Virus record (IMG/VR): IMGVR_UViG_3300024257_000013
Coordinates: 1-55,570 of that record
DNA length: 55,570 nucleotides
Source: a virus
Lineage: Duplodnaviria > Caudoviricetes
Reading direction: 5' to 3' (one strand)
Part shown: piece after piece, positions 1-55,570 of the stretch
How the letters are laid out: every line of letters begins with the position of its first letter
Position numbering within the stretch: the first letter of the stretch is position 1
Position numbers and translations under genes: made by a program
Notes under the pieces: generated by a model
What the model saw: the letters and a program-made list of their open reading frames with translations, nothing else
Told to the model about the DNA's origin: nothing
Database searches by the model: none

Positions 1-834
1 ATGGTTGATATTACAGACATAACTACTGGTACCCCTAACGGTACAGGTTACTTTGATAAGTTCATGGACAGTATCAACTCTCAACTGGATTCTCAGTTTA
101 AACTTGGTAGATTGCAGGGTAAGGATTACGCTAATGTCTATTTAGGATCTATGCAAACTGCATTAGCACAAGCTGTAGCTTATGTAGGAGTAGTAGAACA
201 AGTTACCTCTTCTGAAGCACGTAGAATTGCAGAAGTTGCACTGCTGGAGCAAAGAGCCCTTACAGAACAAGCACAAATTTTAGATATTGTAGATGGCAAT
301 ACTGTGCTTGGAACAATAGGCAAACAAAAAGCTTTACACCAAGCTCAGACAGACGGATTTGCCCGGGATGCTGAACAAAAAGCATTAAAGATTATGATGG
401 ATTCCTGGGGAATATCCAAATCAGTATCTGGTGACGCTATAGATGCTCCTGATGGAGCCAGAAATGATGATATAGAAGACTTAATTATCAAACTGCGTAA
501 AGGTATTGAAATAACAGAGAGCATTTACAAGTTCAATGCTGATGCCGGTAATGATCAAACAGTAGCTGTTAGCAGCTACATACAATTAGATGGTACAGGA
601 TCAACTTCTCCTACAGACTTGGATACGTCTATAGAGATAGCTACATGGGCCTGGACAGTAGATTCTGTTCCTGATACAGCAACATCTCCTACTATAATCA
701 ACGCAGATGCAGCACAAGCCACTATTGCAGATATTGGTATAGTTCCTGGAGATTACGTATTTAGGCTTACTATCGAGTCTGATGAAGATACCCCACAGAC
801 AGATTTTGATACTGTAACAATTACTGTTGAGTAA
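1..834 (+). CDS. Virion structural protein (N4 gp54-like position) with C-terminal PKD/Ig-like domain
   Basis: N-terminal GTGYFDKFM...GRLQGKDYANVYLG resembles N4-like virion proteins. C-terminal ADAGNDQ...LDGTGS...W.W...PGDYVFRLTI.....DTVTITVE is a PKD-like beta sandwich. Lies upstream of the vRNAP block. Confidence 0.65.
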   Translation: MVDITDITTGTPNGTGYFDKFMDSINSQLDSQFKLGRLQGKDYANVYLGSMQTALAQAVAYVGVVEQVTSSEARRIAEVALLEQRALTEQAQILDIVDGNTVLGTIGKQKALHQAQTDGFARDAEQKALKIMMDSWGISKSVSGDAIDAPDGARNDDIEDLIIKLRKGIEITESIYKFNADAGNDQTVAVSSYIQLDGTGSTSPTDLDTSIEIATWAWTVDSVPDTATSPTIINADAAQATIADIGIVPGDYVFRLTIESDEDTPQTDFDTVTITVE

Positions 835-842
835 AATGTGTT

Positions 843-2492
843 ATGGGATGGCCTTTTAGTGGTAAAACAGTAGTTAGTACTTCTGTACAGACTGTCCCTC
901 TTGTCAACGAAAAACCTAAAAACCGTATAGCAGAAGCTATCCGTTTAGCTTCTTCACGCAACGAAGATTTAACGGATACTATTAAATACCAAACTCTTAC
1001 AGGGTATAAGAGAGATTTAATAAATTGTTACAACTACGCAAAGAGTAGTTATATTTACGGATTACCTACAGCATCTTCTGCTGAAGAATTTATACCTATA
1101 GTGCCTATCAGGTATAACGATAAAAATACTAATGACGATAAAACTTCTGAATTGTACATAACAACAAAAAATTTATTAAGAACTACAAAAATAAATCTAG
1201 ATGATTTTACTGACCAAGTAACAAAAGAGTATAACAGCAAAAATGAATTAGTTAATATTGCTGATCTTGATAAGATCTCAGACATTTTTGTAATATATGG
1301 CATAAACATCTATTCTGATACACAGGAAGAAAAGGAGATACTGTTTAAGCTCTTCAGTAGTTTAGAGTCGATAGCTGGCACTAAAGAAACATTTGATACT
1401 GCACTAGCTGATGAAGTACTGTTTACACCTTCAACACTACTGATTAACGAAGAAACCTTCGATTACGATCTTATATACAATTATGTAACAGTTACTGAAA
1501 TAGAAGGCAAAGTATCAGAACGTGATACGTATACTGTAACTTTCAGTATTAATGGTACACACACGTATGTACCTGACGGTGATTTAGAGGAAGAACTTGA
1601 ATACCTGCTAGACTATGTGACTATCAGGCATCAAACCACTCTATCTACTTATACGGAAATAGTAATTCATGGGTTATATATTTACCACATGGTTAAAACT
1701 GTTTCTGGTGGGAAGATTCACCCCGTTAACCTAGTTACTTTTACAGAAGGCCTGGAACTTACTCCAGAACATAAAAATTTTATAATACCTTTAAGACATT
1801 TAGATATCGTAGATCTTCTTACTTCCGAAGGAGATACTATTATTTCTTCCTCTAAACATTTGCTGATATACGCTTCAGACTCTCAGTATCTTAAATGGTA
1901 CCAGACAGGAGCATTTTTAAGTTTACTGCAGCTTACTCTGAGAGTTATTTCTGTAGTAGCACTGCTTGGAGATCCTTCTGGTTCAACTTCAGAAGTATTG
2001 ATTGAGCTTGGAAAAGCAATAATCAAACAATACGCTTTTGAGGCTATATTAACAGAACTATTTCTCAAGTTTGGCAATAATGATCTAGCAAAAGTTATTT
2101 TGGCTTTTACTGCTATTTACGTTAGTTATAATAGTTTAAGCAAAATGGCTCTTACTAAATTAAGTACTGCAGAAAAACTTCTCAGACTTACTAATTCTGC
2201 CTCCAGCGTTTTAAACACATACACTAAATCTCAGTACTCTGTGCTAGAACAAGAGTATGAGGATTTTAGAAAAGATAAAGAAGCACTAGAAACTGAAATA
2301 GAGGAAGCACAAGATATCTTAAACGCAGATAATAGGCTTAATCCTTCAGCAGCAATTAATGCTTCAACATACGCATATGAAGATCCTAATGACTTCTATA
2401 CCCGTACACTGAATACAGCTCCCGGTCAGCTTGTATTTGACCAACTGCATAATTATGTAGATAATAACTTAAACCTTGACTATATACGGTAA
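843..2492 (+). CDS. Virion structural protein (N4 gp53-like position)
   Basis: 549-aa ORF with hydrophobic segments and a coiled coil near the C-terminus; synteny with the N4-like late block. Confidence 0.55.
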   Translation: MGWPFSGKTVVSTSVQTVPLVNEKPKNRIAEAIRLASSRNEDLTDTIKYQTLTGYKRDLINCYNYAKSSYIYGLPTASSAEEFIPIVPIRYNDKNTNDDKTSELYITTKNLLRTTKINLDDFTDQVTKEYNSKNELVNIADLDKISDIFVIYGINIYSDTQEEKEILFKLFSSLESIAGTKETFDTALADEVLFTPSTLLINEETFDYDLIYNYVTVTEIEGKVSERDTYTVTFSINGTHTYVPDGDLEEELEYLLDYVTIRHQTTLSTYTEIVIHGLYIYHMVKTVSGGKIHPVNLVTFTEGLELTPEHKNFIIPLRHLDIVDLLTSEGDTIISSSKHLLIYASDSQYLKWYQTGAFLSLLQLTLRVISVVALLGDPSGSTSEVLIELGKAIIKQYAFEAILTELFLKFGNNDLAKVILAFTAIYVSYNSLSKMALTKLSTAEKLLRLTNSASSVLNTYTKSQYSVLEQEYEDFRKDKEALETEIEEAQDILNADNRLNPSAAINASTYAYEDPNDFYTRTLNTAPGQLVFDQLHNYVDNNLNLDYIR

Positions 2493-2497
2493 CCACC

Positions 2498-3052
2498 ATG
2501 GCTAATGAAGCATACCAATACCAATCACCTTTTGCTGCTAATGGGTTAGGATCTCTTGACCAATATGCTGGTTCAAAACCATTTGCCTTTGCACCTTCTA
2601 CAAATGTGCAACCTCAAAATACTGGGTATAAACCTCTTTTCCCTAACTTTAATGCAGCTGATCCAAGCACTTTTACTAACATACCTCAGTACCAAAGCAT
2701 GGGAAATGCTGTTAATTTGCCAACAAACTTGTTAGGTGGGGCTAATAAAGAAAGTTCAGGAATCCTGTCTAAACTACTGGGCAAAGACGGGAAACTAATT
2801 CCTGGTCTAGAAGCCTTTAGTGCTTTAGGAAGTGGAATACTTGGACTGAAGCAGTATGGGTTAGAAGGGGCTGCTTTTAATTTTAGTAGAGGTCTGGCTA
2901 AAACTGATTTATCCAATCGAGCGAATATAGCGAATGCGGCTATTTCAGATAGGGCTAGAGCCAGAGCAGTACAGAGTGGAGCTTCTAGAAGTGACCTAGC
3001 TGATATTGTTAAAAACCAAACAGCTGATCGTAGAGTTAGAGGTACTGTCTAA
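2498..3052 (+). CDS. Small virion/ejection protein (N4 gp52-like position)
   Basis: 184 aa with a Gly/Ala-rich amphipathic C-terminal half; stop overlaps next start (TAATG). Confidence 0.55.
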   Translation: MANEAYQYQSPFAANGLGSLDQYAGSKPFAFAPSTNVQPQNTGYKPLFPNFNAADPSTFTNIPQYQSMGNAVNLPTNLLGGANKESSGILSKLLGKDGKLIPGLEAFSALGSGILGLKQYGLEGAAFNFSRGLAKTDLSNRANIANAAISDRARARAVQSGASRSDLADIVKNQTADRRVRGTV

Positions 3053-5082
3053 TGGCTTCTTCCATACCTTATGCGCAGACTGGTATATCCAATCTTAAAG
3101 CACCTGATCTGAGCAAAGCTGGAGATCTGTTTAATACAGCCCTAACTAAAGCTACTTCTATGGCAGAAACCGCTAAAGCTAATTTACAGGATGAACAAAA
3201 AGGATTATTTGCTACCGGGCTAAGAGAAGCCGGTAATCTGCAAGACTTGACAAATGTTAATATAGAAGGCTTAAGGCAGGCTGATTTAGACAGTGCTGCA
3301 TTACAGCAAGCTCAAGCACAGTTACAAGAACGCCAATTAGCATTATTAGGTACAGAGCTGCAAGGACAATACGATACTAGATTAGCTGAAAATAAACCCA
3401 TCGTTGAAAATATTCTTGCAAATAATCCTGCTATTGCAAACTTTGCAGGTGTAGATGAAAGTGGAACTATCAACTTTGCTGAAGGCACTACTCCAGAGCA
3501 AGAAGCACAATTCGGTGAACTGTTAAGACAATCTGAATTTGTTCCTGTACAGACAGAGCGTGAGTACACTAAAGGTCTTACACAGCGAGCTAAAACTGAA
3601 TTTAATGCTTCTGATGAACAGGCTAAAAAATTAGCTGCTGACCATACTGCGTACAGAAAAAGTTTAAATACTCTTACTTCAGAAGAAAATGCTCTGTATG
3701 TAGCAGAAGAAGTTAAACTGGACCAGGCATTGGCTCACGAAAGATTAGGTGCTGATAGACAGTTGGCACGGATAGAGAGAGAAACCAAGCATAATCCTAC
3801 TGAAGCACAAGCATTGTTGTCTATGAAAGCATCTACAGTAAAAGATACTGTTGATGAATTAGCTAATATAAGTTCTTGGAGGGACTTCTTTGCTGAAAGT
3901 GGAGAAAAGCTAAAAAGAACTATAGATGGTCTATACAAGAAAGGTGTTAACAATAATACTGTACAACCCTGGATGGTTGATGATGCTTTACGTACACTTA
4001 TCGACACAGCTCCTGATACAGGCAGCAAAGCTATAAACATAGACGATATGATAACGTTAATAGATGGTATAGCAAGAGATTCTGTATTGCAGCAAAACCT
4101 ATTAACAGCTGCTAACGCTAAAAGAGATATTGACCAAAACCTTCTTAACTCAGAACAGAGAACTGTTCAGGATAAAAAGAAAGCATTAGCTAGAATAAAG
4201 AAAGATGCTCTTATTAGAGATACTGCTTTTAATAGAGCAGCTTATAACCGTGTTCTAGATAAAGCTGTTGAGGCACAAAATAATGTTGTTGCTGATCCCG
4301 AAACTACTGGTGGAGCAAAAGCGTTTTCTCTGTTGGATACAGGTAACAAAAAACCTGCTGCAATTACTGCACCAATAACTGTTGTACAGAAATCAAGAAA
4401 AGATAAAATAAAAGCGGCTAATACTGCGGATTCTCCTCTAATTTTTAAAGATGGTGAGATAATAGGTATTGATCCTGACATAAACCAGTTCAATTTAATT
4501 AGTTTAGACCCAGAATTGCTATCCTTTATGTCGGATAAAGATGTAAATAATATAAGCAATGCCAGAGTAAAAACTGAAGTAAAAAGAATTAGGACTTCCT
4601 ATGAATATAGTAAAAATGTTGGTAACGATCTAAAAAAAGTAACAAAAGCTACTACTGACTTTATTGGAGATGTAAAAGACTTCTTGGTAACTCCGGATAA
4701 AGCTTATTCTAAAGCCGTAGAAGAAGCCCGTTTAAGAGGTGATACTACGAAAAATTCTGAAGCAAACAAAACAGGAACAATAGAAAGAAGCAGTTTTGAC
4801 CCTGAATTGAGACCTAAAGAAGAAGAAGAAGTTGTTGATCCTTTAACTCGTGCTGTAAATAAAGCTAGAAGACAGCTAGAAGACAGTAAAATAAGAAATT
4901 TACAAGAAGAATTAAAAAAGACTATAGACAGCAATTTAAAAGGCAAAGAAAAGGTAGACAGACTTAACATACAATTAGAGTTAACAACTCTTTTAGAAAG
5001 TAGAGATATAGCATCTAGAGTAAGTAGTGAGGAATTGCGTAAGCAAATTGATGCTGCAGAAAAACAATTAAAAACTGATTAA
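3052..5082 (+). CDS. Internal virion/ejection protein (N4 gp51-like position)
   Basis: 676-aa helical, Ala/Gln/Lys-rich ORF directly upstream of the vRNAP locus. Confidence 0.55.
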   Translation: MASSIPYAQTGISNLKAPDLSKAGDLFNTALTKATSMAETAKANLQDEQKGLFATGLREAGNLQDLTNVNIEGLRQADLDSAALQQAQAQLQERQLALLGTELQGQYDTRLAENKPIVENILANNPAIANFAGVDESGTINFAEGTTPEQEAQFGELLRQSEFVPVQTEREYTKGLTQRAKTEFNASDEQAKKLAADHTAYRKSLNTLTSEENALYVAEEVKLDQALAHERLGADRQLARIERETKHNPTEAQALLSMKASTVKDTVDELANISSWRDFFAESGEKLKRTIDGLYKKGVNNNTVQPWMVDDALRTLIDTAPDTGSKAINIDDMITLIDGIARDSVLQQNLLTAANAKRDIDQNLLNSEQRTVQDKKKALARIKKDALIRDTAFNRAAYNRVLDKAVEAQNNVVADPETTGGAKAFSLLDTGNKKPAAITAPITVVQKSRKDKIKAANTADSPLIFKDGEIIGIDPDINQFNLISLDPELLSFMSDKDVNNISNARVKTEVKRIRTSYEYSKNVGNDLKKVTKATTDFIGDVKDFLVTPDKAYSKAVEEARLRGDTTKNSEANKTGTIERSSFDPELRPKEEEEVVDPLTRAVNKARRQLEDSKIRNLQEELKKTIDSNLKGKEKVDRLNIQLELTTLLESRDIASRVSSEELRKQIDAAEKQLKTD

Positions 5083-5086
5083 TTAG

Positions 5087-8000
5087 ATGTCTACGCTATC
5101 TGACGATACTCAACTGTTTGACTCTATTCTTGCAAAAAAGCAAGATGAGTTATTTGATACAACTACTCAGAAACAAATAGATCTTGGTGCTGTACCTTAT
5201 AGGTCATTAGACTTATCTAACGTGCCTTATAACACAGTAGATTTGTCTAACGTCGAAGATGAACAGGTTGTTATAAACAATCCAAGAGAATTTCCTTATT
5301 ATCTTCACGATGCTACGGTTCAGACTGGCTTGGGGTACTTGGTCAATACTGCCGGTTCTCTTGTAAGTGGTGGTGGAACTCTTCTAAATTCTGTACTATC
5401 TTTTCCCAATATAATAGCTAATGCTGTTGGTGGTGAAGAAAGTGCCATGAATGTAAATATGTTAGATTTCTTTGACATCTTGGGAGATCATGCACAGTCT
5501 TTTACTGATAAATTTCATAACCCTCTTCTTACAGAAAAATTTCACAAAGATGCTACCCGGGCTTACCGCGATAACAGTGGAGCAGTAGATGTGCTGATTG
5601 GACTTGGTGGCTCTATTGTTAATAACCCTGCAGCATTGCCACAAGTATTTGGTCAGTCGTTTGCTACTATGGCAGCAATGGCCAAGGGTGGTAGTGCTCT
5701 TGCAATGGCCTATGCTGGCGTATTCGGTGATAGAGCACAGCAATCAATAGACCGCCATAAAAAAACACATAATGGATTAGAGCCTGATGGTGATGATTTG
5801 CGGAACATAATGATTGCTGCTGGCGTATCAGCTGCTATTGAAACTATCGAATCTAAGTTCTTGTTTGGTAAGTTAGGCAATGTAGCGAAAGCAGTTAAAT
5901 CTAAACAAACACTATTAGGTACAGCGGGGAATGTTGGTAAAGGCAGTACTGCTGAAAGTGTACAAGAATACTCAGCAGAATATTTAACAGAACTGTCTGG
6001 TAGAGGTGATACTGTTACAGGCCTACTAGACCCTGCATTGCTGGAAACTCCTGCAGTCAACGCAACTATTGGTGCTGGAGTAGGTGGAGGAGTAAAAGCA
6101 GTATCTGGAATTTCTGGAGGAGTTAAAACAGCTGCTTCTAAAACTCTTGATAAAGCATCAAAAGCAATAGATAAAGCTATAGAAACAAGCACAACTAAAC
6201 GTCAAGAAAAAGCTGTAGCCAGCAATGATTTTATAACTGCTGCAGAAGCAGCTATAGAAAAAGACACCTCTAAATTTACTACTTTCGAAGAACATAAAGA
6301 TAATCTCTCTTCTGTATTGGACCTGATAGACAAAGCCAATGCAGGTATTGACGCTACTGCAGAAGGAAGCAGTAAAGATGTAGATCGTATTTTAGAATTA
6401 AGCAGTAAAGTTAAAATACTTACCGATATAGCATTAGCTGTAAAGTCTGCAGAAACTACTGGTCTTACACCTAAACAGGCAGAAGAGGTTATTAACAACT
6501 CTAAAGATGTCTCTGCCGAAGTTAGTGAAGCAGCAGTAGCCACAGTAGTTAATACACTTAAAGCTGGTGGAGATGTAGAGACTAAAACCTTAAGCAGCAT
6601 TAAAGGGAATATATTTTTTAACGACTTATCTACTGAAGATAAAACAGTAGTTAAAACTTATGAAGAAGCTAGACAACAAGCTACCAGTGTAGGAGAAGTA
6701 AATAAAGATATTGTAGAAGGAGATCCTGTAAAAGGCTTTCTTGGAGTTAAGCAGTATAAACAAAAAGTAGCTTCTGCCATACAATCACAGAACTTTAAAG
6801 CATTAGTTAAGACAATGCAGGCATTGGTATCTTTTAGAGATAGCCAAGTATACAAATTAGAACATCCTCCTAAGGGGTATAAACAGCATGCAGCTGCATT
6901 TGAAAAACAGCTACGTTCTGAAATAGCCTTAATAGATAAACATATTGAGCTGTTTGATGCTCAAGCTAAAGCTTCTTTCAATAAGTCTCCTTTAGCCAAT
7001 ATAGCCCCTTCTAAGCCGTCTGAGCAAACAGACAAGCAATCACAAGCCAAACCTGAGAAGTCTGCTGAAACAGCCTCTAAAGAGCCAGAATCTAGCGATA
7101 CTGAGTACAATAAGAAGTATGATGCTTTATTAAAGAAAATTGAAGGTATAAAGTATCCAAAACTTAAAGCACATGTAACTAGTCAATTATCTCAAGTTAC
7201 TCCACAGAATATAGATGAATTTAATTCTTTAATAGATGCCTGGGTTAAAGAACGAGATGATAAAGCTAAACCAAAAACAAAGGCTGAGCCTAAAAAGACG
7301 GAAACAAAAGTTAAAGCAGAAAAAGCTGTTAGTACTCCTCTAGAATCTACTGGGACTAAAGAAGTAGTAACGCCTAAAAAATATAGACTGTTTCCTAATA
7401 AAGATATTTATGCAAATGCTGATCAAACTACAGCAATTGATTCACTAAAAAATTGGTGGAGTAACTTAACCACTAACCGTATTTTTATATTATCTGGCAG
7501 AGGTGGTACAGGAAAAACTACTGTAATAAGTAAAGCCATAAGAGAGATGGGTGTACCTGCCAGTGAAGTACAGTTTGCATTGCCTACGCATAAAGCAAAA
7601 CAGGTAATAAAAAATTCCGCTAAAGAATTTAGTAACTTTTCTACTATAGCTTCTCTATTGGGATTAGTACCTAGCAAAAAAGAAGGAGAAGATTTTAAAC
7701 AAGACTTAATGTTGTACGAAAATAGTGTAGAAAGACTACGGACTGAAGGTGTTAAGTTAATTGTGGTAGATGAGGCCTCTATGACATTGCTCAGTACTGT
7801 TGAGTCGTTATTAGATCTGGCAGAAGAGATACATGCACGCATTATCTTTATGGGAGATAATGTGCAGTTACCCCCAGTAGACAAGAAAGGCGATCCTAAC
7901 AAATTAGGTATATCTCCTGTATTCAGCAAACTGACCGGGTTTAGTAATCCATTAAGCGCAGATGTAGATTCTTCAAATACTGCGTCTTTGTACCAGCGTA

Positions 8001-9634
8001 TGAGACAACAAGGTGACTCACCTATACTGCAAGTAACAGACATCTTGGCAGATGCTGTTGAATATGTATATTCTACTATCCGTGAAGGAGCTAAATTTAT
8101 AAGGGGTAAAAGAAACCCTAATATTATTTTTGACGGTAAAGACAGCAAAACTGCACAAGGTACGGTTCTGTATAAATCAGGACATATTAATCCAATAATA
8201 GATGAATTTGTTGAAGAACACCTAGAAGACCAATTCAATGTAAAATGGATTAATTATAATAATGCTGCACATCAAAGTAGTAAAAACATAAGAGCCAGAA
8301 TACGGGCAAAACTGTTTCCGAATGACCCACATGCTGCCGATGTAGAAAAATATCCTTTTCTGGTAGACGAGCATTTAATGATTGGTGCTATTGCGTCTAC
8401 TTATAAAAATGGAGAAGTATCTGCTACTTCTTTGCACAACGGGGATGAAGTAGTTGTTACAGGGGAAACAAGACAAACTTATATAGATATACCAAAAACG
8501 GTAGGCAGCGGTACTTATATAGGCATACCAGTAGATTTGCTTCCTGTTTCAATTGACAGTAAGAATTATGATATTATTATAGGAAATAAGAATACTAAGA
8601 AAGCTTTAATAAAGCAGTTCTCCGCTAACCAGAAAAGGTATCCAGGAATAGCAGATAGTATAATTAGGGGACTGACTGAAGGATTAGGGCCAGCTTACAT
8701 AATTAATACACATAAGGCACAAGGCAGTACATATAAAACTGTATACGTAGATTACAGCAACATAACAGGAACTACGGGTTCACCGGTATGGGTAGACACT
8801 TTAAGATCTTTATATGTAGCCACCTCTAGACCTACTGACAAATTAGTTATGGTCGGCAATAAGCTAGAACTTGGAGTAGGTAAAACAGTTAATGAGATAG
8901 TCGGAGATACTTCAAAAACTAAAAGGGAAAAAGAAAAAGTTATAACTAAACCTGCAGGAGAAAAAAGTACTGTTCGTGTTGGTGATAAAGAAGTAGAAGT
9001 TACACTTACTGAAAAAATTGATGATAATGGTTCATTAGCGGTAACAACTAATGGAAAAATAACGTTACGCAAAGGAATTACAAAAGCTGAAGTTATTGCA
9101 CATATAACCGGTAAAACAGATTCTTTAGTCAGTAGACAGAAGAATGTAACCACACAGTATTTACTAGACAAATTTAATATCAATTTACCAGGTATCCTAA
9201 ATGCTTTACCGATTGAAACACTATTAGAGTTTATTGTTGCACACGAAGTTGGACACACTAAACAGAAAAACTTAACAGAAAAGTATCTTTCTGTTACATC
9301 ACAAGCTATTGCAAAAAGCTTTAATCTTGAAGATGCTAGTAACAAATATTTAGCTGATAGTGCTATTAAACTAGAAGCTGGTGCACACCGTTATGCCCTG
9401 CAGGAACTGAAACTGCTTACTAATACTAAACCGCCAGTAGTTTCTAAATTTGTAGATGAGTTAAGTCAAATAGATACTAGTAAGTTTGTTATTCCAAATC
9501 CTTCTGTCTATAAAAAGGACGCTAAACTATCTGCTTTTGCAGGTATTAGTAAGACCCGGTATAGTACTCTTATTGTAAAAAGTGATAATATATTAAGAGC
9601 TTTAAAACAGATGGTTGAGGAAGGTTGTGTCTAA
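5087..9634 (+). CDS. Large virion protein: vRNAP N-terminal-like region + SF1B (Dda/RecD-like) helicase + HExxH zincin-like motif
   Basis: Gly/Ala-rich hydrophobic N-terminus. Helicase motifs SGRGGTGKT, LPTHKA, VVDEASM, GDNVQLPPV, MRQ, THKAQGSTY and LYVATSR lie at ~7410-8860. HEVGH at 9242-9256. Confidence 0.8.
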   Translation: MSTLSDDTQLFDSILAKKQDELFDTTTQKQIDLGAVPYRSLDLSNVPYNTVDLSNVEDEQVVINNPREFPYYLHDATVQTGLGYLVNTAGSLVSGGGTLLNSVLSFPNIIANAVGGEESAMNVNMLDFFDILGDHAQSFTDKFHNPLLTEKFHKDATRAYRDNSGAVDVLIGLGGSIVNNPAALPQVFGQSFATMAAMAKGGSALAMAYAGVFGDRAQQSIDRHKKTHNGLEPDGDDLRNIMIAAGVSAAIETIESKFLFGKLGNVAKAVKSKQTLLGTAGNVGKGSTAESVQEYSAEYLTELSGRGDTVTGLLDPALLETPAVNATIGAGVGGGVKAVSGISGGVKTAASKTLDKASKAIDKAIETSTTKRQEKAVASNDFITAAEAAIEKDTSKFTTFEEHKDNLSSVLDLIDKANAGIDATAEGSSKDVDRILELSSKVKILTDIALAVKSAETTGLTPKQAEEVINNSKDVSAEVSEAAVATVVNTLKAGGDVETKTLSSIKGNIFFNDLSTEDKTVVKTYEEARQQATSVGEVNKDIVEGDPVKGFLGVKQYKQKVASAIQSQNFKALVKTMQALVSFRDSQVYKLEHPPKGYKQHAAAFEKQLRSEIALIDKHIELFDAQAKASFNKSPLANIAPSKPSEQTDKQSQAKPEKSAETASKEPESSDTEYNKKYDALLKKIEGIKYPKLKAHVTSQLSQVTPQNIDEFNSLIDAWVKERDDKAKPKTKAEPKKTETKVKAEKAVSTPLESTGTKEVVTPKKYRLFPNKDIYANADQTTAIDSLKNWWSNLTTNRIFILSGRGGTGKTTVISKAIREMGVPASEVQFALPTHKAKQVIKNSAKEFSNFSTIASLLGLVPSKKEGEDFKQDLMLYENSVERLRTEGVKLIVVDEASMTLLSTVESLLDLAEEIHARIIFMGDNVQLPPVDKKGDPNKLGISPVFSKLTGFSNPLSADVDSSNTASLYQRMRQQGDSPILQVTDILADAVEYVYSTIREGAKFIRGKRNPNIIFDGKDSKTAQGTVLYKSGHINPIIDEFVEEHLEDQFNVKWINYNNAAHQSSKNIRARIRAKLFPNDPHAADVEKYPFLVDEHLMIGAIASTYKNGEVSATSLHNGDEVVVTGETRQTYIDIPKTVGSGTYIGIPVDLLPVSIDSKNYDIIIGNKNTKKALIKQFSANQKRYPGIADSIIRGLTEGLGPAYIINTHKAQGSTYKTVYVDYSNITGTTGSPVWVDTLRSLYVATSRPTDKLVMVGNKLELGVGKTVNEIVGDTSKTKREKEKVITKPAGEKSTVRVGDKEVEVTLTEKIDDNGSLAVTTNGKITLRKGITKAEVIAHITGKTDSLVSRQKNVTTQYLLDKFNINLPGILNALPIETLLEFIVAHEVGHTKQKNLTEKYLSVTSQAIAKSFNLEDASNKYLADSAIKLEAGAHRYALQELKLLTNTKPPVVSKFVDELSQIDTSKFVIPNPSVYKKDAKLSAFAGISKTRYSTLIVKSDNILRALKQMVEEGCV

Positions 9635-9956
9635 ATCTAAATTATCTATAGAAGAATTGTTAGATGCAGGAGTACCTTTAGAGGAACTTTTAACTAATAG
9701 TAAACCTGTTGAAGTAAATGTAACTGTTGATACAGACAAGCTTTCTGCTACTATGCAGAAAACTTTAGTTGATAATATCAATACAGCTAAAACAATTCAG
9801 ACAACTGTTACTAAAAGTAACGAATTTAATAAAGATCTACTGCTTAAAGCTCTGGGTGTTCTTATGAAACAGAATAAAGATAAACAAGAAGTTACAGGAA
9901 TCAAAGTTATAAGAGATCAATATAATTTAATTTCTGAACTAGAGTTTATTCGTTAA
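9615..9956 (+). CDS. Hypothetical protein (start probably GTG at 9627)
   Basis: ORF overlaps the upstream stop; GAGGAAGG precedes the GTG. Confidence 0.55.
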   Translation: MRKVVSKSKLSIEELLDAGVPLEELLTNSKPVEVNVTVDTDKLSATMQKTLVDNINTAKTIQTTVTKSNEFNKDLLLKALGVLMKQNKDKQEVTGIKVIRDQYNLISELEFIR

Positions 9957-9990
9957 TGATTAATTATATACTTCCAGAGGATTATCTATT

Positions 9991-10392
9991 ATGAGTATCT
10001 TTAAATTCTTACAAGCTGCTATAACTCCTGTAGCAAAACTTATAGATGATATCCATACTTCTGATGAAGAAAGAGAATCACTAAGATTAGAATTTTATAA
10101 ATTACAGTTCTCCGTATTTGAAAAAACTATGGAGTACGAACAGCAATTATTAAAGAGTCAATCAGATATTATAGTAGCTGAAGCTCAAGGTAGTTCATGG
10201 ATACAAAGCAGTTGGCGACCTATAACAATGTTAACATTTCTTGTGTTAGTTGTTTTAGACTCGTTAGGTTTTTTACCTACCCCACTTGCTGAAGAGGCAT
10301 GGACACTATTACAACTCGGTTTAGGTGGTTATGTAGCCGGTAGAAGTATTGAAAAAATTACTCCTAAGATAGCGGATGCATTAAAAAAATGA
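9991..10392 (+). CDS. Holin (3TM / GTA-holin-like family)
   Basis: IVAEAQGSSWIQSSWRPITMLTFLVLVV...LLQLGLGGYVAGRSIEK signature with TM helices; AGAGG RBS. Confidence 0.8.
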   Translation: MSIFKFLQAAITPVAKLIDDIHTSDEERESLRLEFYKLQFSVFEKTMEYEQQLLKSQSDIIVAEAQGSSWIQSSWRPITMLTFLVLVVLDSLGFLPTPLAEEAWTLLQLGLGGYVAGRSIEKITPKIADALKK

Positions 10393-10829
10393 ACTATAAT
10401 CCAGATGACCATGACAACACTAATCGCAGAGAGAACATGGATATTATTAGTGAACTTCAAGCTGAGATACATACTATGCACGAAGAAGCTAAGAGAGAAC
10501 CTACATGGTTGCAGAAATATGGAACACTTGCTGTAGCAATAGTAGGATTTGTACTGCCAATGGTTGTAGGCATATCTGTAATGTTTTATAGAGTAGATGC
10601 AGTTGAACTTAGTAATAAAAGCAAAATCAGCAAAGAAACTGTTAAATTAACTTTTTCAAATATACACAGCAGACTTAGGGAAATACAAAAACTCCATGAT
10701 GCAGATAAAAATAGCCTGAACAGAACTATTAAAAAACTGGATGAAGTAGTCAATAAAAAATTAGATGTTAACAATAGTTTGTTAATGCAAATTGTCCAAA
10801 CTATGCCACGACCTACGAGACTTCCATAG
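10389..10829 (+). CDS. Single-TM, coiled-coil membrane protein (possible lysis accessory)
   Basis: One TM segment (TLAVAIVGFVLPMVVGISVMF) followed by a coiled coil; overlaps the holin stop. Confidence 0.55.
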   Translation: MNYNPDDHDNTNRRENMDIISELQAEIHTMHEEAKREPTWLQKYGTLAVAIVGFVLPMVVGISVMFYRVDAVELSNKSKISKETVKLTFSNIHSRLREIQKLHDADKNSLNRTIKKLDEVVNKKLDVNNSLLMQIVQTMPRPTRLP

Positions 10830-10869
10830 TGAGTCCTTTCTTTTTAGCTGCTGGGACTGAGTTGCTGTA

Positions 10870-13800
10870 ATGGCTTATATAATAAGTAACTCCACTTACT
10901 ATTCTTCAACTGCAACAGGAAGTTTTAATGTTACTTTACCTGATGATATAGTATCAGGGGATGTTATCTATGCCTTAATGACTAAGAGGGTGTCAACAGG
11001 GTCAACTGTTTTCACGCAGCCATCAGGATGGTCTTTAGAGGGAACAATGCTCTCTCAGAGCAATGGTAAAGCGCAATGGAGTTATAAAGTCAGTGCTGGT
11101 ACAGAGGCAGGAACTTTAGTTACCTTTACCGGCAATACTACTGCGTATTGGACAGTTATTATAATCGTAGTCAGAGATGCTGACACAACAGCAACTCCGC
11201 ATGTTTATTCTGGTGGAACCTATAGTAGCCCTGGCGGAGCTTTAGAACCTCTACTAACAGTGGATGGGTCTAGTAATGGCAGTGATCAGTTGGTGCTATA
11301 TCACGGAACAGCTTATAATACTACAGGCGTCCTACTACCACCTATTGAAGACGTAACACAACTTGTAACCGCTAATAACCTTAACTCAACCCACAGTGTC
11401 TGGGTGGGCTATGATGTAATGTCTGTAGCAGGAGTAACTCCTTCGATAGGTATATACTCACCGAATCAAGGAACTAAATCTGTATTGTCTATAAAAAATG
11501 CCTCTAGCGGGATAGCGCAGCCAAGAGTAACCCAGGCTACAGACGAGACTCTTATAATAGGTAATTTAGTAGCAGATGTTTTTGATTTTTCTGATAGAGT
11601 AACTTCTTTAGTTTCTTACACTGCAAGCAGTTCTACAGATCTTGTAAGCGTTTCCCCAGGACATGGTTTAACTGATGGGGATTATATATGTCCTGTAACT
11701 CCAGATAGCGGTGGGGGTGTCGGTTTTGGCGCAGGTAAGACTTACGTTGTTTCTGGTTTAGTTGGCGATACTTTCTACGTTAAGAAATATGAAAATGAGC
11801 CTACTTTAAACTTTACAGCTAATATATCGTCCTACACGTTAGGTAAGTGTTTGTTTTTTGACTCAGATGATTCTATTGCAGCTACAATAGACGGTATTAA
11901 TACATCAGGCTACAAGCACTATATAGTAGCAGATGCAGAGTCATTGGCGTGTACCACAACTTACGACCCTTTAGATGCTGCGGGTGAGTTTGTAGGGTTT
12001 ACAAGTGTTTTTACAGCAAAAGATTTTACTGGTAAGGTACTAGCTTTTCAATATATTAATGAGCAACCAACTGATTTTTTTGGTGATAAAGGTTTTGTAA
12101 TTGTATTTGGTGACAGCTCTGGCAACTGGAATGCCTTTCAAGCAGCTAATAGAGATAATGCTATCCATACAACTAAAGACACTTTTATTATATCCCCTGC
12201 TACTGGAACTATATTAGATAGCAGCGGAACTGTTGACTACACAGACATTACTAAAATAAGCTTCCTATTTCATAGAGCCCCAAACAATAGTAACCCTCAA
12301 TATTTTAGAATATCTAATGTATATTCTATCCAGAAAGCTATTATAGTCGGTGGAGGTGTTAGTGCTCCCGTTACTTTACAGGAACTAAACAATAAGTTTT
12401 CACCAAATCAAGGAAACAAGTATGTACAGTTACAAGGGACAGGGCAGTATTTAAAGAAGTTTGGTGTTCAGCTTGGGGATGGTGTTAATGAAACTCACTT
12501 CTATGCTGCTGCCTCAAGCTTAGAAACTCCTTCTGCTTATATCTTAAAACATGAAAATAAGCATCAATGGAATGTAGGTGATCAAGATATTGCTTTAACA
12601 ATAAAAGCATCAGCGGCTGACTCTTACAACTTTGCTAACTCAATAGTAGCTTCAGATACGTTTCAATACTTTACGGTAGATGCAGCTTCTAGCTTATCTG
12701 CCACTTATATATTTACAGGATGTAATTTTGTAGGTCGTACTGTTGAATGGAAATCAGGAGTAAATATTACCGGTGCTAATGTATCGTCGTGTAAGGCTCT
12801 TGTACACAACGGTGCATCATTAAGCGGGGCTACGATATCCAATGTAGTTACAGGCGAAACCGCATCCATAGCGGACATTACCAGCGAAACGATGTTTGAT
12901 GATGTGGTAACAGATGCTATTTTTAAGGATAATACAAATGCACCCGCCATAAGGATAACGGGCGATCAAACAGGTTCTTGGTCTGATCCAAATCTAACAG
13001 TATATGGCAACACTTACGATATTGAGTACACGGGAACAACAGATTTTAGTATTCAATCTGCCAATGCATTAACTGTTAATAATTCGAGTACAGGAACACT
13101 AACAGTCGTTACTCCAACAGTATCACTTGTTATCAATTCAGATGTAACGGCATTAATTCGCTATTTTGAAGATGACTCTCAAACGATAGTTGGTAGTACA
13201 ACCGGGGTAACTTTAAGCTACACATATCCAGATGATGATCCTATGGATATTGAAGTACTTAAGCAAGGTTATGTACCAGTAAATAGACAAGACGTAGTTC
13301 CTTACAACGGTGACTATGATATTACACTTGATTATGATGAGGCTTATAATTCCTCCCACGGTTTAGTAATAACTACCGACTATACATACAACAGAACGAC
13401 TAAGGTATTGTCTATATCCGCTGATCAGGAAGCTCTGGATGTAAGATCTTCATTAGCTGATGCTATCCGTACTAATTCAAGTTACTACAACACCCCTCTA
13501 CTGATGGATGTTATCGGTGGTTTAGTTCGTATTGACTTAATTGGTGGCATGACCTGCTCAGACATGAGCACATGGAAAGGTACTGGCAGTGAGGTATACG
13601 CTGCTGCTGACTCAGCTAATCCCATAGAGAAATGGTGTGCTGTTAAAACCGTTGGAGTAATTACTGATTCTACTACGCACTACAGACAAATTGATTCGGG
13701 GGCATCTACGGCAGTAGCACTGACTAGTAATGTGGTTAACGAAGCTTTTCAGTATTGGTCTGATCCAGATCATGACGGAGTGGCTACAACAGATACCTCA

Positions 13801-15144
13801 AACTATTTGCTGATTAAATCATTTCTTGCAGGTAGTAAGCAAGGTAGAATCGATATTCTAACAGCCAGTGGTGATTCTGCATTGAGATCTACCTTATACC
13901 AAGTAGGGTTAGCTAACGAGAGTCATGACTATGCTGGTACAGATCCAGGTATTACAGTCGACATAACACTAGTAACTGGCGGTACCGTTGGTGGTAAAGT
14001 GTTTGCATATGAGATAGTTGATGGTGGTACTAACAGTGGTACAGATATAGCAGACCAACTTAATTATAATGCCGCTAATAACCCTAACACTGTGATAGCT
14101 GGTGGTACCGGGTTAAGGTACTTCGAACTCCCTGATATGGTTATTTATAACGCTTCTGCTGTAGAAACTGAGTACGGATATGAAGAAGGTAATACACCTA
14201 CTTTGGTCGGATTTTATGTTTCGAGAAGTAGTGCTGATCACCCAGATTTTACACGGTTCCAAGCAGATGATGGAACTTACTACGTTAAACCAGTGCTGGC
14301 AAATATATCTATTACAAACCTGCCTGATGGTATAGGTGGTGATACTAGGCTGCACGTATACAATGTAACTACAGATAAAGTTATTTATAGCGGTGATCCG
14401 ACAGGTACAGGTTATTCCACTTCGTACACGAATGGTCATGTGGATTACGCTTCTTCTGGTGATTCAATACGTATCCGATTTGCACATTTAGATGCAGGTA
14501 CATCGTTTGAGTACGGTGAAACTATTGTTACTGCAAGTACAGATGGTATTACTGCTGATGGCAGTAACTTTATAAGTGCAGATACTATTTACGCTATTAA
14601 TTCAGTAGATGGCAGTGCAGTAACTGTGTTTACAGCTGATTACGCTGGAGATGAGATAGAGATTGCTACAGATACCGATTTTATTGCAGCTCAGTTTTAT
14701 GCTTTTTACTGTTATACATTAACTGATGCGATAGGTATTACAGGCTTCTGGAACGGAATAACGGCTAATGATACAGGCAATTATTTAATAAATAATAGTG
14801 TAGTTGATATTTACTTTAACTCTCCTACAGGTGTGACTTACACTGTTAAACAAACAGACTCAGCTCGCATCTACAGAGCGGATAGTGCCTACCCGGTTAA
14901 AGACCCTTCTACATCAGGATATGGCGTACAGATCAACTGGAAGTCTCAAGTGTTTGTTGTAACTACTGGTGGAAGTGCTTTAACCGCTAGTGAGCAAGCA
15001 CAGCTGACAGCAGTAGAAAGTAAAACAAGTGGGTTAAACTACACCATTACAGGTGAAGTTAATGCTAATGCTAAGTCTATGAATGATACGGAAATAGTAG
15101 GAGGAAGTGGAGATACGGATCTGTTTAGGAGTATTAATGAATAA
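10870..15144 (+). CDS. Large tail fibre/adhesin-like virion protein
   Basis: 1424 aa, Ser/Thr/Gly/Asp-rich beta-type composition, with an HGLTDGD module typical of tail proteins. Confidence 0.6.
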   Translation: MAYIISNSTYYSSTATGSFNVTLPDDIVSGDVIYALMTKRVSTGSTVFTQPSGWSLEGTMLSQSNGKAQWSYKVSAGTEAGTLVTFTGNTTAYWTVIIIVVRDADTTATPHVYSGGTYSSPGGALEPLLTVDGSSNGSDQLVLYHGTAYNTTGVLLPPIEDVTQLVTANNLNSTHSVWVGYDVMSVAGVTPSIGIYSPNQGTKSVLSIKNASSGIAQPRVTQATDETLIIGNLVADVFDFSDRVTSLVSYTASSSTDLVSVSPGHGLTDGDYICPVTPDSGGGVGFGAGKTYVVSGLVGDTFYVKKYENEPTLNFTANISSYTLGKCLFFDSDDSIAATIDGINTSGYKHYIVADAESLACTTTYDPLDAAGEFVGFTSVFTAKDFTGKVLAFQYINEQPTDFFGDKGFVIVFGDSSGNWNAFQAANRDNAIHTTKDTFIISPATGTILDSSGTVDYTDITKISFLFHRAPNNSNPQYFRISNVYSIQKAIIVGGGVSAPVTLQELNNKFSPNQGNKYVQLQGTGQYLKKFGVQLGDGVNETHFYAAASSLETPSAYILKHENKHQWNVGDQDIALTIKASAADSYNFANSIVASDTFQYFTVDAASSLSATYIFTGCNFVGRTVEWKSGVNITGANVSSCKALVHNGASLSGATISNVVTGETASIADITSETMFDDVVTDAIFKDNTNAPAIRITGDQTGSWSDPNLTVYGNTYDIEYTGTTDFSIQSANALTVNNSSTGTLTVVTPTVSLVINSDVTALIRYFEDDSQTIVGSTTGVTLSYTYPDDDPMDIEVLKQGYVPVNRQDVVPYNGDYDITLDYDEAYNSSHGLVITTDYTYNRTTKVLSISADQEALDVRSSLADAIRTNSSYYNTPLLMDVIGGLVRIDLIGGMTCSDMSTWKGTGSEVYAAADSANPIEKWCAVKTVGVITDSTTHYRQIDSGASTAVALTSNVVNEAFQYWSDPDHDGVATTDTSNYLLIKSFLAGSKQGRIDILTASGDSALRSTLYQVGLANESHDYAGTDPGITVDITLVTGGTVGGKVFAYEIVDGGTNSGTDIADQLNYNAANNPNTVIAGGTGLRYFELPDMVIYNASAVETEYGYEEGNTPTLVGFYVSRSSADHPDFTRFQADDGTYYVKPVLANISITNLPDGIGGDTRLHVYNVTTDKVIYSGDPTGTGYSTSYTNGHVDYASSGDSIRIRFAHLDAGTSFEYGETIVTASTDGITADGSNFISADTIYAINSVDGSAVTVFTADYAGDEIEIATDTDFIAAQFYAFYCYTLTDAIGITGFWNGITANDTGNYLINNSVVDIYFNSPTGVTYTVKQTDSARIYRADSAYPVKDPSTSGYGVQINWKSQVFVVTTGGSALTASEQAQLTAVESKTSGLNYTITGEVNANAKSMNDTEIVGGSGDTDLFRSINE

Positions 15145-15392
15145 TGTTTTCTTCCAAATCTTTCAGTACAAAATCTTTTAGTACGGACAGTTTCTTATTT
15201 GATTCTTTTGAAGAGATAATAGAAAAAGTTCTTCCTAAAGTAAAAGTATCTTCTGGACCAGGCGCTGAAAGAGCTGTACTGCAGCGTAATCAGCCACTAG
15301 ACAAAAAAATAGAGTATACTCAGAACCTTCAACAAGAAGATGAAGAGCTACTTAGCATAGTATCTCTTCTACTAAAATCAGGTATTCTGTAA
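15144..15392 (+). CDS. Hypothetical protein
   Basis: 82 aa, coupled to both neighbours by TAATG overlaps; FSSKSFSTKSFST repeat. Confidence 0.6.
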   Translation: MFSSKSFSTKSFSTDSFLFDSFEEIIEKVLPKVKVSSGPGAERAVLQRNQPLDKKIEYTQNLQQEDEELLSIVSLLLKSGIL

Positions 15393-18300
15393 TGGCGTGT
15401 AATGTAGAAAAAATTCTTAAAGAGCATAATGTAATTACGTTGTCATTAGATAACAGTAGATTACCTAAAGGCAACAGAAAAGGGTTTAACATTATAAGCG
15501 ATCCTGAAGCTTCTAAAGAAGAGAAGCGTAAAGCTGTTCATGACCTTATTCAGATCAACCTTAAAACCAGGCAAACCTTGCTGTTAGATGCTTACGGCAA
15601 AACAGCTCTTAAAGAAGAGTATGTTATACAGCCTCCTAGCAGGGAAATTGAACTAAAGAACCAAAAAATTATTGAGAGAATATCAGCTACTGCAGCAGAG
15701 AATATTCTGAACAACTCAATACTAATTGGAGGACTTAGAAGGTTATCTGATTTCATAGAGACCAGCTCAAAGAAACTGAACGTACTGTTTCACAATTCTA
15801 AATCCTTGTCTGATTATCTCAACAACACTAAAGAAGGCGCTATTGCCTACTCAAAATACTCCAAAGAAGATAAACAATTTGTTGAGTATATTAAAAGAAA
15901 TACCGAAGGGTTTAATTCTTTTGTACATGGAGATAAAGATAACGCACCTATTCTCCCATACATGACAGACAGTAGATTCGGTAACTTCACAAAAGGTAAA
16001 GCTATAGGTAATAGAGCTGTACTGGATGAGTATACGGATATGTATCAATATTTACTGCAGAAAGCAGAAACAGGCGGTTACACAGTAGATCCTATGGTTA
16101 TTGAAGCTACTGGTATCGCTATTACTAATTGGTTAGCTACTCAAGCTACCGGTACGTTTACAAACACCTGGGAAGACATAAATAGAATATTTGGTAGAAA
16201 TACTAGTGAATGGGTAAAACCAAAACACGAAGAAAAATTTACTGATATAGGAGCTGTACAGTCTAGTGTCATAGACAGCTTAGGTTCTGAGATATTTAGT
16301 ATGCTTGGATTTAAAGCTAAAGTATCTGATGTCGATGGTTCTGTAGCACCTCGGTTAAAAGTAGCATTAGGAGCACTGGCTGTAGCTTATATGATAGACA
16401 GAGGAACGCTGCAACAAACCGCTGTACCTGCTACAGACTTTCCTTCAGATACAGGAACTATCAGCGAATCACAGCAGACAGTTGGTAAAGATACTCTTTT
16501 TGTAAAAATAGTTAGTCAGGAAAATATTGAAACCTTATCTGAAATAAGAAAAGCTACTGAAGCTGTTCCTGAACTTCTTAATCTAGAAAACTATAAAGTA
16601 TTTCCCGGGAGTAAACCTTCTACACATACTCCTAAGTTTATGAGAGGTACTCGTCAACAGACACCAGAAAGAACCGGTAACACTATTAGAAATATACAAC
16701 AGGATAAGTGGACTGTTAGAAATAGTACTGTAAATAAATTCTTTGAGCTGGATGAAGCAACACAAGCTATTGTCACAGGAAGAAATACTGACATAGAAAA
16801 TGCGCATGTAACTCAACGTAAAAGTTTACAAGCTGTTAATAACAGAATTGATCGTAGTCTGGACAATATTAAAGAATTTATTGGGAAGTTACGTAAACCT
16901 CAACAATCTTTCTACATGAAGTATTTTGTATCCCGGGGTGGAAGACTGTTTATAGACAATAATACTATTGACCCTATTCAAGACAAGCTAATCAGGCACA
17001 TGATTGGTTTAAAAAGTCACCTGGTATCTGTAGAAGGTCTTAAGCTAAATAGGACATTTCAACTAGCAGTAGCTCAAGCATTTGGTTATGGAATAGATAA
17101 ACATCATTTTCTTGATAGTTTGAAAGAATTTAAAAGTATTCTTGCAGCTACAAAGGATGCTGTTAATGCATTAAAGAAAAATGTTAACGACAGGACCCCA
17201 GAAGACATAATAGCTATACAAGAAGCTGTTAAGTTAGGTGGAGAAAAAATGCATACATTTGAAGCATTATTGGCTTTAACTAAGTATTCTCCTGATAAGC
17301 CTTTCTTAACTACCTTGGGTATTGAAACAGATGCTGTTACCAGCGGAGTGATGATTGGTAATATGTTATCACTATTAGACGGTGTAGAAGACCTGGCTTC
17401 TGGTGGAGTATTTTTAGACAATGTAACTACTGATTATCCTTCTCATGCTGCTTTGCCTAATTCTATGGACTTGTATCAGAAACTTACAGCTAAATGGCAG
17501 AAAGTTATATCTGATATGGCTAACAAGAACAAAAACAACGCAAAAGCCATATCGATTGCTACTAGAAACATTATTGGTTCATTCATAAAAGAAGGAAATC
17601 TTATATCTGATATAGGACGTGAATTTAGTAAAGATCCTTTAATGGTCACCAATTATGGATCTGCGCTAAAAAAAGCTAAAGAAAATTTTGCATACGCAGT
17701 ACTGAACCAGTTTTATTCCAAAATAGCCAAAGCAGAAGATGCAGAACTAATGGTATTAGGGAATGCGTTAGAGACACTTATAAAAGAAATTATACCTATA
17801 GATCAGAAGCTGGATAAAGATTTTGTACTTACACACAAACAGCAGGATACTTTTATAAAGTCAGTATTAGAAGTTCATGGTGAAGCTCTTACCATGTCTC
17901 TAGAAGACAGACTTGGTAACTTTATAAAATATAGAGAGAAAATTAATAAAGCTTTTCAAATTATGTTTTATACGTTTAACAAAAAATTTGAAATTGCTTT
18001 AGAAGCTAAAAAAGAGGAACTTGGTAGAATACCGTCATTAGAGGAGACTGAAGCCCTCTTAGACACTTTAAGAAAGTTTATGCCCATTGTCAAAGGACCA
18101 CTTTCTAAAGGCTTAGATGACGGAATAATAGCCATAAAGGGAGGTTTAAGAAGAAACTATATCAAAGCATACCAAGTACAGATAAGTTTTAGTAGACCTT
18201 TAAGGAATACTGCACGAGAAGAAGGTACTTCCAGTATCACTAGTTATGCAAAATCTTATAAGTTCCTTGACCCGGGAGTAGCTGGAACAGTTACTAATAT

Positions 18301-21300
18301 TCACAATATTGACTCTGTTATACAGCAAGCTGTTTTATCTGCTTTTGCAGCATTAAATGTACACGATGCAGCAGTGTACTCTTTAGCTGATGTAGCTAAA
18401 GGTACAGGTGTCTATAATAAATCTTTTATAGATGTAGTTACTTCATATGACTTAATGCAGGAAGTATCAGATAGTCTTAATAATGTTATCGAAAGTGTTA
18501 GAGCACTACCTGAAGAAGAACGTAGTCAAATTTCTACTCATTTGTCAGAAAACTTGTACAGCAAAAATGACAAAGGTAAAAGAATTGCCTTTAACTTAAT
18601 TCAAGAAATAGCAGAATTAAAAGAATTGCATACAGAAGTTAAAGCAGCCAGGGAGAGCTTATTAAAAGATCATTCTCATATAGCTGTTAACCATTCTGCA
18701 TATCATGATTCAGAATCTGTGTACATTTTAGAAACTAAAAATGTTAAGCCTTTAGATTCTTCTGATGGGCCAATAGCGGCTGTTTTTAAAGAAATAGAAA
18801 GCTTTAAAGGTTCTATCGGAAGAAGCATAGATTTTGAAAATTTTACCTCTTTATTTTCAGGAGTTATAGATGCTACTACTATTCAAACTATCTTCAGTAA
18901 GCTTGAAGATGTAGGAGTAGAAAAAGAATCTACAGCACATACAGCTACCTTACAGGAACTGTTAGATAACTTTATCAAGTTACAACATGATATCGATATT
19001 AAAGTGGGTGAAAGCGGAGACACTACAATAGGTGCTCAGCGTACCTTTACAGATGGTACTCAAGATATTCATGTATTAGGTTCAGTAACAGGCAATAAAA
19101 ACAACGTAAAGATGTCTGCACAAGAAACGTATGTGCACGAACTTATACATGCCGTAACTGAGTACGCAGTAGATACAAATTCCGGTTTACGTAGAGGTTT
19201 AAAACAAATATTTGCACTTGCTGAGAAAAATACTACTTGGAGAGATTTTCTTCCTAAAGGTAAAGATTTTACAGCAGATGAAGTACGAACAGCTAAAGAG
19301 ACTTATGAGTATTTGTTTAATAATAGTCGTAGTTATAAAGATCCTGTTTCTGGTCGTACTGTAAATCCTTATTTGCATGAATTTGTAGCTTATGGATTAT
19401 CTAATGAAAGATTTGCAGCTAAATTATCTACATTAACAGTAAGAAATAGAACTAAGCGTGAAGGTAGTTTATGGGAACGTTTAGTGCAATGGTATAAAGA
19501 CGCACTTAAATATGCAGCTAATAAGCTACGGGGTATTGAAAATCTTACTGCAGATAAAGCTTTAAGAAAAATGTTAGATCAAGCCTTAACTGCTAGTGAA
19601 AAACAAAAGCGCAGTATTTTTAGGATGTTTAATGTACTTGATTCTGCTAATCAGATAACGGTAGATAAAATTCATGCTTGGATATTTGCACCTGCAGCTA
19701 AGTATGCTAGGAAAGATAAGCCTAAACGTATTCCGGGTAGAGTACTTCATACTTTGGCAGGATTATTAGATTCTAAAATATATGCTGAATTAGGTTCTGT
19801 TATCAAACAAGTTAGTCGCAATATAGGAATAACAGAAAGAAATTTCTTTGTTAAATTAGTGAGAGAAATACAGCAGCAAAAAGGAAATAACGCTGTATGG
19901 CATTCTTTGCTTCGAGCTTCTAAGCATATTGTAGACCAAGCACGTATGCGTGAAGCTACAAACGTAATTAAACATATTCGTAAAGGTTTTCATACAGAAG
20001 TTACTACAGAAGAAAGTGAAGCTCTTTATAAAATATTTATAAAGCTGGATTTAGTGTCTTTGTTGGATACTGCTGAAAGAGACAAATATACGCCCGATAA
20101 TCTACTGGGGCTTCTAAGCTCAGATAGCTCTTTGGACCTTTTAATTACTTCTTTAGAAAAACAAATTAGAAAAGAATATAAAGCTAATGGTTTGCTTTAT
20201 ATAAACCAGGCAGAAGGTTTAGGCTCAAAAATGGCTACTAGCAATACCGTAGACTGGCAATTAAATAATGCTTACGCAATCGCTAATGCAGCGGGATTAG
20301 GTATTGAAGTATCTGGTGACTTGAATAGGGCTACTAAACTTATTGATGAACTGGCTTCCTTGTATGGTATTAAACACAGTAAACAAGATTATCGAAATTT
20401 AGCCCATGCTGTATATAAGAGGGAAAATGCTGCTGATGGTTTAGATAATGGAATAGCTAAGTTATTTTCTTTGCACAAGTTAAATAAAGAAATGTCTTTA
20501 GAAAAACTGTTTCACAATAATAAAATGCAAACAGAAAAAGGATACTCTAAAGAAACATTTGATCCCAGAGTAGATGTAAGAACAGCAACTGCTGACCAGA
20601 TAGACATACTAATTTCTGAAGGTTACACCTATGCTGCTGCGGATAAAAAACCTCTTACGATGGATATCTCTGATAAATCAGAAAAAAGATGGTTAATGGT
20701 AAATCCTAATGGAGGTGACGCTACCTGGGTTAAAGCTATTGTTTCTCTTACAGCTAAAAAACATCAAGGTGAAGCATTGCAGGATATCTACCAGGCTATG
20801 GACCCTGAAATGAGCTATAGAGATGCTAAAATTAAAACTGCTGGAGTAATAGCAGAAAAACGTTTAAAGGCTTATAGGCAGCTTTCTCAGCGTGTTAAAC
20901 CAACAGAAACAGTAAAGTTGCAGCCTATTGTGTCTGAGCACGGTAATGCAGTTAATCTACGTTACTTAATGTCTGAACACAATAAAGACAGTTTGCTCAA
21001 CCGGGATAACAGATTTGATCATGTATTAGGACGTATGTTTGGAAGTATTGTGGATAAAACAGGCTCTACAGAAATAAACAAAAAAGTATTAATAGAAGCT
21101 AAAAAAGAATTTGAGCAAAACAAAAGTACGCAATTACGTGAATATGTGAATTTTACTGAAACTTCTTCAGATCCTGAAATAGCAGAAATGTATAAACTTA
21201 TGCCTCTAGAAATGAAAAAGGCTATTAAAAGTATTTGGGGTGAAAATGAAGATGTTTATATTAGGGAGGAATTCTTAAATCTGATATTCGGTTTCAGAAA

Positions 21301-22330
21301 AATGAAATTTACAGATAAGAAAAATTTTGTTGGAGGTACAATTAGAAGTGTCAATAAAACACTAACATGGCTTTTAGGCAATACACTATTTCCTAAAGCA
21401 CCTAATGTAGATATTGAAAAGTTGTGGATAGCAACAGTTAAAATAGCTAAAGAGAATATTGTCATAAAGACAGGTGTTATTCTATTACCTAACTTTGTCA
21501 GTAATAATCTTATCCTTTTTGCTAAAGGGGTAAATCCCAGAAATATAGCAACATACCAGGCAGAAGCACTAGTAGAGTTGGAAAACTATCAGAAAGATTT
21601 GTCTGAAAGAGATATTACAGAAAGAGAATTACAAAGTAATATCAAGTTATCTGCAAATAAACGTAAAAAGTTAGAACTTAAGCTAAGTAGGTTACAAGAC
21701 AGTGTAGACAACAATCCAGTAGCAGAATTAATTGATGAAGGCATTTTTCAAAATATCATAGAAGATATTAATTTAGAAGAGGATATATATAGTGGTAAAG
21801 CAAAATTAGCAGAAAGAGCAAAGGAGCTTGCTGATAAGTATTTACATGAATATGTAGCTACCTCCTATAAATACCTATATATGGATAAAACTACTGGACC
21901 TTACAAATTACTGCTTAGGGCTACACAGGTAAGTGATTTCATTGCTAGATTTGCTTTGTACAAGCATAGAACATCAAACGTCCCTAAGAAGTTTAAATCA
22001 AGAGAAACTAGACTAGAATACAAACAAAAGGTTTTAAAAGAAGTTGTAGAAACTTTTGTAAACTATGATGTAGTTACTTCTAAAGAGCTTCAAACTATTA
22101 ATGATCTTGGAGCTATTATGTTTACAAAGTTCTTTTTCAGAAAATTTAAAATTATATTTAGTCTCTTTACTGAACGTGCTGCTTCTATGATTAGTATTCT
22201 TGCAGTAGAAAAAGCATTTGGAGAGGCAGATTCTATTGACGATAATCCGTTTAATATTTGGTCTAGAGTCAATTTTCCTGATGATATTGTGGAAGAAGCT
22301 GCTCAGCTTCCCGCAATAAGCTGGCTATAG
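15392..22330 (+). CDS. Virion-encapsidated RNA polymerase (N4 gp50-like catalytic and C-terminal part)
   Basis: T7-superfamily motifs: SRGGRL, motif A ETDAVTSG (~17325), motif B REFSKDPLMVTNYG (~17620), motif C NVHDAA (~18360). HELIH...HEFVAYG zincin-like region. C-terminal VSDFIARF...FVNYD as in N4-like vRNAPs. Confidence 0.9.
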   Translation: MACNVEKILKEHNVITLSLDNSRLPKGNRKGFNIISDPEASKEEKRKAVHDLIQINLKTRQTLLLDAYGKTALKEEYVIQPPSREIELKNQKIIERISATAAENILNNSILIGGLRRLSDFIETSSKKLNVLFHNSKSLSDYLNNTKEGAIAYSKYSKEDKQFVEYIKRNTEGFNSFVHGDKDNAPILPYMTDSRFGNFTKGKAIGNRAVLDEYTDMYQYLLQKAETGGYTVDPMVIEATGIAITNWLATQATGTFTNTWEDINRIFGRNTSEWVKPKHEEKFTDIGAVQSSVIDSLGSEIFSMLGFKAKVSDVDGSVAPRLKVALGALAVAYMIDRGTLQQTAVPATDFPSDTGTISESQQTVGKDTLFVKIVSQENIETLSEIRKATEAVPELLNLENYKVFPGSKPSTHTPKFMRGTRQQTPERTGNTIRNIQQDKWTVRNSTVNKFFELDEATQAIVTGRNTDIENAHVTQRKSLQAVNNRIDRSLDNIKEFIGKLRKPQQSFYMKYFVSRGGRLFIDNNTIDPIQDKLIRHMIGLKSHLVSVEGLKLNRTFQLAVAQAFGYGIDKHHFLDSLKEFKSILAATKDAVNALKKNVNDRTPEDIIAIQEAVKLGGEKMHTFEALLALTKYSPDKPFLTTLGIETDAVTSGVMIGNMLSLLDGVEDLASGGVFLDNVTTDYPSHAALPNSMDLYQKLTAKWQKVISDMANKNKNNAKAISIATRNIIGSFIKEGNLISDIGREFSKDPLMVTNYGSALKKAKENFAYAVLNQFYSKIAKAEDAELMVLGNALETLIKEIIPIDQKLDKDFVLTHKQQDTFIKSVLEVHGEALTMSLEDRLGNFIKYREKINKAFQIMFYTFNKKFEIALEAKKEELGRIPSLEETEALLDTLRKFMPIVKGPLSKGLDDGIIAIKGGLRRNYIKAYQVQISFSRPLRNTAREEGTSSITSYAKSYKFLDPGVAGTVTNIHNIDSVIQQAVLSAFAALNVHDAAVYSLADVAKGTGVYNKSFIDVVTSYDLMQEVSDSLNNVIESVRALPEEERSQISTHLSENLYSKNDKGKRIAFNLIQEIAELKELHTEVKAARESLLKDHSHIAVNHSAYHDSESVYILETKNVKPLDSSDGPIAAVFKEIESFKGSIGRSIDFENFTSLFSGVIDATTIQTIFSKLEDVGVEKESTAHTATLQELLDNFIKLQHDIDIKVGESGDTTIGAQRTFTDGTQDIHVLGSVTGNKNNVKMSAQETYVHELIHAVTEYAVDTNSGLRRGLKQIFALAEKNTTWRDFLPKGKDFTADEVRTAKETYEYLFNNSRSYKDPVSGRTVNPYLHEFVAYGLSNERFAAKLSTLTVRNRTKREGSLWERLVQWYKDALKYAANKLRGIENLTADKALRKMLDQALTASEKQKRSIFRMFNVLDSANQITVDKIHAWIFAPAAKYARKDKPKRIPGRVLHTLAGLLDSKIYAELGSVIKQVSRNIGITERNFFVKLVREIQQQKGNNAVWHSLLRASKHIVDQARMREATNVIKHIRKGFHTEVTTEESEALYKIFIKLDLVSLLDTAERDKYTPDNLLGLLSSDSSLDLLITSLEKQIRKEYKANGLLYINQAEGLGSKMATSNTVDWQLNNAYAIANAAGLGIEVSGDLNRATKLIDELASLYGIKHSKQDYRNLAHAVYKRENAADGLDNGIAKLFSLHKLNKEMSLEKLFHNNKMQTEKGYSKETFDPRVDVRTATADQIDILISEGYTYAAADKKPLTMDISDKSEKRWLMVNPNGGDATWVKAIVSLTAKKHQGEALQDIYQAMDPEMSYRDAKIKTAGVIAEKRLKAYRQLSQRVKPTETVKLQPIVSEHGNAVNLRYLMSEHNKDSLLNRDNRFDHVLGRMFGSIVDKTGSTEINKKVLIEAKKEFEQNKSTQLREYVNFTETSSDPEIAEMYKLMPLEMKKAIKSIWGENEDVYIREEFLNLIFGFRKMKFTDKKNFVGGTIRSVNKTLTWLLGNTLFPKAPNVDIEKLWIATVKIAKENIVIKTGVILLPNFVSNNLILFAKGVNPRNIATYQAEALVELENYQKDLSERDITERELQSNIKLSANKRKKLELKLSRLQDSVDNNPVAELIDEGIFQNIIEDINLEEDIYSGKAKLAERAKELADKYLHEYVATSYKYLYMDKTTGPYKLLLRATQVSDFIARFALYKHRTSNVPKKFKSRETRLEYKQKVLKEVVETFVNYDVVTSKELQTINDLGAIMFTKFFFRKFKIIFSLFTERAASMISILAVEKAFGEADSIDDNPFNIWSRVNFPDDIVEEAAQLPAISWL

Positions 22331-22331
22331 T

Positions 22332-22362
22332 AAAAATGTAGGGGATTGCTCCCCTACATATT
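22332..22362. terminator. Terminator between the convergent late and middle blocks
   Basis: ATGTAGGGGA-ttgc-TCCCCTACAT 10-bp stem flanked by A/T runs. Confidence 0.75.
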
Positions 22363-22522
22363 ACGGTTTAGAAGTAATGTGATCTTTAACTATTAAAAAC
22401 ACTATAATTACTACTACGGCATTTGTTACAGCTAGAATCAATATAGGTACAAGAAAGGTAAGAGTACCTAAAAATAAAACTACTGATATAGTCACAGCAG
22501 TTGCTTTTAAGGTGTCTAACAC
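22361..22522 (-). CDS. Small hydrophobic membrane protein (53 aa; not in ORF track)
   Basis: GTG start after AGGAG; MLDTLKATAVTISVVLFLGTLTFLVPILILAVTNAVVVIIVFLIVKDHITSKP. Confidence 0.6.
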   Translation of the reverse strand: MLDTLKATAVTISVVLFLGTLTFLVPILILAVTNAVVVIIVFLIVKDHITSKP

Positions 22523-22533
22523 CAGCCTTCTCC

Positions 22534-23247
22534 TTAACTTTCTTTCTTCTTGCCGAAAGCACGTTTCTTGCCGAAGCTAGGCTTCTTTTCAGAAGTATCA
22601 GCTCCACCAGCAGAGTCACCAGCAGTCCCTTTTGGACGTTTGTCCGAGATCCACTGTTTAACCTGCTCTGGTGTTACTTCATCCTTGAATGTGATGTTAT
22701 CCAGGTACTTTGATTCACGTTCGAAAGCTGAACCAGCTTCTTCATCGTTAACAATTTCTTCTGCAGAAGCGTTATCACCAGCACGAAAGAAAGCTTTAAT
22801 AACTTTCTTTTCGGTGATATTTCCCTGGTAAATGCCATACTCCATTTGAACACGCATCATGACATCAATATCAGCCAGGTCTTCCAGAGCAGCTACAGTC
22901 TTAATAGCTGCTTTCTTACCGATTGGAAGATCGATTTCAATAGGATCAGATACTTCTTCAACATCAGCAATGATCATCAGCTGATTAAAGATTTTGGCTC
23001 CAATTTTATTAGGAGAACCATCTTTGTTGGTAATACGTAGATTGCCGTAGATGACTTGTTTTTGCCCTGCATGATCAACGAACATATCAATCGAAGTAGA
23101 TCCACCTTTGGACACACTTACGATTGGAGCAAGTAAAGTTACTGGGTAAACACCAGACGACGTAATGTGGTTACTGCCACCTTGTTTTACATCTTCTGCT
23201 TTTTTTGAGGATTTGAAGAAGCTCATATATGCTGTATTCCTACACAC
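22534..23247 (-). CDS. Single-stranded DNA-binding protein (N4 gp45-like)
   Basis: SGVYPVTL...SKGGS motif, flexible tail ending KKPSFG..F, and position downstream of the AAA gene at the end of the replication block. Confidence 0.7.
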   Translation of the reverse strand: MCRNTAYMSFFKSSKKAEDVKQGGSNHITSSGVYPVTLLAPIVSVSKGGSTSIDMFVDHAGQKQVIYGNLRITNKDGSPNKIGAKIFNQLMIIADVEEVSDPIEIDLPIGKKAAIKTVAALEDLADIDVMMRVQMEYGIYQGNITEKKVIKAFFRAGDNASAEEIVNDEEAGSAFERESKYLDNITFKDEVTPEQVKQWISDKRPKGTAGDSAGGADTSEKKPSFGKKRAFGKKKES

Positions 23248-23284
23248 TCAGTGTGTTGTTTTAGTTTGACGGGAAAATTCCCTA

Positions 23285-23410
23285 TTAAATACCACTTAAT
23301 GTATTATTAAGTGAATGTAATTTTATAAAATTGTTTCTGGCTATAACAGCCTCTACAAGAGAATGAAATAATCCAACATGAAATGTTTTACTATTATTTC
23401 TTATTTGTAC
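23285..23410 (-). pseudogene. AP2-domain remnant of a homing endonuclease
   Basis: Start-less frame VQIRNNSKTFHVGLFHSLVEAVIARNNFIKLHSL resembles the AP2 domains of 27757-28497. Confidence 0.6.
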
Positions 23411-23414
23411 ACCC

Positions 23415-23730
23415 CTTGAATAAATAGCCTACCTCTAGATGTCTCCCATCGAAGATTCAAAAACGAAAATACATTCGTTTCATTAAATATAGGCGTTAAA
23501 TAAATAGCTTTTAACCGACAAAGATACAATATCTGTCTGTTATGTAACAACGTATATGGCCAATCAGAGTCAGTAGATCAGAGCACAGTATATTGAAATA
23601 AAAAGGTTAAAAACGTTAAATAAATAGTTATGTGCGAATAGTCGCTACGCGTCGTTAGATGGAGCTGTGTCTAGAACAAGCTACTATCCCGAACCTTGCA
23701 GTTTGAAAATTGCACATAACGTTAAATTAG
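23415..23730 (-). ncRNA. Candidate array of three stem-closed RNA domains separated by TATTTATTTAAC linkers
   Basis: Linkers at 23615-26 and 23495-506 are identical; 23415-26 and 23721-30 are variants. Each unit has complementary ends. Confidence 0.6.
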
Positions 23731-24392
23731 CCTAAAGACCAAGCAGTAGCTTCAGATTGTCTGCTTTGCAACATATCTAAATGTTTTTGTAAGTCGAAGT
23801 CTTTGTTATCGATACTGTCTGGTAATTTTTTCACAGTAGTTCTGGCACACATTTTTGGATTACGGTAATGAATTACACGGTTTTTACCTTTAAGTTCCAA
23901 AAATACAGACTCATCAACTTCAGAAAGTATTCCACCTTTCTTACCATAACTTCCACCAGCATTAACCAGTGAGTAGCCAACAGTATCTTCGTTGTATAAG
24001 GCATGTGATACCAGAACAACATTAAAAGCATCAGCCAGGTCCCTTTCGATGAAATCGACAAATTCTTTAATTTCTGTATTAATTTTTCCATAAGGAAAAG
24101 ACTTAATAGTTGCCAGACAGTAACCTTCAATATCTAATAAAATTTTGGATATTGAATCAATAGCTACTGTTTTTGGTAACTCACCCATTTTGTTTTCATA
24201 CTTTTCAACAGTATTTGAGATTATATCGATAAGTTCACTGACTGATGTGTAATCAGGAACATTGATATGAGGTTGTGCAAAAGGGTATTTTTTACCGTCT
24301 CTTGCGATTACCAGGGTGTCTGTTAAATTTTGTAACAGGGTTGTTTTACCGATGGCCGGAAGAGCTGCTACCAAAAGTTTTACATTGCTCAT
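23727..24392 (-). CDS. AAA_24 / Sak4-like ATPase (N4 gp44-like)
   Basis: Walker A ALPAIGKTT, Walker B VAIDSIS, VLVSH. Confidence 0.8.
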   Translation of the reverse strand: MSNVKLLVAALPAIGKTTLLQNLTDTLVIARDGKKYPFAQPHINVPDYTSVSELIDIISNTVEKYENKMGELPKTVAIDSISKILLDIEGYCLATIKSFPYGKINTEIKEFVDFIERDLADAFNVVLVSHALYNEDTVGYSLVNAGGSYGKKGGILSEVDESVFLELKGKNRVIHYRNPKMCARTTVKKLPDSIDNKDFDLQKHLDMLQSRQSEATAWSLG

Positions 24393-25195
24393 TATTTTTC
24401 CTCTTTAAGGCGTTGGTCATGCCAAATGACATGAGTTAATTCTGGGTGTGCTTTACTGGCTTCAACACTGTCTACACACAACTCTAAAAGAGAGTTTATG
24501 AACGCATAGTCTTCTTCCGTAATAGTCTCGGTAAGCACTGTGACTGTCGGTGGATAGGACTTTAGCTGTTTACCTGTCTTTTCACTGATTGCACCTTCAA
24601 TATGGCGATTTACATAGACCAAACGTATACGTGTGGGTGTATAACCTAATCGAACTAAAGCTGCAGCATAAGTAAGCAGTTGGTAACGGTAAGTAGAGTT
24701 AAACGCTCTGGGGGTAGTCTTTGAATGGTATGTTTTATAATCAACAATCATACACTCGTCTTTTTCTCCCTGGAGAGCATCAAGTTGACCACCAATATAG
24801 TAACCATCGCGTATTGGAGCTACAACAAATTTCTCTGTTTCGAGAAACGCATTTTCAAGCACATAGTCATTTACCAGGTGTTCAGCCATTTCAACATAAT
24901 GGTGTTTTACAGCATCAGGATCGTAGTCTTCTTTATCTTCAAAAGACTCTATGTACTCAGTGATAATATTGGTATCAACCGGTAATTGTTTGGCAACTTG
25001 ATCAGCGCAGTAATGAACTACTGTACCTAATACTGTTGACGTATTATATTCGAAGTCTTTAATACCAAGCACTTCTGATCGATACCAAAAATGTGGTTTA
25101 TCCGCAAATTTAGGGAATTGACTCGGGCTAATTTTAAATATGCAGTCATCCGGCATATCGGCTTTGTGGTCGTTATACTGCAGAGGGTTAGTCAT
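24392..25195 (-). CDS. PD-(D/E)XK (Cas4/RecB-like) nuclease
   Basis: ISPS...GTVVH...E...GQLD...IVDYKT...YQLLTYA motifs; start at MTNPLQ overlapping the mazG stop. Confidence 0.8.
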   Translation of the reverse strand: MTNPLQYNDHKADMPDDCIFKISPSQFPKFADKPHFWYRSEVLGIKDFEYNTSTVLGTVVHYCADQVAKQLPVDTNIITEYIESFEDKEDYDPDAVKHHYVEMAEHLVNDYVLENAFLETEKFVVAPIRDGYYIGGQLDALQGEKDECMIVDYKTYHSKTTPRAFNSTYRYQLLTYAAALVRLGYTPTRIRLVYVNRHIEGAISEKTGKQLKSYPPTVTVLTETITEEDYAFINSLLELCVDSVEASKAHPELTHVIWHDQRLKEEK

Positions 25196-25559
25196 TTTTA
25201 TCTGCTCTTTGTTGTGCAGCATTATCAGAATAATTAAATCCTTCATAACGCTTAGCTAGTTTATTAAAGTTATGTGCTAGTACTTCTGTTCTGGTTATAC
25301 CTAAACTACCTCTTAGCCCTTGCATATAGAATTCTAGATCTCCAAGTTCCTCTATTACATTTTCTCTGTCTAAAGGTTTTCGGTAGATACTAACTTTTTT
25401 TAAAGCATCAAGTAACTCCCCGGCTTCTCCGCTTATACCTATAACCATATGTAATTCATGAGCCTCTTTAGCTGTAAGGCTTTTACGAATTTCTTCTCCT
25501 GGTTTAGCTAATTTAGCTACCATGTTTTCCCATAGTATTTCATCAATCGAATTAGTCAT
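25188..25559 (-). CDS. MazG-like nucleoside triphosphate pyrophosphohydrolase
   Basis: GISGEAGELLDALKK...EELGDLEFY...N..KL..RY. Confidence 0.85.
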   Translation of the reverse strand: MTNSIDEILWENMVAKLAKPGEEIRKSLTAKEAHELHMVIGISGEAGELLDALKKVSIYRKPLDRENVIEELGDLEFYMQGLRGSLGITRTEVLAHNFNKLAKRYEGFNYSDNAAQQRADKND

Positions 25560-25657
25560 TATCTTTTGTTACTCCTATTTTCATTTCTGGTTTATCTGTT
25601 TGCATCATAGTCATACTGTTTCCTATAAGTAGTCATTAACATAACGAGTATCAACAA

Positions 25658-27448
25658 CTAAAAAGTATTCAAGATTTTTTGTATTTCTGCTGTTGTTGCG
25701 TTAGGTGACAGTGCTATTTCTTCTGCCCAGTTCCGTCCAATACCACATTCAAGTGTATTAGGGACTTGTTGGCACACAAGAAAATCTTTTTTACCTATTT
25801 CGACTAAATTATCGTTATACCACTTTACTATTTCTGCATTGCTTGAAATATTAGAGTAGATAGAGTCGTAAATGGTGGAGGTAATTTGAATTTCTTCGGT
25901 TAGCTGTTCCTGCTCTATTCGATAATTTAGTTCATTAACAGCTATTAATGTAAGTATACTCCAAAACTGAAAGTTGCTGTTAAAAAGAGTACGAAAAACA
26001 TCATCTACGTTATCACAATAAATCCTAGCTCCTAAGCCCAAATGCAGGTAACCCTGCTTTTGTGCTGTAGGTATAACATAATCATCTAAGAATGCCCTAA
26101 CTTCTGGATAAAGAACATTATGATAATTATCATAAATTTCTTTAGTTATTGTTCCTCCTTTATCTGCATCCGGAAATCCCAAGTAAGCTAATTTGAAGGT
26201 GTTAGGTTTACTTTTTTGACGTATTTCTTTTAGGATTGTATTTTTACCTTCAACCATTTGCTTGAATCTTCGTACTTTGTCTTTGTAATTTCCCTGCACT
26301 CCGATAACTTTTTCTATTTCTTCTGGATAGTAGCCAAGTGCGTTGTAACAATGCGCATCTAGAGTTTTATCTTTTTGTATTGCTAATTTCCCTTCATCTA
26401 ATGTTATATTTGCTAATACAACATCTTCTAAAGAGCTATAGTCTGCTTGAATTACAAGCATACCTTTTGGAGCAATAAAGCACTTTTTCAAAGGTTTTGC
26501 GTATATGGATTTGGTTGAGGGCATATTCAAAAGATTTGGTGAATTGCTCGTATTTCTCCAAGTCTTAGCTCCACCTAAACGAATATTGCCGTGGAGTACG
26601 CCATCAATGGTGTAAGAGTCGAATGCCTTTATAAAATTGTTCTTAATAATCCCACTAAAGGAGTGATCGATAAGTGCATCCAGTAACAGCAGTAGATCTT
26701 TACCTGTCGAATTTTTTTGCAACTCTTCTAATTGATCTCTTCCCCAGGAATCATCACCTGTTGTTTTGCTGGTAGCAGTAGACTCTAGACCAAGCATGCT
26801 GAACAGTTCCTGTTTCTGTTTAGTGCTTCCAGGGTTGAATGCGTTCACCTTAACTTTTGTGTTAGCATTTTCGTATCGTGGCCTGTTCCACAGTTCCACC
26901 TTATATTCCGCCAGTGCAACCATCCCTGCTTTCACATATTTATTGGTAACTGAAACATTCTTATGAATTAGCATGTCTACCAGGTGATCATTAGCCCATA
27001 CATTGTGCTTCTTTAATTCGGCTACAGACCACTTCTCTTTACAATACTCTTTAGCCCCAGTAGATTCTAGATACGTGTTCATTACCCATGTGCGGTGTAC
27101 CATGTCAGAAGCCACATACTCTTTCAGATAGTGATCTGATGTTCTTACTGCTTGGGTAGCCTTCTCTGCATGAGCTTTCTGAGCTGCAGGCAGCCTATGT
27201 TTTTGATACCGCATTACGATCTTGTTTGCTTTTAAAGCTACGGAGACTTTTTCCAAAACATCATCAATAACTTTACGCAATTCATCGACTGCTTTTTCAT
27301 CAATATGCAGTCCAGCATCCATTATTTTGATCATATCTGGAATGAAATGCTTTAAAAAGTTTTCATAAAAGAAATCAGGTTGTTCTTCAGAAGGATCATA
27401 GTCAGCCGGATAAGGAAACGGCAGTAGTTCGTAAGGTCTTTTAGACAT
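25658..27448 (-). CDS. DNA polymerase family A, polymerase domain
   Basis: FNPGS, SNSPNLLNMP, motif A ADYSSLE, motif B RQKSKPNTFKLAY, motif C TIYDS. Confidence 0.9.
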   Translation of the reverse strand: MSKRPYELLPFPYPADYDPSEEQPDFFYENFLKHFIPDMIKIMDAGLHIDEKAVDELRKVIDDVLEKVSVALKANKIVMRYQKHRLPAAQKAHAEKATQAVRTSDHYLKEYVASDMVHRTWVMNTYLESTGAKEYCKEKWSVAELKKHNVWANDHLVDMLIHKNVSVTNKYVKAGMVALAEYKVELWNRPRYENANTKVKVNAFNPGSTKQKQELFSMLGLESTATSKTTGDDSWGRDQLEELQKNSTGKDLLLLLDALIDHSFSGIIKNNFIKAFDSYTIDGVLHGNIRLGGAKTWRNTSNSPNLLNMPSTKSIYAKPLKKCFIAPKGMLVIQADYSSLEDVVLANITLDEGKLAIQKDKTLDAHCYNALGYYPEEIEKVIGVQGNYKDKVRRFKQMVEGKNTILKEIRQKSKPNTFKLAYLGFPDADKGGTITKEIYDNYHNVLYPEVRAFLDDYVIPTAQKQGYLHLGLGARIYCDNVDDVFRTLFNSNFQFWSILTLIAVNELNYRIEQEQLTEEIQITSTIYDSIYSNISSNAEIVKWYNDNLVEIGKKDFLVCQQVPNTLECGIGRNWAEEIALSPNATTAEIQKILNTF

Positions 27449-27704
27449 TCTCTTTAACCCATTTTCTTGCTAATTCCAGTGTATCAAGAGGTCCAGTTAC
27501 ATTTTCAATCGTGGCTGACAATATCAGTTTTACGGAATATATTTCGGAACCCATAAAGTAATCTACTGTTATGAAGTACCCTTGTTTTAATACACCGGTA
27601 AGGTAATTAGTACTGAAAAAGCTATCAGCACCAAACCAATTATCAATATACTGTTGTGGAAATTTGTCAGATAGGCTATTTATGATAGTAGTCTTATTAC
27701 TCAT
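27441..27704 (-). CDS. Hypothetical protein between the DNA polymerase parts
   Basis: 87 aa from MSNKTT; stop overlaps the polymerase start. Confidence 0.5.
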   Translation of the reverse strand: MSNKTTIINSLSDKFPQQYIDNWFGADSFFSTNYLTGVLKQGYFITVDYFMGSEIYSVKLILSATIENVTGPLDTLELARKWVKENV

Positions 27705-27756
27705 AGAATTTTCTTCACAATGAGCAAATTTTGAGTCTACTAATTGTAATGGTACG

Positions 27757-28497
27757 TTAGGCATCACTAAACTCCTCTATATGTTGTTCTAAATCTTTAT
27801 CACTAAAGTTTCGTTTACTGCTTGAGCCTGTAGCAATAATAAATTCTTCTCTTCTTATTGCAGCTATTAAAGCAGTTTTAAAATACCCACTGAATATTTT
27901 CTTTTTCTTTATAGAGATTTGCGCTACCCAAGAATTTTTTAAGTGTCTTATTCTTTTAGGTCTACTCACTCCTATATACCCAGAGGTATTTGTAGTCAGT
28001 AGTAATTTACCTGTATTAGACTCAGTACGTTTTGCAGTATTATTAGTTGTATGGGGTAGGTTGTTATCACGTACATAGGTATCATAAGCTTGAGCAGCTT
28101 CTTTTATACAGTCGTAGTACCCTACTTTTATTACCTTTGATTTTACGCTTATTGACACCTCCCATTTACTGTATTTCTTATTCCAGCTAACTCCTCTATA
28201 TCCGGATTTATTATGGGAATAAAGAATTCTAGTATTTGAAGATTGAACTATTTGGTTTGTCCATCTGCAGTTATCTGGGCAGTAGTTATCATTATTATTT
28301 TTTCTATCTATAGAAGAATTTTCGTTATAATTATTAGATAAAGCCCAAGATTTAAAGGCTAAATAAGAATTTTTCCATTCTGTACAAACTTCAATATTTT
28401 TATAAGTTTTTTCGTATTGTTTTGCTCTACACCTATTTTTCATGCCTTTCCAAATATTATGAAGTCTAGTATCAGTATCCCCGTGAATTTCTCTCAT
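27757..28497 (-). mobile_element. Free-standing HNH homing endonuclease with two AP2 domains
   Basis: RLHNIWKGMKNRC...SIDRKNNNDNYCPDNCRW (HNH); NKSGYRGV and NTSGYIGV AP2 repeats. Confidence 0.85.
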
Positions 28498-29152
28498 TTT
28501 TATTGATGTGCTCTTCTAATTGTTCGTAAAGTAGTATTGTAGCACATCCATCAGTAGCTGCATACATAAGAAACTTAGGATCTCTTAAATTTTTAGGTTC
28601 GTATGTGTCAAATAAAGACCATGCAGGCAGGTAGTGATCTCCAACAAGTTCTTTCAGTCCAACCTTTGCTTTCCATATATCAACATGGTTAACAAAAGTT
28701 TTAGCTAACAATTGAGTATCTTCATAATTCTTCGGAAATTTCTTTACCCGGTGATACATCAGTTTAAGATCAAACAAACTGTTGTGGACAATAATTAACC
28801 CTTCATATTTGGCTAACCAGTTCCATATAATCATTTCTACTGCCATGTTTTCGGCAATAAGGACAACACTCTCGCAGTCACTGATACCAAATATAAAATG
28901 TGTAACAGTTACCAGCGAAGGAAAACTTAAACCTGAACTATTAACTACCTGCAGTGATAACTTTTTATTTTTTAAACTGATTTTAGGATTTTTCAGTAAA
29001 AGTTTAGCTTCTTTACGTTCTTCTTTGGAGTACACACTACGAGTTTCTGTGTCAAAACTGAGCATAATGTGCTCTTCAAGTTGTGCTAATTTTTGACGAA
29101 TAAACCAGGGTGTCGAATATACTTCGTAGGATACTTCTATAAAATCATTCAT
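28472..29152 (-). CDS. DNA polymerase A 3'-5' exonuclease domain (separate ORF)
   Basis: ExoI FDTET, ExoII HNSLFD, ExoIII YAATD. Confidence 0.85.
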   Translation of the reverse strand: MNDFIEVSYEVYSTPWFIRQKLAQLEEHIMLSFDTETRSVYSKEERKEAKLLLKNPKISLKNKKLSLQVVNSSGLSFPSLVTVTHFIFGISDCESVVLIAENMAVEMIIWNWLAKYEGLIIVHNSLFDLKLMYHRVKKFPKNYEDTQLLAKTFVNHVDIWKAKVGLKELVGDHYLPAWSLFDTYEPKNLRDPKFLMYAATDGCATILLYEQLEEHINKNERNSRGY

Positions 29153-29255
29153 GATTTATATATTCCAAATAATAATAGCTACAACTAACCAGAATAAAGG
29201 AGTATAAAATCCTAATTCTCCTAAGATAGGCTCATGTGAAGGTTCCATGCTATTG

Positions 29256-29639
29256 TTATAATAACCTGTAAGCATGAACAGAAGTTCTGTGCCAAATACA
29301 CTCTCCTGCTTTTCTTCGCAGTACTCTTCCAAATTCGGCTTCTCTTCCTACTATGTAACTCCTGCAACCAGACATATCCAGTATTTCAATTTCTGTATCG
29401 ACAGATACTGGAGGAAATTTCATATTAGGTGTGACAACTACCCAGGGGTGTTTCTTTTTAATTTTTACAGGCCATTCTTTACCAGAATAAATAGCATACA
29501 TCTTTGCAGCTGCATTTAAATAAGCAACCTGGTTCTTGCCTTGAAACATCATTTTTTTGGCTATGTCTTTCCAGGGTAGCCCAGAAACTCTTAGTTCATA
29601 GGCTTTTTCACCTACAATATTTTCAACACGTTGTTCCAT
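29256..29639 (-). CDS. Hypothetical protein, possible N-terminal HTH
   Basis: AYELRVSGLPWKDIAKKM is helix-turn-helix-like. Confidence 0.5.
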   Translation of the reverse strand: MEQRVENIVGEKAYELRVSGLPWKDIAKKMMFQGKNQVAYLNAAAKMYAIYSGKEWPVKIKKKHPWVVVTPNMKFPPVSVDTEIEILDMSGCRSYIVGREAEFGRVLRRKAGECIWHRTSVHAYRLL

Positions 29640-29704
29640 TCAGCTTATGGCTCCTATCTCTGTTTCCTGTAAAACTTCATTGCTATACTCTTCTGGTAAA
29701 TTCA

Positions 29705-29971
29705 TTACTTAAATCTCTTAGCTCGAATTTCTTTTAAACACTTAAAATAATATCCTCTAAATTTTGGATGCTCTTTATATTCATTAACAGTATGTTCTAC
29801 CGGAGTACCTTTACCCCATAAATAAGGATGTGCTATTGCAGGATATTTTTCTATTGCTTTTCGGTAAGCATACTGTCTTTGGTTTCTGTGCATCTCAACA
29901 AATCTACCTTTATCGGAGTACATAGGTCTTCCGTTTTGGATATTAAGACGTTTAAATTCTGATTTACTCAT
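29705..29971 (-). CDS. Hypothetical basic protein
   Basis: 88-aa ORF in the operon direction. Confidence 0.5.
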   Translation of the reverse strand: MSKSEFKRLNIQNGRPMYSDKGRFVEMHRNQRQYAYRKAIEKYPAIAHPYLWGKGTPVEHTVNEYKEHPKFRGYYFKCLKEIRAKRFK

Positions 29972-29994
29972 AGTTTATTTACCAATAATCTCTG

Positions 29995-30846
29995 TTAACA
30001 AGCACTAGCCAACTTGTGCAATTCATCAGCGGCAAGTTGAAAACCGGCGGCATGTTTATGTCCACCACCACCAAATAAAACGGCAATTTTAGACACGTCC
30101 TGTCCACCTTCTTCTGAACGCAAACTAAAGGTCCTGCCTTCTGCTGTATCCCAGTAACATGCCGCAAACGGTTCTTTCTCAGCCATAATATGACCCGCAT
30201 CACTACTGAAAAAATAAGGAGCATTTAAAGTGGGTACGTCAAATCCAGCTATAGTGCTTCTCGTTGCAGCCACTTTTATCAGTTCTTTAATATCCTTAAA
30301 GTGCTTTCTTTCAATGGCTTCACCAGCACCGATAAACGACCAGTATTTATAATCATCAGCACATAGGTCATCAACCATATCCCAATTTTCAAACGTGTAT
30401 TCCATACTGAGTAAATTCGCCTGAAAAGCGCGTGTTTGCTCCATTGAAAACCGCCATAAATCACGATCCTGAACATGTTTAATTAAAAATGGTGGTTTAG
30501 TATCTGGGTGAAAATATTCCCATGCCATCATTGCTCCACTTCTATCCATATCGAAGTGGATAGTAACATTTTCTGGCAAATCAACCAGGTCGGCTTCAGC
30601 ACTTTTATGGTGATCCAGAATTAATACGGTTTTAGCCTGTTTTGCTATCTCTAGTAACACTGGGCGCTTATAGCTAAAATCAACCATAATTACATCACGA
30701 CCAGTACAAGCAGGTGGTTCTTGACCGTAAATGCCTGGGTGAAATTCTGTTCCAGGGTGCTTTTTACGCACTGCCCAAGCAGCGGTAAACCCATCAGCAC
30801 AGTTACCATGATAAATACAAAGTTTTTTCATTTTATGTTTCTCCAA
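29995..30846 (-). CDS. DHH/DHHA1 family phosphoesterase
   Basis: YHGNCADG, VDFS, LDHH, DRDLW, FSLRS, GGGGHKHAAGF. Confidence 0.9.
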   Translation of the reverse strand: MEKHKMKKLCIYHGNCADGFTAAWAVRKKHPGTEFHPGIYGQEPPACTGRDVIMVDFSYKRPVLLEIAKQAKTVLILDHHKSAEADLVDLPENVTIHFDMDRSGAMMAWEYFHPDTKPPFLIKHVQDRDLWRFSMEQTRAFQANLLSMEYTFENWDMVDDLCADDYKYWSFIGAGEAIERKHFKDIKELIKVAATRSTIAGFDVPTLNAPYFFSSDAGHIMAEKEPFAACYWDTAEGRTFSLRSEEGGQDVSKIAVLFGGGGHKHAAGFQLAADELHKLASAC

Positions 30847-30854
30847 ATCGGCTC

Positions 30855-30942
30855 TTATAACAAGCCATTCTACCGGAGCGTTTCACGCTCCTCGTTTATG
30901 CCATTAGGCCAGTGCTGCGCCCGGTAAATTCAATCGTTAGAA
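30855..30942 (+). other. attC-like recombination site 1
   Basis: R'' TTATAAC, 5-nt spacer, ATT(C)TACCGG(A)GCG ... CGCCCGGTAAAT, 6-nt spacer, R' GTTAGAA. Two extrahelical bases at the canonical positions. Confidence 0.75.
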
Positions 30943-30947
30943 AGACT

Positions 30948-31949
30948 TTATAGTCCTTGCTTAATTTTGAGTTTCCCACCACCTAGAATCGCATTACCGC
31001 AAGTGATCAGGCTATCTTCTTCGTCTTGCGATGGTATAAATACAAGGGTATCGAACCCGGCCCCCTTACAGCTCTCCTCCGGCTCTGTATAAGGGGTGTA
31101 AGTTTGGTAACCGTCTACTGTCTGTATGCCATTCTCCATACAGGCTGAGTTGTTATGTATGGGCGTTATTTTCACCATCCATTTTTCAGTGTCAAAAAGC
31201 TCGGCGAGTTTTGCGCCGTCAACTTCATTCCCTGATGCGTAAGCTATGTTCAGGCAATACTTTCTACCGATAGGTTTTTGAATATTTTCGAGATTCTTTG
31301 CAATATCAATAAGGGTGTGACTGCTGCCACCAAACATCTGTTCACGCTGTACCTCTGAGCTGCTGTTGATACTGATCTGTAAACCTGCCTGACCTTTGAA
31401 TAGCTCGTTTTTTATCTTCACCCATTCGTGGATTCGATTAAATGTGTGCTTATAGTCAGGGCACATTGTTGTGAAAACAGGGTGAATAACTTCAATCCTA
31501 ACGCCTGTCTCATCTTGAATTTGACGCTTATGCTCCCCTAGCCACTCAGAAAACCTCAAAACGTCCTGATTGAAAACCGGCTCACCCATTCTAGCAAAGT
31601 GGATATTTAGCCTGTCAGTGTATTTCACACTATCATAGGCATTTATCCCCGCGTAAAACTGAGCCTTTAAGTCGCTGAAGCTGACGTTCCCTGAGAACTT
31701 GATATTTGGCACATCACAAAAAGTACATTTCATTACGCACCCGTACTGAGTAGAGAGAGTTATTACCCACTTCTCCTGTAGCGGCATTATCGGCCCATTT
31801 TCTACACCATTAAGTGGGCGCGTATACCCAAGGAAATCAGCCTTTATGTTTTTATGTTTCCCGTAGTCGCCTATTGAAAGCGTCTCTAGTTTGCCGTTTG
31901 AATAGTCATCAACAATCAAGCATCCTGTCGGTAATAGAATTTTGCTCAT
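30948..31949 (-). CDS. Radical SAM enzyme, RlmN/Cfr-like
   Basis: STQYGCVMKCTFC (CxxxCxxC), RMGEP, QISINS, C-terminal TCG. Confidence 0.85.
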   Translation of the reverse strand: MSKILLPTGCLIVDDYSNGKLETLSIGDYGKHKNIKADFLGYTRPLNGVENGPIMPLQEKWVITLSTQYGCVMKCTFCDVPNIKFSGNVSFSDLKAQFYAGINAYDSVKYTDRLNIHFARMGEPVFNQDVLRFSEWLGEHKRQIQDETGVRIEVIHPVFTTMCPDYKHTFNRIHEWVKIKNELFKGQAGLQISINSSSEVQREQMFGGSSHTLIDIAKNLENIQKPIGRKYCLNIAYASGNEVDGAKLAELFDTEKWMVKITPIHNNSACMENGIQTVDGYQTYTPYTEPEESCKGAGFDTLVFIPSQDEEDSLITCGNAILGGGKLKIKQGL

Positions 31950-31971
31950 TTCATTTCACCAAATAAAAAGC

Positions 31972-32099
31972 GCCTAACAAATCGATCCAGCCGACCGGCT
32001 AGGACAGCACTTTTTTCACTTTCAATGCTTTCGGTTTCTACTTTCATACTCTCAATACCTCTTTTATTAATACGCCGTCTGCTGTTTAAGGGGTTATGA
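31972..32099 (+). other. attC-like recombination site 2 (overlapped by a 33-aa minus-strand leader ORF at 31946-32047)
   Basis: R'' GCCTAAC, 5 nt, GAT(C)CAGCCGACCGGC ... GCCGTCTGCTGTTT, 5 nt, R' GTTATGA. Less perfect than site 1. Confidence 0.6.
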
Positions 32100-32101
32100 C
32101 G

Positions 32102-32314
32102 CTATAAGCTATCAATAATTTGCATCAACTTAAATCCGTCTTCGGCGGATTTGCACCAGACTGGAATATCAATATTTCCAAGTCTATGAGTGCAGCATCT
32201 TCCATCAGCAGATACATAAAAAGTCGGAATATTATCTCTAATCAATTGCGACTCTCGAATAGCTTTAAAAAGTGCTGGCTCTTTCTGCTGTACTATTGTG
32301 TTTAAATCACTCAT
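32102..32314 (-). CDS. Hypothetical protein
   Basis: 70 aa, overlapping the upstream stop. Confidence 0.5.
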   Translation of the reverse strand: MSDLNTIVQQKEPALFKAIRESQLIRDNIPTFYVSADGRCCTHRLGNIDIPVWCKSAEDGFKLMQIIDSL

Positions 32315-32589
32315 TTTAAATCCTTAGTTACTTTTATATGAATACTTGGAATACCTTCAAATAGCTTTGATATACGTTCCGCAGAGGCTTCTAACTCCTG
32401 CAGGCTAGTGCTAGTATCAGTTCTTAGTAATAAGTCTGCCAGGCTCTGTATAGCCCCTTCTAGAGACCCATACCAGCTGATAGCTGTCCAGGTATCTTCG
32501 CCTTCTTTATCTTTTCCGCGTTTGCACACCATCCAGGATGAACTATCACTCTTAATAGCGTGTTTATCGTCTATAATCATTAAATTCAT
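32311..32589 (-). CDS. Hypothetical phage protein
   Basis: 92 aa with GAGG RBS. Confidence 0.55.
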   Translation of the reverse strand: MNLMIIDDKHAIKSDSSSWMVCKRGKDKEGEDTWTAISWYGSLEGAIQSLADLLLRTDTSTSLQELEASAERISKLFEGIPSIHIKVTKDLK

Positions 32590-32660
32590 CTTTTCAAATC
32601 CTCAGTAGTTTCACTGCTTGTACAGGCTTATTCCCAGTAGATACGGTACCCGTCAGCTGC

Positions 32661-33077
32661 TTATGGTTCCAATAGACCATCTAAGTCTGAATTAAAAAAT
32701 GTTCCACTGATATTCTCATTTATGAAATCAGGATCAAATAAAGCATCATGGTGCATCAATAAGGCCACTTCCAGGTAGGTAGCAGCTTTCTTAGTGCTGC
32801 ATTGATATAAAATCTCTTTAGAGACTGCCTTCAGGCCCTGTGTAAGCTCGCTAGAGCCTTCATACTTGGCAAAGGGCAAATCCACCCATTCTTTACGAAC
32901 GTAGTTCTTACGCTTAGACAGCTGCTTCTTTGTCGGTTTTAGTCGCCTTATAGCTCGAACACTTTTTTTACCGATATACATACGCCCACAGGCATAAGTG
33001 ATCAGGTACACAAAATCAGTACAACCGGTAAGTAAATCGGCATGAGAATCTACTGGGGTACCATTGTAAATCCACAT
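32661..33077 (-). CDS. GIY-YIG family endonuclease
   Basis: FVYLITY...MYIGKK, YEGSS, conserved E and N. Confidence 0.7.
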   Translation of the reverse strand: MWIYNGTPVDSHADLLTGCTDFVYLITYACGRMYIGKKSVRAIRRLKPTKKQLSKRKNYVRKEWVDLPFAKYEGSSELTQGLKAVSKEILYQCSTKKAATYLEVALLMHHDALFDPDFINENISGTFFNSDLDGLLEP

Positions 33078-33106
33078 TAGATAACACCATAAATACTAGT
33101 CATCGG

Positions 33107-33421
33107 TTAGCACTCTTCACTGTTGCTGTCATAACCTGTCTCTTCGGCTACTTCTGTAAGAAATTTCTGTCTCTCCTCAGACGAGAGTACAGGAACCCTT
33201 GCTAATACTAAGTTAGGTAATTCCATTGGGTCATCTAAGTGCTCCATAACAAAATGTAATTCATGAACATGAAATTGATTAACTTCAATTGTATTTCTAA
33301 AAGCTCTCCAAATACGTTTTTTATTGTCGTATTTATACCTCCAAGAATAAAATGTTTTATGTATTTTATTCATGGTATTAAGCACCCAAAAAGTAAGAGA
33401 TATAAAAAGTATCTCTTTCAA
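33107..33421 (-). CDS. Hypothetical protein
   Basis: ORF in the operon direction; start may be at MNKIHK. Confidence 0.45.
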   Translation of the reverse strand: MKEILFISLTFWVLNTMNKIHKTFYSWRYKYDNKKRIWRAFRNTIEVNQFHVHELHFVMEHLDDPMELPNLVLARVPVLSSEERQKFLTEVAEETGYDSNSEEC

Positions 33422-33710
33422 TTTCTGACTCTTCTAAATCAGAAGCACTTATATTTAAGTCTCTAAGAAAACTTGCTATATCCGTATGGTCATAAATTTT
33501 AGTTTCGTTTCCGAAAGTATTATCGCTTAGAAATACGTACTCACCTGTACTAGTAGATTTTTTAATGTATGTACCTTCAAGTTCTTTTGTAACTACGGGG
33601 TGTTTAAAAGTCATTATCATCTCCTTTAACTGTAATAGTTCATAAATTAATTTATGTACCCACTTACAGACATTTTTGAAAGATTGTATTTTTTGGTATT
33701 TTCTAATCAT
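33378..33710 (-). CDS. Hypothetical protein
   Basis: ORF in the operon direction; AGGAG before the internal MIMTFK start. Confidence 0.45.
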   Translation of the reverse strand: MIRKYQKIQSFKNVCKWVHKLIYELLQLKEMIMTFKHPVVTKELEGTYIKKSTSTGEYVFLSDNTFGNETKIYDHTDIASFLRDLNISASDLEESEIERDTFYISYFLGA

Positions 33711-33712
33711 TA

Positions 33713-35917
33713 TTAAACTCTCCGTAGTGCAGGTGTGATAAGCGTTCTCTTTAAGCGGTCTTTGTCCATTGATTCCATCCAGTAGTCGTTAACTTCATGA
33801 GCCAGCTTTTCTATGTATTCTTCATCAGCTCCCAGGTCAATAGCATACGCTAATGCACGGTATAGTAAAATAGACCGTTCTCCAGGTTCTGCAGTAAAAG
33901 CAAATGAGAAAGTTTCACGAGGATCAGCTAACTTATTGTTTTTTTCTTTAGGAGGTAATTCTGAAGGAAGCTTTGGCTTGTTACGTAAACACTCACTGGC
34001 ATTTTCCAGTAAATATTTAGTTTTAAGTGTAGATCCATCCAATTGCTCAAGAATATTTCTATCAGCAAATGAGAAGAATATCTGACTTTGAGGAAGACTA
34101 TCTACAACCAACCCAAGCTCTTTTCCAATTTCCTGGATAAATGCTTTCCACAGTTGTGGCTCTATATCGACGATAGAATCCAGTTCCAGCAAAACTCTGA
34201 ACTTAAATTCATTCTCAGGATCACTTGTACGGGCAACATAATGGTTGTACTCATTGAGTAATACATGCACCTCTTCATCAGTGATGTACGACTTATCTAT
34301 ATCGAGAACAACAAATTTGGTACCGCCTTGAACATTGTCTTTACCACGTTTTCCATCAGCAAACACAAATGGACCATAAGCAGCATTATTTTTGAGCATA
34401 TCTCGCATTTCAGCAAAATCTGTATCATAGACATCAAAGCCATCTTTACAGTTCCTGGCCATATACTCTTTAAGCTCTTCCCCTTTCAGGTCAGTATCTT
34501 CAAAGAAAATACAAGATACACCGATTTCATCGGTAATAATTTGCTCATCGTATTGAATACCGTTTTCGTGAACTGTGTAACGTCCACCTTCATCGTAACT
34601 GTTTGCCAGTTTAGCCAATTCCTCTACTTTGCTTTTCGAAGAACCGGCACCAGTAACATATGATAACTTTCTGAGTTCATGTAATGACAAGAAGAAAGAA
34701 CTATCTTCAGCTTTGTAGCTGCACATATCAGCCAGTTGCTCATAAGGCTCTTTTACAAGTTCCTTTTCAAATTCACTGAGTTGTGGTGCCAGTAGTTCAA
34801 CGGTATTGATAGCATAGGCATACATTTCCTCATTAACGAATTCTCTGCCGTGCAGAATTGCATACGTACCGGCTAACTTAAGGGCTAACCACTGCTTATG
34901 CTTTCTACTTAGTTTTGATATTGGGTACTTATTCGATTGATCATCAGATATAAAATTGTTGTACTCCAGGTAAACATCAAATAACTTAGTTGCTTCCGGG
35001 GTTAACGTAAGAGGTTCCTGGGTGGTAGTTTCAACCAAACCAGAAGTTAGATGGCTCAATGCTTCCTGTGCAGCTAGTACACGTTCACGTTCCTTTTCTT
35101 TCAGTTTGTAGAGTTCATCAATGGAGGAAATTTCCAACCGTGTAGGAACTTCAGGTGTGAAAGTAAAGATACTTCTACGTGCCAACTGGGTATTGAATAC
35201 CAGTTTAAATTTTGATTTGATTTCATTATTAAACAGCAGTGCTTCCTGGGAACCAAAGAACAAAGCGTTCACCGGTAACCCCTTAATTGCTTGAGTCTGA
35301 TTTTCAGAAGACTTAACAATTTTTGGAGCAACATTTCCTAGATCGTAAGCTTGCGAAATTATTTTAATAATATCCGTCATAGCTCCATTGGTCTGAAGCT
35401 CAGAACCAATTTCCGATGTAGTGATACTGCCGGAACCTAATGGGTTCTGCCCGATATCAGCAAAATGATGCAGTAAGCCTTCAACAGTACCTAATCCGGC
35501 CTGTAACGGTTTTGGTTCAACGTAGAACATCTTCCATTCATGCTTACCTTTTCCTTCCAGCTTGGCCTTATTTTCGGCTTTAACTTTGGCATACTCTCTA
35601 CGTTCATCTTCGATCTGCATATAGCCCATATCGAGAGACTTTCGAATAGTATTCAGGGATTTATCTTTTGACATACCTGATCCAGCCAAAGCAAATACAA
35701 TGGCGTTAGTAGGAACTAACGTACCATCGTACAGCTTGATAGGTTTTCTCAGATGTGATGAAAAAGTAATAAGCTCTGCCAGTGTAATCGCAAGTTTTAA
35801 CTTAAACGGAATCTCACCAGCTATAGTATTAATTCCTTTCTGTACAATATCGGGAAAAGGTCCAATATTGCCTGTACGATCTTTTATGTAGTTGTCTAAG
35901 AGCTTGAAAGTATCCAT
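33713..35917 (-). CDS. DNA primase (N4 gp43-like): N-terminal P-loop-like domain + C-terminal AEP-like primase
   Basis: LAGSGMSKD P-loop-like motif; VLDID, RTS, KFRVLL, SQIFF primase-like motifs. Confidence 0.7.
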   Translation of the reverse strand: MDTFKLLDNYIKDRTGNIGPFPDIVQKGINTIAGEIPFKLKLAITLAELITFSSHLRKPIKLYDGTLVPTNAIVFALAGSGMSKDKSLNTIRKSLDMGYMQIEDERREYAKVKAENKAKLEGKGKHEWKMFYVEPKPLQAGLGTVEGLLHHFADIGQNPLGSGSITTSEIGSELQTNGAMTDIIKIISQAYDLGNVAPKIVKSSENQTQAIKGLPVNALFFGSQEALLFNNEIKSKFKLVFNTQLARRSIFTFTPEVPTRLEISSIDELYKLKEKERERVLAAQEALSHLTSGLVETTTQEPLTLTPEATKLFDVYLEYNNFISDDQSNKYPISKLSRKHKQWLALKLAGTYAILHGREFVNEEMYAYAINTVELLAPQLSEFEKELVKEPYEQLADMCSYKAEDSSFFLSLHELRKLSYVTGAGSSKSKVEELAKLANSYDEGGRYTVHENGIQYDEQIITDEIGVSCIFFEDTDLKGEELKEYMARNCKDGFDVYDTDFAEMRDMLKNNAAYGPFVFADGKRGKDNVQGGTKFVVLDIDKSYITDEEVHVLLNEYNHYVARTSDPENEFKFRVLLELDSIVDIEPQLWKAFIQEIGKELGLVVDSLPQSQIFFSFADRNILEQLDGSTLKTKYLLENASECLRNKPKLPSELPPKEKNNKLADPRETFSFAFTAEPGERSILLYRALAYAIDLGADEEYIEKLAHEVNDYWMESMDKDRLKRTLITPALRRV

Positions 35918-36735
35918 TATGCACCAACGGAACTAACAACGGATTCAAAGAATTCCACTTCGTTAAATTCATTACCTACGTTCATACAACCTGGTAATTC
36001 AACAGGATTGCCATATCCGTAAGCAAGATCATCACCATAGATATCTTCAATAACCGCGAAGTAAAACTTCCGAAGCAATTTGTCGTTTAACACAGAAGAC
36101 ATGCCTTCTACATCTTTGTGCTCTTTGTGGGAAAATACAGGAATACTTGAAAAGAATTGTTTACCCCGTGCATTGGTAACGTTGTTAATTGGCAGAATTA
36201 ACATAATTTTTATAAAAATATGCTGACGTTCCAGTTCTTCAATAGTAGCCAGTAGTTTAGCGATATTCTCCTGAATAAAGGAGTTACTAGTCCGCCATGG
36301 GTAGCTGATGCTGATATACAATTCGTAGAAAAAGTCTATGTACTGAACAGAGGGTGTAATAACACAATCAGGCTCACCGTTGGCATATTTGCCCACATCA
36401 AAACCTACAGCGGTACCATCTACACTGTAACGGTAGTTTTCATAAACTTCCCCAGTGATCAGTCCACGCTTTTTCAAGTTTGACCTTACCAGGTTACGAA
36501 TTGATGCTTGTTCCTCTGAAGGAAACCCGGCCTCACCATGCAGTAGTTTATCGAGTGCATCAGCATAAGTGACACCACAGTTGTCATCATTTTTCTGTGT
36601 AAGCTTCGATACATGATGCTTAAAATGATCCAGATTGCGAAATGCAGCGTAATCCATATTTGTCATAGTTTTTTTCCAAGATTCTGGAAAAATGGTATGC
36701 AAAGGAGTATGTAAAGCTAAATTTTGGGTAGTCAT
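35917..36735 (-). CDS. Partner of MoxR-type ATPase (vWA-like)
   Basis: Coupled to the AAA gene; G.DVGKY..GEPDC and YGYG motifs. Confidence 0.55.
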   Translation of the reverse strand: MTTQNLALHTPLHTIFPESWKKTMTNMDYAAFRNLDHFKHHVSKLTQKNDDNCGVTYADALDKLLHGEAGFPSEEQASIRNLVRSNLKKRGLITGEVYENYRYSVDGTAVGFDVGKYANGEPDCVITPSVQYIDFFYELYISISYPWRTSNSFIQENIAKLLATIEELERQHIFIKIMLILPINNVTNARGKQFFSSIPVFSHKEHKDVEGMSSVLNDKLLRKFYFAVIEDIYGDDLAYGYGNPVELPGCMNVGNEFNEVEFFESVVSSVGA

Positions 36736-37508
36736 AGGACCTCCTGTTGAGACTTCAGTAAATTGACCAAATCTGGAAATGTCTTACATTCAGATTGATC
36801 AGCGTATTTTGGTAAACTTTTAATTTTAGCGTTGTAGTTATCAAACATTAAATTGCTTTTTCCAACTAAGCGGTATACGAAATCATTCAACACATTTAAA
36901 TTTTTACGAGTTTGATAACGTAAGCTATCACGCATAGAAACTACGATATCAGAGTTTGCATTTTTAACTATTTTGCGAAGGATATTCATATTCCGTAACG
37001 TTTCACGGTCCACTAAAGTAGCTTCAAGCTTTTGATCACGGTCAATATCTATTATATCAAATCTGTCCAATGTAGCAGCATCTAACTTGGATCTTCCAGT
37101 GTAATGATGGTGCTCATTCTGAGGATTTGCGGTAGACATTAAACGGAAATCTTTGTGACACTCAACGATACCAGTGGGAAAGGATAAATAGCCGTTTTCT
37201 ATGGTATTTAAGCTTAGCAACACGTTAGCATCACCAGCATCAATCTCATCTAAAAGGTACAAACCTCCATGAGTTATGGCCTTATGCAGAATTGACGGAA
37301 TATAGGTACCGTCAACACTCATGTATCCTAATAAATGAGATAATGTTGTTTGACGAGTCATTGAGATACTGTAGAAATCAAGATCCAATGCTTCAGCTAC
37401 CTGTTTTGCCAGAGTGGTTTTACCGCTACCTTTTTCACCAGTAAGCATTACTGGCATAGAAACATTTACAAGTACTTTAACTTCTTCAAGTTTAAAATGG
37501 TACGTCAT
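36732..37508 (-). CDS. MoxR/CobS-like AAA+ ATPase
   Basis: GEKGSGKT, LLDEID, TAN, LDAATLDRF. Confidence 0.88.
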   Translation of the reverse strand: MTYHFKLEEVKVLVNVSMPVMLTGEKGSGKTTLAKQVAEALDLDFYSISMTRQTTLSHLLGYMSVDGTYIPSILHKAITHGGLYLLDEIDAGDANVLLSLNTIENGYLSFPTGIVECHKDFRLMSTANPQNEHHHYTGRSKLDAATLDRFDIIDIDRDQKLEATLVDRETLRNMNILRKIVKNANSDIVVSMRDSLRYQTRKNLNVLNDFVYRLVGKSNLMFDNYNAKIKSLPKYADQSECKTFPDLVNLLKSQQEVL

Positions 37509-38112
37509 TGTTGTCTCCTTCTGGTGCAGACTTTGGAGCTGGTTTCAGACTTACATTGAATAGCGCTTTATCGTCTTCTTCAAAAATAGCCATGTACAGA
37601 ATAAAAATTTTCAGATTTTCTTCTGTATCAAACACTACAGATGTACCATTATTTGATAATGTTATGTGTTTAGGTAAATCCTCTAAAACTTCTTTGTATT
37701 TCAACAATCCTCGAAAATTTAGTGATGTCATATCTTTTTCTTTGTCCAACATAGCCATTACAAGAAAAAAACACATGATGTCTTTAATATCAAACTTACT
37801 TAATTCGGCATCCCATTTATCATTTTGTTCTTCTAGGCTATTGGCCATAGCTACAAATACCGATAAGACTTTCTCATCAATACGTTGAGGATAAAATTTG
37901 CTGACCAACTCTGTATAAAGAGTAACTCCGGTCATACTCGGTAACGTTTTGGCATGTTCTCTAATTTTATCTATGCCAAACTTTAAAATACTGTAAAACA
38001 GTGAATTTGTGGTGTTTCTATCAATCCCTTTACTTCTTGAAAGTAAGGTATCGTAGATATAAATAGGTGAAGATTTTTTGGTAATAAACGGTAGGAATTT
38101 ATTAATTTTCAT
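37492..38112 (-). CDS. Hypothetical protein
   Basis: 206 aa with AGGAG RBS. Confidence 0.6.
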   Translation of the reverse strand: MKINKFLPFITKKSSPIYIYDTLLSRSKGIDRNTTNSLFYSILKFGIDKIREHAKTLPSMTGVTLYTELVSKFYPQRIDEKVLSVFVAMANSLEEQNDKWDAELSKFDIKDIMCFFLVMAMLDKEKDMTSLNFRGLLKYKEVLEDLPKHITLSNNGTSVVFDTEENLKIFILYMAIFEEDDKALFNVSLKPAPKSAPEGDNNDVPF

Positions 38113-38320
38113 GTACTCCTATAAAATTAAGTCTATTCGGTAGGCTATTAGCAACAATATGTTCCTCTCTTGCTTTTGCTGCGAGTAAAGCTGTTTTATG
38201 TATACCTAAGTATGTGTTTTTTCTTTATTCACCAATTGAGAAATATACTTTCCTGTAGACTTGTTAAGATGGGATCCTAAATACCCGCTGGTATTTGATT
38301 TTTGAAGTCTTCTAATGAAT
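38102..38320 (-). pseudogene. Frameshifted AP2-domain remnant
   Basis: RRLQKSNTSGYLGSHLNKSTGKYISQ, then a frameshift, then KNTYLGIHKTALLAAKAREEHIVANSLPNRLNF. Confidence 0.65.
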
Positions 38321-38343
38321 AAGTTTTTACATTTTTATCTAAG

Positions 38344-38378
38344 AAAAATCGCCTCCTCCCGGCACAGGGAGAAGGCAA
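38344..38378 (-). terminator. Rho-independent terminator
   Basis: GC-rich stem followed by a T run on the minus strand, downstream of 38398-38745. Confidence 0.55.
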
Positions 38379-38397
38379 TAAAACTTACAAAAGAATC

Positions 38398-38745
38398 TTA
38401 TAGGTAATCAAATTTAGTTCCGCCGGTAATGTTGGCCAGAACAGGATTAGTTGCTACCAACTCTTCCATTTTCTTTTGAACATTGACACCTTCATTGCAT
38501 TTCGCAAATTCCAGTGCACGAGATTTTAGAGCCTGAACTTCAGCTCCGATAATCACCAGCTTGCTGTCTTCTTCAAGTTCAGCAACATCCATCATACCAA
38601 ATGTGGTATTCATTTCAGGTGAGCTGATATCTTGATCAGCATTACCGTAAGCTTCACGGGCAGAAGTAACAATGTTACCAATTTCTTCCAGCTTCTCAGC
38701 ATCAGAAGCGTCTTTGTTCTTTAATATTGCGCTAATAGAGGGCAT
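38398..38745 (-). CDS. Hypothetical acidic protein
   Basis: 115 aa with strong AGGAG RBS and its own terminator. Confidence 0.65.
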   Translation of the reverse strand: MPSISAILKNKDASDAEKLEEIGNIVTSAREAYGNADQDISSPEMNTTFGMMDVAELEEDSKLVIIGAEVQALKSRALEFAKCNEGVNVQKKMEELVATNPVLANITGGTKFDYL

Positions 38746-38818
38746 ATATATCTCCTAAATAATACTCACTAAATAAGGAAAATTATGCATAGTGAGTAAC
38801 TGCACAATTTTTGTAAAA

Positions 38819-39184
38819 CTAATAATCTTTTTCTTCTTTCAGAAAACCTTCAAATATCGAGACTCTTACTGATTTTTCAACCATGATGCTTTTTGGCAGT
38901 GCAAGCATCTTATTCATTACTCGACGCACAGCTGCTAGAGACTGTTCTCTTTCATACAGAAAAACGTCTATTTGGTAATATCTTGCTAAATAGCTATTGC
39001 CCATTGGCAGTACGTCAAAGTATTTATTCATTTCTTCTATTACTTTTTCAAAAGAGCCTGCATCAAATTCTTCTTTAAGCATAGCTATGTCATAATCTTT
39101 ACACTTTTTTAGGCCTAATCTTTGAGAACCAATAACAACTGCACTTGGTACTGCTAGTAGTTTTGCTAAAAGACTTTTATTCAT
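38819..39184 (-). CDS. Minimal nucleotidyltransferase (Pol-beta fold)-like protein
   Basis: VIGS...DYDI motif and a third Asp in QIDVF. Confidence 0.55.
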   Translation of the reverse strand: MNKSLLAKLLAVPSAVVIGSQRLGLKKCKDYDIAMLKEEFDAGSFEKVIEEMNKYFDVLPMGNSYLARYYQIDVFLYEREQSLAAVRRVMNKMLALPKSIMVEKSVRVSIFEGFLKEEKDY

Positions 39185-39186
39185 AA

Positions 39187-41610
39187 TTACTTCCTCGTAA
39201 GTACAGGCAACATATTTGCATTGTTTAAGTTAACACCACATCTAGAACATGCTACATAATAACAACGCATTGCCACCAGGTCTTCGTGTGTTTCTACACC
39301 ACCTTTATCGATGATATCTCCTACCCGAGCATTGAGATCGTCTGCAATATAAACTGTTTCATATTCCAAACCTTTGGAGGTAAATACTGTAGCAATCACG
39401 TAACTAAGATCGACTTTTGATTCTTTTGCCATTTTGTATAAATTAAATATATTTACACCCTTACGGTTCAGTGTAAGAAGTAAATTTACAGCACTCTTTG
39501 TTTCCTGATCATCGATACATGCCAACAAATGGCTCAGGTAAGTATCCCCAGGTTTGCGGTTCTTTGTGTAATTTTCGTACTCTTCTTCAAGGTACTTATA
39601 CTTTTTTTGGTACACCTTTTTACCCTGGCCAGTTGATACTATAGCTAGTGGGTATGAGAATATTTCAGAGATGTTTCTAAGAAGGTGAAAACCTTTGTTT
39701 TGAGCTAATCTATGACTAATCTTTGAGATAATAGCAGCATTTGTTAAAGTACAATATAAAACTTTATCATTTTTGACAGGTTCATCTGTACCTACAAATT
39801 TAAACTCTTTGTCAGTATACTTTTGCATAAAAGATTGAATACGTTCAGCAATATCTATACTGCAACGAAAAGATTGAGTTAGGTTGAGTACTGGAGCATC
39901 TTCTAGTTCTTCGAAGCCGTCTACCAGATTTAAGAAATCGTAAATAGCCTGACTAGGTTCACCTAATCCAAGTTTTTTTGGTGCCTCAATAAGTTTGAAG
40001 ATTTCTAAAGCTACTGCAGTTGTATCATTTATTTCATCCAGGATAACCAGGTCATACTTACATTTGACAGTACCTTCAACCAATAAGAGGTGAAAGTACT
40101 TCAACATGAAATTGAAGGTAGGTGCCAACGTTCCTTCGAGCATCATTTCAATGTACTTAATAGCCAGTTCCTGTAGCTTTACTTCATCCAGGGCACTCTC
40201 CATAAATTCAAACATATCTACTGAAGCAGAAACGTAGAACAAATTGATAGCCTGTATGACTTTGTATTTTGCACTGTAAGAGATTTTCTCTTTAATACAG
40301 GTGTAGGAAATGTCACTAATATCCTGTTTAGGTTTTGCGTACCGGTAAGCTAATGCATGCAGTGTTTTACACTCAACATTAGTATTTCTGAATCGATACT
40401 TTCCCTCTTGCACAATGGCTTTGTTAAAGGCTGTATACAGTCCTCTAGATGGATTAATCTCATCAGCGATACGTTCACTCATAAAACTATTATGAGTAGT
40501 TACATAATCATCCGTAATATATAAATTATCTCCAGATACCGTAATGCATTGCTGTTCTTCTTGATAACAAAGTTTTTCAATACTGACTATCGCTTTTCTT
40601 ACTGTATTTTGTTTTCTAGGTGTTACTTTTATAGCCTTACGCTTTAGGCTGAAGGGATTAAAATCATTAAATCGTATTATGATAGTAAAACAGCTTCTGT
40701 TGTCTTTTTTATCATACAAATGTCTAGTTGCTGTACCGCCTAATGACTGAACTAATTCTGTAATATCTTTTGCTAGTTTTTCTGACGTAGTAGAATAAGT
40801 TACACGATTTCTTGTTCTTACATTTCCATCTGAGTCCATTAATCCATGCAGTAAATCTATTCTTTGAAGTTTACTTGAAAATTTATAGGTATCTGGAATA
40901 AACCTTTCATGAGAATATGTACCATGAAGGTTTAACTCTTTAAGTATCCTTTTTAAGCTGTGATCTCCGTGTTTTTGTACAGAATGGTTAAATACCTGTT
41001 GTAATCCTTTTTCTGAGGTATACCTAATCTTAGCCGGTTTTGTACCTTCAGGTAAAAGTGTTATACATTTATCTATGATACTTTTATCTTCTGAATAGCT
41101 ACTTAAACACACCTGAGTCTGAAAACTCCCATCAGCTATAAGTGCTCCCAGTAGATACGGATCTAAGGGTAATTCTACATAATTTGTAGCAATATTTGTA
41201 AGGGGTACTTTAAACTTATAGCTTTTAGTATTTTTCAAATTTTCTTTCAGTAACTGTTTTAAAGAAACAGCCCTATATTCTTTATTACGCCAATTTTGGC
41301 TATTTACATACCATAAATGATTAAGTCCACATCTAGCTTTACTTCCATCACTAAAATTTATTTCATACACATCTTTTATACCCTGTGGGTGAATTGCTAA
41401 TACTGTGTTTATAGTATTGTAAGGACTACATACTTTATCACCTACTTTAATTTTTCCAATGGTAGTCCAACCAGTAGGTGTAATAATTTTACTGCTTAAA
41501 GGTTGTTCTTTACCAGTACCGGCACCGGCTGATACGAGCAGTATTCCATCGGTGCTAACCACATGATCTTTTACGTCATGTTGTTCTGGAGTGTATTTTG
41601 TATAGCTCAT
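39187..41610 (-). CDS. SF1 (UvrD-like) DNA helicase interrupted by an intein
   Basis: AGAGTGK|S Walker A, AFNKAI, ILDE, LTQSFRC, SKGLEY, YVACSR. Confidence 0.88.
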   Translation of the reverse strand: MSYTKYTPEQHDVKDHVVSTDGILLVSAGAGTGKEQPLSSKIITPTGWTTIGKIKVGDKVCSPYNTINTVLAIHPQGIKDVYEINFSDGSKARCGLNHLWYVNSQNWRNKEYRAVSLKQLLKENLKNTKSYKFKVPLTNIATNYVELPLDPYLLGALIADGSFQTQVCLSSYSEDKSIIDKCITLLPEGTKPAKIRYTSEKGLQQVFNHSVQKHGDHSLKRILKELNLHGTYSHERFIPDTYKFSSKLQRIDLLHGLMDSDGNVRTRNRVTYSTTSEKLAKDITELVQSLGGTATRHLYDKKDNRSCFTIIIRFNDFNPFSLKRKAIKVTPRKQNTVRKAIVSIEKLCYQEEQQCITVSGDNLYITDDYVTTHNSFMSERIADEINPSRGLYTAFNKAIVQEGKYRFRNTNVECKTLHALAYRYAKPKQDISDISYTCIKEKISYSAKYKVIQAINLFYVSASVDMFEFMESALDEVKLQELAIKYIEMMLEGTLAPTFNFMLKYFHLLLVEGTVKCKYDLVILDEINDTTAVALEIFKLIEAPKKLGLGEPSQAIYDFLNLVDGFEELEDAPVLNLTQSFRCSIDIAERIQSFMQKYTDKEFKFVGTDEPVKNDKVLYCTLTNAAIISKISHRLAQNKGFHLLRNISEIFSYPLAIVSTGQGKKVYQKKYKYLEEEYENYTKNRKPGDTYLSHLLACIDDQETKSAVNLLLTLNRKGVNIFNLYKMAKESKVDLSYVIATVFTSKGLEYETVYIADDLNARVGDIIDKGGVETHEDLVAMRCYYVACSRCGVNLNNANMLPVLTRK
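40489..41508 (-). mobile_element. Class 3-type intein with LAGLIDADG homing endonuclease (340 aa)
   Basis: Starts EQPLSSKIITPTGW and ends YVTTHN before Ser. LLGALIADG and LHGLMDSDG motifs. W (NHLW), C (QQCITV), T (THN) triad. Confidence 0.88.
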
Positions 41611-41621
41611 TAATTTTCCTC

Positions 41622-41650
41622 AAAATAAAAAGCCCCTTCCGAAGAAGGGG
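41622..41650 (-). terminator. Rho-independent terminator with UUCG loop
   Basis: Minus strand CCCCTTC-TTCG-GAAGGGG-CTTTTTATTTT. Confidence 0.8.
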
Positions 41651-41710
41651 ATAAAACACGGAAACCAAAGGAGGGATGGGTTCCGCATAACCAGTACAAG
41701 GAGTAGTCAC

Positions 41711-41947
41711 TCAAGTACCGAATGTTCGCTCCCGGATTTCCTCATAGAATCCTTCTTCAAAAATTTCTTGTTTGTCTAAGTCCAATGGATCAAATTTCAT
41801 TGTGTACTCTTTCCCAAATTCCCGTACATCACAGTTTCTGCTTGATGTGTAATCTAGGAAAGTTTGAATAGCCTGTTCAGCAGCTTCTTGTTTAGAATCT
41901 GCTTCAACATGAAATTGTGGAAGACTGACTACGTAGTTTTTACTCAT
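41711..41947 (-). CDS. Hypothetical protein
   Basis: 78 aa, overlapping the upstream stop. Confidence 0.55.
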   Translation of the reverse strand: MSKNYVVSLPQFHVEADSKQEAAEQAIQTFLDYTSSRNCDVREFGKEYTMKFDPLDLDKQEIFEEGFYEEIRERTFGT

Positions 41948-42441
41948 CGCTTATCTCCAAATTTTTTATTCATAATGTCATGATAAAATTTATACTGCTT
42001 AACGCCTTGTAATGTCACACTTCCAAATGGATTTTCCCTGGAAACTGGAGCACTTCTTTCGGTGGCACCACGAGTTAATTGTCTCAAATTATGCATTCCA
42101 CGATCATATTCCTCTCGAACACCACAAAGACGAAACGCTTCACAAATTCTTTTTTCCATTTCAGCTTCAATGTTTAAGCTACGTACTTTTCTTTCATCTG
42201 TTTCTCTGTCACCTGTCTGGTGATACTTTCTGGTAATTTTGTCTTCTAATGCGCCAAAGTCCCAAGCTTCTGATGCGTCACTACCAGGCTTAGCCGGGTC
42301 CCAAGTAGCGACAGGGATAACCTTTTCTAATTCAGCAGCAGGTTTTTTGAAGAAACTTAAAAAATGCTTATTACACAGAGAGTGTTCATGGCATTCTGCG
42401 AATGGGCTATTAGTACAACCACCTACTTCACATACATACAT
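41944..42441 (-). CDS. Hypothetical protein with N-terminal Cys/His Zn-finger-like motif
   Basis: CEVGGC...C..H..C..H. Confidence 0.55.
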   Translation of the reverse strand: MYVCEVGGCTNSPFAECHEHSLCNKHFLSFFKKPAAELEKVIPVATWDPAKPGSDASEAWDFGALEDKITRKYHQTGDRETDERKVRSLNIEAEMEKRICEAFRLCGVREEYDRGMHNLRQLTRGATERSAPVSRENPFGSVTLQGVKQYKFYHDIMNKKFGDKR

Positions 42442-42543
42442 GCTAAATTGCTCCTATTAAGTAAAGATATCCATATACAGGTAAACCATTAAGTATATAG
42501 TAAAAATTACCACTACAAGTTGTTTACGCTCACTCATTATTTT

Positions 42544-42879
42544 CTACTCTGCAGCTCTTATTTGTAAATCTAATCTTGCTAAAGCATTCCATGCAGCATG
42601 TGCTGAATGCAGCAGTTTAGTCTCTTCATCAGAAAGCTCTCCAGCAGCTTCTTTCATGAGATGTCTATACATAGCATCCGTGTACCGTTTCTCGCCGTCT
42701 GGTATTTTCATCCAGCCATTTTCAGTATACTTAATTGCTCCGTATGTACCTACTTCGCTAACAGCTTGCAATGCCCTGGAAAAACCGTTTAGGACTAAAC
42801 CAATTTTGTTTTTTCCTTCATCGAGTTTGGCACCTGGCCCATCTGCTGGTTTGCCATTAGGGTCTGTTTCTTTAATCAC
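42544..42879 (-). CDS. dATP/dGTP diphosphohydrolase-like (DUF5664) protein
   Basis: GAKLDEGK...V.TYGAIKY...W...Y.DA.YRHL...HSAHAAWNAL. Confidence 0.8.
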   Translation of the reverse strand: MIKETDPNGKPADGPGAKLDEGKNKIGLVLNGFSRALQAVSEVGTYGAIKYTENGWMKIPDGEKRYTDAMYRHLMKEAAGELSDEETKLLHSAHAAWNALARLDLQIRAAE

Positions 42880-43147
42880 GATTATTCACCTTGTCCAAAT
42901 GTTCAGCCAAAAGAAAATTACAAAAAGTCCAAGCATGGTGTTTACTAACCGCATCTAAGACAATATCTACAGCTTCTCGTGAAATGCGACAGCTGACACT
43001 GCCAGTTTTTCCGATAGTGTATTTTTTAAGCAGATATCGTTTTCTGGTACGAGAAGGAGTGTGACAAGTTTCTTGATAAACTACGAAAGTACCGTTTTGG
43101 TTAGAGTAACCACCCAAGTAAAAATTTTTATCGTTATTTCTAGACAT
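42872..43147 (-). CDS. Hypothetical protein
   Basis: 91-aa ORF between thyA and the DUF5664 gene. Confidence 0.5.
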   Translation of the reverse strand: MSRNNDKNFYLGGYSNQNGTFVVYQETCHTPSRTRKRYLLKKYTIGKTGSVSCRISREAVDIVLDAVSKHHAWTFCNFLLAEHLDKVNNRD

Positions 43148-43150
43148 AAC

Positions 43151-44008
43151 TTATACCGAAAAAGGAAAATGTATACCAGGATGATGCTCATAACCTCGAA
43201 TAGCATAGTCTTTAATAGTAGAATTCTCTAAGTCTTCAAGAGTTTTGATACGAGGATTGATTATTAACGTAGGTAGCGGAAAAGGACTACGTTCGAGCTG
43301 GTATTGTAAATACTTAATCTGATCTTCATAGATATGAGCATTTACAATTTTATGGTAAGCGATACCAGGCTTAAGCCCAGTAATTTGAGCCATTACCAAT
43401 AAGAACCAGGAAACCTGGATTTGGTTAAATCCGTGTCCAAGAGGTATATCGTCACTTCGCTGATACGAAGTAAGATATAAGACCCCATCCAAAATACTAA
43501 AAGTATGTGAGTACATGCAAGGACGTAAACAACCAGACTCAAGGTCACCAACATTCCAGTAAGTAATAATTTCACCACGATCATCTATACCTTTCTTTAA
43601 ATTTTCATAAACTTTACGAAGTTGATCACATTCCGTTCGTTCACCGTTTATATCTCTATGAAGCCAACTACGCCCTTGAACACCATACACCTTACCCATA
43701 TCGTCTTTACCAAGACAATAAGGACTTTTTTGCCATACTTCAGCATTAGCGTTTGCATCCCAGGTATCTGTACCTAAAGCACGGAAGTCAGCAGCATTAC
43801 TGAGACCTTTAATATAGCCAAGCATTTCAGCAACAGCTTTCTTCCAGTATGCCTGTTTAGTAGTTAGCAAATGAAGTTGGTGATCTCTACAATCATAAAC
43901 AAAATCAGCATTAATGACAGTTTTGCACCTTTTACCGGTGCGTTTGTTATCTACCCAGACACCTTTGCTTAATATTCTTTTGCAAAGATCCAGGTACTGC
44001 TTGCTCAT
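43151..44008 (-). CDS. thyA: Thymidylate synthase
   Basis: [11 protein letters not shown] (catalytic Cys), [14 protein letters not shown]; resembles the Vibrio/Pasteurella-type ThyA. Confidence 0.95.
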
Positions 44009-44511
44009 TTATACTCTCTAAATGCATCCAGCTCTAGAAAATTGATAGTTTCTTCTTTACGAGAACTAAAAATTGCGTCAATATTTTCTTGTAAATTTTT
44101 AAGAAAATAGTAATCTTCTGGCAATTCATCAATAATTTCATGAGATGCTGCACCATCAGGGTGATACTTCGTTAATATAGTACGTTTATTTTCACCTTTA
44201 AGATACACAGTAGCTAAACGACTTGTAACTATACCCTGTAAAGTGCGGATATCAGACAATAGTATGTCGTTATACGCCTGTAATTTGCCATTTTCATCAA
44301 GTAGTTTAGAAGAGACACCAGTCTCATGAATGAGTTTTTCTTCTAATTCTATACTAAAAGTAGTAGCCTTTTTACTAGCTGTATAAGACGCTTTCTCAGC
44401 CACTTTTTTTAATTCCAGCGAGCTTTCCAGTTGTTTTTGCAGATCAAATACAAGCTCTACCAATTGTGTAACAGGCATTTTAGCTAAAGTTCGTTTTGTT
44501 AAATTTTTCAT
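44005..44511 (-). CDS. Hypothetical coiled-coil protein
   Basis: 168-aa ORF in the operon. Confidence 0.55.
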
Positions 44512-44694
44512 TTATGGCGTGTCCCAGTAATCTTCAGTTAGTTTTGCATTTTCAAGTTCTTCAAACTTGTCTAATGCTTCTTTGTGTTTCATTGTTGTTA
44601 AATTTTTATAAGTAGCAGGAGTACCACTACCTTTTTTACTATCAGCAATAGTAAATTCTTGTTCACTAAATTCAGTCATATTGTTTTTCGTCAT
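44512..44694 (-). CDS. Hypothetical protein
   Basis: 60 aa; its start lies inside the duplicated 50-bp element. Confidence 0.5.
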   Translation of the reverse strand: MTKNNMTEFSEQEFTIADSKKGSGTPATYKNLTTMKHKEALDKFEELENAKLTEDYWDTP

Positions 44695-44730
44695 TTTTAT
44701 TTTCTTTCATGTATAGGTACAATATCAATA
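44681..44730 (-). repeat. Direct repeat copy 1 (upstream region plus start codons)
   Basis: TTGTTTTTCGTCATTTTT...CTTTCATGTATAGGTACAATA.CAATA is also present at 45742-45792. Confidence 0.8.
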
Positions 44731-44770
44731 TGTGTTAAATGGTACATTTCAGCAGTTAACAGGGCTCGTT

Positions 44771-45076
44771 TCAATCATCGTAAACAATGATACTGTCTTC
44801 CACCCACGGAACCTCAGTGATTAAATATCCAAGTCTGTTGACTATGTGCATTCCATTACCGAGAATAAATATGCTGGCATCCTCTCCTGCGTCGTCTTCG
44901 TCGTCGCATTCAATCCATGTCCAGATGTGATTTATATTCGCGTTACGGACGAATACCAGCTCCTCACCGTATGTTTCAAACATGCACCCATCCAAGCTTG
45001 CATTGTCGTCGATGTGATTGGTGACAGGTCGATACTTCTCGATAAACTTATCCCAATGTAGAGTTACTTCACTCAT
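44771..45076 (-). CDS. Conserved hypothetical phage protein
   Basis: FETYGEE...IWTW...G.H.VNRLGYLITEVPW. Confidence 0.6.
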   Translation of the reverse strand: MSEVTLHWDKFIEKYRPVTNHIDDNASLDGCMFETYGEELVFVRNANINHIWTWIECDDEDDAGEDASIFILGNGMHIVNRLGYLITEVPWVEDSIIVYDD

Positions 45077-45142
45077 GACTCTTTTCTTTATAGGGTATTT
45101 CGTGTTGCAGGGTGAAGTTAACAGAGTATTCTTTTTTCATAA

Positions 45143-45451
45143 TTATTTACCTTCTACTTGCCATAAATAGGCATTGCATTTTGCATGTACAGCACCAATT
45201 GTTAATCCGGTATCGTGAGAATGATGCAGATGGATTGGGTGATCAAAAAATCCTTTAGGAAACAGTTTCTTAAAGATATGCTGTTTTTGTACTTTTTTGG
45301 AAGGATTAGCATATAAAGATTTATTACAGTACCAGCATGCATCTTTTTGAATTCGTCGGTACTCTTCACGTACTGCCCACTTCTCACTATGCTTCAGATT
45401 ATCGTAGTCAACAGGCAGGTTGAATTTTCGCTTATCTACTGTGGCAAACAT
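45143..45451 (-). CDS. Endonuclease VII-like His-Me finger protein
   Basis: CWYC...HLHHSHDTG...VHAKCN. Confidence 0.65.
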   Translation of the reverse strand: MFATVDKRKFNLPVDYDNLKHSEKWAVREEYRRIQKDACWYCNKSLYANPSKKVQKQHIFKKLFPKGFFDHPIHLHHSHDTGLTIGAVHAKCNAYLWQVEGK

Positions 45452-45453
45452 GA

Positions 45454-45684
45454 TTAGTTACTGTGGAAGGTGTTATCAGAGTCATACCGATAAACCTGTT
45501 CACAACTATTTTCCAAATAACAACTATCACAATTGTTAGCCAGGTAAAACGCTGAATCTTCCCGAGCATCGGTGCCGAAACACGGAAGCACTGGAGGTTC
45601 TTTAATATGAGCTTTTTTTACAGCAAATAGTGCAAAAGTTACTAGAACTGCTATAGAACCTATCCATAAAAATATTTCAAACAT
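45454..45684 (-). CDS. Small membrane-anchored protein
   Basis: N-terminal TM, C-terminal Cys cluster, AGGAG RBS. Confidence 0.55.
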   Translation of the reverse strand: MFEIFLWIGSIAVLVTFALFAVKKAHIKEPPVLPCFGTDAREDSAFYLANNCDSCYLENSCEQVYRYDSDNTFHSN

Positions 45685-45741
45685 ATGATATCTCCTAATT
45701 TTAAAATTATTGTACTCACCTATGAAACATATAGGAACATG

Positions 45742-45792
45742 TTGTTTTTCGTCATTTTTTCTTTCCTTTCATGTATAGGTACAATAGCAATA
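45742..45792 (-). repeat. Direct repeat copy 2
   Basis: Near-identical to 44681-44730; here it opens an 11-codon mini-ORF (MTKNNMFLYVS). Confidence 0.8.
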
Positions 45793-45819
45793 AAACGATA
45801 GCCATTTTTCTTTAACTCC

Positions 45820-46194
45820 TCAAATTGCTTTATGTCTGCCAACACCCAAAAATGCATCGATAGCAGCATCTTTAGGTTCTAATTTAATAAATAACGGTTT
45901 GGCTGTTCTGCTTGCAACAGAATTCCTGGGTTTGCTGCATTGGGCTATTTGAGTATGCTCAATTGAACAATACTTACGTCGAATATAGTTATTATTCGAC
46001 TCAGGTTCTTTACGATTTTTCTTTTTATTGAAAACAATTTTTACTTCCAAGTGTCTATCACACTCAGAAAGTTCACAAAATTGTGTTTCATAATGTCTTT
46101 TGTAATCGACATCATCTACAGTAGTAATTATGTCTTTATTAAAAACAATGCCATGAGCATATTCAATTGGTTCAAGTTTTTTCTTTTTAGTCAT
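45820..46194 (-). CDS. Hypothetical protein (Cys-containing)
   Basis: 124 aa; C....C and RKYCS motifs. Confidence 0.55.
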   Translation of the reverse strand: MTKKKKLEPIEYAHGIVFNKDIITTVDDVDYKRHYETQFCELSECDRHLEVKIVFNKKKNRKEPESNNNYIRRKYCSIEHTQIAQCSKPRNSVASRTAKPLFIKLEPKDAAIDAFLGVGRHKAI

Positions 46195-46208
46195 AATTTA
46201 TTCCAGAT

Positions 46209-46241
46209 AAAAAAATAGGCTCACAATCGGAGCCTATTTTT
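46209..46241. terminator. Bidirectional terminator
   Basis: AAAAATAGGCTC-acaatcg-GAGCCTATTTTT. Confidence 0.75.
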
Positions 46242-46652
46242 ACTTCAAAATGTTCAGTTATGTTTGTCAGTCAGGAGACCACAGCCTACCATGAATACCG
46301 GTAATACTGCTATTTTCAATTAGCTTCTGTATTTCTTTACCCTTAATAGGGCCATGAGCAGTAATGACCTTTAACACCTTTTCTGTTTTACTAATCATTA
46401 GATTTGTACCATGCCATAGGAAGTTTCCTATCGGAAACAGTTACTCTAGATTTCCACCACATAGGTACAAATATAGCTAACAGCAGTAGTGCATTACCTA
46501 GCTCTTTTAATATGTAATCATTCATTTTTGTTTACTCCTCTTATTTTTTCTATAAAATATATTTCATTGACTATTCTTTATTCTAACGCTTTTAAAGGTA
46601 TACCATGCATCCATTTATGTTCTACCCCCATCATTAAAAATTCATGTCCTTA

Positions 46653-46844
46653 TCAGTCTGCCCTCAATTTTTTAGGTGTACAGGTCTCAAGAATCGCACT
46701 ATGTCCGTGTTTCATTAACACCTTAGATTCAGGAACCACTTGCATATTTTTAGTTAAACAGTAATTCCTACGAGTTCTATTGGCCAAAGTATGAGTAAGA
46801 TTAAGTAAGCTCAATATTGTCTCATGTGACCATTTTTCACTCAT
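46653..46844 (-). CDS. Hypothetical protein
   Basis: 63-aa early-region ORF. Confidence 0.4.
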   Translation of the reverse strand: MSEKWSHETILSLLNLTHTLANRTRRNYCLTKNMQVVPESKVLMKHGHSAILETCTPKKLRAD

Positions 46845-47126
46845 ACGTCACCTACTCGGGCATACATACTATTTTCACTTCTAAGATCCCATGTAATTGC
46901 GTTATTAACTAATGCCTGAGCAACAATTAGCACATCTTGTTTATTAAACACACCACTACGCATAACTACTCTCCAGATAACCCTGTGTGGTCACAATTAC
47001 CACGATCATATTGTTGGTTATAATGAATATCACTTGCTTGAACAGCAGCAATAAGTTCCAGCACAGATAACATTAGTATTAAAACAGTCATACAAAGCAG
47101 TAATAGAAATTTACGATTTGACATAA

Positions 47127-47327
47127 TTAACGCTCTATCAATTTACAGTAACCTTTATTGTCACTGTATGTTTTAGTTAAACTAACATTATTAGGATTAG
47201 TACATTTTGGTTTCCAGGCCATACATTTATCAGCTTCACAAGTAGGAGGTGTTCTCTGTTTACTTATTTGACATTCAAATAGTGGTCTAAAAGGACATAT
47301 CAATTCTACTGCATTATTGATATTCAT
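47127..47327 (-). CDS. Small Cys-rich protein
   Basis: CP...C...CMAW...GYC; AAGGAG RBS. Confidence 0.6.
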   Translation of the reverse strand: MNINNAVELICPFRPLFECQISKQRTPPTCEADKCMAWKPKCTNPNNVSLTKTYSDNKGYCKLIER

Positions 47328-47362
47328 TATAATTCTCCTTAAGGATTATTATTAAATTGATT

Positions 47363-47910
47363 AGCAGCTTTGTTTGGGTGGTTCAGCTATTTTGCACCCT
47401 TGCCGAGTCTTCGGCCTCTTTTTAACCTGTAAACAACTCCAAAAATTTAAATCGTATTTCTCTGCGTCAGACGCACCTGCTGCACCATTGCATTTGCAGA
47501 CAGGAGGTACAAAATATATAGTTTGCAACGACAACCTATTCGAATTAAGTACAGCATTATGGCTTCCCAGGTGGCCTAAAGGATTCTCAATCTGGTTTTA
47601 ATGCTGTGTATTACAGAAGCTTGGCATAAGGGATCATCTGCATTGCCTTTTGGCTGAATCGACAGCTCTACGCTTTGAAGAACGTTCATACGCAGCGGTA
47701 CACGGTTGGTTACGGTACTTGGTACTATTAGTTCCAGCACTACTTTGTAATGCTTTTAATTGTGTTATGCCGGTTACCATTATCCGGCGTATTCGCTCAA
47801 GGTTCTGTAATACGGATCTGTTACCGGTTCTGTTTTTAAGTTGTGTATTACCTTAAATACCCGCAACTAACCCTCCTGGGTTTGAGCCAACATTGAGAAA
47901 TAGAGCTGCT
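47363..47910 (+). ncRNA. Candidate large structured ncRNA (~550 nt)
   Basis: 13-bp closing helix 47363-75/47898-910 and about ten nested helices, with G-U pairs consistently on the + strand. No credible ORF. Confidence 0.65.
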
Positions 47911-47945
47911 TGGTTCACTCTAGAACAAAATATTTTCATATTTCA

Positions 47946-47969
47946 TTCAAAAGAGTGTACGGAGTACAC
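47946..47969 (-). promoter_or_regulatory. Candidate N4-type vRNAP hairpin promoter (template on + strand)
   Basis: TTCAAAAGA-GTGTAC-GGA-GTACAC: C-GGA-G triloop hairpin similar to the N4 P2 template. Confidence 0.45.
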
Positions 47970-47976
47970 ATTTACA

Positions 47977-48016
47977 TAAAAAATAACCTAACAACTCATA
48001 AGAGTCATTAGGTTAA
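47977..48016 (-). terminator. Terminator after the RNAPII genes
   Basis: TAACCTAA...TTAGGTTA stem followed by a T run on the minus strand. Confidence 0.6.
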
Positions 48017-48019
48017 TAT

Positions 48020-49042
48020 TTAGCTTAGTGCATATGAACTGTTCAGGATGTCTTCACTTAAGTCTGAGCTGTATTTATTAATTACAGCTTCTTGACCTGA
48101 AATATCAAATAATACATTTTTGAGAATATCCATATCAGCAAGTTCTGCCATAACTTCTCTGTATATTTTGACTAATGCTCCTGCATTACAAGGATGTACT
48201 CCATAAGAATCGTGAATAGTAGTAATATCAAAGTCACACCTAAGTACAACTTCTTCCAGTACTTCGGAATCTAACCAATGACATATGTTAGCTGGTAAAC
48301 TTGCATCATTACTACGAGCCATACACACCTCAAAACGTTGAGTAAACGTACTATGATCAAGTTCATCTACTTCAATTCTTGCATCAATAAAGTCTTTAAC
48401 ATTGTATACCACAGTATTTCTATCTAACCCTAACCAGATATACTGAGAACTGAGAGGTTCTACATAGCTATTGATAACTTCTTTAGCTACTTCAGCACCA
48501 GGAGTAATTTCTGATAATACGTTATAAAAAACTTTTAATTGAGTATCGTTAAATATCCTTTTAGGCACAGCTTTAGAATTATAATTGTGAGTCATAATTG
48601 CATCTTTAACATGTATTCGTTTTAATCCTTCACCTGTTTTAACTAATTTAATACGCAATTGAGGAGATAATTGCTTATTCATTAGCTTTACAGTATTAGT
48701 GTAAAGATCAGGTCTTTTACCAGTATTAATTAAACCACACTGCTTAGCAGTCTCTTTACAACCACTTAAGATAGCCATCATTTGATGTCCACTATTTACA
48801 CTGTCTAAATGCATGATGTGGCCTGTAGGTTTACCGTTTAAGGTGTCTCTATAGGCTATTAATGCTTTACGGTATAGTAATGGTTCATCTGCATATCTAA
48901 TGATTTTCCATAGTTGATCTAATGTCCTTTCATTAACCCATGTTAACCTTTTATCCCAGGTTAATTTATCTTTACCATATGTATTGGCAATATCAATCTT
49001 AAGCCAATCAAGAGGAGTAAATTTATCAGTAATATTACACAT
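48020..49042 (-). CDS. RNA polymerase II subunit 2 (N4 gp16-like)
   Basis: WLKIDIANTYGKDK, LDSVNSG (motif A), R..VK.AIMT..Y (motif B), ANICH..D, TIHDS (motif C), SSYALS end. Confidence 0.9.
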   Translation of the reverse strand: MCNITDKFTPLDWLKIDIANTYGKDKLTWDKRLTWVNERTLDQLWKIIRYADEPLLYRKALIAYRDTLNGKPTGHIMHLDSVNSGHQMMAILSGCKETAKQCGLINTGKRPDLYTNTVKLMNKQLSPQLRIKLVKTGEGLKRIHVKDAIMTHNYNSKAVPKRIFNDTQLKVFYNVLSEITPGAEVAKEVINSYVEPLSSQYIWLGLDRNTVVYNVKDFIDARIEVDELDHSTFTQRFEVCMARSNDASLPANICHWLDSEVLEEVVLRCDFDITTIHDSYGVHPCNAGALVKIYREVMAELADMDILKNVLFDISGQEAVINKYSSDLSEDILNSSYALS

Positions 49043-49101
49043 ATTGTTTTTCCTTATTTGTTTCTCTTTATTATTAGCCCTCCGTTAAGAGGGCAAACAA
49101 A

Positions 49102-49347
49102 TTACGCCCAGTACATAGCCTTCGAGAGCTTAAAGAACTCTTCGGGTGTAACAATGCTACCGTCGACGGATACATCGATTGCTATGTTGGCAGTGTATAT
49201 GCCGACATAGTAATGTACCTTCACTCGCATATCTTTGAAAACACCGATATAGAATCTGCTGGTCTTGATTTGGATAAAGTCCTTGATAGGGGCTTTACGC
49301 ACAATTGCTAAAAGAGATAAAAGTAGTAAACGTTGTTCATTATTCAT
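49102..49347 (-). CDS. Hypothetical protein between the RNAPII subunits
   Basis: 81 aa with AGGAG RBS. Confidence 0.55.
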   Translation of the reverse strand: MNNEQRLLLLSLLAIVRKAPIKDFIQIKTSRFYIGVFKDMRVKVHYYVGIYTANIAIDVSVDGSIVTPEEFFKLSKAMYWA

Positions 49348-49357
49348 GTTATTTCTC

Positions 49358-50248
49358 CTAATCTGTTATTAGTTGTTTATCGCTAAATTCAAGTAAAGAA
49401 CGTTTATATTTTGTACCTTGTAAATTTACATGATAACCAAGACTATAAATTCTTCCTCTAAAGTCTTTTTTATGTACAAAATAGAACTTGTTACCAGCAT
49501 TAATGAGCTTATTGCAAGTGTCTCTAGACTGTTTAACATGCAAATAAAACTGTTTAAGAGCTTTTTCCTTTAATGGTTTGGTAGGCAGTTCTTCTTGCTC
49601 AAGCATTTCTTCATTAATGCTGAAGCTAACTTGTTGTAACTGGTTAATGGCACAAGTATCTATCCAGTAATCATGTTGATTTAATCTGCCAAGTATTACT
49701 GAATCAGTAGCCGTTAGATATCCACCACGGTAACTGGTACTATCCCAATCTCTTGGGATGCATAACATTGGAGGTAAGAAAGAAGTTCTTTCAATAAACT
49801 CTAGTGCAGTAGTACTTAACGTATAATGACTTTCAATAGCTAATGTATCAGTATGATTTGTAGTAGTTGCTCTATGATGTAGAGAATACAAACCAACATT
49901 ACTGCAGACAGCTATCAATTCGCTTGCAGTTTTAAGTCCTTCTAACTGATCATCAAAATCCAGATAATTACTCAATAAGGCCACTGCTTGCTGTATTGGC
50001 ACAATACCTTCTAAAGGTAAAATGACAATATGCATTTCAATAGCTAAATCCAGGGTATTAAAAGGACTTAGTTGCTGAATACGAGTATTTTTGCTGTCGT
50101 AATATATCTTTGCTCTGTACTCTGCAATTGCTTCAGCCATAGGCCAAAGTAGACTATCACTACCACAATCTATATCTTTTAAGATAACGGCATGTATATT
50201 CTTTCTGCTGTACATTTCTTCAACGATTTCTTGTTCAATCTTCATCAT
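49358..50248 (-). CDS. RNA polymerase II subunit 1 (N4 gp15-like)
   Basis: LPPMLCIP, GGYLT, DFRGRIYSLGYHVNLQG. Confidence 0.9.
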   Translation of the reverse strand: MMKIEQEIVEEMYSRKNIHAVILKDIDCGSDSLLWPMAEAIAEYRAKIYYDSKNTRIQQLSPFNTLDLAIEMHIVILPLEGIVPIQQAVALLSNYLDFDDQLEGLKTASELIAVCSNVGLYSLHHRATTTNHTDTLAIESHYTLSTTALEFIERTSFLPPMLCIPRDWDSTSYRGGYLTATDSVILGRLNQHDYWIDTCAINQLQQVSFSINEEMLEQEELPTKPLKEKALKQFYLHVKQSRDTCNKLINAGNKFYFVHKKDFRGRIYSLGYHVNLQGTKYKRSLLEFSDKQLITD

Positions 50249-50316
50249 TCTATCCCTTGCTAAAAATCAATAAAATAGCTAAGAGAGTGCTATTACACAC
50301 TCTCAAAGCTTACTAC

Positions 50317-50553
50317 TTAAAACTGCACAGGAGGTTTGTCCTTTGTATCAACGCCAATGACGTTAATGTAAGACTTAATCTTAAATTTCGCATCTTTGTT
50401 ATCGATCATGCCTGTGTGAACAGGGTTTTCTAAATGCAGAGGTACTCCCCCTACCTGATGCCATTGTCCGGCAGCATCACGCACAGCGATATTAAGGAAT
50501 GCATCAGCCTTTTTAAAACTATTAATTACGGCAGCACTGGTTTTCTTTTCCAT
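50317..50553 (-). CDS. N4 gp2/Drc-like ssDNA-binding RNAPII cofactor
   Basis: KADAFLNI...GGVPL motif and position upstream of RNAPII. Confidence 0.55.
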   Translation of the reverse strand: MEKKTSAAVINSFKKADAFLNIAVRDAAGQWHQVGGVPLHLENPVHTGMIDNKDAKFKIKSYINVIGVDTKDKPPVQF

Positions 50554-51290
50554 GACAATATTTACCTATAGGATAAATTAACAGACATACGGGATTGCAT
50601 GTCGTTTTTTGTACCATCAGCAGGCAACCAACAAGAATGGAGTCAAGAAGAGAGCAGCACAACAGGTGGTGATGTTGTGTTTTGTGTTTCAAACAGATAG
50701 CACCCACCCCAATAACGGAGTGAGTGCAAACGGAGCTAGGAACTACTGTGCTATTGCTTGTTTAACTAGCTTGAGTTCAGCTTCTGTAAGGTTGTTTTCA
50801 AGGATAGTTAAGTAAACTAGCAGGCTTTTGCTGTTGCGAGCTATTAGTTCTTCGATGTTGTTAACGATGGTGCTTAAGTGTTTATTCATGGTTGTCTCCT
50901 AATAATTATTCAATGGTACAAGCAACCAGGTGGTTGACTTATACCATTATTTAAAACTACGTTGAATACAGCTCGTAGCCATTGTAAGTTGATCCCTCTA
51001 GCTCATCAGCAATAAAGTTAAACTCTTGCTGACTTGTCCATTGGGCTATCATGGATAACGCTCTCTCATAGTCATCTTTTGGGATAACTATAAAAGTTTC
51101 TTCTTTTGTTCCTAATGGAATACACATGCTGACCTCCTAATAATTATGTAAATATGCAATTGTATCGGCTATCTGGAAGAGAATCCCAGTAGGCTTCTTG
51201 CCTTAAGCATTCTACTTCGTATTGCTCTAAATCACCCATCTTAGTCTCCAAAATTGAGCACCATACCCTAATTGGTATGATGCATTTATA

Positions 51291-51593
51291 TTACAGCTGG
51301 TTGCTCCACCATCTCCAGAATGCTCTGGGACAGCTGTCACCATCAGGACAATCAACACCCTGACTTGATAGTGACGCGGATAAGAACGCTGCTTGATCTT
51401 TATAGTCACCACCATAATTATCAAATAGCGAGTTATCCTGTCTAGCAATATCCATAGCTTGTGCTATAGATACCTGACCAGCTACTGCCTCTACATCCAT
51501 GTCCCAAATGTCAGTAACATCTGGGTTGTTAAAAGCATCCACATAGTCCTTTACGTGGTGAAGTTGTATCTTCATATGATCTCCTTTAATCAA
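51291..51593 (-). CDS. Hypothetical early protein
   Basis: ORF with AAGGAG before MKIQL. Confidence 0.55.
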   Translation of the reverse strand: MIKGDHMKIQLHHVKDYVDAFNNPDVTDIWDMDVEAVAGQVSIAQAMDIARQDNSLFDNYGGDYKDQAAFLSASLSSQGVDCPDGDSCPRAFWRWWSNQL

Positions 51594-51834
51594 CGAAGTT
51601 AATTACAGGCTGCTTCAACAACCCGTCCAACGCAACAAGATCGTTGCTTAATGACTGGCGAATATACCAGTCCTTCAAGTCCATAAATTGCTTTTGGACT
51701 TTATTACCTGCTCCAGGCATACGAGCAATGTCGTATTGTGGAGTTAATAGAGCTGTTTTAAGGCTCCAGTTTTTCACATTGGCATGAAACCAACGGTTAG
51801 TACTAGTGAGTGCTTTACTCATTTTAGTCTCCAA
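51586..51834 (-). CDS. Hypothetical early protein
   Basis: GGAG RBS before MSKAL. Confidence 0.5.
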   Translation of the reverse strand: METKMSKALTSTNRWFHANVKNWSLKTALLTPQYDIARMPGAGNKVQKQFMDLKDWYIRQSLSNDLVALDGLLKQPVINFVD

Positions 51835-52071
51835 GGTATGTATATTAATGTGGGTTAACTGCGTAGGAATACGGTTAACGTAGTATGTGCCAGATATTTC
51901 CTTTGTTAAGGTTATGTATCTGGTACTTCATGTTTTATACCGTCAGAATGGCACGGAGAGCCACTGTAAGCGATTATTGGGATAGAGGAAGGTGATGAGT
52001 AAGGAACAAAGTAACGTACCGTAACACCTCTTATATCTCTATCTTTGTGTGTTGTTGTGTTATTTGTGTTG

Positions 52072-52100
52072 AAAAAAACCCCTTACCCGAAGGTAAGAGG
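52072..52100 (-). terminator. Rho-independent terminator with UUCG loop
   Basis: Minus strand CTTACC-TTCG-GGTAAG followed by G4 and T7. Confidence 0.8.
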
Positions 52101-52108
52101 TAAATTTG

Positions 52109-52321
52109 TTACACTAAGCCAAGACGTTTTCTTGTCTCGTTCAGTTCAGCTTCACCCTCTGCAAGACGTAAGTCTTGTAGTTGGTGAAGATTATCTACTT
52201 CCTTTTCTGCCAGTTTGACTGTCTTTTCTACGGTCTCTGCAGATACTACAAGAGTATTGGCTGTTGCACTTATGACACGCTTAAGATCTGCCCAGATACC
52301 ACGATGTTGTTGTTGTTCCAT
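52109..52321 (-). CDS. First early gene (N4 gp1-like)
   Basis: Helical Ala/Thr/Val-rich 70 aa; GGAGG RBS; first gene of the leftward block. Confidence 0.5.
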   Translation of the reverse strand: MEQQQHRGIWADLKRVISATANTLVVSAETVEKTVKLAEKEVDNLHQLQDLRLAEGEAELNETRKRLGLV

Positions 52322-52572
52322 GATTCACCTCCGGAGTGAATGATTTGATAGCTTAAGTGCTACCATGTTATGTACCGCCAGATAGGCACACTGGTTCAAA
52401 ATAAAGATAGTTATGAAGACACCCAGGGGGGGTACCTTCCTTTTTCCTTTGTCCAGTGTGTAAGTAATGCCTTTATACAAAATTATAAAATTTTCAAAAA
52501 GTTGAAACTCAGCTCCCCTATAAAATTATTATTTTTGTGGGTAAACCTTTTGGTAAATTATATTTTACTTTC

Positions 52573-52581
52573 TGGTATACT
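52573..52581 (+). promoter_or_regulatory. Extended -10 host sigma70-type promoter
   Basis: TG-G-TATACT about 30 nt upstream of the ATG at 52613. Confidence 0.45.
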
Positions 52582-52612
52582 TGTGGTTCTTTAAACAGTA
52601 CAGAGACATAAT

Positions 52613-52921
52613 ATGAGTTATCAAGATATAGAGAACGAAATGCAGGAAAAAGGGTTAACTGCTCCACGGATTACGCCTGCGGATATTGAGAGTAAAATCT
52701 TTTCTGAAGAATTTATTCTGCAGCCAGCTGGTACGACGCTGACAATTTGTATTTTAATGTTGAAAAATGGTTATACGGTGACCGGTGAGAGTGCGTGTGC
52801 ATCTCCTGAAAACTTTGATCAGGATATGGGTATGAAAATAGCACGGAAAAATGCTGCAGATAAAGTATGGACCCTGGAAGGTTACCTGCTGAAAGAGAAA
52901 CTTTTTACCGGAGAACTGTAA
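52613..52921 (+). CDS. Phage Gp49/Sf6 gp66 family protein (family includes the Acb4 cyclic-nucleotide sponge)
   Basis: APRIT...TLTICIL.LKNGYTVTGESACASPENFD...G.KIA...A..KVW.LEGYLL. Confidence 0.85.
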   Translation: MSYQDIENEMQEKGLTAPRITPADIESKIFSEEFILQPAGTTLTICILMLKNGYTVTGESACASPENFDQDMGMKIARKNAADKVWTLEGYLLKEKLFTGEL

Positions 52922-53481
52922 TGACTGATGAAAATACACAAGATATTCAGATGGACGATGAAGAACATATTTCCCACAAAATTGTAAAACGCTTACCGAT
53001 GACACGGTTAGAGTATAACAATTTCCGTAAATGGGATCTGCCAGTAGATGAAAACGGAGCAGATCCTGGCTATCTGGTCGAATACCTATACGGTGGTGAG
53101 CCAAATGTTTCAGGTTTTGAAGGGTATGTTAGTTGGAGTCCTAAAAAACAATTTGATGATGGATGCACACTGGCTGCTGTTTCAGAAAAGTCGCTTAATA
53201 CTGCTGATCAGGATGGTTGCCGGAAGAATGTTACGGATGTTGTAATTTTTGGTGAAGATCTTTATAAGTTGCTGAGTAAGGCCAGCTCCAAACGAGAGGG
53301 TTGGATGAAATCTTCTAAGGCGATGGAGACTCCTAATGGGTGTGTAGTTCAGGTTACCACGCAACAGAGAAATTTTGATGGTACTTATTCGCTGGCTGAA
53401 GCGTTGACGTTTGTGCCTCATGTGAAAATTATTGAGACAAAAGATGAAGATGGGGCAGTAACTGGCCGGAGGCTTATGTAA
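52921..53481 (+). CDS. Two-domain protein, candidate anti-defence sponge fusion
   Basis: N-domain PMTRLEYN..R.W..P.DEN..D.GYLVEY...GYVSWSPK..F, which I recall fused to Tad2/Acb2-type domains. C-domain KASS..EGWMKS.KAME...GCVVQVTTQQ. Confidence 0.6.
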   Translation: MTDENTQDIQMDDEEHISHKIVKRLPMTRLEYNNFRKWDLPVDENGADPGYLVEYLYGGEPNVSGFEGYVSWSPKKQFDDGCTLAAVSEKSLNTADQDGCRKNVTDVVIFGEDLYKLLSKASSKREGWMKSSKAMETPNGCVVQVTTQQRNFDGTYSLAEALTFVPHVKIIETKDEDGAVTGRRLM

Positions 53482-53669
53482 TGACTCCAATACTCAGATA
53501 CTTTGAATACTCCCATCTCCCAGTAGATTTGCAAAGTGTTAGCGTGACTATTTCAAAAGCTGCTCATGAGTTAGATGAGAAGCTGCCGGATGGTCCTGAG
53601 AAATCTGCAGGTTTGCGGAAATTGCTGGAAGCAAAGGATTGTTTTGTTCGTGCAGCACTGGTAAAGTAA
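53481..53669 (+). CDS. Small helical-hairpin protein, Acb2/Tad1-hairpin-like
   Basis: F.YSHLP..LQ.VS...LPDGPEKSAGLRKLLEAKDCFVRA. Confidence 0.6.
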   Translation: MTPILRYFEYSHLPVDLQSVSVTISKAAHELDEKLPDGPEKSAGLRKLLEAKDCFVRAALVK

Positions 53670-53766
53670 GTGAATGAACTTATTTAATCAACATTGCCCG
53701 GAACAAAATCCATCTAGACGTGGAGGTTGTGTTGTGTAAGTAAGATTAATTTGCTGAACACCAAAT

Positions 53767-53801
53767 AAAACCTCTACTGATTACGTCGTAGGGGTTTTTT
53801 A
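53767..53801 (+). terminator. Rho-independent terminator
   Basis: AAAACCTCTAC-loop-GTAGGGGTTTTTT. Confidence 0.7.
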
Positions 53802-53804
53802 TGT

Positions 53805-53863
53805 GTGGCCATAGCTCAGTTGGTAGAGCAAATGCCTGTGGCGCATACTGCCTGGGTTCGACC
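53805..53863 (+). pseudogene. Truncated tRNA-His(GTG)
   Basis: GTGGCCA-TA-GCTCAGTTGGTAGAGC D-arm, ATGC-CTGTGGC-GCAT anticodon arm, GGTTCGA; 3' T-stem and acceptor strand missing. Confidence 0.7.
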
Positions 53864-53869
53864 AATTAT

Positions 53870-53944
53870 ATCCCCGTGGACAACCGGTCAAGTCACTGGG
53901 CTTTCATCCCAGCATAGCGAGTTCGATTCTCGCCGGGGATACCA
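53870..53944 (+). tRNA. tRNA-Glu(TTC)
   Basis: ATCCCCG/CGGGGAT acceptor stem, CTGGG-CTTTCAT-CCCAG anticodon arm, GCGAG-TTCGATT-CTCGC T arm, encoded ACCA. Confidence 0.95.
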
Positions 53945-53949
53945 TTTTT

Positions 53950-54096
53950 AAACCTGTTCCTTCGGGCATCGAAAGCTCAATTCTTTCCACACCCACCAAT
54001 TTTTAGTTTCCCGAACGGCTGGCGGCATAGGCACAGGCGCAGCCTGGGCATATCCGGTGCCCCCCCGGGCACCAGCCAGCTTATGAGGGACAGTTT
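53950..54096 (+). ncRNA. Candidate GC-rich structured small RNA
   Basis: Helices CTGTTCCTT/GAGGGACAG, GGCTGGC/GCCAGCT, CAGGC/GCCTG and GGTGCCC/GGGCACC. Confidence 0.5.
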
Positions 54097-54109
54097 CTGG
54101 TTACTTACA

Positions 54110-54237
54110 TAATATTACTAATTGTTCATAAAGTTAATTTATGAAGTATTATTGCCCTTATTTCTTCTTCCTCCTTCCATAAGAAAACGTGCAAAAAATA
54201 CTTCATAAATTAATTTTACTCACAATTACTAATATTA
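54110..54237. repeat. Long AT-rich imperfect inverted repeat (~46-bp arms)
   Basis: 54110-54155 pairs with 54191-54237; perfect core TTAATTTATGAAGTATT. Confidence 0.8.
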
Positions 54238-54469
54238 TTGGTTTGGCGGCACTATTGCGAGCACGTAAGAATATATAAAGAGAAATTATTTTTAGTTGCT
54301 AAGTGTTTGATTTTAAACACATTGCAATTTCCACCTGTGTTCAGGCTGGAACACATTTGTACCGCGGCTGGACCACAAACAGCAATATTGATCAGCTAAA
54401 CTGGTACATTTGGTGTTTTTTGTTTAAATTATGTGGTATTATTATTGGCACATTAGCCAGGAAAGAACT

Positions 54470-54877
54470 ATGAAAGATTATTTAGACGCAAATAGATATA
54501 CGCTTACAGACAACGAAACAGGAGAAATAATGTATGTTGATAGTATTGCTAAAGAAGCTGATAAACGCTACTGGGAGAAAACGTATGCCAAAACTATAGC
54601 TGAATGCTTTGAGTTAGTTGGAAACGCACCAACTAAGGTTCTTGCACATTTTTTAAGGATTAAAGATTCTAACAATCAAATAAACGGAACTGTAAGAGAA
54701 ATGGCTAAAGATATGGAAGTGTCCAAGACTACGGTGACTAGAGTAATGAGCGTATTAACAGAAGCAGGTTTTATGAAGAAACGTAGAAGCGGTTGTTATA
54801 TGCTATCTCCTGACGTAATAAAGCACGGCAGTAGAGGTAAAGGAATTATGGTGTTAATGTTATGGAAAGGCTTGTAA
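54470..54877 (+). CDS. RepL-like winged-HTH protein
   Basis: KVL..FL..KDSNNQI.GT.RE.A....VS..TV..VM..L....F......G.YML.P. Confidence 0.7.
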   Translation: MKDYLDANRYTLTDNETGEIMYVDSIAKEADKRYWEKTYAKTIAECFELVGNAPTKVLAHFLRIKDSNNQINGTVREMAKDMEVSKTTVTRVMSVLTEAGFMKKRRSGCYMLSPDVIKHGSRGKGIMVLMLWKGL

Positions 54878-54972
54878 TAGCAGTATCTGATGGCAAGCAA
54901 GATGATTTAGAAAGCATTATTAAAGAGTTAGAAGTTCACGTTAACGTGCCATAAAACATATGGAGTAATCTT

Positions 54973-55098
54973 ATGAAACTTACTAAAATTGAGGAGAAGC
55001 GGCTAATTAAAAAAGCCCATAAACTTATTGACCGAATCGAGAGCAATCTTGACCTCATTGTCAAAGCAGTTAGTTCAAAGCAACAGAAGGCAGCATAA
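54973..55098 (+). CDS. Small hypothetical protein (41 aa; not in ORF track)
   Basis: GGAG RBS; MKLTKIEEKRLIKKAHKLIDRIESNLDLIVKAVSSKQQKAA. Confidence 0.45.
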   Translation: MKLTKIEEKRLIKKAHKLIDRIESNLDLIVKAVSSKQQKAA

Positions 55099-55305
55099 AA
55101 AGAAAAATAAGCCAATTACAGGTACTACCTCATTTCAAGTAAGCGTCACTAGTGGTAATGAGCTTTCATATAATGAGTATTCAGATGGTGTGTCATACAT
55201 ACCAAGCGATGCTAACTTGGAAACAAATAAAGTTATTTCTAAATTGCAAAAATATAGTTAAGTAAGCTACACTGTTTGGATAAACTGGCTTTACTACTTA
55301 ACTTT

Positions 55306-55551
55306 ATGACAAAAAATTTGCAAGAATATCTAAAATTAGCTGATTCCAAATCTGTTGATGTGCTGCTGTGGGTACTCGATAACCGCACAAATGATAATCG
55401 GCTTTATTCCACATTAGATTCCATAGCCGTTTCTTGTAACGTCACAAAAGTGACGGTTAGTAAGTTGTTTCAGAAATTATACAAAGCTGAATTTATATAT
55501 AAAATACGAAACGGTCAATACCAGCTAATAAATATCGATGGCATTCTTTAA
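55306..55551 (+). CDS. Second RepL-like winged-HTH protein
   Basis: VLLWVLDN...DNRL.ST...IA..CNVT..TV.K.F.KL....FI.KIRNGQY; upstream TTGCAA-N18-TACACT promoter-like sequence. Confidence 0.65.
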   Translation: MTKNLQEYLKLADSKSVDVLLWVLDNRTNDNRLYSTLDSIAVSCNVTKVTVSKLFQKLYKAEFIYKIRNGQYQLINIDGIL

Positions 55552-55570
55552 AAGAAAAGATATTGGCCGG

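What the first reader, a model, noticed from the sequence alone, without database searches (positions are those of the whole stretch)
23415..23730. Array of three different stem-closed RNA domains punctuated by a conserved 12-nt linker
On the transcribed (minus) strand, right after the AAA stop, the order is: TTTAAC, unit A [GTTATGTGC...GCACATAAC, 94 nt, 23627-23720], TATTTATTTAAC, unit B [GTTTTTAACC...GGTTAAAAGC, 108 nt, 23507-23614], TATTTATTTAAC, unit C [GCCTAT...GTAGGC, 68 nt, 23427-23494], TATTTATTCAAG. Every unit starts with G, ends with C and closes a helix exactly at the linker. Units B and C use G-U pairs that work only on this strand. Each unit has a further helix next to the 3' closing strand (GGATAGTAGCT/AGCGACTATTC; GACAGATA/TATCTTTGTC; GATG/CATC). 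The interiors are unrelated. This is the inverse of CRISPR logic: an unstructured repeat with structured variable units. Inference: a precursor cut at AU-rich linkers into tRNA-sized small RNAs, for example decoys or antitoxin mimics against host defences, or guides for the neighbouring PD-(D/E)XK nuclease and ATPase.
Basis: partly seen in the sequence, partly recalled or inferred. Interest (0 to 1): 0.85.

Follow-up and report, generated by a model that had tools for sequence, protein, structure and literature searches.

The report
Phage array of structured small-RNA cassettes
Between two replication genes of an uncultured marine N4-like phage lie three unrelated, self-closing RNA-like modules joined by a conserved AU-rich junction, and related phages carry zero to four such modules in the same place, so this looks like a swappable set of small-RNA genes of unknown function.

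Summary
On the minus strand, straight after the stop codon of a Sak4-like AAA_24 gene, lie TTTAAC, unit A (23627-23720), a 12-nt linker, unit B (23507-23614), the same linker, unit C (23427-23494) and a degenerate linker. Each unit's first and last bases pair for 9, 10 and 6 bp, ending exactly at the junctions.

Relatives show the same grammar: an A/T-rich ...AAC, then G...stem-closed unit...C, then TAT(Y)TA. It occurs in 11 of 55 distinct versions of this gap, with 1-4 units per phage (window included); the other 44 have none. Units B and C have diverged homologues elsewhere whose closing stems changed on both strands. Nothing matches Rfam or cultured phages.

The same slot elsewhere holds larger non-coding inserts, small ORFs, or a tRNA with a 137-nt insertion.

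Best reading: an accessory, modular cluster of small structured-RNA genes before the ssb gene. The junctions would define the RNA ends, by RNase cleavage (favoured) or as minimal phage-RNAP promoter and stop signals. Processing, RNA ends and function are not shown. One metatranscriptome contig starts exactly at unit B's first G. The decoy and guide ideas have no support.

The parts
23727..24392 (-). Upstream gene: Sak4-like AAA_24 ATPase (ssDNA-annealing type); its stop codon TAA is at 23727-23729
   Evidence: Pfam AAA_24 E 1.6e-10; PHROG 124 'Sak4-like ssDNA annealing protein' E 1.7e-20
23721..23726 (-). 5' junction half-site TTTAAC directly before unit A
   Evidence: The same A/T-rich ...AAC or ...TAC element precedes the units in relatives
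23627..23720 (-). Unit A, 94 nt, G...C, 9-bp closing stem; no homologue found
   Evidence: no homologue among the loci fetched by then, L001-L145
23615..23626 (-). Linker 1, TATTTATTTAAC (3' signal TATTTA plus 5' signal TTTAAC)
23507..23614 (-). Unit B, 108 nt, 10-bp closing stem with one G-U pair; homologous to L011 unit 1 and, weakly, to L074 unit 2
   Evidence: (z 8.0). The RNA contig of run X16 ends exactly at 23614
23495..23506 (-). Linker 2, TATTTATTTAAC
23427..23494 (-). Unit C, 68 nt, 6-bp closing stem with one G-U pair; homologous to the single unit of L005; conserved hairpin YCUUC-GAUG-GGAGR
   Evidence: (z 5.3)
23415..23426 (-). Degenerate third junction TATTTATTCAAG (3' signal kept, 5' half decayed)
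23314..23414 (-). About 100 nt of AT-rich non-coding sequence with small hairpins (for example 23365-23400, an 8-bp stem); possibly a decayed cassette
   Evidence: not analysed further
23293..23313 (-). Weak terminator-like hairpin (7-bp stem, 7-nt loop) followed by GTATTTAAT. It sits where relatives carry a CGTAA...TTACG hairpin plus T-run
   Evidence: Read. Relatives: 13 of 20 insert-bearing gaps against 1 of 17 empty gaps have such a hairpin. The window's own hairpin did not pass that filter or the scan
23242..23282 (-). ssb leader: hairpin GGGAATTTTCCC (23271-23282) and hairpin ACACAC-TGA-GTGTGT (23242-23256)
   Evidence: The equivalent hairpin (AGGGTTGACACCCT type) is present in nearly all relatives, with or without units
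22534..23226 (-). Downstream gene: single-strand DNA-binding protein
   Evidence: PHROG 743 'single strand DNA binding protein' E 7.4e-15; no Pfam hit

Best explanation
The three units are separate small structured-RNA genes ('cassettes'). They lie in the untranslated stretch after the last gene of the polymerase / exonuclease / Sak4 transcription unit and before the ssb gene of an N4-like marine phage.

Each cassette has a common grammar: an A/T-rich 5' signal ending in AAC, an RNA whose first G and last C close a helix, and a 3' signal TAT(Y)TA. Where cassettes abut, the 3' and 5' signals fuse into the 12-nt linker.

I infer that the region is transcribed with the upstream genes. I further infer that the single-stranded AU-rich junctions are cut by a host endonuclease: RNase E-type inside the linker, and possibly RNase P-type at the AAC|G edge. 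The paired termini would then protect each released RNA from exonucleases, giving discrete stable RNAs of about 94, 108 and 68 nt, plus partly processed dimers.

The cassettes are accessory and modular. They are gained, lost and recombined among related phages. Each family keeps its own short interior motif, which points to a family-specific partner. What that partner is remains unknown; a host or phage protein or RNA, possibly a defence component, is a guess.

Shown: the anatomy, conservation of the grammar, compensatory change in the closing stems, variable copy number, and presence of the sequence in RNA libraries. Inferred: co-transcription, cleavage at the junctions, stability, and any trans function.
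For: 1. The anatomy is far beyond chance.

2. The grammar recurs. 21 units were curated in 11 of 55 distinct gap sequences, with 1, 2, 3 or 4 per phage. All 21 start with G and end with C. The mean closing run is 7.8 bp, against 2.24 when the 5' end of one unit is tested against the 3' end of another (1 of 420 such controls reaches 9).

3. Homologous units keep interior motifs while their closing stems differ on both strands. winB/L011U1/L074U2 show 3 of 7 closing pairs with double changes. winC/L005U show 2 of 5 closing pairs plus 1 pair in the inner hairpin. The L013U1/L074U1/L093 family shows 6 of 9.

4. Closing runs contain 7 G-U pairs among 163 pairs on the sense strand. These would be mismatches on the other strand.

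5. The junction is kept (TATTTATTTAAC, TATCTATTTAAC, TATTTATTTAAT and similar) while unit interiors have diverged almost beyond alignment.

6. The 3' signal TAT(Y)TA also follows the last unit, where no unit comes next, so it is a signal in its own right.

7. Inserts come with a terminator-like hairpin before the ssb leader: 13 of 20 insert-bearing gaps against 1 of 17 empty gaps. This places the cassettes at the end of the upstream transcription unit.

8. In relative L037, the position directly after the same ...GTTAAC is occupied by a tRNA-like gene with a stem-closed 137-nt insertion in the anticodon loop (ARAGORN intron mode). So the slot does hold stable-RNA genes whose 5' end is normally made by processing.

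9. Four RNA libraries hold 100%-identical contigs over the region. One (run X15, 23558-23950) bridges the AAA gene into units A and B. One (run X16, 23423-23614) runs exactly from unit B's first G to 4 nt past unit C.

10. [quoted passage not shown]
Against: No RNA end has been mapped. The contigs are low-depth (2.4-7.5), cannot show strand or true ends, and may include DNA carry-over.

The families are tiny (2-4 sequences), so covariation has no statistical test, and unit A has no homologue at all.

Folding energy is unremarkable, and the whole array folds no better than shuffles.

Unit boundaries in relatives were partly chosen by me using the G...C and flank rule. The '21 of 21 G...C' figure is therefore not independent. 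An unbiased scan for stems of 8 bp or more finds many chance stems in this AT-rich DNA.

The exact abutment of a conserved -7 to -1 element on a +1 G, and of a stem on a U-rich tract, is at least as typical of a promoter and a terminator as of RNase E sites.

The RNase E site preference (purine, any base, cut, A/U, U, U) and the RNase P leader preferences that I used are recalled, not tested.

No function is indicated by any result.
Confidence: 0.5

Rival explanations
1. Each cassette is its own transcription unit. The conserved A/T-rich element ending in AAC is a minimal promoter for the phage's N4-type two-subunit RNA polymerase II, with +1 at the G. The closing stem followed by UAU(Y)UA acts as a stop or pause signal. 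This also yields discrete small RNAs, but as primary transcripts.
For: The phage encodes both RNAPII subunits (48020-49042 and 49358-50248).

The conserved 5' element is about 7 nt, abuts the +1 G with no spacing variation, and G starts all 21 units.

ATTTAAC occurs 10 times on the sense strand and 0 times on the antisense strand of the 22.3-46.5 kb region, ranking 1 of 140 same-composition heptamers.

The X16 RNA contig starts exactly at a G.
Against: The 12-mer, and the degenerate linker pattern with one mismatch allowed, are not enriched elsewhere in the window or in 5 relatives' records. Counts there are close to those of the reversed-pattern control.

The other minus-strand intergenic gaps lack the motif.

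Seven of the 10 sense-strand ATTTAAC sites are inside coding sequence with nothing in common downstream, and 3 of the 10 are the array itself.

N4 RNAPII is reported to prefer starting at T (PMC9163698, passage), not G.

In L037 the same flank precedes a tRNA-like gene, whose 5' end would normally be made by RNase P.

The closing stems are AT-rich and enclose 50-90 nt, so they make poor terminators.
Confidence: 0.22
2. The units act only in cis. They would be intercistronic folding, processing and stability elements that uncouple the upstream replication mRNA from the ssb mRNA, protecting the 3' end of one and setting the 5' end of the other, with no trans-acting RNA product.
For: The position lies between a stop codon and the ssb leader. 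The same ...TTTAAC element precedes the conserved ssb leader hairpin in relatives without units, so 'AAC followed by a stable stem' is also the grammar of the ssb mRNA 5' region. RNA contig 5' ends at 23295 and 23296 in two runs lie just upstream of that leader. Intergenic stem-loops cut by host RNases are classic in T7-type phages (recalled).
Against: 44 of 55 gap variants do without any such unit, so the units are not needed for operon expression.

Generic stabilisers would not need three different 68-108-nt domains. They also would not keep family-specific interior motifs across phages whose closing stems have completely changed.

Cassettes occur in different orders and combinations.
Confidence: 0.17
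3. The units are DNA-level elements: miniature inverted-repeat mobile elements, folded single-strand recombination sites of the integron attC kind, or by-products of recombination at a hot spot next to the phage's own recombination genes. In this reading there is no RNA role.
For: The slot is a hot spot. In relatives it also holds small ORFs, a 145-aa ORF, larger inserts and a tRNA-like gene. In L047, compared with L012, the inserted block is flanked by two TTT(A/C)AAC-like copies. ATTTAAC fits the attC inverse-core pattern RYYYAAC (pattern recalled). The Sak4-like annealing protein and the exonuclease gene are adjacent.
Against: Within families the terminal inverted repeats are the least conserved part and change by compensatory substitution. 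That is the reverse of what transposase-bound ends do.

No GTTRRRY partner site follows the units; the 3' flank is TATTTA.

The 5' and 3' flanks are not direct repeats of each other.

All 7 wobble pairs work only as RNA, or as single-stranded DNA, of the sense strand.

No integrase or transposase was seen among the 16 gene products scanned. The whole window was not scanned.
Confidence: 0.06

Closest known systems
Phage T4 RNA C and RNA D (small stable RNAs encoded beside the T4 tRNA genes)
   Same: Both are phage-encoded small stable non-coding RNAs of still unknown function, made alongside other stable RNAs. [quoted passage not shown] Their position in the tRNA cluster and their processing with the tRNAs are recalled. 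Here a relative (L037) has a tRNA-like gene in the same slot.
   Different: There is no sequence or Rfam relationship. The units here are not next to tRNA genes in the window, since the only tRNA is 30 kb away. They are joined by a conserved linker, vary from 0 to 4 per phage, and belong to several unrelated families.
Polycistronic tRNA / stable-RNA precursors and 3'UTR-derived sRNAs processed by RNase E (and RNase P)
   Same: Both have stem-closed RNAs separated by short AU-rich single-stranded spacers. Both lie directly after a stop codon and before a terminator-like hairpin. RNase E makes defined sRNA 5' ends near stop codons in Gram-negative bacteria (PMC9438474, passages).
   Different: The units are not tRNAs. 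Known 3'UTR sRNAs are single and share the mRNA's terminator. Here several unrelated structured domains are strung together with a repeated junction. Processing is untested.
CRISPR arrays
   Same: Both alternate a conserved short element with variable elements, vary in unit number between relatives, and are presumed to be transcribed as a precursor.
   Different: The logic is inverted: here the repeat is unstructured and 12 nt long, and the variable parts are the structured ones. There are only 2 exact repeat copies. The variable parts are 68-108 nt and are conserved as families. There is no cas operon; the neighbouring PD-(D/E)XK nuclease gives only a weak Cas4-like PHROG hit (E 1.6e-7).
Type III toxin-antitoxin antitoxin arrays (ToxI-like) and phage pseudo-ToxI
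   Same: Both are tandem small RNAs cut out of a repeat precursor at a short single-stranded motif, and phages are known to carry such arrays (recalled).
   Different: ToxI units are near-identical 34-36-nt repeats next to a toxin endoribonuclease gene (recalled). Here the units are unrelated to each other, are 68-108 nt, and no such toxin gene is adjacent.
Mobile regulatory cassettes of T4-type phages (promoter-early stem-loop, 'PeSL', elements) and T7 intergenic RNase III sites
   Same: Both are short repeated regulatory or structural elements at gene boundaries in variable regions, where they can mediate modular shuffling (PeSL) or mRNA processing and stabilisation (T7). Both comparisons are recalled.
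   Different: No sigma-70 promoter signal is present: there are 6 promoter-like sites against 7.2 expected, and only one weak site lies in the array. The variable cargo here is structured RNA rather than ORFs. The units are longer and more branched than single RNase III hairpins.
Integron attC sites / gene-cassette arrays
   Same: Both are arrays of imperfect palindromes 57-141 nt long whose structure, not sequence, is conserved, with short conserved junction sequences and variable cassette number (recalled).
   Different: There is no GTTRRRY core at the 3' edge. No ORF cassettes lie between the sites. No integrase was seen among the 16 gene products scanned. Wobble pairs point to sense-strand folding.

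Membership tests
tRNA / tRNA-like (Rfam RF00005, ARAGORN) | Cloverleaf detectable by ARAGORN or by the Rfam tRNA covariance model | tested here: not met
   ARAGORN finds one tRNA in the window, at 53870-53944, and none in the array. cmscan of 22900-24200 at E up to 10 gives 3 chance hits, none a tRNA and none inside the units.
Any curated Rfam family (ribozymes, riboswitches, sRNAs, Y-RNA-like, tmRNA) | Match to a covariance model at or near its gathering score | tested here: not met
   Window region: best score 17.3 bits against a gathering score of 93. In 20 related loci (80.7 kb) at E up to 1 there are 3 hits, all far below gathering score and outside the units.
CRISPR array | Several near-identical repeats of about 23-50 nt separated by unique spacers of similar length | tested here: not met
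   The repeat is 12 nt, with 2 exact copies and 1 degenerate copy. The 'spacers' are 68-108 nt, structured, and have homologues in other phages.
CRISPR array | Associated cas genes | tested here: not met
   The neighbours are a DNA polymerase A, a PD-(D/E)XK exonuclease, a Sak4-like ATPase and an SSB. There is only a weak Cas4-like PHROG hit for the nuclease.
Type III antitoxin (ToxI-like) array | Tandem near-identical RNA repeats | tested here: not met
   A, B and C show no mutual similarity: none of their pairs is among the 25 best-scoring of 171 unit pairs, a list that runs down to z 1.1.
Type III antitoxin (ToxI-like) array | Adjacent toxin endoribonuclease gene | tested here: not met
   The flanking genes have other assignments. 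The 53-aa ORF downstream of ssb has no family hit.
Integron attC array | Each site bounded by RYYYAAC and GTTRRRY core sequences (pattern recalled) | tested here: not met
   ATTTAAC fits the first pattern. The 3' boundary, however, is C followed by TATTTA, with no GTTRRRY.
Integron attC array | Integron integrase nearby | tested here: inconclusive
   None among the 16 window proteins scanned. The rest of the window was not scanned.
MITE / transposon-derived element | Terminal inverted repeats conserved among copies, with target-site duplication | tested here: not met
   Terminal stems differ between family members through double changes, while interior motifs are kept. The 5' and 3' flanks are different sequences.
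Sigma-70 promoter / intrinsic terminator cassette | -35/-10 hexamers; GC-rich hairpin plus T-run | tested here: not met
   In 22300-24500 there are 6 promoter-like sites against 7.2 expected, with one 9-of-12 site at 23514-23486. No terminator-like site falls in the array.
N4 RNAPII middle promoter | Minimal AT-rich element spanning -7 to +2 (PMC4496689) that directs initiation by RNAPII | not testable with these tools
   Composition and length fit, and the RNAPII genes are present. No consensus for this phage clade is known, and the motif is not enriched elsewhere.
3'UTR-derived / operon-embedded processed sRNA | Lies between the stop codon and the terminator of a parent mRNA | tested here: met
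   The stop codon is at 23727-23729 and the units start 6 nt later. A terminator-like hairpin follows the inserts in 13 of 20 insert-bearing relatives. The hairpin is weak in the window itself.
3'UTR-derived / operon-embedded processed sRNA | 5' end made by endonucleolytic cleavage of the parent transcript | not testable with these tools
   Only contigs of RNA libraries were available. One begins exactly at 23614.

The most novel reading that the evidence does not exclude
A phage 'RNA-cassette array': a hypervariable locus where structurally closed, functionally distinct small RNAs carry universal 5' and 3' junction signals. Any cassette can then be expressed, released and swapped between co-infecting phages by recombination at the junctions. 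In effect this would be an integron-like or inverse-CRISPR library of RNA aptamers or decoys directed at host factors such as defence systems. The larger RNAs and the insertion-bearing tRNA found in the same slot of relatives would be other cargo of the same system.
Probability: 0.18. Interest if true: 0.85.

Novelty: new variant of a known kind. Interest (0 to 1): 0.62.

Why it matters
Phage small RNAs are far less explored than phage proteins, and RNA-based counter-defence has only recently come into view.

This locus offers a compact, testable grammar for phage small-RNA genes: 5' signal, self-closed RNA, 3' signal. It comes with natural variation (0-4 cassettes, at least four sequence families, different orders) in a clade with two cultured, cassette-free relatives that infect Alteromonas and could serve as chassis.

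If the junctions are processing sites, they define a portable signal for releasing stable RNAs from an mRNA. If they are promoters, they would give the first middle-promoter consensus for this group of N4-like phages.

If the RNAs prove to have no trans function, the result still documents a recombination hot spot between the sak4-like and ssb genes.

Tried and rejected
Known RNA families. Rfam was run on the window region and on 20 related loci. Nothing relevant was found.

tRNA. ARAGORN in standard mode on the window and on 20 loci found nothing in the gaps. Only intron mode found the L037 tRNA.

Linker as a genome-wide motif. Rejected for the window and for 5 relatives' records.

Two-linker pattern in IMG/VR. 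No hit outside the (excluded) own record.

Family-B 15-mer in IMG/VR. Of 31 stretches, only 1 (the L011 record) is a cassette; the other 30 are unrelated, mostly coding, sequence.

Cultured phages. The array gives no match among 50,697 records at E up to 1. The two cultured relatives (Alteromonas phages PT11-V19 and R22Y) have an empty 55-56-nt gap.

Bacterial genomes. The protein-guided scan gave one irrelevant Planctomycetota hit. I therefore had no host genome handle, and the 'unit interiors against host genomes' test could not be done.

Homologues of units A, B and C among all fetched loci, by blastn-short and nhmmer. Nothing beyond L011 and L005.

Larger inserts of L024, L027, L029 and L030. 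They do not align as one family.

Small ORFs in the slot. No Pfam family was found for the 145-aa ORF of L011, the 143-aa ORF of L037 or the 60-aa ORF of L005. The 57-aa ORF of L043 gave only one hit below Pfam's cut-off (Myc-LZ, E 0.0091, 16.2 bits against 24.3). The HNH look of the L011 ORF is by eye only.

A 49-aa TTG-start ORF across units B-C (23401-23550). Dismissed: it is not conserved and overlaps the stems.

GGAAAGAC hairpin motif of relatives. Not present in the window's gap.

RNA coverage. Parts of the array without contig cover in some runs are not evidence of anything.

Literature. Six searches found no description of such an array in N4-like phages. The LUZ7 transcriptome paper (PMC9163698, passages) reports putative sRNAs at a different locus.

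Full report
WHAT IS THERE

On the minus strand the stop codon of the gene at 23727-24392 is followed by:
- TTTAAC
- unit A (23627-23720, 94 nt)
- TATTTATTTAAC
- unit B (23507-23614, 108 nt)
- TATTTATTTAAC
- unit C (23427-23494, 68 nt)
- TATTTATTCAAG

Each unit begins with G and ends with C. Its ends pair without interruption for 9, 10 and 6 bp. The bases just outside (C and T) cannot pair, and shifting a boundary by 1-2 nt destroys the helix. In the whole window, spans of the same lengths close this well at 15 of 55476, 2 of 55462 and 155 of 55502 positions. The exact 12-mer occurs twice in 55.6 kb, both times here; looser matches are at chance level (22 against 23.6 expected).

B and C each contain a G-U pair that exists only on this strand.

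Thermodynamics adds little. Single units score z -2.9, -1.6 and -2.9, and the antisense strand folds as well. The whole array scores z -0.49.

CONTEXT

The window is an IMG/VR virus record of an N4-like phage.
- It has a virion RNA polymerase at 15392-22330.
- It has both subunits of an N4-type RNA polymerase II.
- It has a minus-strand replication block: DNA polymerase A, a PD-(D/E)XK exonuclease, a Sak4-like AAA_24 protein, then the array, then an SSB.
- The only cultured relatives are two Alteromonas phages, whose corresponding gap is 55-56 nt.

RELATIVES

Protein-guided searches with the AAA and SSB proteins fetched loci from IMG/VR and from metagenomes. The gap between the two genes ranges from 41 to 1114 nt. 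It has 55 distinct versions, counting the window.

Eleven versions carry 21 small units with the same grammar. The grammar is: an A/T-rich element ending in AAC (sometimes TAC, TAT or similar), a unit that starts with G and ends with C and closes on itself, then TAT(Y)TA (ATCATA in L093).

Numbers per phage are:
- 1 unit: L005, L019, L047, L063
- 2 units: L013, L034, L058, L074, L093
- 3 units: the window
- 4 units: L011

The mean closing run of the 21 units is 7.8 bp. When ends of different units are paired the mean is 2.24 bp, and 1 of 420 controls reaches 9. I chose some boundaries in relatives using the rule itself, so the 21 of 21 G...C count is not independent. An unbiased stem scan is noisy in this AT-rich DNA. 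The window's own three units were delimited by the linkers alone.

FAMILIES AND COVARIATION

All-against-all comparison finds three families:
- L013U1 with L074U1 (z 9.7), later joined by the two L093 units
- winB with L011U1 (z 8.0), and weakly with L074U2
- winC with L005U (z 5.3)

Unit A is an orphan.

Family members share short interior motifs, while their closing stems are different sequences that still pair. Pairs with changes on both sides number 3 of 7 closing pairs, 2 of 5 closing pairs plus one inner-hairpin pair, and 6 of 9 closing pairs.

Families occur in different positions and combinations: the window is A-B-C; in L011 the B-family unit comes first of four; L074 is D-B; L013 is D plus another. 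So the cassettes are modular.

The linker is nearly invariant across phages whose flanking proteins are only 62-70% identical and whose unit interiors barely align. This points to selection on the junction itself. Seven G-U pairs among 163 closing pairs favour folding of the sense strand.

THE SLOT

The other gap versions are of four kinds:
- Empty, apart from a conserved hairpin and ribosome-binding site before ssb.
- A small ORF of about 57 aa.
- Larger non-coding inserts (9 versions, about 100-600 nt) that match no Rfam family and, for the four I tried to align, do not align with each other.
- In L037, a tRNA-like gene found by ARAGORN only in intron mode. It starts directly after ...GTTAAC and carries a 137-nt insertion in the anticodon loop whose ends pair.

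Insert-bearing gaps usually end with a CGTAA...TTACG hairpin plus a T-run before the ssb leader: 13 of 20, against 1 of 17 empty gaps. The window has only a weak counterpart at 23293-23313.

The cassettes therefore belong to the 3' end of the upstream transcription unit. They are not part of the ssb leader, and they are dispensable.

RNA EVIDENCE

Six metatranscriptomic runs hold part of the stretch. Contigs of four of them, all 100% identical, cover the region in low-depth patches.
- One contig (X15, 23558-23950) bridges the AAA gene, unit A and part of B.
- One contig (X16, 23423-23614) begins exactly at unit B's first G and ends 4 nt after unit C.
- Two runs have contig ends at 23295 and 23296, just upstream of the ssb leader.

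Contigs cannot show strand, true ends or level, and DNA carry-over is possible. This is only a hint.

MECHANISM

The data best fit discrete small RNAs whose ends are set by the junction signals. I favour cleavage of a read-through transcript, for three reasons:
- AU-rich single-stranded junctions between stable stems.
- A position directly after a stop codon, as for RNase E-made 3'UTR sRNAs (PMC9438474, passages).
- A tRNA-like gene behind the same flank in L037.

The main rival is that the A/T-rich 5' element is a minimal RNAPII promoter. N4 RNAPII uses an AT-rich -7 to +2 promoter (PMC4496689, section 2.2). The element abuts a +1 G precisely, and ATTTAAC is strand-biased 10 to 0 in the middle-gene region. 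However, the motif is not found before other genes, and N4 RNAPII is reported to start at T (PMC9163698, passage).

A purely cis-acting role and DNA-level elements are less likely, for the reasons listed under the rivals.

Nothing indicates what the RNAs do. The guide idea is weakened because the Sak4-like gene and ssb flank 44 of 55 gap variants that have no such unit.

COMPARISON AND NOVELTY

No Rfam family, no cultured-phage sequence and no paper found in six searches describes this.

It works most like a polycistronic stable-RNA cluster or a string of 3'UTR-derived sRNAs. It also recalls T4's RNA C and RNA D, whose function is still unknown (PMC9697503, passages). It is not a member of the tRNA, CRISPR, ToxI, attC, MITE or sigma-70 cassette classes, each of which fails a defining feature tested here.

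I rate it a new variant of a known kind (phage small stable RNA genes), with an unusual cassette-and-junction architecture. Interest is 0.62.

Noticed in passing
L037:819-1031 (relative; same slot as the array): A tRNA-like gene was called only by ARAGORN intron mode (tRNA-Val(aac), 76 nt). It carries a 137-nt insertion in the anticodon loop whose ends pair, extending the anticodon stem. It starts directly after the AAA stop codon plus AGTTAAC. The standard ARAGORN run and Rfam both miss it.
   Followed up: partly
L024:3161-3520, L027:3161-3503, L029:3161-3465, L030:3161-3472, L069:2190-2837, L066, L068 (relatives; same slot): Larger non-coding inserts (about 100-600 nt, GC-richer) occupy the same gap. 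Several contain T-loop-like GTTCGA(A/T)CC strings. They have no Rfam match, and the four that I tried to align (L024, L027, L029, L030) do not align as one family. L027 and L028 are identical except for one patch of about 9 nt.
   Followed up: partly
window 53806-53868 (+): Just upstream of tRNA-Glu (53870-53944) lies a stretch with a perfect D-arm-like string (GCTCAGTTGGTAGAGC) and a TGGGTTCGA string. ARAGORN does not call it a tRNA; it may be a decayed or unusual tRNA gene.
   Followed up: no
window about 44705-44724, 45767-45786 and 46455-46471 (minus strand): A repeated intergenic motif (ATTGTACCTATACATGAAAG twice, and a variant TTTGTACCTATGTGGTGGAAA) lies in the presumed early region. It may be a promoter class.
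   Followed up: no
window 22300-46500: The heptamer ATTTAAC occurs 10 times on the transcribed (minus) strand and 0 times on the other, ranking 1 of 140 same-composition heptamers. Three copies are the array and seven lie inside genes.
   Followed up: partly
L012, L019, L034, L047, L052, L058, L093, L111 (relatives, just after the AAA stop): A conserved small hairpin with loop GAAAGA and covarying 4-5-bp stems, often preceded by CCTGAC, occurs in both unit-bearing and empty gaps. It is absent from the window's gap. It may be a hairpin-type promoter or an operator.
   Followed up: partly
window 23242-23282 (-) and equivalents in relatives: A conserved ssb leader hairpin (GGGAATTTTCCC here; AGGGTTGACACCCT type elsewhere) is preceded by a TTTAAC-like element. 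In the window, L005 and L011 it is followed by a 6-bp stem / 3-nt loop hairpin. RNA contigs of two runs end at 23295 and 23296.
   Followed up: partly
window 27757-28497 (-): An HNH endonuclease gene (PHROG 374, E 2.8e-42) sits inside the replication gene block.
   Followed up: no
L018, L023, L036, L043-L046, L054, L059 (relatives; same slot): A small ORF (57 aa where I measured it, in L043), rich in charged residues, fills the AAA-ssb gap instead of RNA units in several relatives. It gave only one hit below Pfam's cut-off (Myc-LZ, E 0.0091).
   Followed up: partly

Follow-up and report, generated by a model that had tools for sequence, protein, structure and literature searches.

An uncultivated N4-like marine phage carries, in its variable early/replication region, an array of two gene cassettes, one with a DHH-family phosphoesterase gene and one with a radical SAM gene, cut off by two attC sites. 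Integrons are bacterial gene-capture devices, and this phage appears to trade accessory genes as bacterial integrons do. We read positions 29995-32093 of the window (the whole stretch of 55,570 bases analysed here, IMG/VR record IMGVR_UViG_3300024257_000013) as a small integrase-less cassette array of the integron type, or CALIN, with genes traded via a host integron integrase, and place the probability of this reading at about 60%.

Two attC sites and the putative cassettes they bound

Both inferred cassettes are laid out on the + strand with their genes inverted. Cassette 1 (29995..30936) would comprise the DHH-family phosphoesterase gene (29995..30834, - strand; phrog_4771, E 1.4e-104) and attC site 1 (30855..30942, + strand, 88 nt) to the G of its R' box; it has an attC, ribosome-binding site, ORF layout and contig branch points at both ends. 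Cassette 2 (30937..32093) would comprise the 333-aa radical SAM gene (30948..31949, - strand; phrog_24834, E 1e-102) and attC site 2 (31972..32100, + strand, about 128 nt) to the G of R', as marked by contig branch points and by the end of identity to an unrelated phage contig, L174. On the gene strand, each putative cassette would run from attC through about 20 nt with a ribosome-binding site to the gene, with predicted edges at the G|TT of the R' boxes (30936|30937 and 32093|32094) and at an outer GTT (29994|29995). This outer GTT opens a GTTAACA box (29994..30000, + strand), the proposed left junction with its crossover at G(29994)|TT. The DHH gene, on the opposite strand, ends with a TAA stop that overlaps this box; the same stop-codon-in-box layout is found in loci L050 and L148. 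The array adjoins a 70-aa ORF with no assigned function (32102..32314, - strand), where 32093-32302 is 100% common to L174. Two + strand attC thus lie 1,030 nt apart with no intI near, the second of them borderline, and the intI, attI and Pc of a complete integron are lacking beside the array.

Covariance models bear out the placement of attC-type sites at both positions, which had been proposed from the letters by an earlier, sequence-only reading. Model R1 was trained solely on 29 attC sites of class 1 integrons and model R2 on 20 phage-borne sites with the window left out; the two sites top the whole window with either. A filters-off R1 search of both strands of all 55,570 bases gave five matches at E ≤ 10, the best two being sites 1 and 2 and the remaining three scoring 7.8-8.9 bits (E > 3), and R1 found no opposite-strand match at either site. 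The next R2 match in the window after both sites scored 13.8 bits, and across the window neither model placed an attC beyond the outer left GTT. Run on 81 integron loci as a positive control, R1 returned 120 matches at E ≤ 1; the strand was the expected one for 119, and sites outside the training set scored 18-74 bits. Over 645,519 bases (viral loci plus window) R1 gave 11 matches, two in the window, six in L021 and three in L050; in the ~590 kb of other viral DNA it matched solely L021 and L050, both array-bearing. For published phages, R1 found one site in TJE1 and none in PH101 or P12002L; because the sites of the latter two were missed, R1 is narrower than published pipelines, and its silence is therefore weak evidence of absence.

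Site 1 has the canonical geometry first ascribed to it. R'' (TTATAAC, 30855-30861) is followed by 5 nt, by ATT-C-TACCGG-A ... CCGGTA-AAT, by 6 nt and by R' (GTTAGAA, 30936-30942), and this 7+5+3+1+6+1 ... 6+3+6+7 arrangement is that of the 29 aligned class 1 attC. It scores 35.6 bits with R1 (E 4.8e-7) and 42.6 bits with R2, where 20 of 20 model pairs are standard, and its bulged C and A occupy the canonical columns on the + strand (G and T on the bottom strand). Site 2 (R'' GCCTAAC, R' GTTATGA) is similar but more degenerate, also as described earlier: it scores 16.4 bits with R1 (E 0.039) and 18.7 bits with R2 (E 0.069), its 5' half is canonical, and its degenerate 3' half has 3-4 broken 3'-side pairs. 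Its bits fall below those of most true sites and also under the 20-bit cut-off given by Qi et al., whose model differs from R1 and R2. A variant of site 2 with a canonical 3' half is present in metagenome run X6.

R'' and R' are complementary at 6 of 7 positions in site 1 and 5 of 7 in site 2, with AAC and GTT kept in both, and some R/Y positions of the boxes deviate from RYYYAAC/GTTRRRY. A crosswise fit between the R boxes of the two sites, offered earlier as a sign of cassette insertion, loses its force: matches number 6+5 of 14 both in cis and across sites, and because the cis fit equals the cross fit the argument does not discriminate. Fold z-scores for both strands of the sites (-0.7 to -1.1 and +0.4) are no better than those of shuffles. 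The attC fold has a predicted probability of ~0.003 at both sites versus a class 1 median of 0.36, with other phage-borne attC spanning 3e-7 to 0.37, and at both its energy exceeds that of the minimum-energy fold by 2.6-2.8 kcal/mol. Site 1 also contains a terminator-like hairpin (30875-30891, + strand).

Gene polarity, related arrays and cargo

Radical SAM homologues occur in attC arrays in four independent contexts, namely the window, L050, L148 and L149, with 73-83% amino acid identity between the window protein and the other three. One viral array matched by R1 lies directly upstream of the closest homologue, and, in the place of site 2, the L050 and L148 homologues have weak attC matches upstream (15.7 and 22.2 bits, respectively). 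The distance from the attC end to the start codon downstream is 21-27 nt in the window, L050 and L148. DNA likeness among the radical SAM loci is confined to coding sequence; the upstream regions of five homologues align poorly, and the sole recurrence is a GTTA-type box ~20-28 nt before the start. The same gene is shared across arrays, with its boundary at the R' crossover.

The orientation of these genes is the reverse of that in ordinary cassettes, in which a promoterless top-strand ORF ends at or before R''; the window cassettes lack such an ORF. Across the window, L050, L148 and L149, 12 of 13 sites have a bottom-strand ORF that ends at R', versus a class 1 set of 77 sites with 41 canonical, one reversed and 35 without an ORF end in range. 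This count upholds the earlier claim that the radical SAM gene is inverted relative to normal cassettes. Furthermore, all 20 matches from a filters-off search of L050, L148, L149 and L172 are antisense to genes. Since the ORF is inverted, the attC precedes the gene, and the stop of the preceding gene on the gene strand falls in or next to the R' box. Reversed polarity is systematic in the four arrays linked to radical SAM genes, and its consistency suggests a cassette pool adapted to phages, not borrowed from bacteria.

The DHH gene product matches Pfam DHH/DHHA1 under the cut-offs and has relatives in 48 viral loci, at 34-62% identity and in unrelated contexts. The radical SAM protein carries a CxxxCxxC motif at C71/C75/C78, and its invariant cysteines are C71, C75, C78, C270 and C317. 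It scores 18-28 bits against the RlmN/Cfr NCBIfam models (cut-offs 290-633), and PDB sequence matches are weak. Its AF2 model (pLDDT 86.5) finds RlmN, a Sphaerobacter RlmN-like enzyme and Cfr as the best Foldseek matches (TM about 0.5-0.6, 13-16% identity), and the cargo is accordingly predicted from the model to have an RlmN/Cfr-like fold. Members of the family turned up in 8 viral contigs, in 21 metagenome loci and, at 31% identity, in only one of 400 scored genomes of one bacterial class.

An ORF of 33 aa (31946..32047, - strand) overlaps the radical SAM start as ATGA and had been described as a leader coupled to it. This claim fared poorly: the ORF has no family match, it sits within the site 2 variable loop, no ORF of at least 40 aa exists at the homologous place in L050, and no ATG for a counterpart is apparent in the L050 upstream stretch examined. 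In other genomes, moreover, site 2 has a different neighbour at 31971/2. The ORF is probably not a gene; a role as peptide precursor was likewise rejected, for want of a family match and of conservation.

Cassette junctions in other DNA

The predicted cassette edges are true junctions to other DNA in nature. L174, an unrelated phage contig with a lambda-type (GpA-type) terminase and no relatives in the window for any of five tested proteins, matches 210 nt of the window with 100% identity, and the match stops at the C/G of the site 2 R' box, the predicted G|TT crossover. The L174 junction at 32093 also appears in contigs of runs X7 and X18. We surveyed seawater metagenome contigs of four runs (X6, X7, X18 and X20), and contigs of all four break at all three predicted junctions (29994/5, 30939-43 and 32093), with differing partner sequences as loose ends in 6 of 12 run-by-junction combinations. 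At the left junction, X6, X18 and X20 carry other sequence before 29995 or 29994, and in one partner the TT is preceded by C instead of G. Of the partners after site 1, one encodes an ORF whose TAA stop falls in the R' box, and in metagenomes the 102-nt unit around site 1 (30838-30939) has other sequences attached at either end. The proposal that 30937-32093 acts as a cassette is thereby strengthened, its right edge (32093|32094) being the end of L174 identity and both edges branching in seawater contigs.

Additional branch points mark the R'' sides of both sites (30838/30850 and 31971/2), the interior of site 2 and position 32302 within the 70-aa ORF. Such points outside the R' edges are not predicted by an integrase alone, and they fit repeated attC units or homologous exchange. 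A 210-nt contig spanning 32093-32302 recurs in three of the four runs (X7, X18 and X20), and a 271-nt contig of X6 also ends at 32302. The arrangement of the array is stable, being near-whole in 20 runs of 20 studies, five of them possibly the source. Depth of the radical SAM contig relative to its two flanks was 9.8 vs 29/24.5 in X6, 36 vs 69/65 in X7, 15 vs 21/19 in X18 and 14 vs 40/40 in X20; the DHH and 70-aa ORF units were mostly above the flanks, with the ORF unit of X6 about level. Because contig depth is not copy number, this pattern is only a hint of presence/absence polymorphism of the radical SAM cassette.

The origin of the array may differ from that first envisaged, in which the radical SAM segment entered an existing attC and relatives with an empty single site might be found. 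The window primase is 65-66% identical to those of Alteromonas phages that themselves lack attC (no attC in PT11-V19 or R22Y). Seven primase-related loci lack the DHH and radical SAM genes, the 70-, 88-, 92- and 127-aa ORFs and any attC, the whole 3.5-kb block being missing, and in six of the seven a GIY-like gene is directly followed by an exonuclease gene. No relatives of the 88-aa ORF were found. The exact cores of sites 1 and 2 occur in no other IMG/VR contig, and neither this search nor the seven loci, PT11-V19 or R22Y yielded an empty single site. The nearest relatives lack attC and the outer junction is a plain GTT; insertion into an existing attC finds no support. We also discarded L174 as an ancestral empty site: the likeness of its post-junction sequence to that after 29994 is at chance level, since 2048 of 5000 shuffles score as well and so do 1483 of 5000 30-mers drawn at random from the window. 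Site 1 instead looks like the attC that belongs to an adjacent second cassette (29995-30936), because it lies 20 nt upstream of the DHH start just as site 2 lies 22 nt before the radical SAM start.

Proposed mechanism, alternatives and known systems

In the proposed mechanism, a host integron integrase would cut and rejoin the folded strand of the sites, at a step when phage DNA is single-stranded during infection, and phages would thereby gain, lose or swap single accessory genes. The genes of the array are carried by the strand of the attC bottom-strand sequence, the reverse of ordinary cassettes. The absence of an integrase from the window, noted at the outset, was confirmed by a TIGR02249 profile search of the record (0 candidates) and by tblastn of IntI1 (best E 3.8 in the window); these searches cover the 55,570 bases of the record, a fragment, rather than the remaining phage genome. 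No attI or Pc was found in the record either. Because the phage record has no integrase, we infer use of a host IntI, and recombination of the phage sites by such an enzyme is plausible. Of 401 genomes sampled from the class to which G004 belongs, 148 have an IntI above the family cut-off, a tally that takes in the unpublished genomes G043, G145, G300 and G312. Qi et al. 2023 (PMC9892861) describe recombination of phage-borne attC by IntI1 at 5 of 6 tested sites, and Loot and co-workers (10.1101/2022.09.11.507474) describe IntI-mediated insertion of cassettes at GWT genome sites. Both outer junctions of the array are GTT.

Gene exchange could also proceed with no integrase at all, if attC-like repeats common to co-infecting phages acted as portable homology on which homologous or microhomology recombination swapped the genes, in the manner of the promoter-stem-loop (PeSL) modules of T4-type phages. 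The contig branch points flank each attC unit (30838/30850 and 30939/43; 31971/2 and 32093), the units of sites 1 and 2 are attached to other ORFs elsewhere, and one breakpoint lies within the 70-aa ORF, all of which agree with such exchange, as do the low attC-fold probability and a phage without an integrase. Nonetheless, we consider this account unlikely: because L174 and the left-junction partners share at most the invariant G/C of the box, they offer no homology to recombine on. Homology likewise does not require the full strand-specific attC anatomy that is kept here (bulged bases and 5- and 6-nt spacers), nor a site 1 that reaches 35.6-42.6 bits on one strand with no match on the other.

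It seems quite improbable that the array is a passive relic, a piece of a bacterial array acquired once by illegitimate recombination and carrying attC that are now inert. The degeneracy of site 2, the low fold probability, the nearest relatives without attC or integrase and the stability over 20 runs would suit a relic, but all three predicted junctions are polymorphic in nature, the reversed polarity common to four phage-type arrays is rare in class 1 cassettes, and the radical SAM family favours viral contigs and metagenome loci over the scored genomes of one bacterial class (8 and 21 versus 1 of 400). Our first reading was of two intergenic regions that contain inverted repeats or terminator hairpins by chance, in line with the hairpin inside site 1, the ordinary fold z-scores, relatives without the 3.5-kb block and a geometry scan that gave 2 matches versus 1.45 ± 1.17 in 100 Markov simulations, a scan too loose to inform. 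Covariance models overturned it, and their bits and E-values, the clean negative and positive controls, the recurrence beside homologous genes and the exact L174 junction make coincidence extremely improbable.

The integrase-less array served by a host enzyme is thus our preferred reading. We also suggest, tentatively, that a reverse-polarity cassette pool circulates among unrelated virulent and temperate marine phages, which would borrow the integron integrase of the infected host. If true, this would amount to an integron-like exchange network of phage accessory genes, whose cargo, the DHH phosphoesterase and RlmN-like enzyme for example, may act in counter-defence. Reversed polarity would then place the recombining strand on the gene strand and silence such cassettes on landing in a bacterial integron. 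Cassettes of bacterial integrons hold many anti-phage defence systems. If host integrases shuffle phage genes, they would provide a new route of phage genome evolution and would connect bacterial defence cassettes directly, at the molecular level, with the accessory genes of phages.

Several known systems resemble the window array in part. In T4-type phages, PeSL are promoter-plus-hairpin repeats through which genes are shuffled by homology. PeSL and the window sites are both short, structured repeats between genes that flank small accessory genes of a hyperplastic region, and in both cases the accessory genes appear shuffled between phages; unlike the window sites, PeSL lack R/L boxes and a site-specific crossover. 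Cassettes of mobile and sedentary chromosomal integrons share the R''/L''/L'/R' anatomy, the two bulged bases, the G|TT crossover, the complement of one or two genes each and the occurrence of the same gene in different arrays, whereas the window array is without IntI, attI or Pc, its ORFs are inverted and its attC centre is poorly paired. The plain GTT outer junctions with no attC or attI beside them (29994-29996 and L174) recall insertion at attG, consensus GWT (10.1101/2022.09.11.507474), although that work, as reported there, concerns E. coli chromosomes in the laboratory and the putative target here is phage DNA.

The closest precedents are the phage CALINs of Qi et al. 2023 (PMC9892861), which already place attC clusters in cultured phages, virulent marine phages among them, and which likewise combine at least two attC, spaced within 3 kb, with a phage genome that lacks intI. 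The window represents another, N4-like lineage, and its cargo is a radical SAM gene and a DHH phosphoesterase gene in contrast to the methyltransferases described for those CALINs. Its genes lie on the attC bottom strand; the words 'opposite' and 'antisense' occur 0 times in the text of Qi et al., whose figures or supplements may show polarity. Most of the phage attC tested there were recombined in the laboratory, whereas the window offers natural junctions. The window thus adds an uncultivated yet widespread seawater phage with an attC array, together with natural-population evidence that cassette edges are used as junctions between unrelated phage backbones. Relative to the published phage CALINs, two features look new: genes reversed in polarity and evidence of junctions from nature.

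Gene neighbourhood and predicted attC sites

Every gene in the array part of the window lies on the minus strand, in the order primase (33713-35917), a SegE-type GIY-YIG-like gene (32661-33077; Pfam PF19835, E = 7.5e-15), a 92-aa ORF, a 70-aa ORF (32102-32314), a 33-aa ORF, the 333-aa radical SAM gene (30948-31949), a DHH phosphoesterase gene (29995-30834), ORFs of 88 and 127 aa, and a DnaQ-like exonuclease gene (28472-29152). A 246-aa ORF at 27757-28497 is a putative HNH/AP2-type homing endonuclease, judged by eye alone. The viral contig (55.6 kb) encodes a primase 65-66% identical to those of the Alteromonas podophages vB_AmeP-R22Y and PT11-V19, the latter carrying a giant virion RNA polymerase gene, from which we take the group to be N4-like. 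The 3.5-kb block between the exonuclease and GIY-like genes (29152-32661) is missing from all seven primase-related loci, and these two genes lie 5-725 nt apart in six of the seven, marking the block as a hyperplastic spot of this phage group. The GIY-YIG-like gene adjoins the primase in 7/7 related loci.

Both intergenic gaps beside the radical SAM gene are occupied by predicted attC sites. Starting from IntI1 of plasmid R100, we fetched 80 class 1-type integron loci, and trained covariance model R1 on 29 distinct attC from these loci with canonical boxes and single-hairpin folds (91.7% of alignment cells paired, with strong covariation). A full-length, filters-off search of the window ranked site 1 (30855-30942, +) first at 35.6 bits (E = 4.8e-7) and site 2 (31972-32100, +) second at 16.4 bits (E = 0.039), both as full-model matches, with the next match at 8.9 bits. 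Across 81 integron loci R1 returned 120 matches, 119 with the expected strand, and attC not used in training ranged from about 18 to 74 bits. In a 645,519-base set made up of the window and 63 viral loci, matches beyond the window were confined to the viral records L021 (six) and L050 (three). Model R2, trained on 20 phage-borne attC with the window excluded, scored site 1 at 42.6 bits, with 20/20 pairs standard, and site 2 at 18.7 bits, and reached at most 13.8 bits elsewhere in the window. That third-best match (23714-23812, -; E = 0.82) lies 7 kb off on the other strand and is probably chance. These scores and controls therefore establish the attC observation as real: site 1 is a good attC, and site 2 is a degenerate attC with a canonical 5′ half. 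The sequence-only reading had placed two attC sites within 30855-32099 and called for a covariance-model check; both models return these sites as the top two in the window. Its statement that the window holds no integrase also agrees with our search, as no tyrosine recombinase match was found in the record.

A chance-repeat reading was considered early on. DNA folds of both strands at both sites were no better than those of shuffled sequence. A loose R/L-box scan found 2 candidates versus 1.45 in Markov sequences, and a terminator-like hairpin with a 7-bp GC-rich stem and T-rich tail lies within site 1 at 30875-30891 (+). This hairpin occupies site 1's central loop, on the strand opposite the genes, and vies with the attC stem for two G residues. 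The reading of the sites as chance repeats, which drew on these points and on the absence of the whole block in relatives, was dropped after the R1 and R2 results.

Recurrence of the cargo and gene-to-site polarity

The closest radical SAM homologue (83% amino acid identity) is encoded by L050 (IMGVR_UViG_3300026519_000012), a 64.7-kb viral record rated complete, in which IntI is absent. Filters-off R1 placed attC matches of 15.7-31 bits between successive small genes at 3868-3973, 3429-3528, 2977-3063 and 2217-2316, with three further weaker ones. The L050 array (900-5000) sets its sites amid eight small genes downstream of an SSB gene; two are near-identical 100-nt copies resembling the uniform sites of chromosomal integrons, and the next gene after the radical SAM gene is class 3 lipase-like. 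Searching metagenome contigs with the radical SAM protein yielded 21 loci, and R1 was run on 17 of these (L147, L151, L154 and L160 being the same contigs as L049, L050, L051 and L056) and on two Alteromonas phage loci. Contig L148 (73% identity) holds six attC with default filters and 10 with filters off, one of them (3332-3401) immediately upstream of the radical SAM gene; L149 holds one, and L153 gave a 14-bit match (E = 0.38). R1 found no site in the remaining metagenome and Alteromonas phage loci, nor in L049, L051, L052, L054 or L055. Overall, attC lie near the radical SAM gene in four contexts among about 25 distinct loci (the window, eight other viral contigs and 17 additional metagenome loci), and DNA similarity among these contexts is limited to coding sequence.

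The distance from attC end to start codon is 21-27 nt in the window, L050 and L148; in the window, the gap measures 22 nt before the radical SAM start and 20 nt before the DHH start. Because an attC ends shortly upstream of each start codon, each cassette is taken to have an attC of its own, site 2 for radical SAM and site 1 for DHH. The DHH protein belongs to phrog_4771 and the radical SAM protein to phrog_24834. The latter has 5,235 relatives (E ≤ 1e-5) in a large protein collection, some named RlmN by JGI, and among 400 scored genomes from one bacterial class it was found in a single one (31% identity). Its AF2 model (pLDDT 86.5) best matches RlmN, an RlmN-like enzyme and Cfr. A role in nucleic-acid methylation would be a guess. 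A DHH phosphoesterase gene related to that of the window also lies ~1.3 kb upstream of a complete integron in L021 (IMGVR_UViG_3300001199_000021; 38.8 kb, rated 94% complete), whose IntI (466 bits, above cut-off) is 54.5% identical to IntI1 and has a total of 6-7 attC distributed over its two sides (coordinates given as 7058-10781 and 7819-8781).

In all of these arrays the genes run opposite to the attC top strand, as in 20/20 filters-off R1 matches from L050, L148, L149 and MW202573, the last a published phage CALIN (a cluster of attC sites lacking an integrase). For a polarity test we took ORFs of at least 50 aa ending within 12 nt of a box, canonical polarity being a top-strand ORF that ends at R″. 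Of the 120 class 1 matches 77 were used, after dropping repeats of one site in other loci and most rows below 31 bits; 41 were canonical, one was reversed and 35 had no such ORF. In contrast, the window, L050, L148 and L149 together contributed 13 sites, 12 reversed and one ambiguous (114 versus 106 aa), so that the gene inversion proposed from sequence extends to four arrays. The upstream gene's TAA stop often falls within the R′ box, a 6-nt overlap. In MW202573 all annotated genes are on the plus strand and 6/6 R1 matches on the minus strand, with mixed ORF ends (one reversed, two canonical, three none), and the L021 integron is mostly canonical (two canonical, one reversed, three none).

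Junctions in natural populations

A search with the 70-aa ORF recovered L174, which matches window positions 32302-32093 (210 nt) at 100% identity and has no other sequence in common with the window. On the gene strand the match runs up to and including TCATAAC, which puts its end at the G of GTTATGA (site 2 R′ box); the right cassette edge proposed earlier (32093) coincides with this end. Past the junction lies a GpA-type terminase gene; L174 contains no attC, and none of its five tested proteins has a relative in the window. At the other end, identity with L174-type phages stops 12 nt inside the 70-aa ORF. The same alternative sequence past 32302 appears in all four metagenome runs examined, giving this ORF a different N-terminus, and 32273-32302 is a mosaic joint without a link to attC.

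Between 92 and 99% of sampled words from 29600-32700 were present in each of 20 metagenome runs, all seawater or marine and drawn from 20 studies; five of the runs may be the source, and studies sharing year and habitat may be a single campaign. Logan contigs from four runs (X6, X7, X18 and X20) were compared with this stretch, and none spans it. Contigs break at 29994/5, 30838/30850, 30939/30943, 31971/2 to 32001, 32032-32084, 32093 and 32273-32302. Two different partner sequences occur as loose ends before 29994/5, and one partner after 30943 is an ORF with its TAA stop in the R′ box. Before 32093, X7 and X18 carry the L174 junction and X20 another partner whose end resembles an attC 3′ half; in X6, site 2 occurs in a variant whose 3′ half is canonical. 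Furthermore, site 1 and site 2 are each joined to other ORF starts in metagenome contigs. By these breaks and alternative partners, each of the three predicted G|TT junctions is a real branch point. The branch points on the R″ side and within the 70-aa ORF show that either attC units recur beside other genes, in the manner of chromosomal integrons, or homologous exchange is at work as well. Per-contig depth, which is not a copy number, hints that some members of the population lack the radical SAM cassette.

Proposed integrase source and relation to known phage arrays

While attC anatomy, recurrence with this cargo and junction use are shown here, the cutting would be done by a host integron integrase. 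Of 401 genomes sampled from the class to which genome G004 belongs, 148 encode such an integrase scoring above the curated cut-off, a tally that takes in four unpublished genomes. IntI1 is reported to have recombined five of six phage-borne attC tested (PMC9892861), and a preprint describes cassette insertion by integrases at GWT genome sites (10.1101/2022.09.11.507474). Outer junctions in the window and in L174 are plain GTT, which fits insertion at such sites. Counting against an efficient reaction, site 1 and site 2 are each predicted to adopt the attC fold with a probability of ~0.003.

Among published phages, R1 found six sites in the Myoviridae CALIN MW202573 (2069-3739) and one in TJE1, and none in PH101 or P12002L (NC_029094 and NC_028924 being the other accessions compared). 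As four attC of PH101 and P12002L reportedly recombined experimentally (PMC9892861), class 1-trained models miss some working phage sites. The sequence-only reading is upheld in its observation, by models, recurrence and junctions, and only partly in its interpretation, which had the radical SAM segment inserted into an existing attC; site 1 is now read as the DHH cassette's own. Phage attC clusters are already published (17 CALINs and three integrons in 10,705 genomes; Qi et al. 2023, PMC9892861), and the kind is therefore known. The available text of that study mentions no reversed polarity, repeated tie to this radical SAM family or natural-population junctions. Relative to these clusters, the window array is a two-cassette phage CALIN with reversed polarity and putative integrase dependence.

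Follow-up and report, generated by a model that had tools for sequence, protein, structure and literature searches.

An orphan element, possibly a structured leader insertion, behind a conserved N4-type hairpin in a marine N4-like phage

The window analyzed here, a stretch of 55,570 nt, is a fragment of a marine N4-like (schitovirus-type) phage, as judged from the family matches of its polymerase ORFs. These are a virion RNA polymerase ORF and an RNAP2 that is split into two ORFs on the minus strand (Table 1). By tblastn, the product of the large-subunit ORF shares 31-37% identity with RNAP2 of N4-like phages in culture. Between about 52 kb and 22.5 kb the genes lie on the minus strand. The phage also encodes an intein with a LAGLIDADG domain, and a tRNA at 53870 is the sole Rfam match of the whole window at gathering scores. 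Between the RNAP2 stop (48020) and the next start codon (47327) there is a gap of 692 nt, 47328-48019. It was originally described as a gap without a credible ORF, and this is correct, since no ORF longer than 75 aa is found in it on either strand. The element of interest occupies most of this gap. It does not interrupt RNAP2, because the C-terminus of the large subunit is complete (..SSYALS, compared with the family consensus ..SEYALS); an intron interrupting the split polymerase gene at this site was rejected on the same ground. Downstream, the first ORF has its own ribosome-binding site. This ORF (66 aa) is present in a collection of 15 billion proteins on 51 contigs, and the other flanking ORF (81 aa) on 55 contigs. 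A search of IMG/VR with the 66-aa protein found no relative.

Table 1. Features at and around the element, in window positions.
Feature	Position	Strand	Remarks
Virion RNA polymerase ORF	15392-22330		phrog_2206, E=0
'N4-like RNA polymerase' part of split RNAP2	50248-49358	-	phrog_2166
RNAP2 large subunit	48020-49042	-	PF00940, phrog_2051
14-pair hairpin and T-run	47984-48015	-	Likely terminator of the RNAP2 transcript; directly 3' of the RNAP2 stop
Hairpin GTGTAC-TCC-GTACAC, then TCTTTTG	47955-47969	-	Read as N4-type promoter
Predicted 11-bp hairpin with GAAA loop, GAAUGAAAUAU-GAAA-AUAUUUUGUUC	47920-47948	-	5' end of the inferred transcript
ORF-free, GC-richer element, 548 nt	47363-47910	- (inferred)	Inverted termini; single-copy
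48-codon ORF	47637-47780	-	ATG at 47780, TGA stop; inside the stop-poor frame
Hairpin GCAUUAC-AAA-GUAGUGC	47737-47753	-	Two variant substitutions fall in the stem
AAGGAG ribosome-binding site and ATG	47327-47345	-	First downstream ORF (66 aa, 47327-47127)
X15 RNA contig	47574-47851		Depth 12.4
X17 RNA contig	47591-47863		Depth 11.1
X20 RNA contig	47460-47807		Depth 8.1
X16 RNA contig	47361-47529		Depth 6.0; overlaps a contig, 47013-47388, running into the downstream gene

Two hairpins follow the RNAP2 stop in the aligned relatives, i.e., a terminator hairpin with a T-run and then a small hairpin with a TCC loop. Both have equivalents in the window. The second of them has a 6-bp stem, lies 45 nt upstream of the element on the minus strand and is the only hairpin of the conserved promoter form in the window. 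A TCC loop on a stem of at least 5 bp, no more than 260 nt after the RNAP2 stop, is found in 57 of 128 distinct related loci. When perfect hairpins with each of the 64 possible 3-nt loops were counted, the next commonest loop was present in 7 loci. If the stem may be as short as 4 bp, the TCC hairpin occurs in 59 of the 128 loci, compared with 2 of 151 control windows of equal size inside the RNAP2 gene. The loop is fixed among the relatives and the stem is free to vary, with 33 different stems (counted by their 5' arms).

This form resembles a known type of promoter. According to the portion of the source available, the N4 virion-polymerase promoter is a template-strand hairpin with a 3-nt loop, -12A/-11G/-10G, followed by -9C and -8G, and four A's after the hairpin set the start (PMC4496689). 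The early and middle promoters of LUZ7 are similar hairpins located about 15 bp before the start, again from a partial account (PMC9163698). Read on the non-template strand, the N4 description becomes TCC-G and then T's, and the window fits it except at -8. Position -9 (G on the non-template strand) agrees with the description in the window and in the majority of the 33 stem variants. At -8, which is G in the N4 description, the template strand has A here and the base is variable among the relatives. We took as promoter-like a hairpin with a stem of 5-7 bp, a 3-nt loop and GGA on the template strand, and 47969-47955 is such a hairpin. A simple consensus scan labels the same hairpin and its T-run terminator-like, so that the promoter call comes from the likeness to N4. 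From this likeness we infer that 47969-47955 is an N4-type promoter that fires leftward, probably with a start near 47951-47946. The conserved N4-type TCC-loop hairpin 3' of RNAP2 in the marine relatives is the firmest new result of this study.

The related loci were gathered through RNAP2 homologs, 80 from IMG/VR, 80 from metagenomes and 10 from GTDB, with a best RNAP2 identity of 43%. All 170 came from this RNAP2-guided collection, and a single-protein query for RNAP2 relatives contributed none. The closest RNAP2 relative, P0004 (64%), is known from a Logan contig alone. For 122 distinct loci we measured how far the RNAP2 stop lies from the next ORF of at least 50 aa. The median is 134 nt and the interquartile range 41-168 nt, and the distance exceeds 400 nt in a single locus (L171). 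The 931-nt gap of that locus was considered as a counterpart of the element and rejected, being an unrelated tandem-repeat array. If the 548-nt element is subtracted from the gap in the window, 144 nt are left. Because this is close to the median of the relatives, the element looks like an insertion, placed by its sequence context in the minus-strand 5' leader of the operon beginning with ATG 47327. It is not obviously a mobile one; the inverted termini expected of a MITE-like or IS-like insertion are present, and neither a flank duplication nor a second copy in the record was found. The region 3' of RNAP2 as a whole is not conserved across the relatives.

The element has a distinct composition and recognizable ends. 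Its GC content is 0.415-0.44 over 47400-47899, compared with 0.295-0.36 in the flanks, and it is present in one copy in the record. The termini are inverted (AGCAGCT/AGCTGCT, 7 bp, perfect) and extend to a closing helix of 13 nt with 85% pairing (47363-75/47898-910). Further inside are a 16-nt helix with 94% pairing (47608-23/47798-813) and a perfect 9-nt helix (47551-59/47599-607). Every helix listed in the original prediction was located in the sequence. That prediction called the element highly base-paired, which overstates the folding statistics. The z scores of the minimum free energy (MFE) are -2.90 on the plus strand and -2.87 on the minus strand, and on each strand 1 of 100 shuffles is as good. 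However, 16 coding windows of 548 nt from the same genome span +1.6 to -2.89; one of the 16 thus matches the element's value, and another three fall between -2.0 and -2.6. The element folds better than shuffled sequence, and for this genome the value is not exceptional. A perfect stem as long as the best one in the element, 11 bp, turns up in 5 of 150 shuffles (P about 0.03), and the sum of the top three stems is reached in 4 of 150. Short hairpins with 3-4-nt loops are not enriched in the element; it has 3, and of 201 genome windows 61 have that number or more. For the whole 634-nt leader on the minus strand (a fold of 47951-47318) z is -4.24, a value based on only 20 shuffles. Direct repeats within the element are short and weak and do not form iterons. 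An internal tandem duplication was rejected as not significant (P 0.07-0.8), and TTTTAANNTGT was rejected as an iteron, with 5 matches compared with 2.6 expected.

No search gave the element a relative. At the gathering scores of Rfam 15 there is no match on it, and a relaxed search of 47100-48200 at E<=10 yields four, with 16.8-19.2 bits compared with cut-offs of 60-90; the best has 19.2 bits against 60, and none is a large non-coding RNA, an intron or a ribozyme. It was originally stated that there are no hallmarks of tmRNA, RNase P or group II introns, and none of these models of Rfam 15 matches. Comparison with 50,697 phage records by distant blastn and megablast found no relative. Against the approximately 170 related loci, blastn and nhmmer returned only a 49-nt likeness, which is at the promoter hairpin outside the element. 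When five families of conserved ORF-free gaps in the relatives were run as profiles against the window, the element was unmatched, and a 24-nt degenerate pattern taken from it has no copy in IMG/VR. BLAST against 301 genomes of one bacterial order, picked solely since a related phage contig had been binned there, gave four chance-level matches of 22-30 nt. For the 210-nt central domain a covariance model was built from the single sequence; over 171 sources it gave one match of 19 bits inside an ORF of L072, which we treated as chance. The element belongs to no known RNA family. The structure is a prediction from single-sequence folds.

The element is found in other samples. It is complete, with all sampled words, in 14 DNA runs from 12 studies, and it is present in part (0.24-0.42 of the sampled words) in six RNA-library runs. 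RNA contigs on the element were obtained from four runs of four studies, within 47361-47863; the contigs carry no strand and DNA carry-over is possible. Contigs of the flanking genes range in depth from 2.1 to 14.6. Only in X15 and X20 does the element exceed every other piece in depth; in X16 and X17 it is no deeper than some flanking contigs. In X20 the element contig is the sole piece of the phage in 3 kb. In all four runs there is no RNA contig over 47864-48040, a coverage hole that proves nothing.

X16 also holds a natural variant, a 162-nt contig about 89% identical to 47673-47819, with 16 differences, of which seven are listed. Four of these seven substitutions fall in stems of the minus-strand MFE structure and all four keep pairing (C-G to U-G twice, A-U to G-U, and U-G to C-G); the other three are unpaired. 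There is no double compensatory change among the seven. The changes at 47750 and 47748 turn U-G into C-G and A-U into G-U in the hairpin 47737-47753. In the minus-strand frame the same two changes replace TTA with CTG, both of which encode Leu. In that frame six of the seven are synonymous and one is non-synonymous (Fisher p 0.0004, or about 0.002 after correction for six frames, from one variant and 90 nt). As a rough estimate, the seven substitutions alone favor coding over structure by only about three to one, and the other evidence points the opposite way.

We suggest, tentatively and with slightly less than even confidence, that the element is a non-coding insertion on the sense strand of a promoter-proximal leader, possibly a structured RNA. 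In such a leader, transcription would begin at approximately 47950 on the minus strand, the same as the flanking genes, from the hairpin promoter at 47969-47955. The element would then span roughly +40 to +590 of a transcript that leads to the AAGGAG and ATG at 47327. It may form a multi-helix domain of its own that is closed by pairing between its ends (47910-47904 with 47369-47363). The AAGGAG/ATG and an ancestral leader of about 144 nt would then remain contiguous. The structured leader could act in cis on the small early genes downstream of it, through stability or timing, and the element may also accumulate as a stable RNA fragment. In favor of this reading we count the virion-polymerase type of the phage, the intact RNAP2, the ribosome-binding site that the downstream ORF has for itself, the conserved TCC-loop hairpin, the short gaps of the relatives, the rise in GC, the z scores of the element and of the whole leader, and the substitutions that keep pairing. 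The contigs from RNA libraries, including those of X16 that reach the downstream gene, also speak for it, as do the absence of the element's ORFs from the protein collection and the lack of 3-base periodicity. Against it we count the stop-poor minus-strand frame, the synonymous bias of the variant, the coding control that equals the element's z, the lack of homologs, the terminator-like form of the promoter hairpin, and RNA contigs that carry no strand and may stem from DNA. It is also conceivable, though rather unlikely, that the element is a new large structured RNA of the sense strand (approximately 550-600 nt), stable and regulatory or directed against the host, and not a mere leader. Directly behind a virion-polymerase promoter, such an RNA would rank among the first made after DNA entry.

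Protein coding on the minus strand, now or recently, is the likeliest rival. The coding sequence would be an ORFan of about 190 codons from the hypervariable early region, by now interrupted by three stops, or else the 48-codon ORF would still be functional as a small protein. The minus-strand frame 47939-47364 has three stops in 192 codons and its partner frame on the plus strand has two, which shuffled sequences seldom match (P 0.0055 for the six-frame minimum in 2000 shuffles, and 0.004 for the second lowest). The synonymous bias of the listed substitutions fits coding at least as well as it fits structure. The neighboring small ORFs are likewise ORFans, with homologs absent from the 170 related loci. 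However, none of the three in-frame ORFs has a ribosome-binding site where the neighbors have AAGGAG, 3-base periodicity is absent (chi2 8.8, p 0.18, compared with 32-60 for real genes here), and the codon-usage score is 0.03 compared with 0.14-0.41 in real genes. The read-through product, written with X at the stops, has no match in 1.84 billion representative proteins and none in Pfam. Four ORFs of the element are unmatched in PHROGs, and six are missing from the 15-billion protein collection in which the neighbors are called on 51-55 contigs. A comparison with 2596 ORF fragments of the related loci gave no likeness beyond chance once the number of queries was allowed for, and a decayed copy of a gene from a neighbor or a relative was rejected. 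The stops are mixed (TAA, TGA, TAA), which led us to reject stop-codon recoding. Taken as a whole, we regard coding as a live but unlikely explanation. We consider it quite improbable that the element is a functionless passenger. In that case illegitimate recombination would have brought a fragment into a hypervariable hot spot between genes, where it is co-transcribed only for its place behind a promoter, and its helices and open frame would be leftovers of its source. The element is an orphan in every search, its GC content is unlike the rest of the genome, its fold z is inside the range of the coding controls, and the region downstream of RNAP2 is unconserved among the relatives, as would be expected of a passenger. 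Against this, the element stays intact across the 12 studies, its inverted termini close it on itself, and the variant substitutions look constrained, by pairing or by synonymy, and not neutral.

The remaining alternatives place the function on the DNA or on the other strand. A role as DNA, either as a replication origin or as extruded single-strand hairpins for the N4-type transcription or replication machinery, is very unlikely; the original prediction had raised a folded ssDNA element as its alternative. The primary origin of T7 lies just 3' of the T7 RNAP gene, which is in favor of such a role, and origins are usually AT-rich where the element is GC-richer, which is against it. The element contains long inverted repeats. 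It lacks iterons, an excess of hairpins with 3-4-nt loops and a significant internal duplication, and the sole hairpin of the conserved promoter form lies outside it; a cluster of hairpin promoters in the element was rejected for the same reasons. In the available portions of the N4 and LUZ7 papers, polymerases of the N4 type work with extruded DNA hairpins and single-stranded templates (PMC4496689, PMC9163698), which is consistent with a function of the DNA. Least probable of all is a large non-coding RNA from the plus strand, antisense to the early genes, which was the reading of the original prediction. The MFE is slightly lower on the plus strand (-159.2 compared with -151.3 kcal/mol) with the same z, and the 13-nt closing helix requires two G-U pairs that are possible only on the plus strand. 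The prediction was founded on G-U pairs lying mostly on that strand, but the MFE structures have 15 on the plus strand and 13 on the minus strand, which does not discriminate, and mirroring either structure onto the opposite strand costs about 43-45 kcal/mol. The post-promoter hairpin 47920-47948 has two G-U pairs on the minus strand that would be A-C on the plus strand, and three of the four pair-keeping substitutions would likewise yield A-C mismatches there. On the plus strand, a terminator-like hairpin (47402-47415) is near the expected 5' end, and the only promoter-like site (47493-47522, 9 of 12 positions) is downstream of the start of the X20 contig at 47460. The antisense reading is disfavored because the conserved promoter hairpin upstream and the leader context both lie on the minus strand. 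Thus, the earlier observation of a structured gap is real and partly confirmed, with modest statistics, and its interpretation is partly supported, without the antisense part.

As a non-coding, sense-strand leader insertion, the element would be located where the injected virion polymerase starts, in a phage that many ocean samples contain. A functional fold would make it the first large structured RNA linked to the unusual three-polymerase program of N4-like phages. As an orphan whose structural statistics are modest and for which coding is a live rival, the element has the value of a lead. The promoter hairpin, a by-product of the study, is maybe more useful. A TCC-loop hairpin behind RNAP2 provides a sequence rule for virion-polymerase promoters in uncultured marine N4-like phages.

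Several known systems share some of these features. Group I and group II introns are also discrete structured insertions with paired ends, and this phage carries an intein of the LAGLIDADG type; unlike them, the element interrupts no gene, matches no intron model and has no intron-encoded protein. A self-splicing intron was rejected, as RNAP2 is intact at its end and the ORF that follows begins with an AAGGAG and ATG of its own. ROOL, GOLLD, OLE and HEARO are large non-coding RNAs of bacteria and phages, and GOLLD and ROOL are also found in phages. The element is like them in its length of approximately 550 nt and its many helices, and it differs from them in having no match to an Rfam 15 model at E<=10, no family of homologs and no covariation support. 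The likeness to ROOL and OLE that was originally drawn comes down to size. In the Pseudomonas phage LUZ7, which is N4-like, the portion of the source available describes an intergenic hot spot of small RNAs between orf69 and orf70, and promoter hairpins with stems of at least 6 bp and loops of 3-4 nt (PMC9163698). Both are reminiscent of the present locus; the LUZ7 RNAs, as described in the same portion, are shorter than 250 nt, late and at another locus (PMC9163698). LUZ7 was compared by sequence solely through the searches of phage databases, which gave no match. Coliphage N4 is the system in which the hairpin has its counterpart. The present locus departs from N4 in the proposed long structured leader, as no such leader is among the features described for N4 in the portion of the source available, and two further differences are that -8 is not G here and that the site follows RNAP2 instead of lying at the genome end. 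The early promoters of N4, from the same portion, share with the hairpin described here a 6-bp stem, a 3-nt loop, GGA on the template strand, C at -9 and a template A-run (PMC4496689), and the hairpin described here is located in the early region, next to the RNAP2 genes.

The early regions of the related phages contain conserved gaps without ORFs, 350-700 nt long, which fall into several families. One such conserved segment, found upstream of RNAP2 in three of the loci collected around RNAP2 homologs (L092, L105 and L120), resembles positions 52399-52449 of the window (nhmmer E 5.7e-4). The tRNA gene in the early region of the window is on the strand opposite to that of the RNAP2 genes.

In many relatives the RNAP2 subunit genes are adjacent, or fused to encode proteins of about 590 aa, whereas in the window they are 315 nt apart (49043-49357). 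The intervening stretch holds an ORFan that has a good ribosome-binding site and is itself followed by a GC-rich hairpin. The start codon of the large subunit is one of three that are preceded by a repeated sequence of 31-54 nt, whose 19-nt core, TTGTACCTATACATGAAAG, has two exact occurrences versus 0.03 expected. The repeat is possibly a promoter or leader that these genes share.

Features of the window and of related loci
Feature	Position	Strand	Remark
Virion RNA polymerase ORF	15392-22330		only 2312 aa
UvrD-like helicase gene	39187-41610	-	contains intein-like insert
Repeated upstream sequence	44677-44730, 45738-45792, 49040-49070		before - strand start codons
TCC-loop hairpin	47955-47969	-	3' of RNAP2 gene; 6-bp stem, then T-run
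ORFan	49347-49102		81 aa
tRNA-Glu (TTC)	53870-53944	+	early region
TCC-loop hairpin, L092	about 4016-4036
TCC-loop hairpin, L089	about 4051-4071

The virion RNA polymerase ORF has its best stretch over profile positions 2261-3378 of 3406, and the 1424-aa ORF before it (10870-15144) has no PHROG match. The N-terminal part of the giant polymerase may have been split off or be very diverged. The insert of the helicase gene carries a homing-endonuclease domain of the LAGLIDADG type (PF14528, E 6e-10) and also matches Hom_end and, weakly, Intein_splicing.

In the distant phage-like contig L171, which binning placed in a Spirochaetia MAG, a fused 813-aa T7-like RNA polymerase gene is followed directly on its 3' side by a GC-richer 931-nt tandem-repeat array (2662-3594; units of roughly 120-180 nt), in which no tRNA and no Rfam match were found.

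Among related marine N4-like phage loci, the RNAP2 gene is followed by a conserved TCC-loop hairpin and a T-run in 57 of 128. The stem occurs in 33 variants and the TCC loop is invariant, and the hairpin might be used as a rule in searches for virion-polymerase promoters. As described in PMC4496689, the promoters of the N4 virion polymerase have the same loop and the same -9 base as the hairpin that trails RNAP2.
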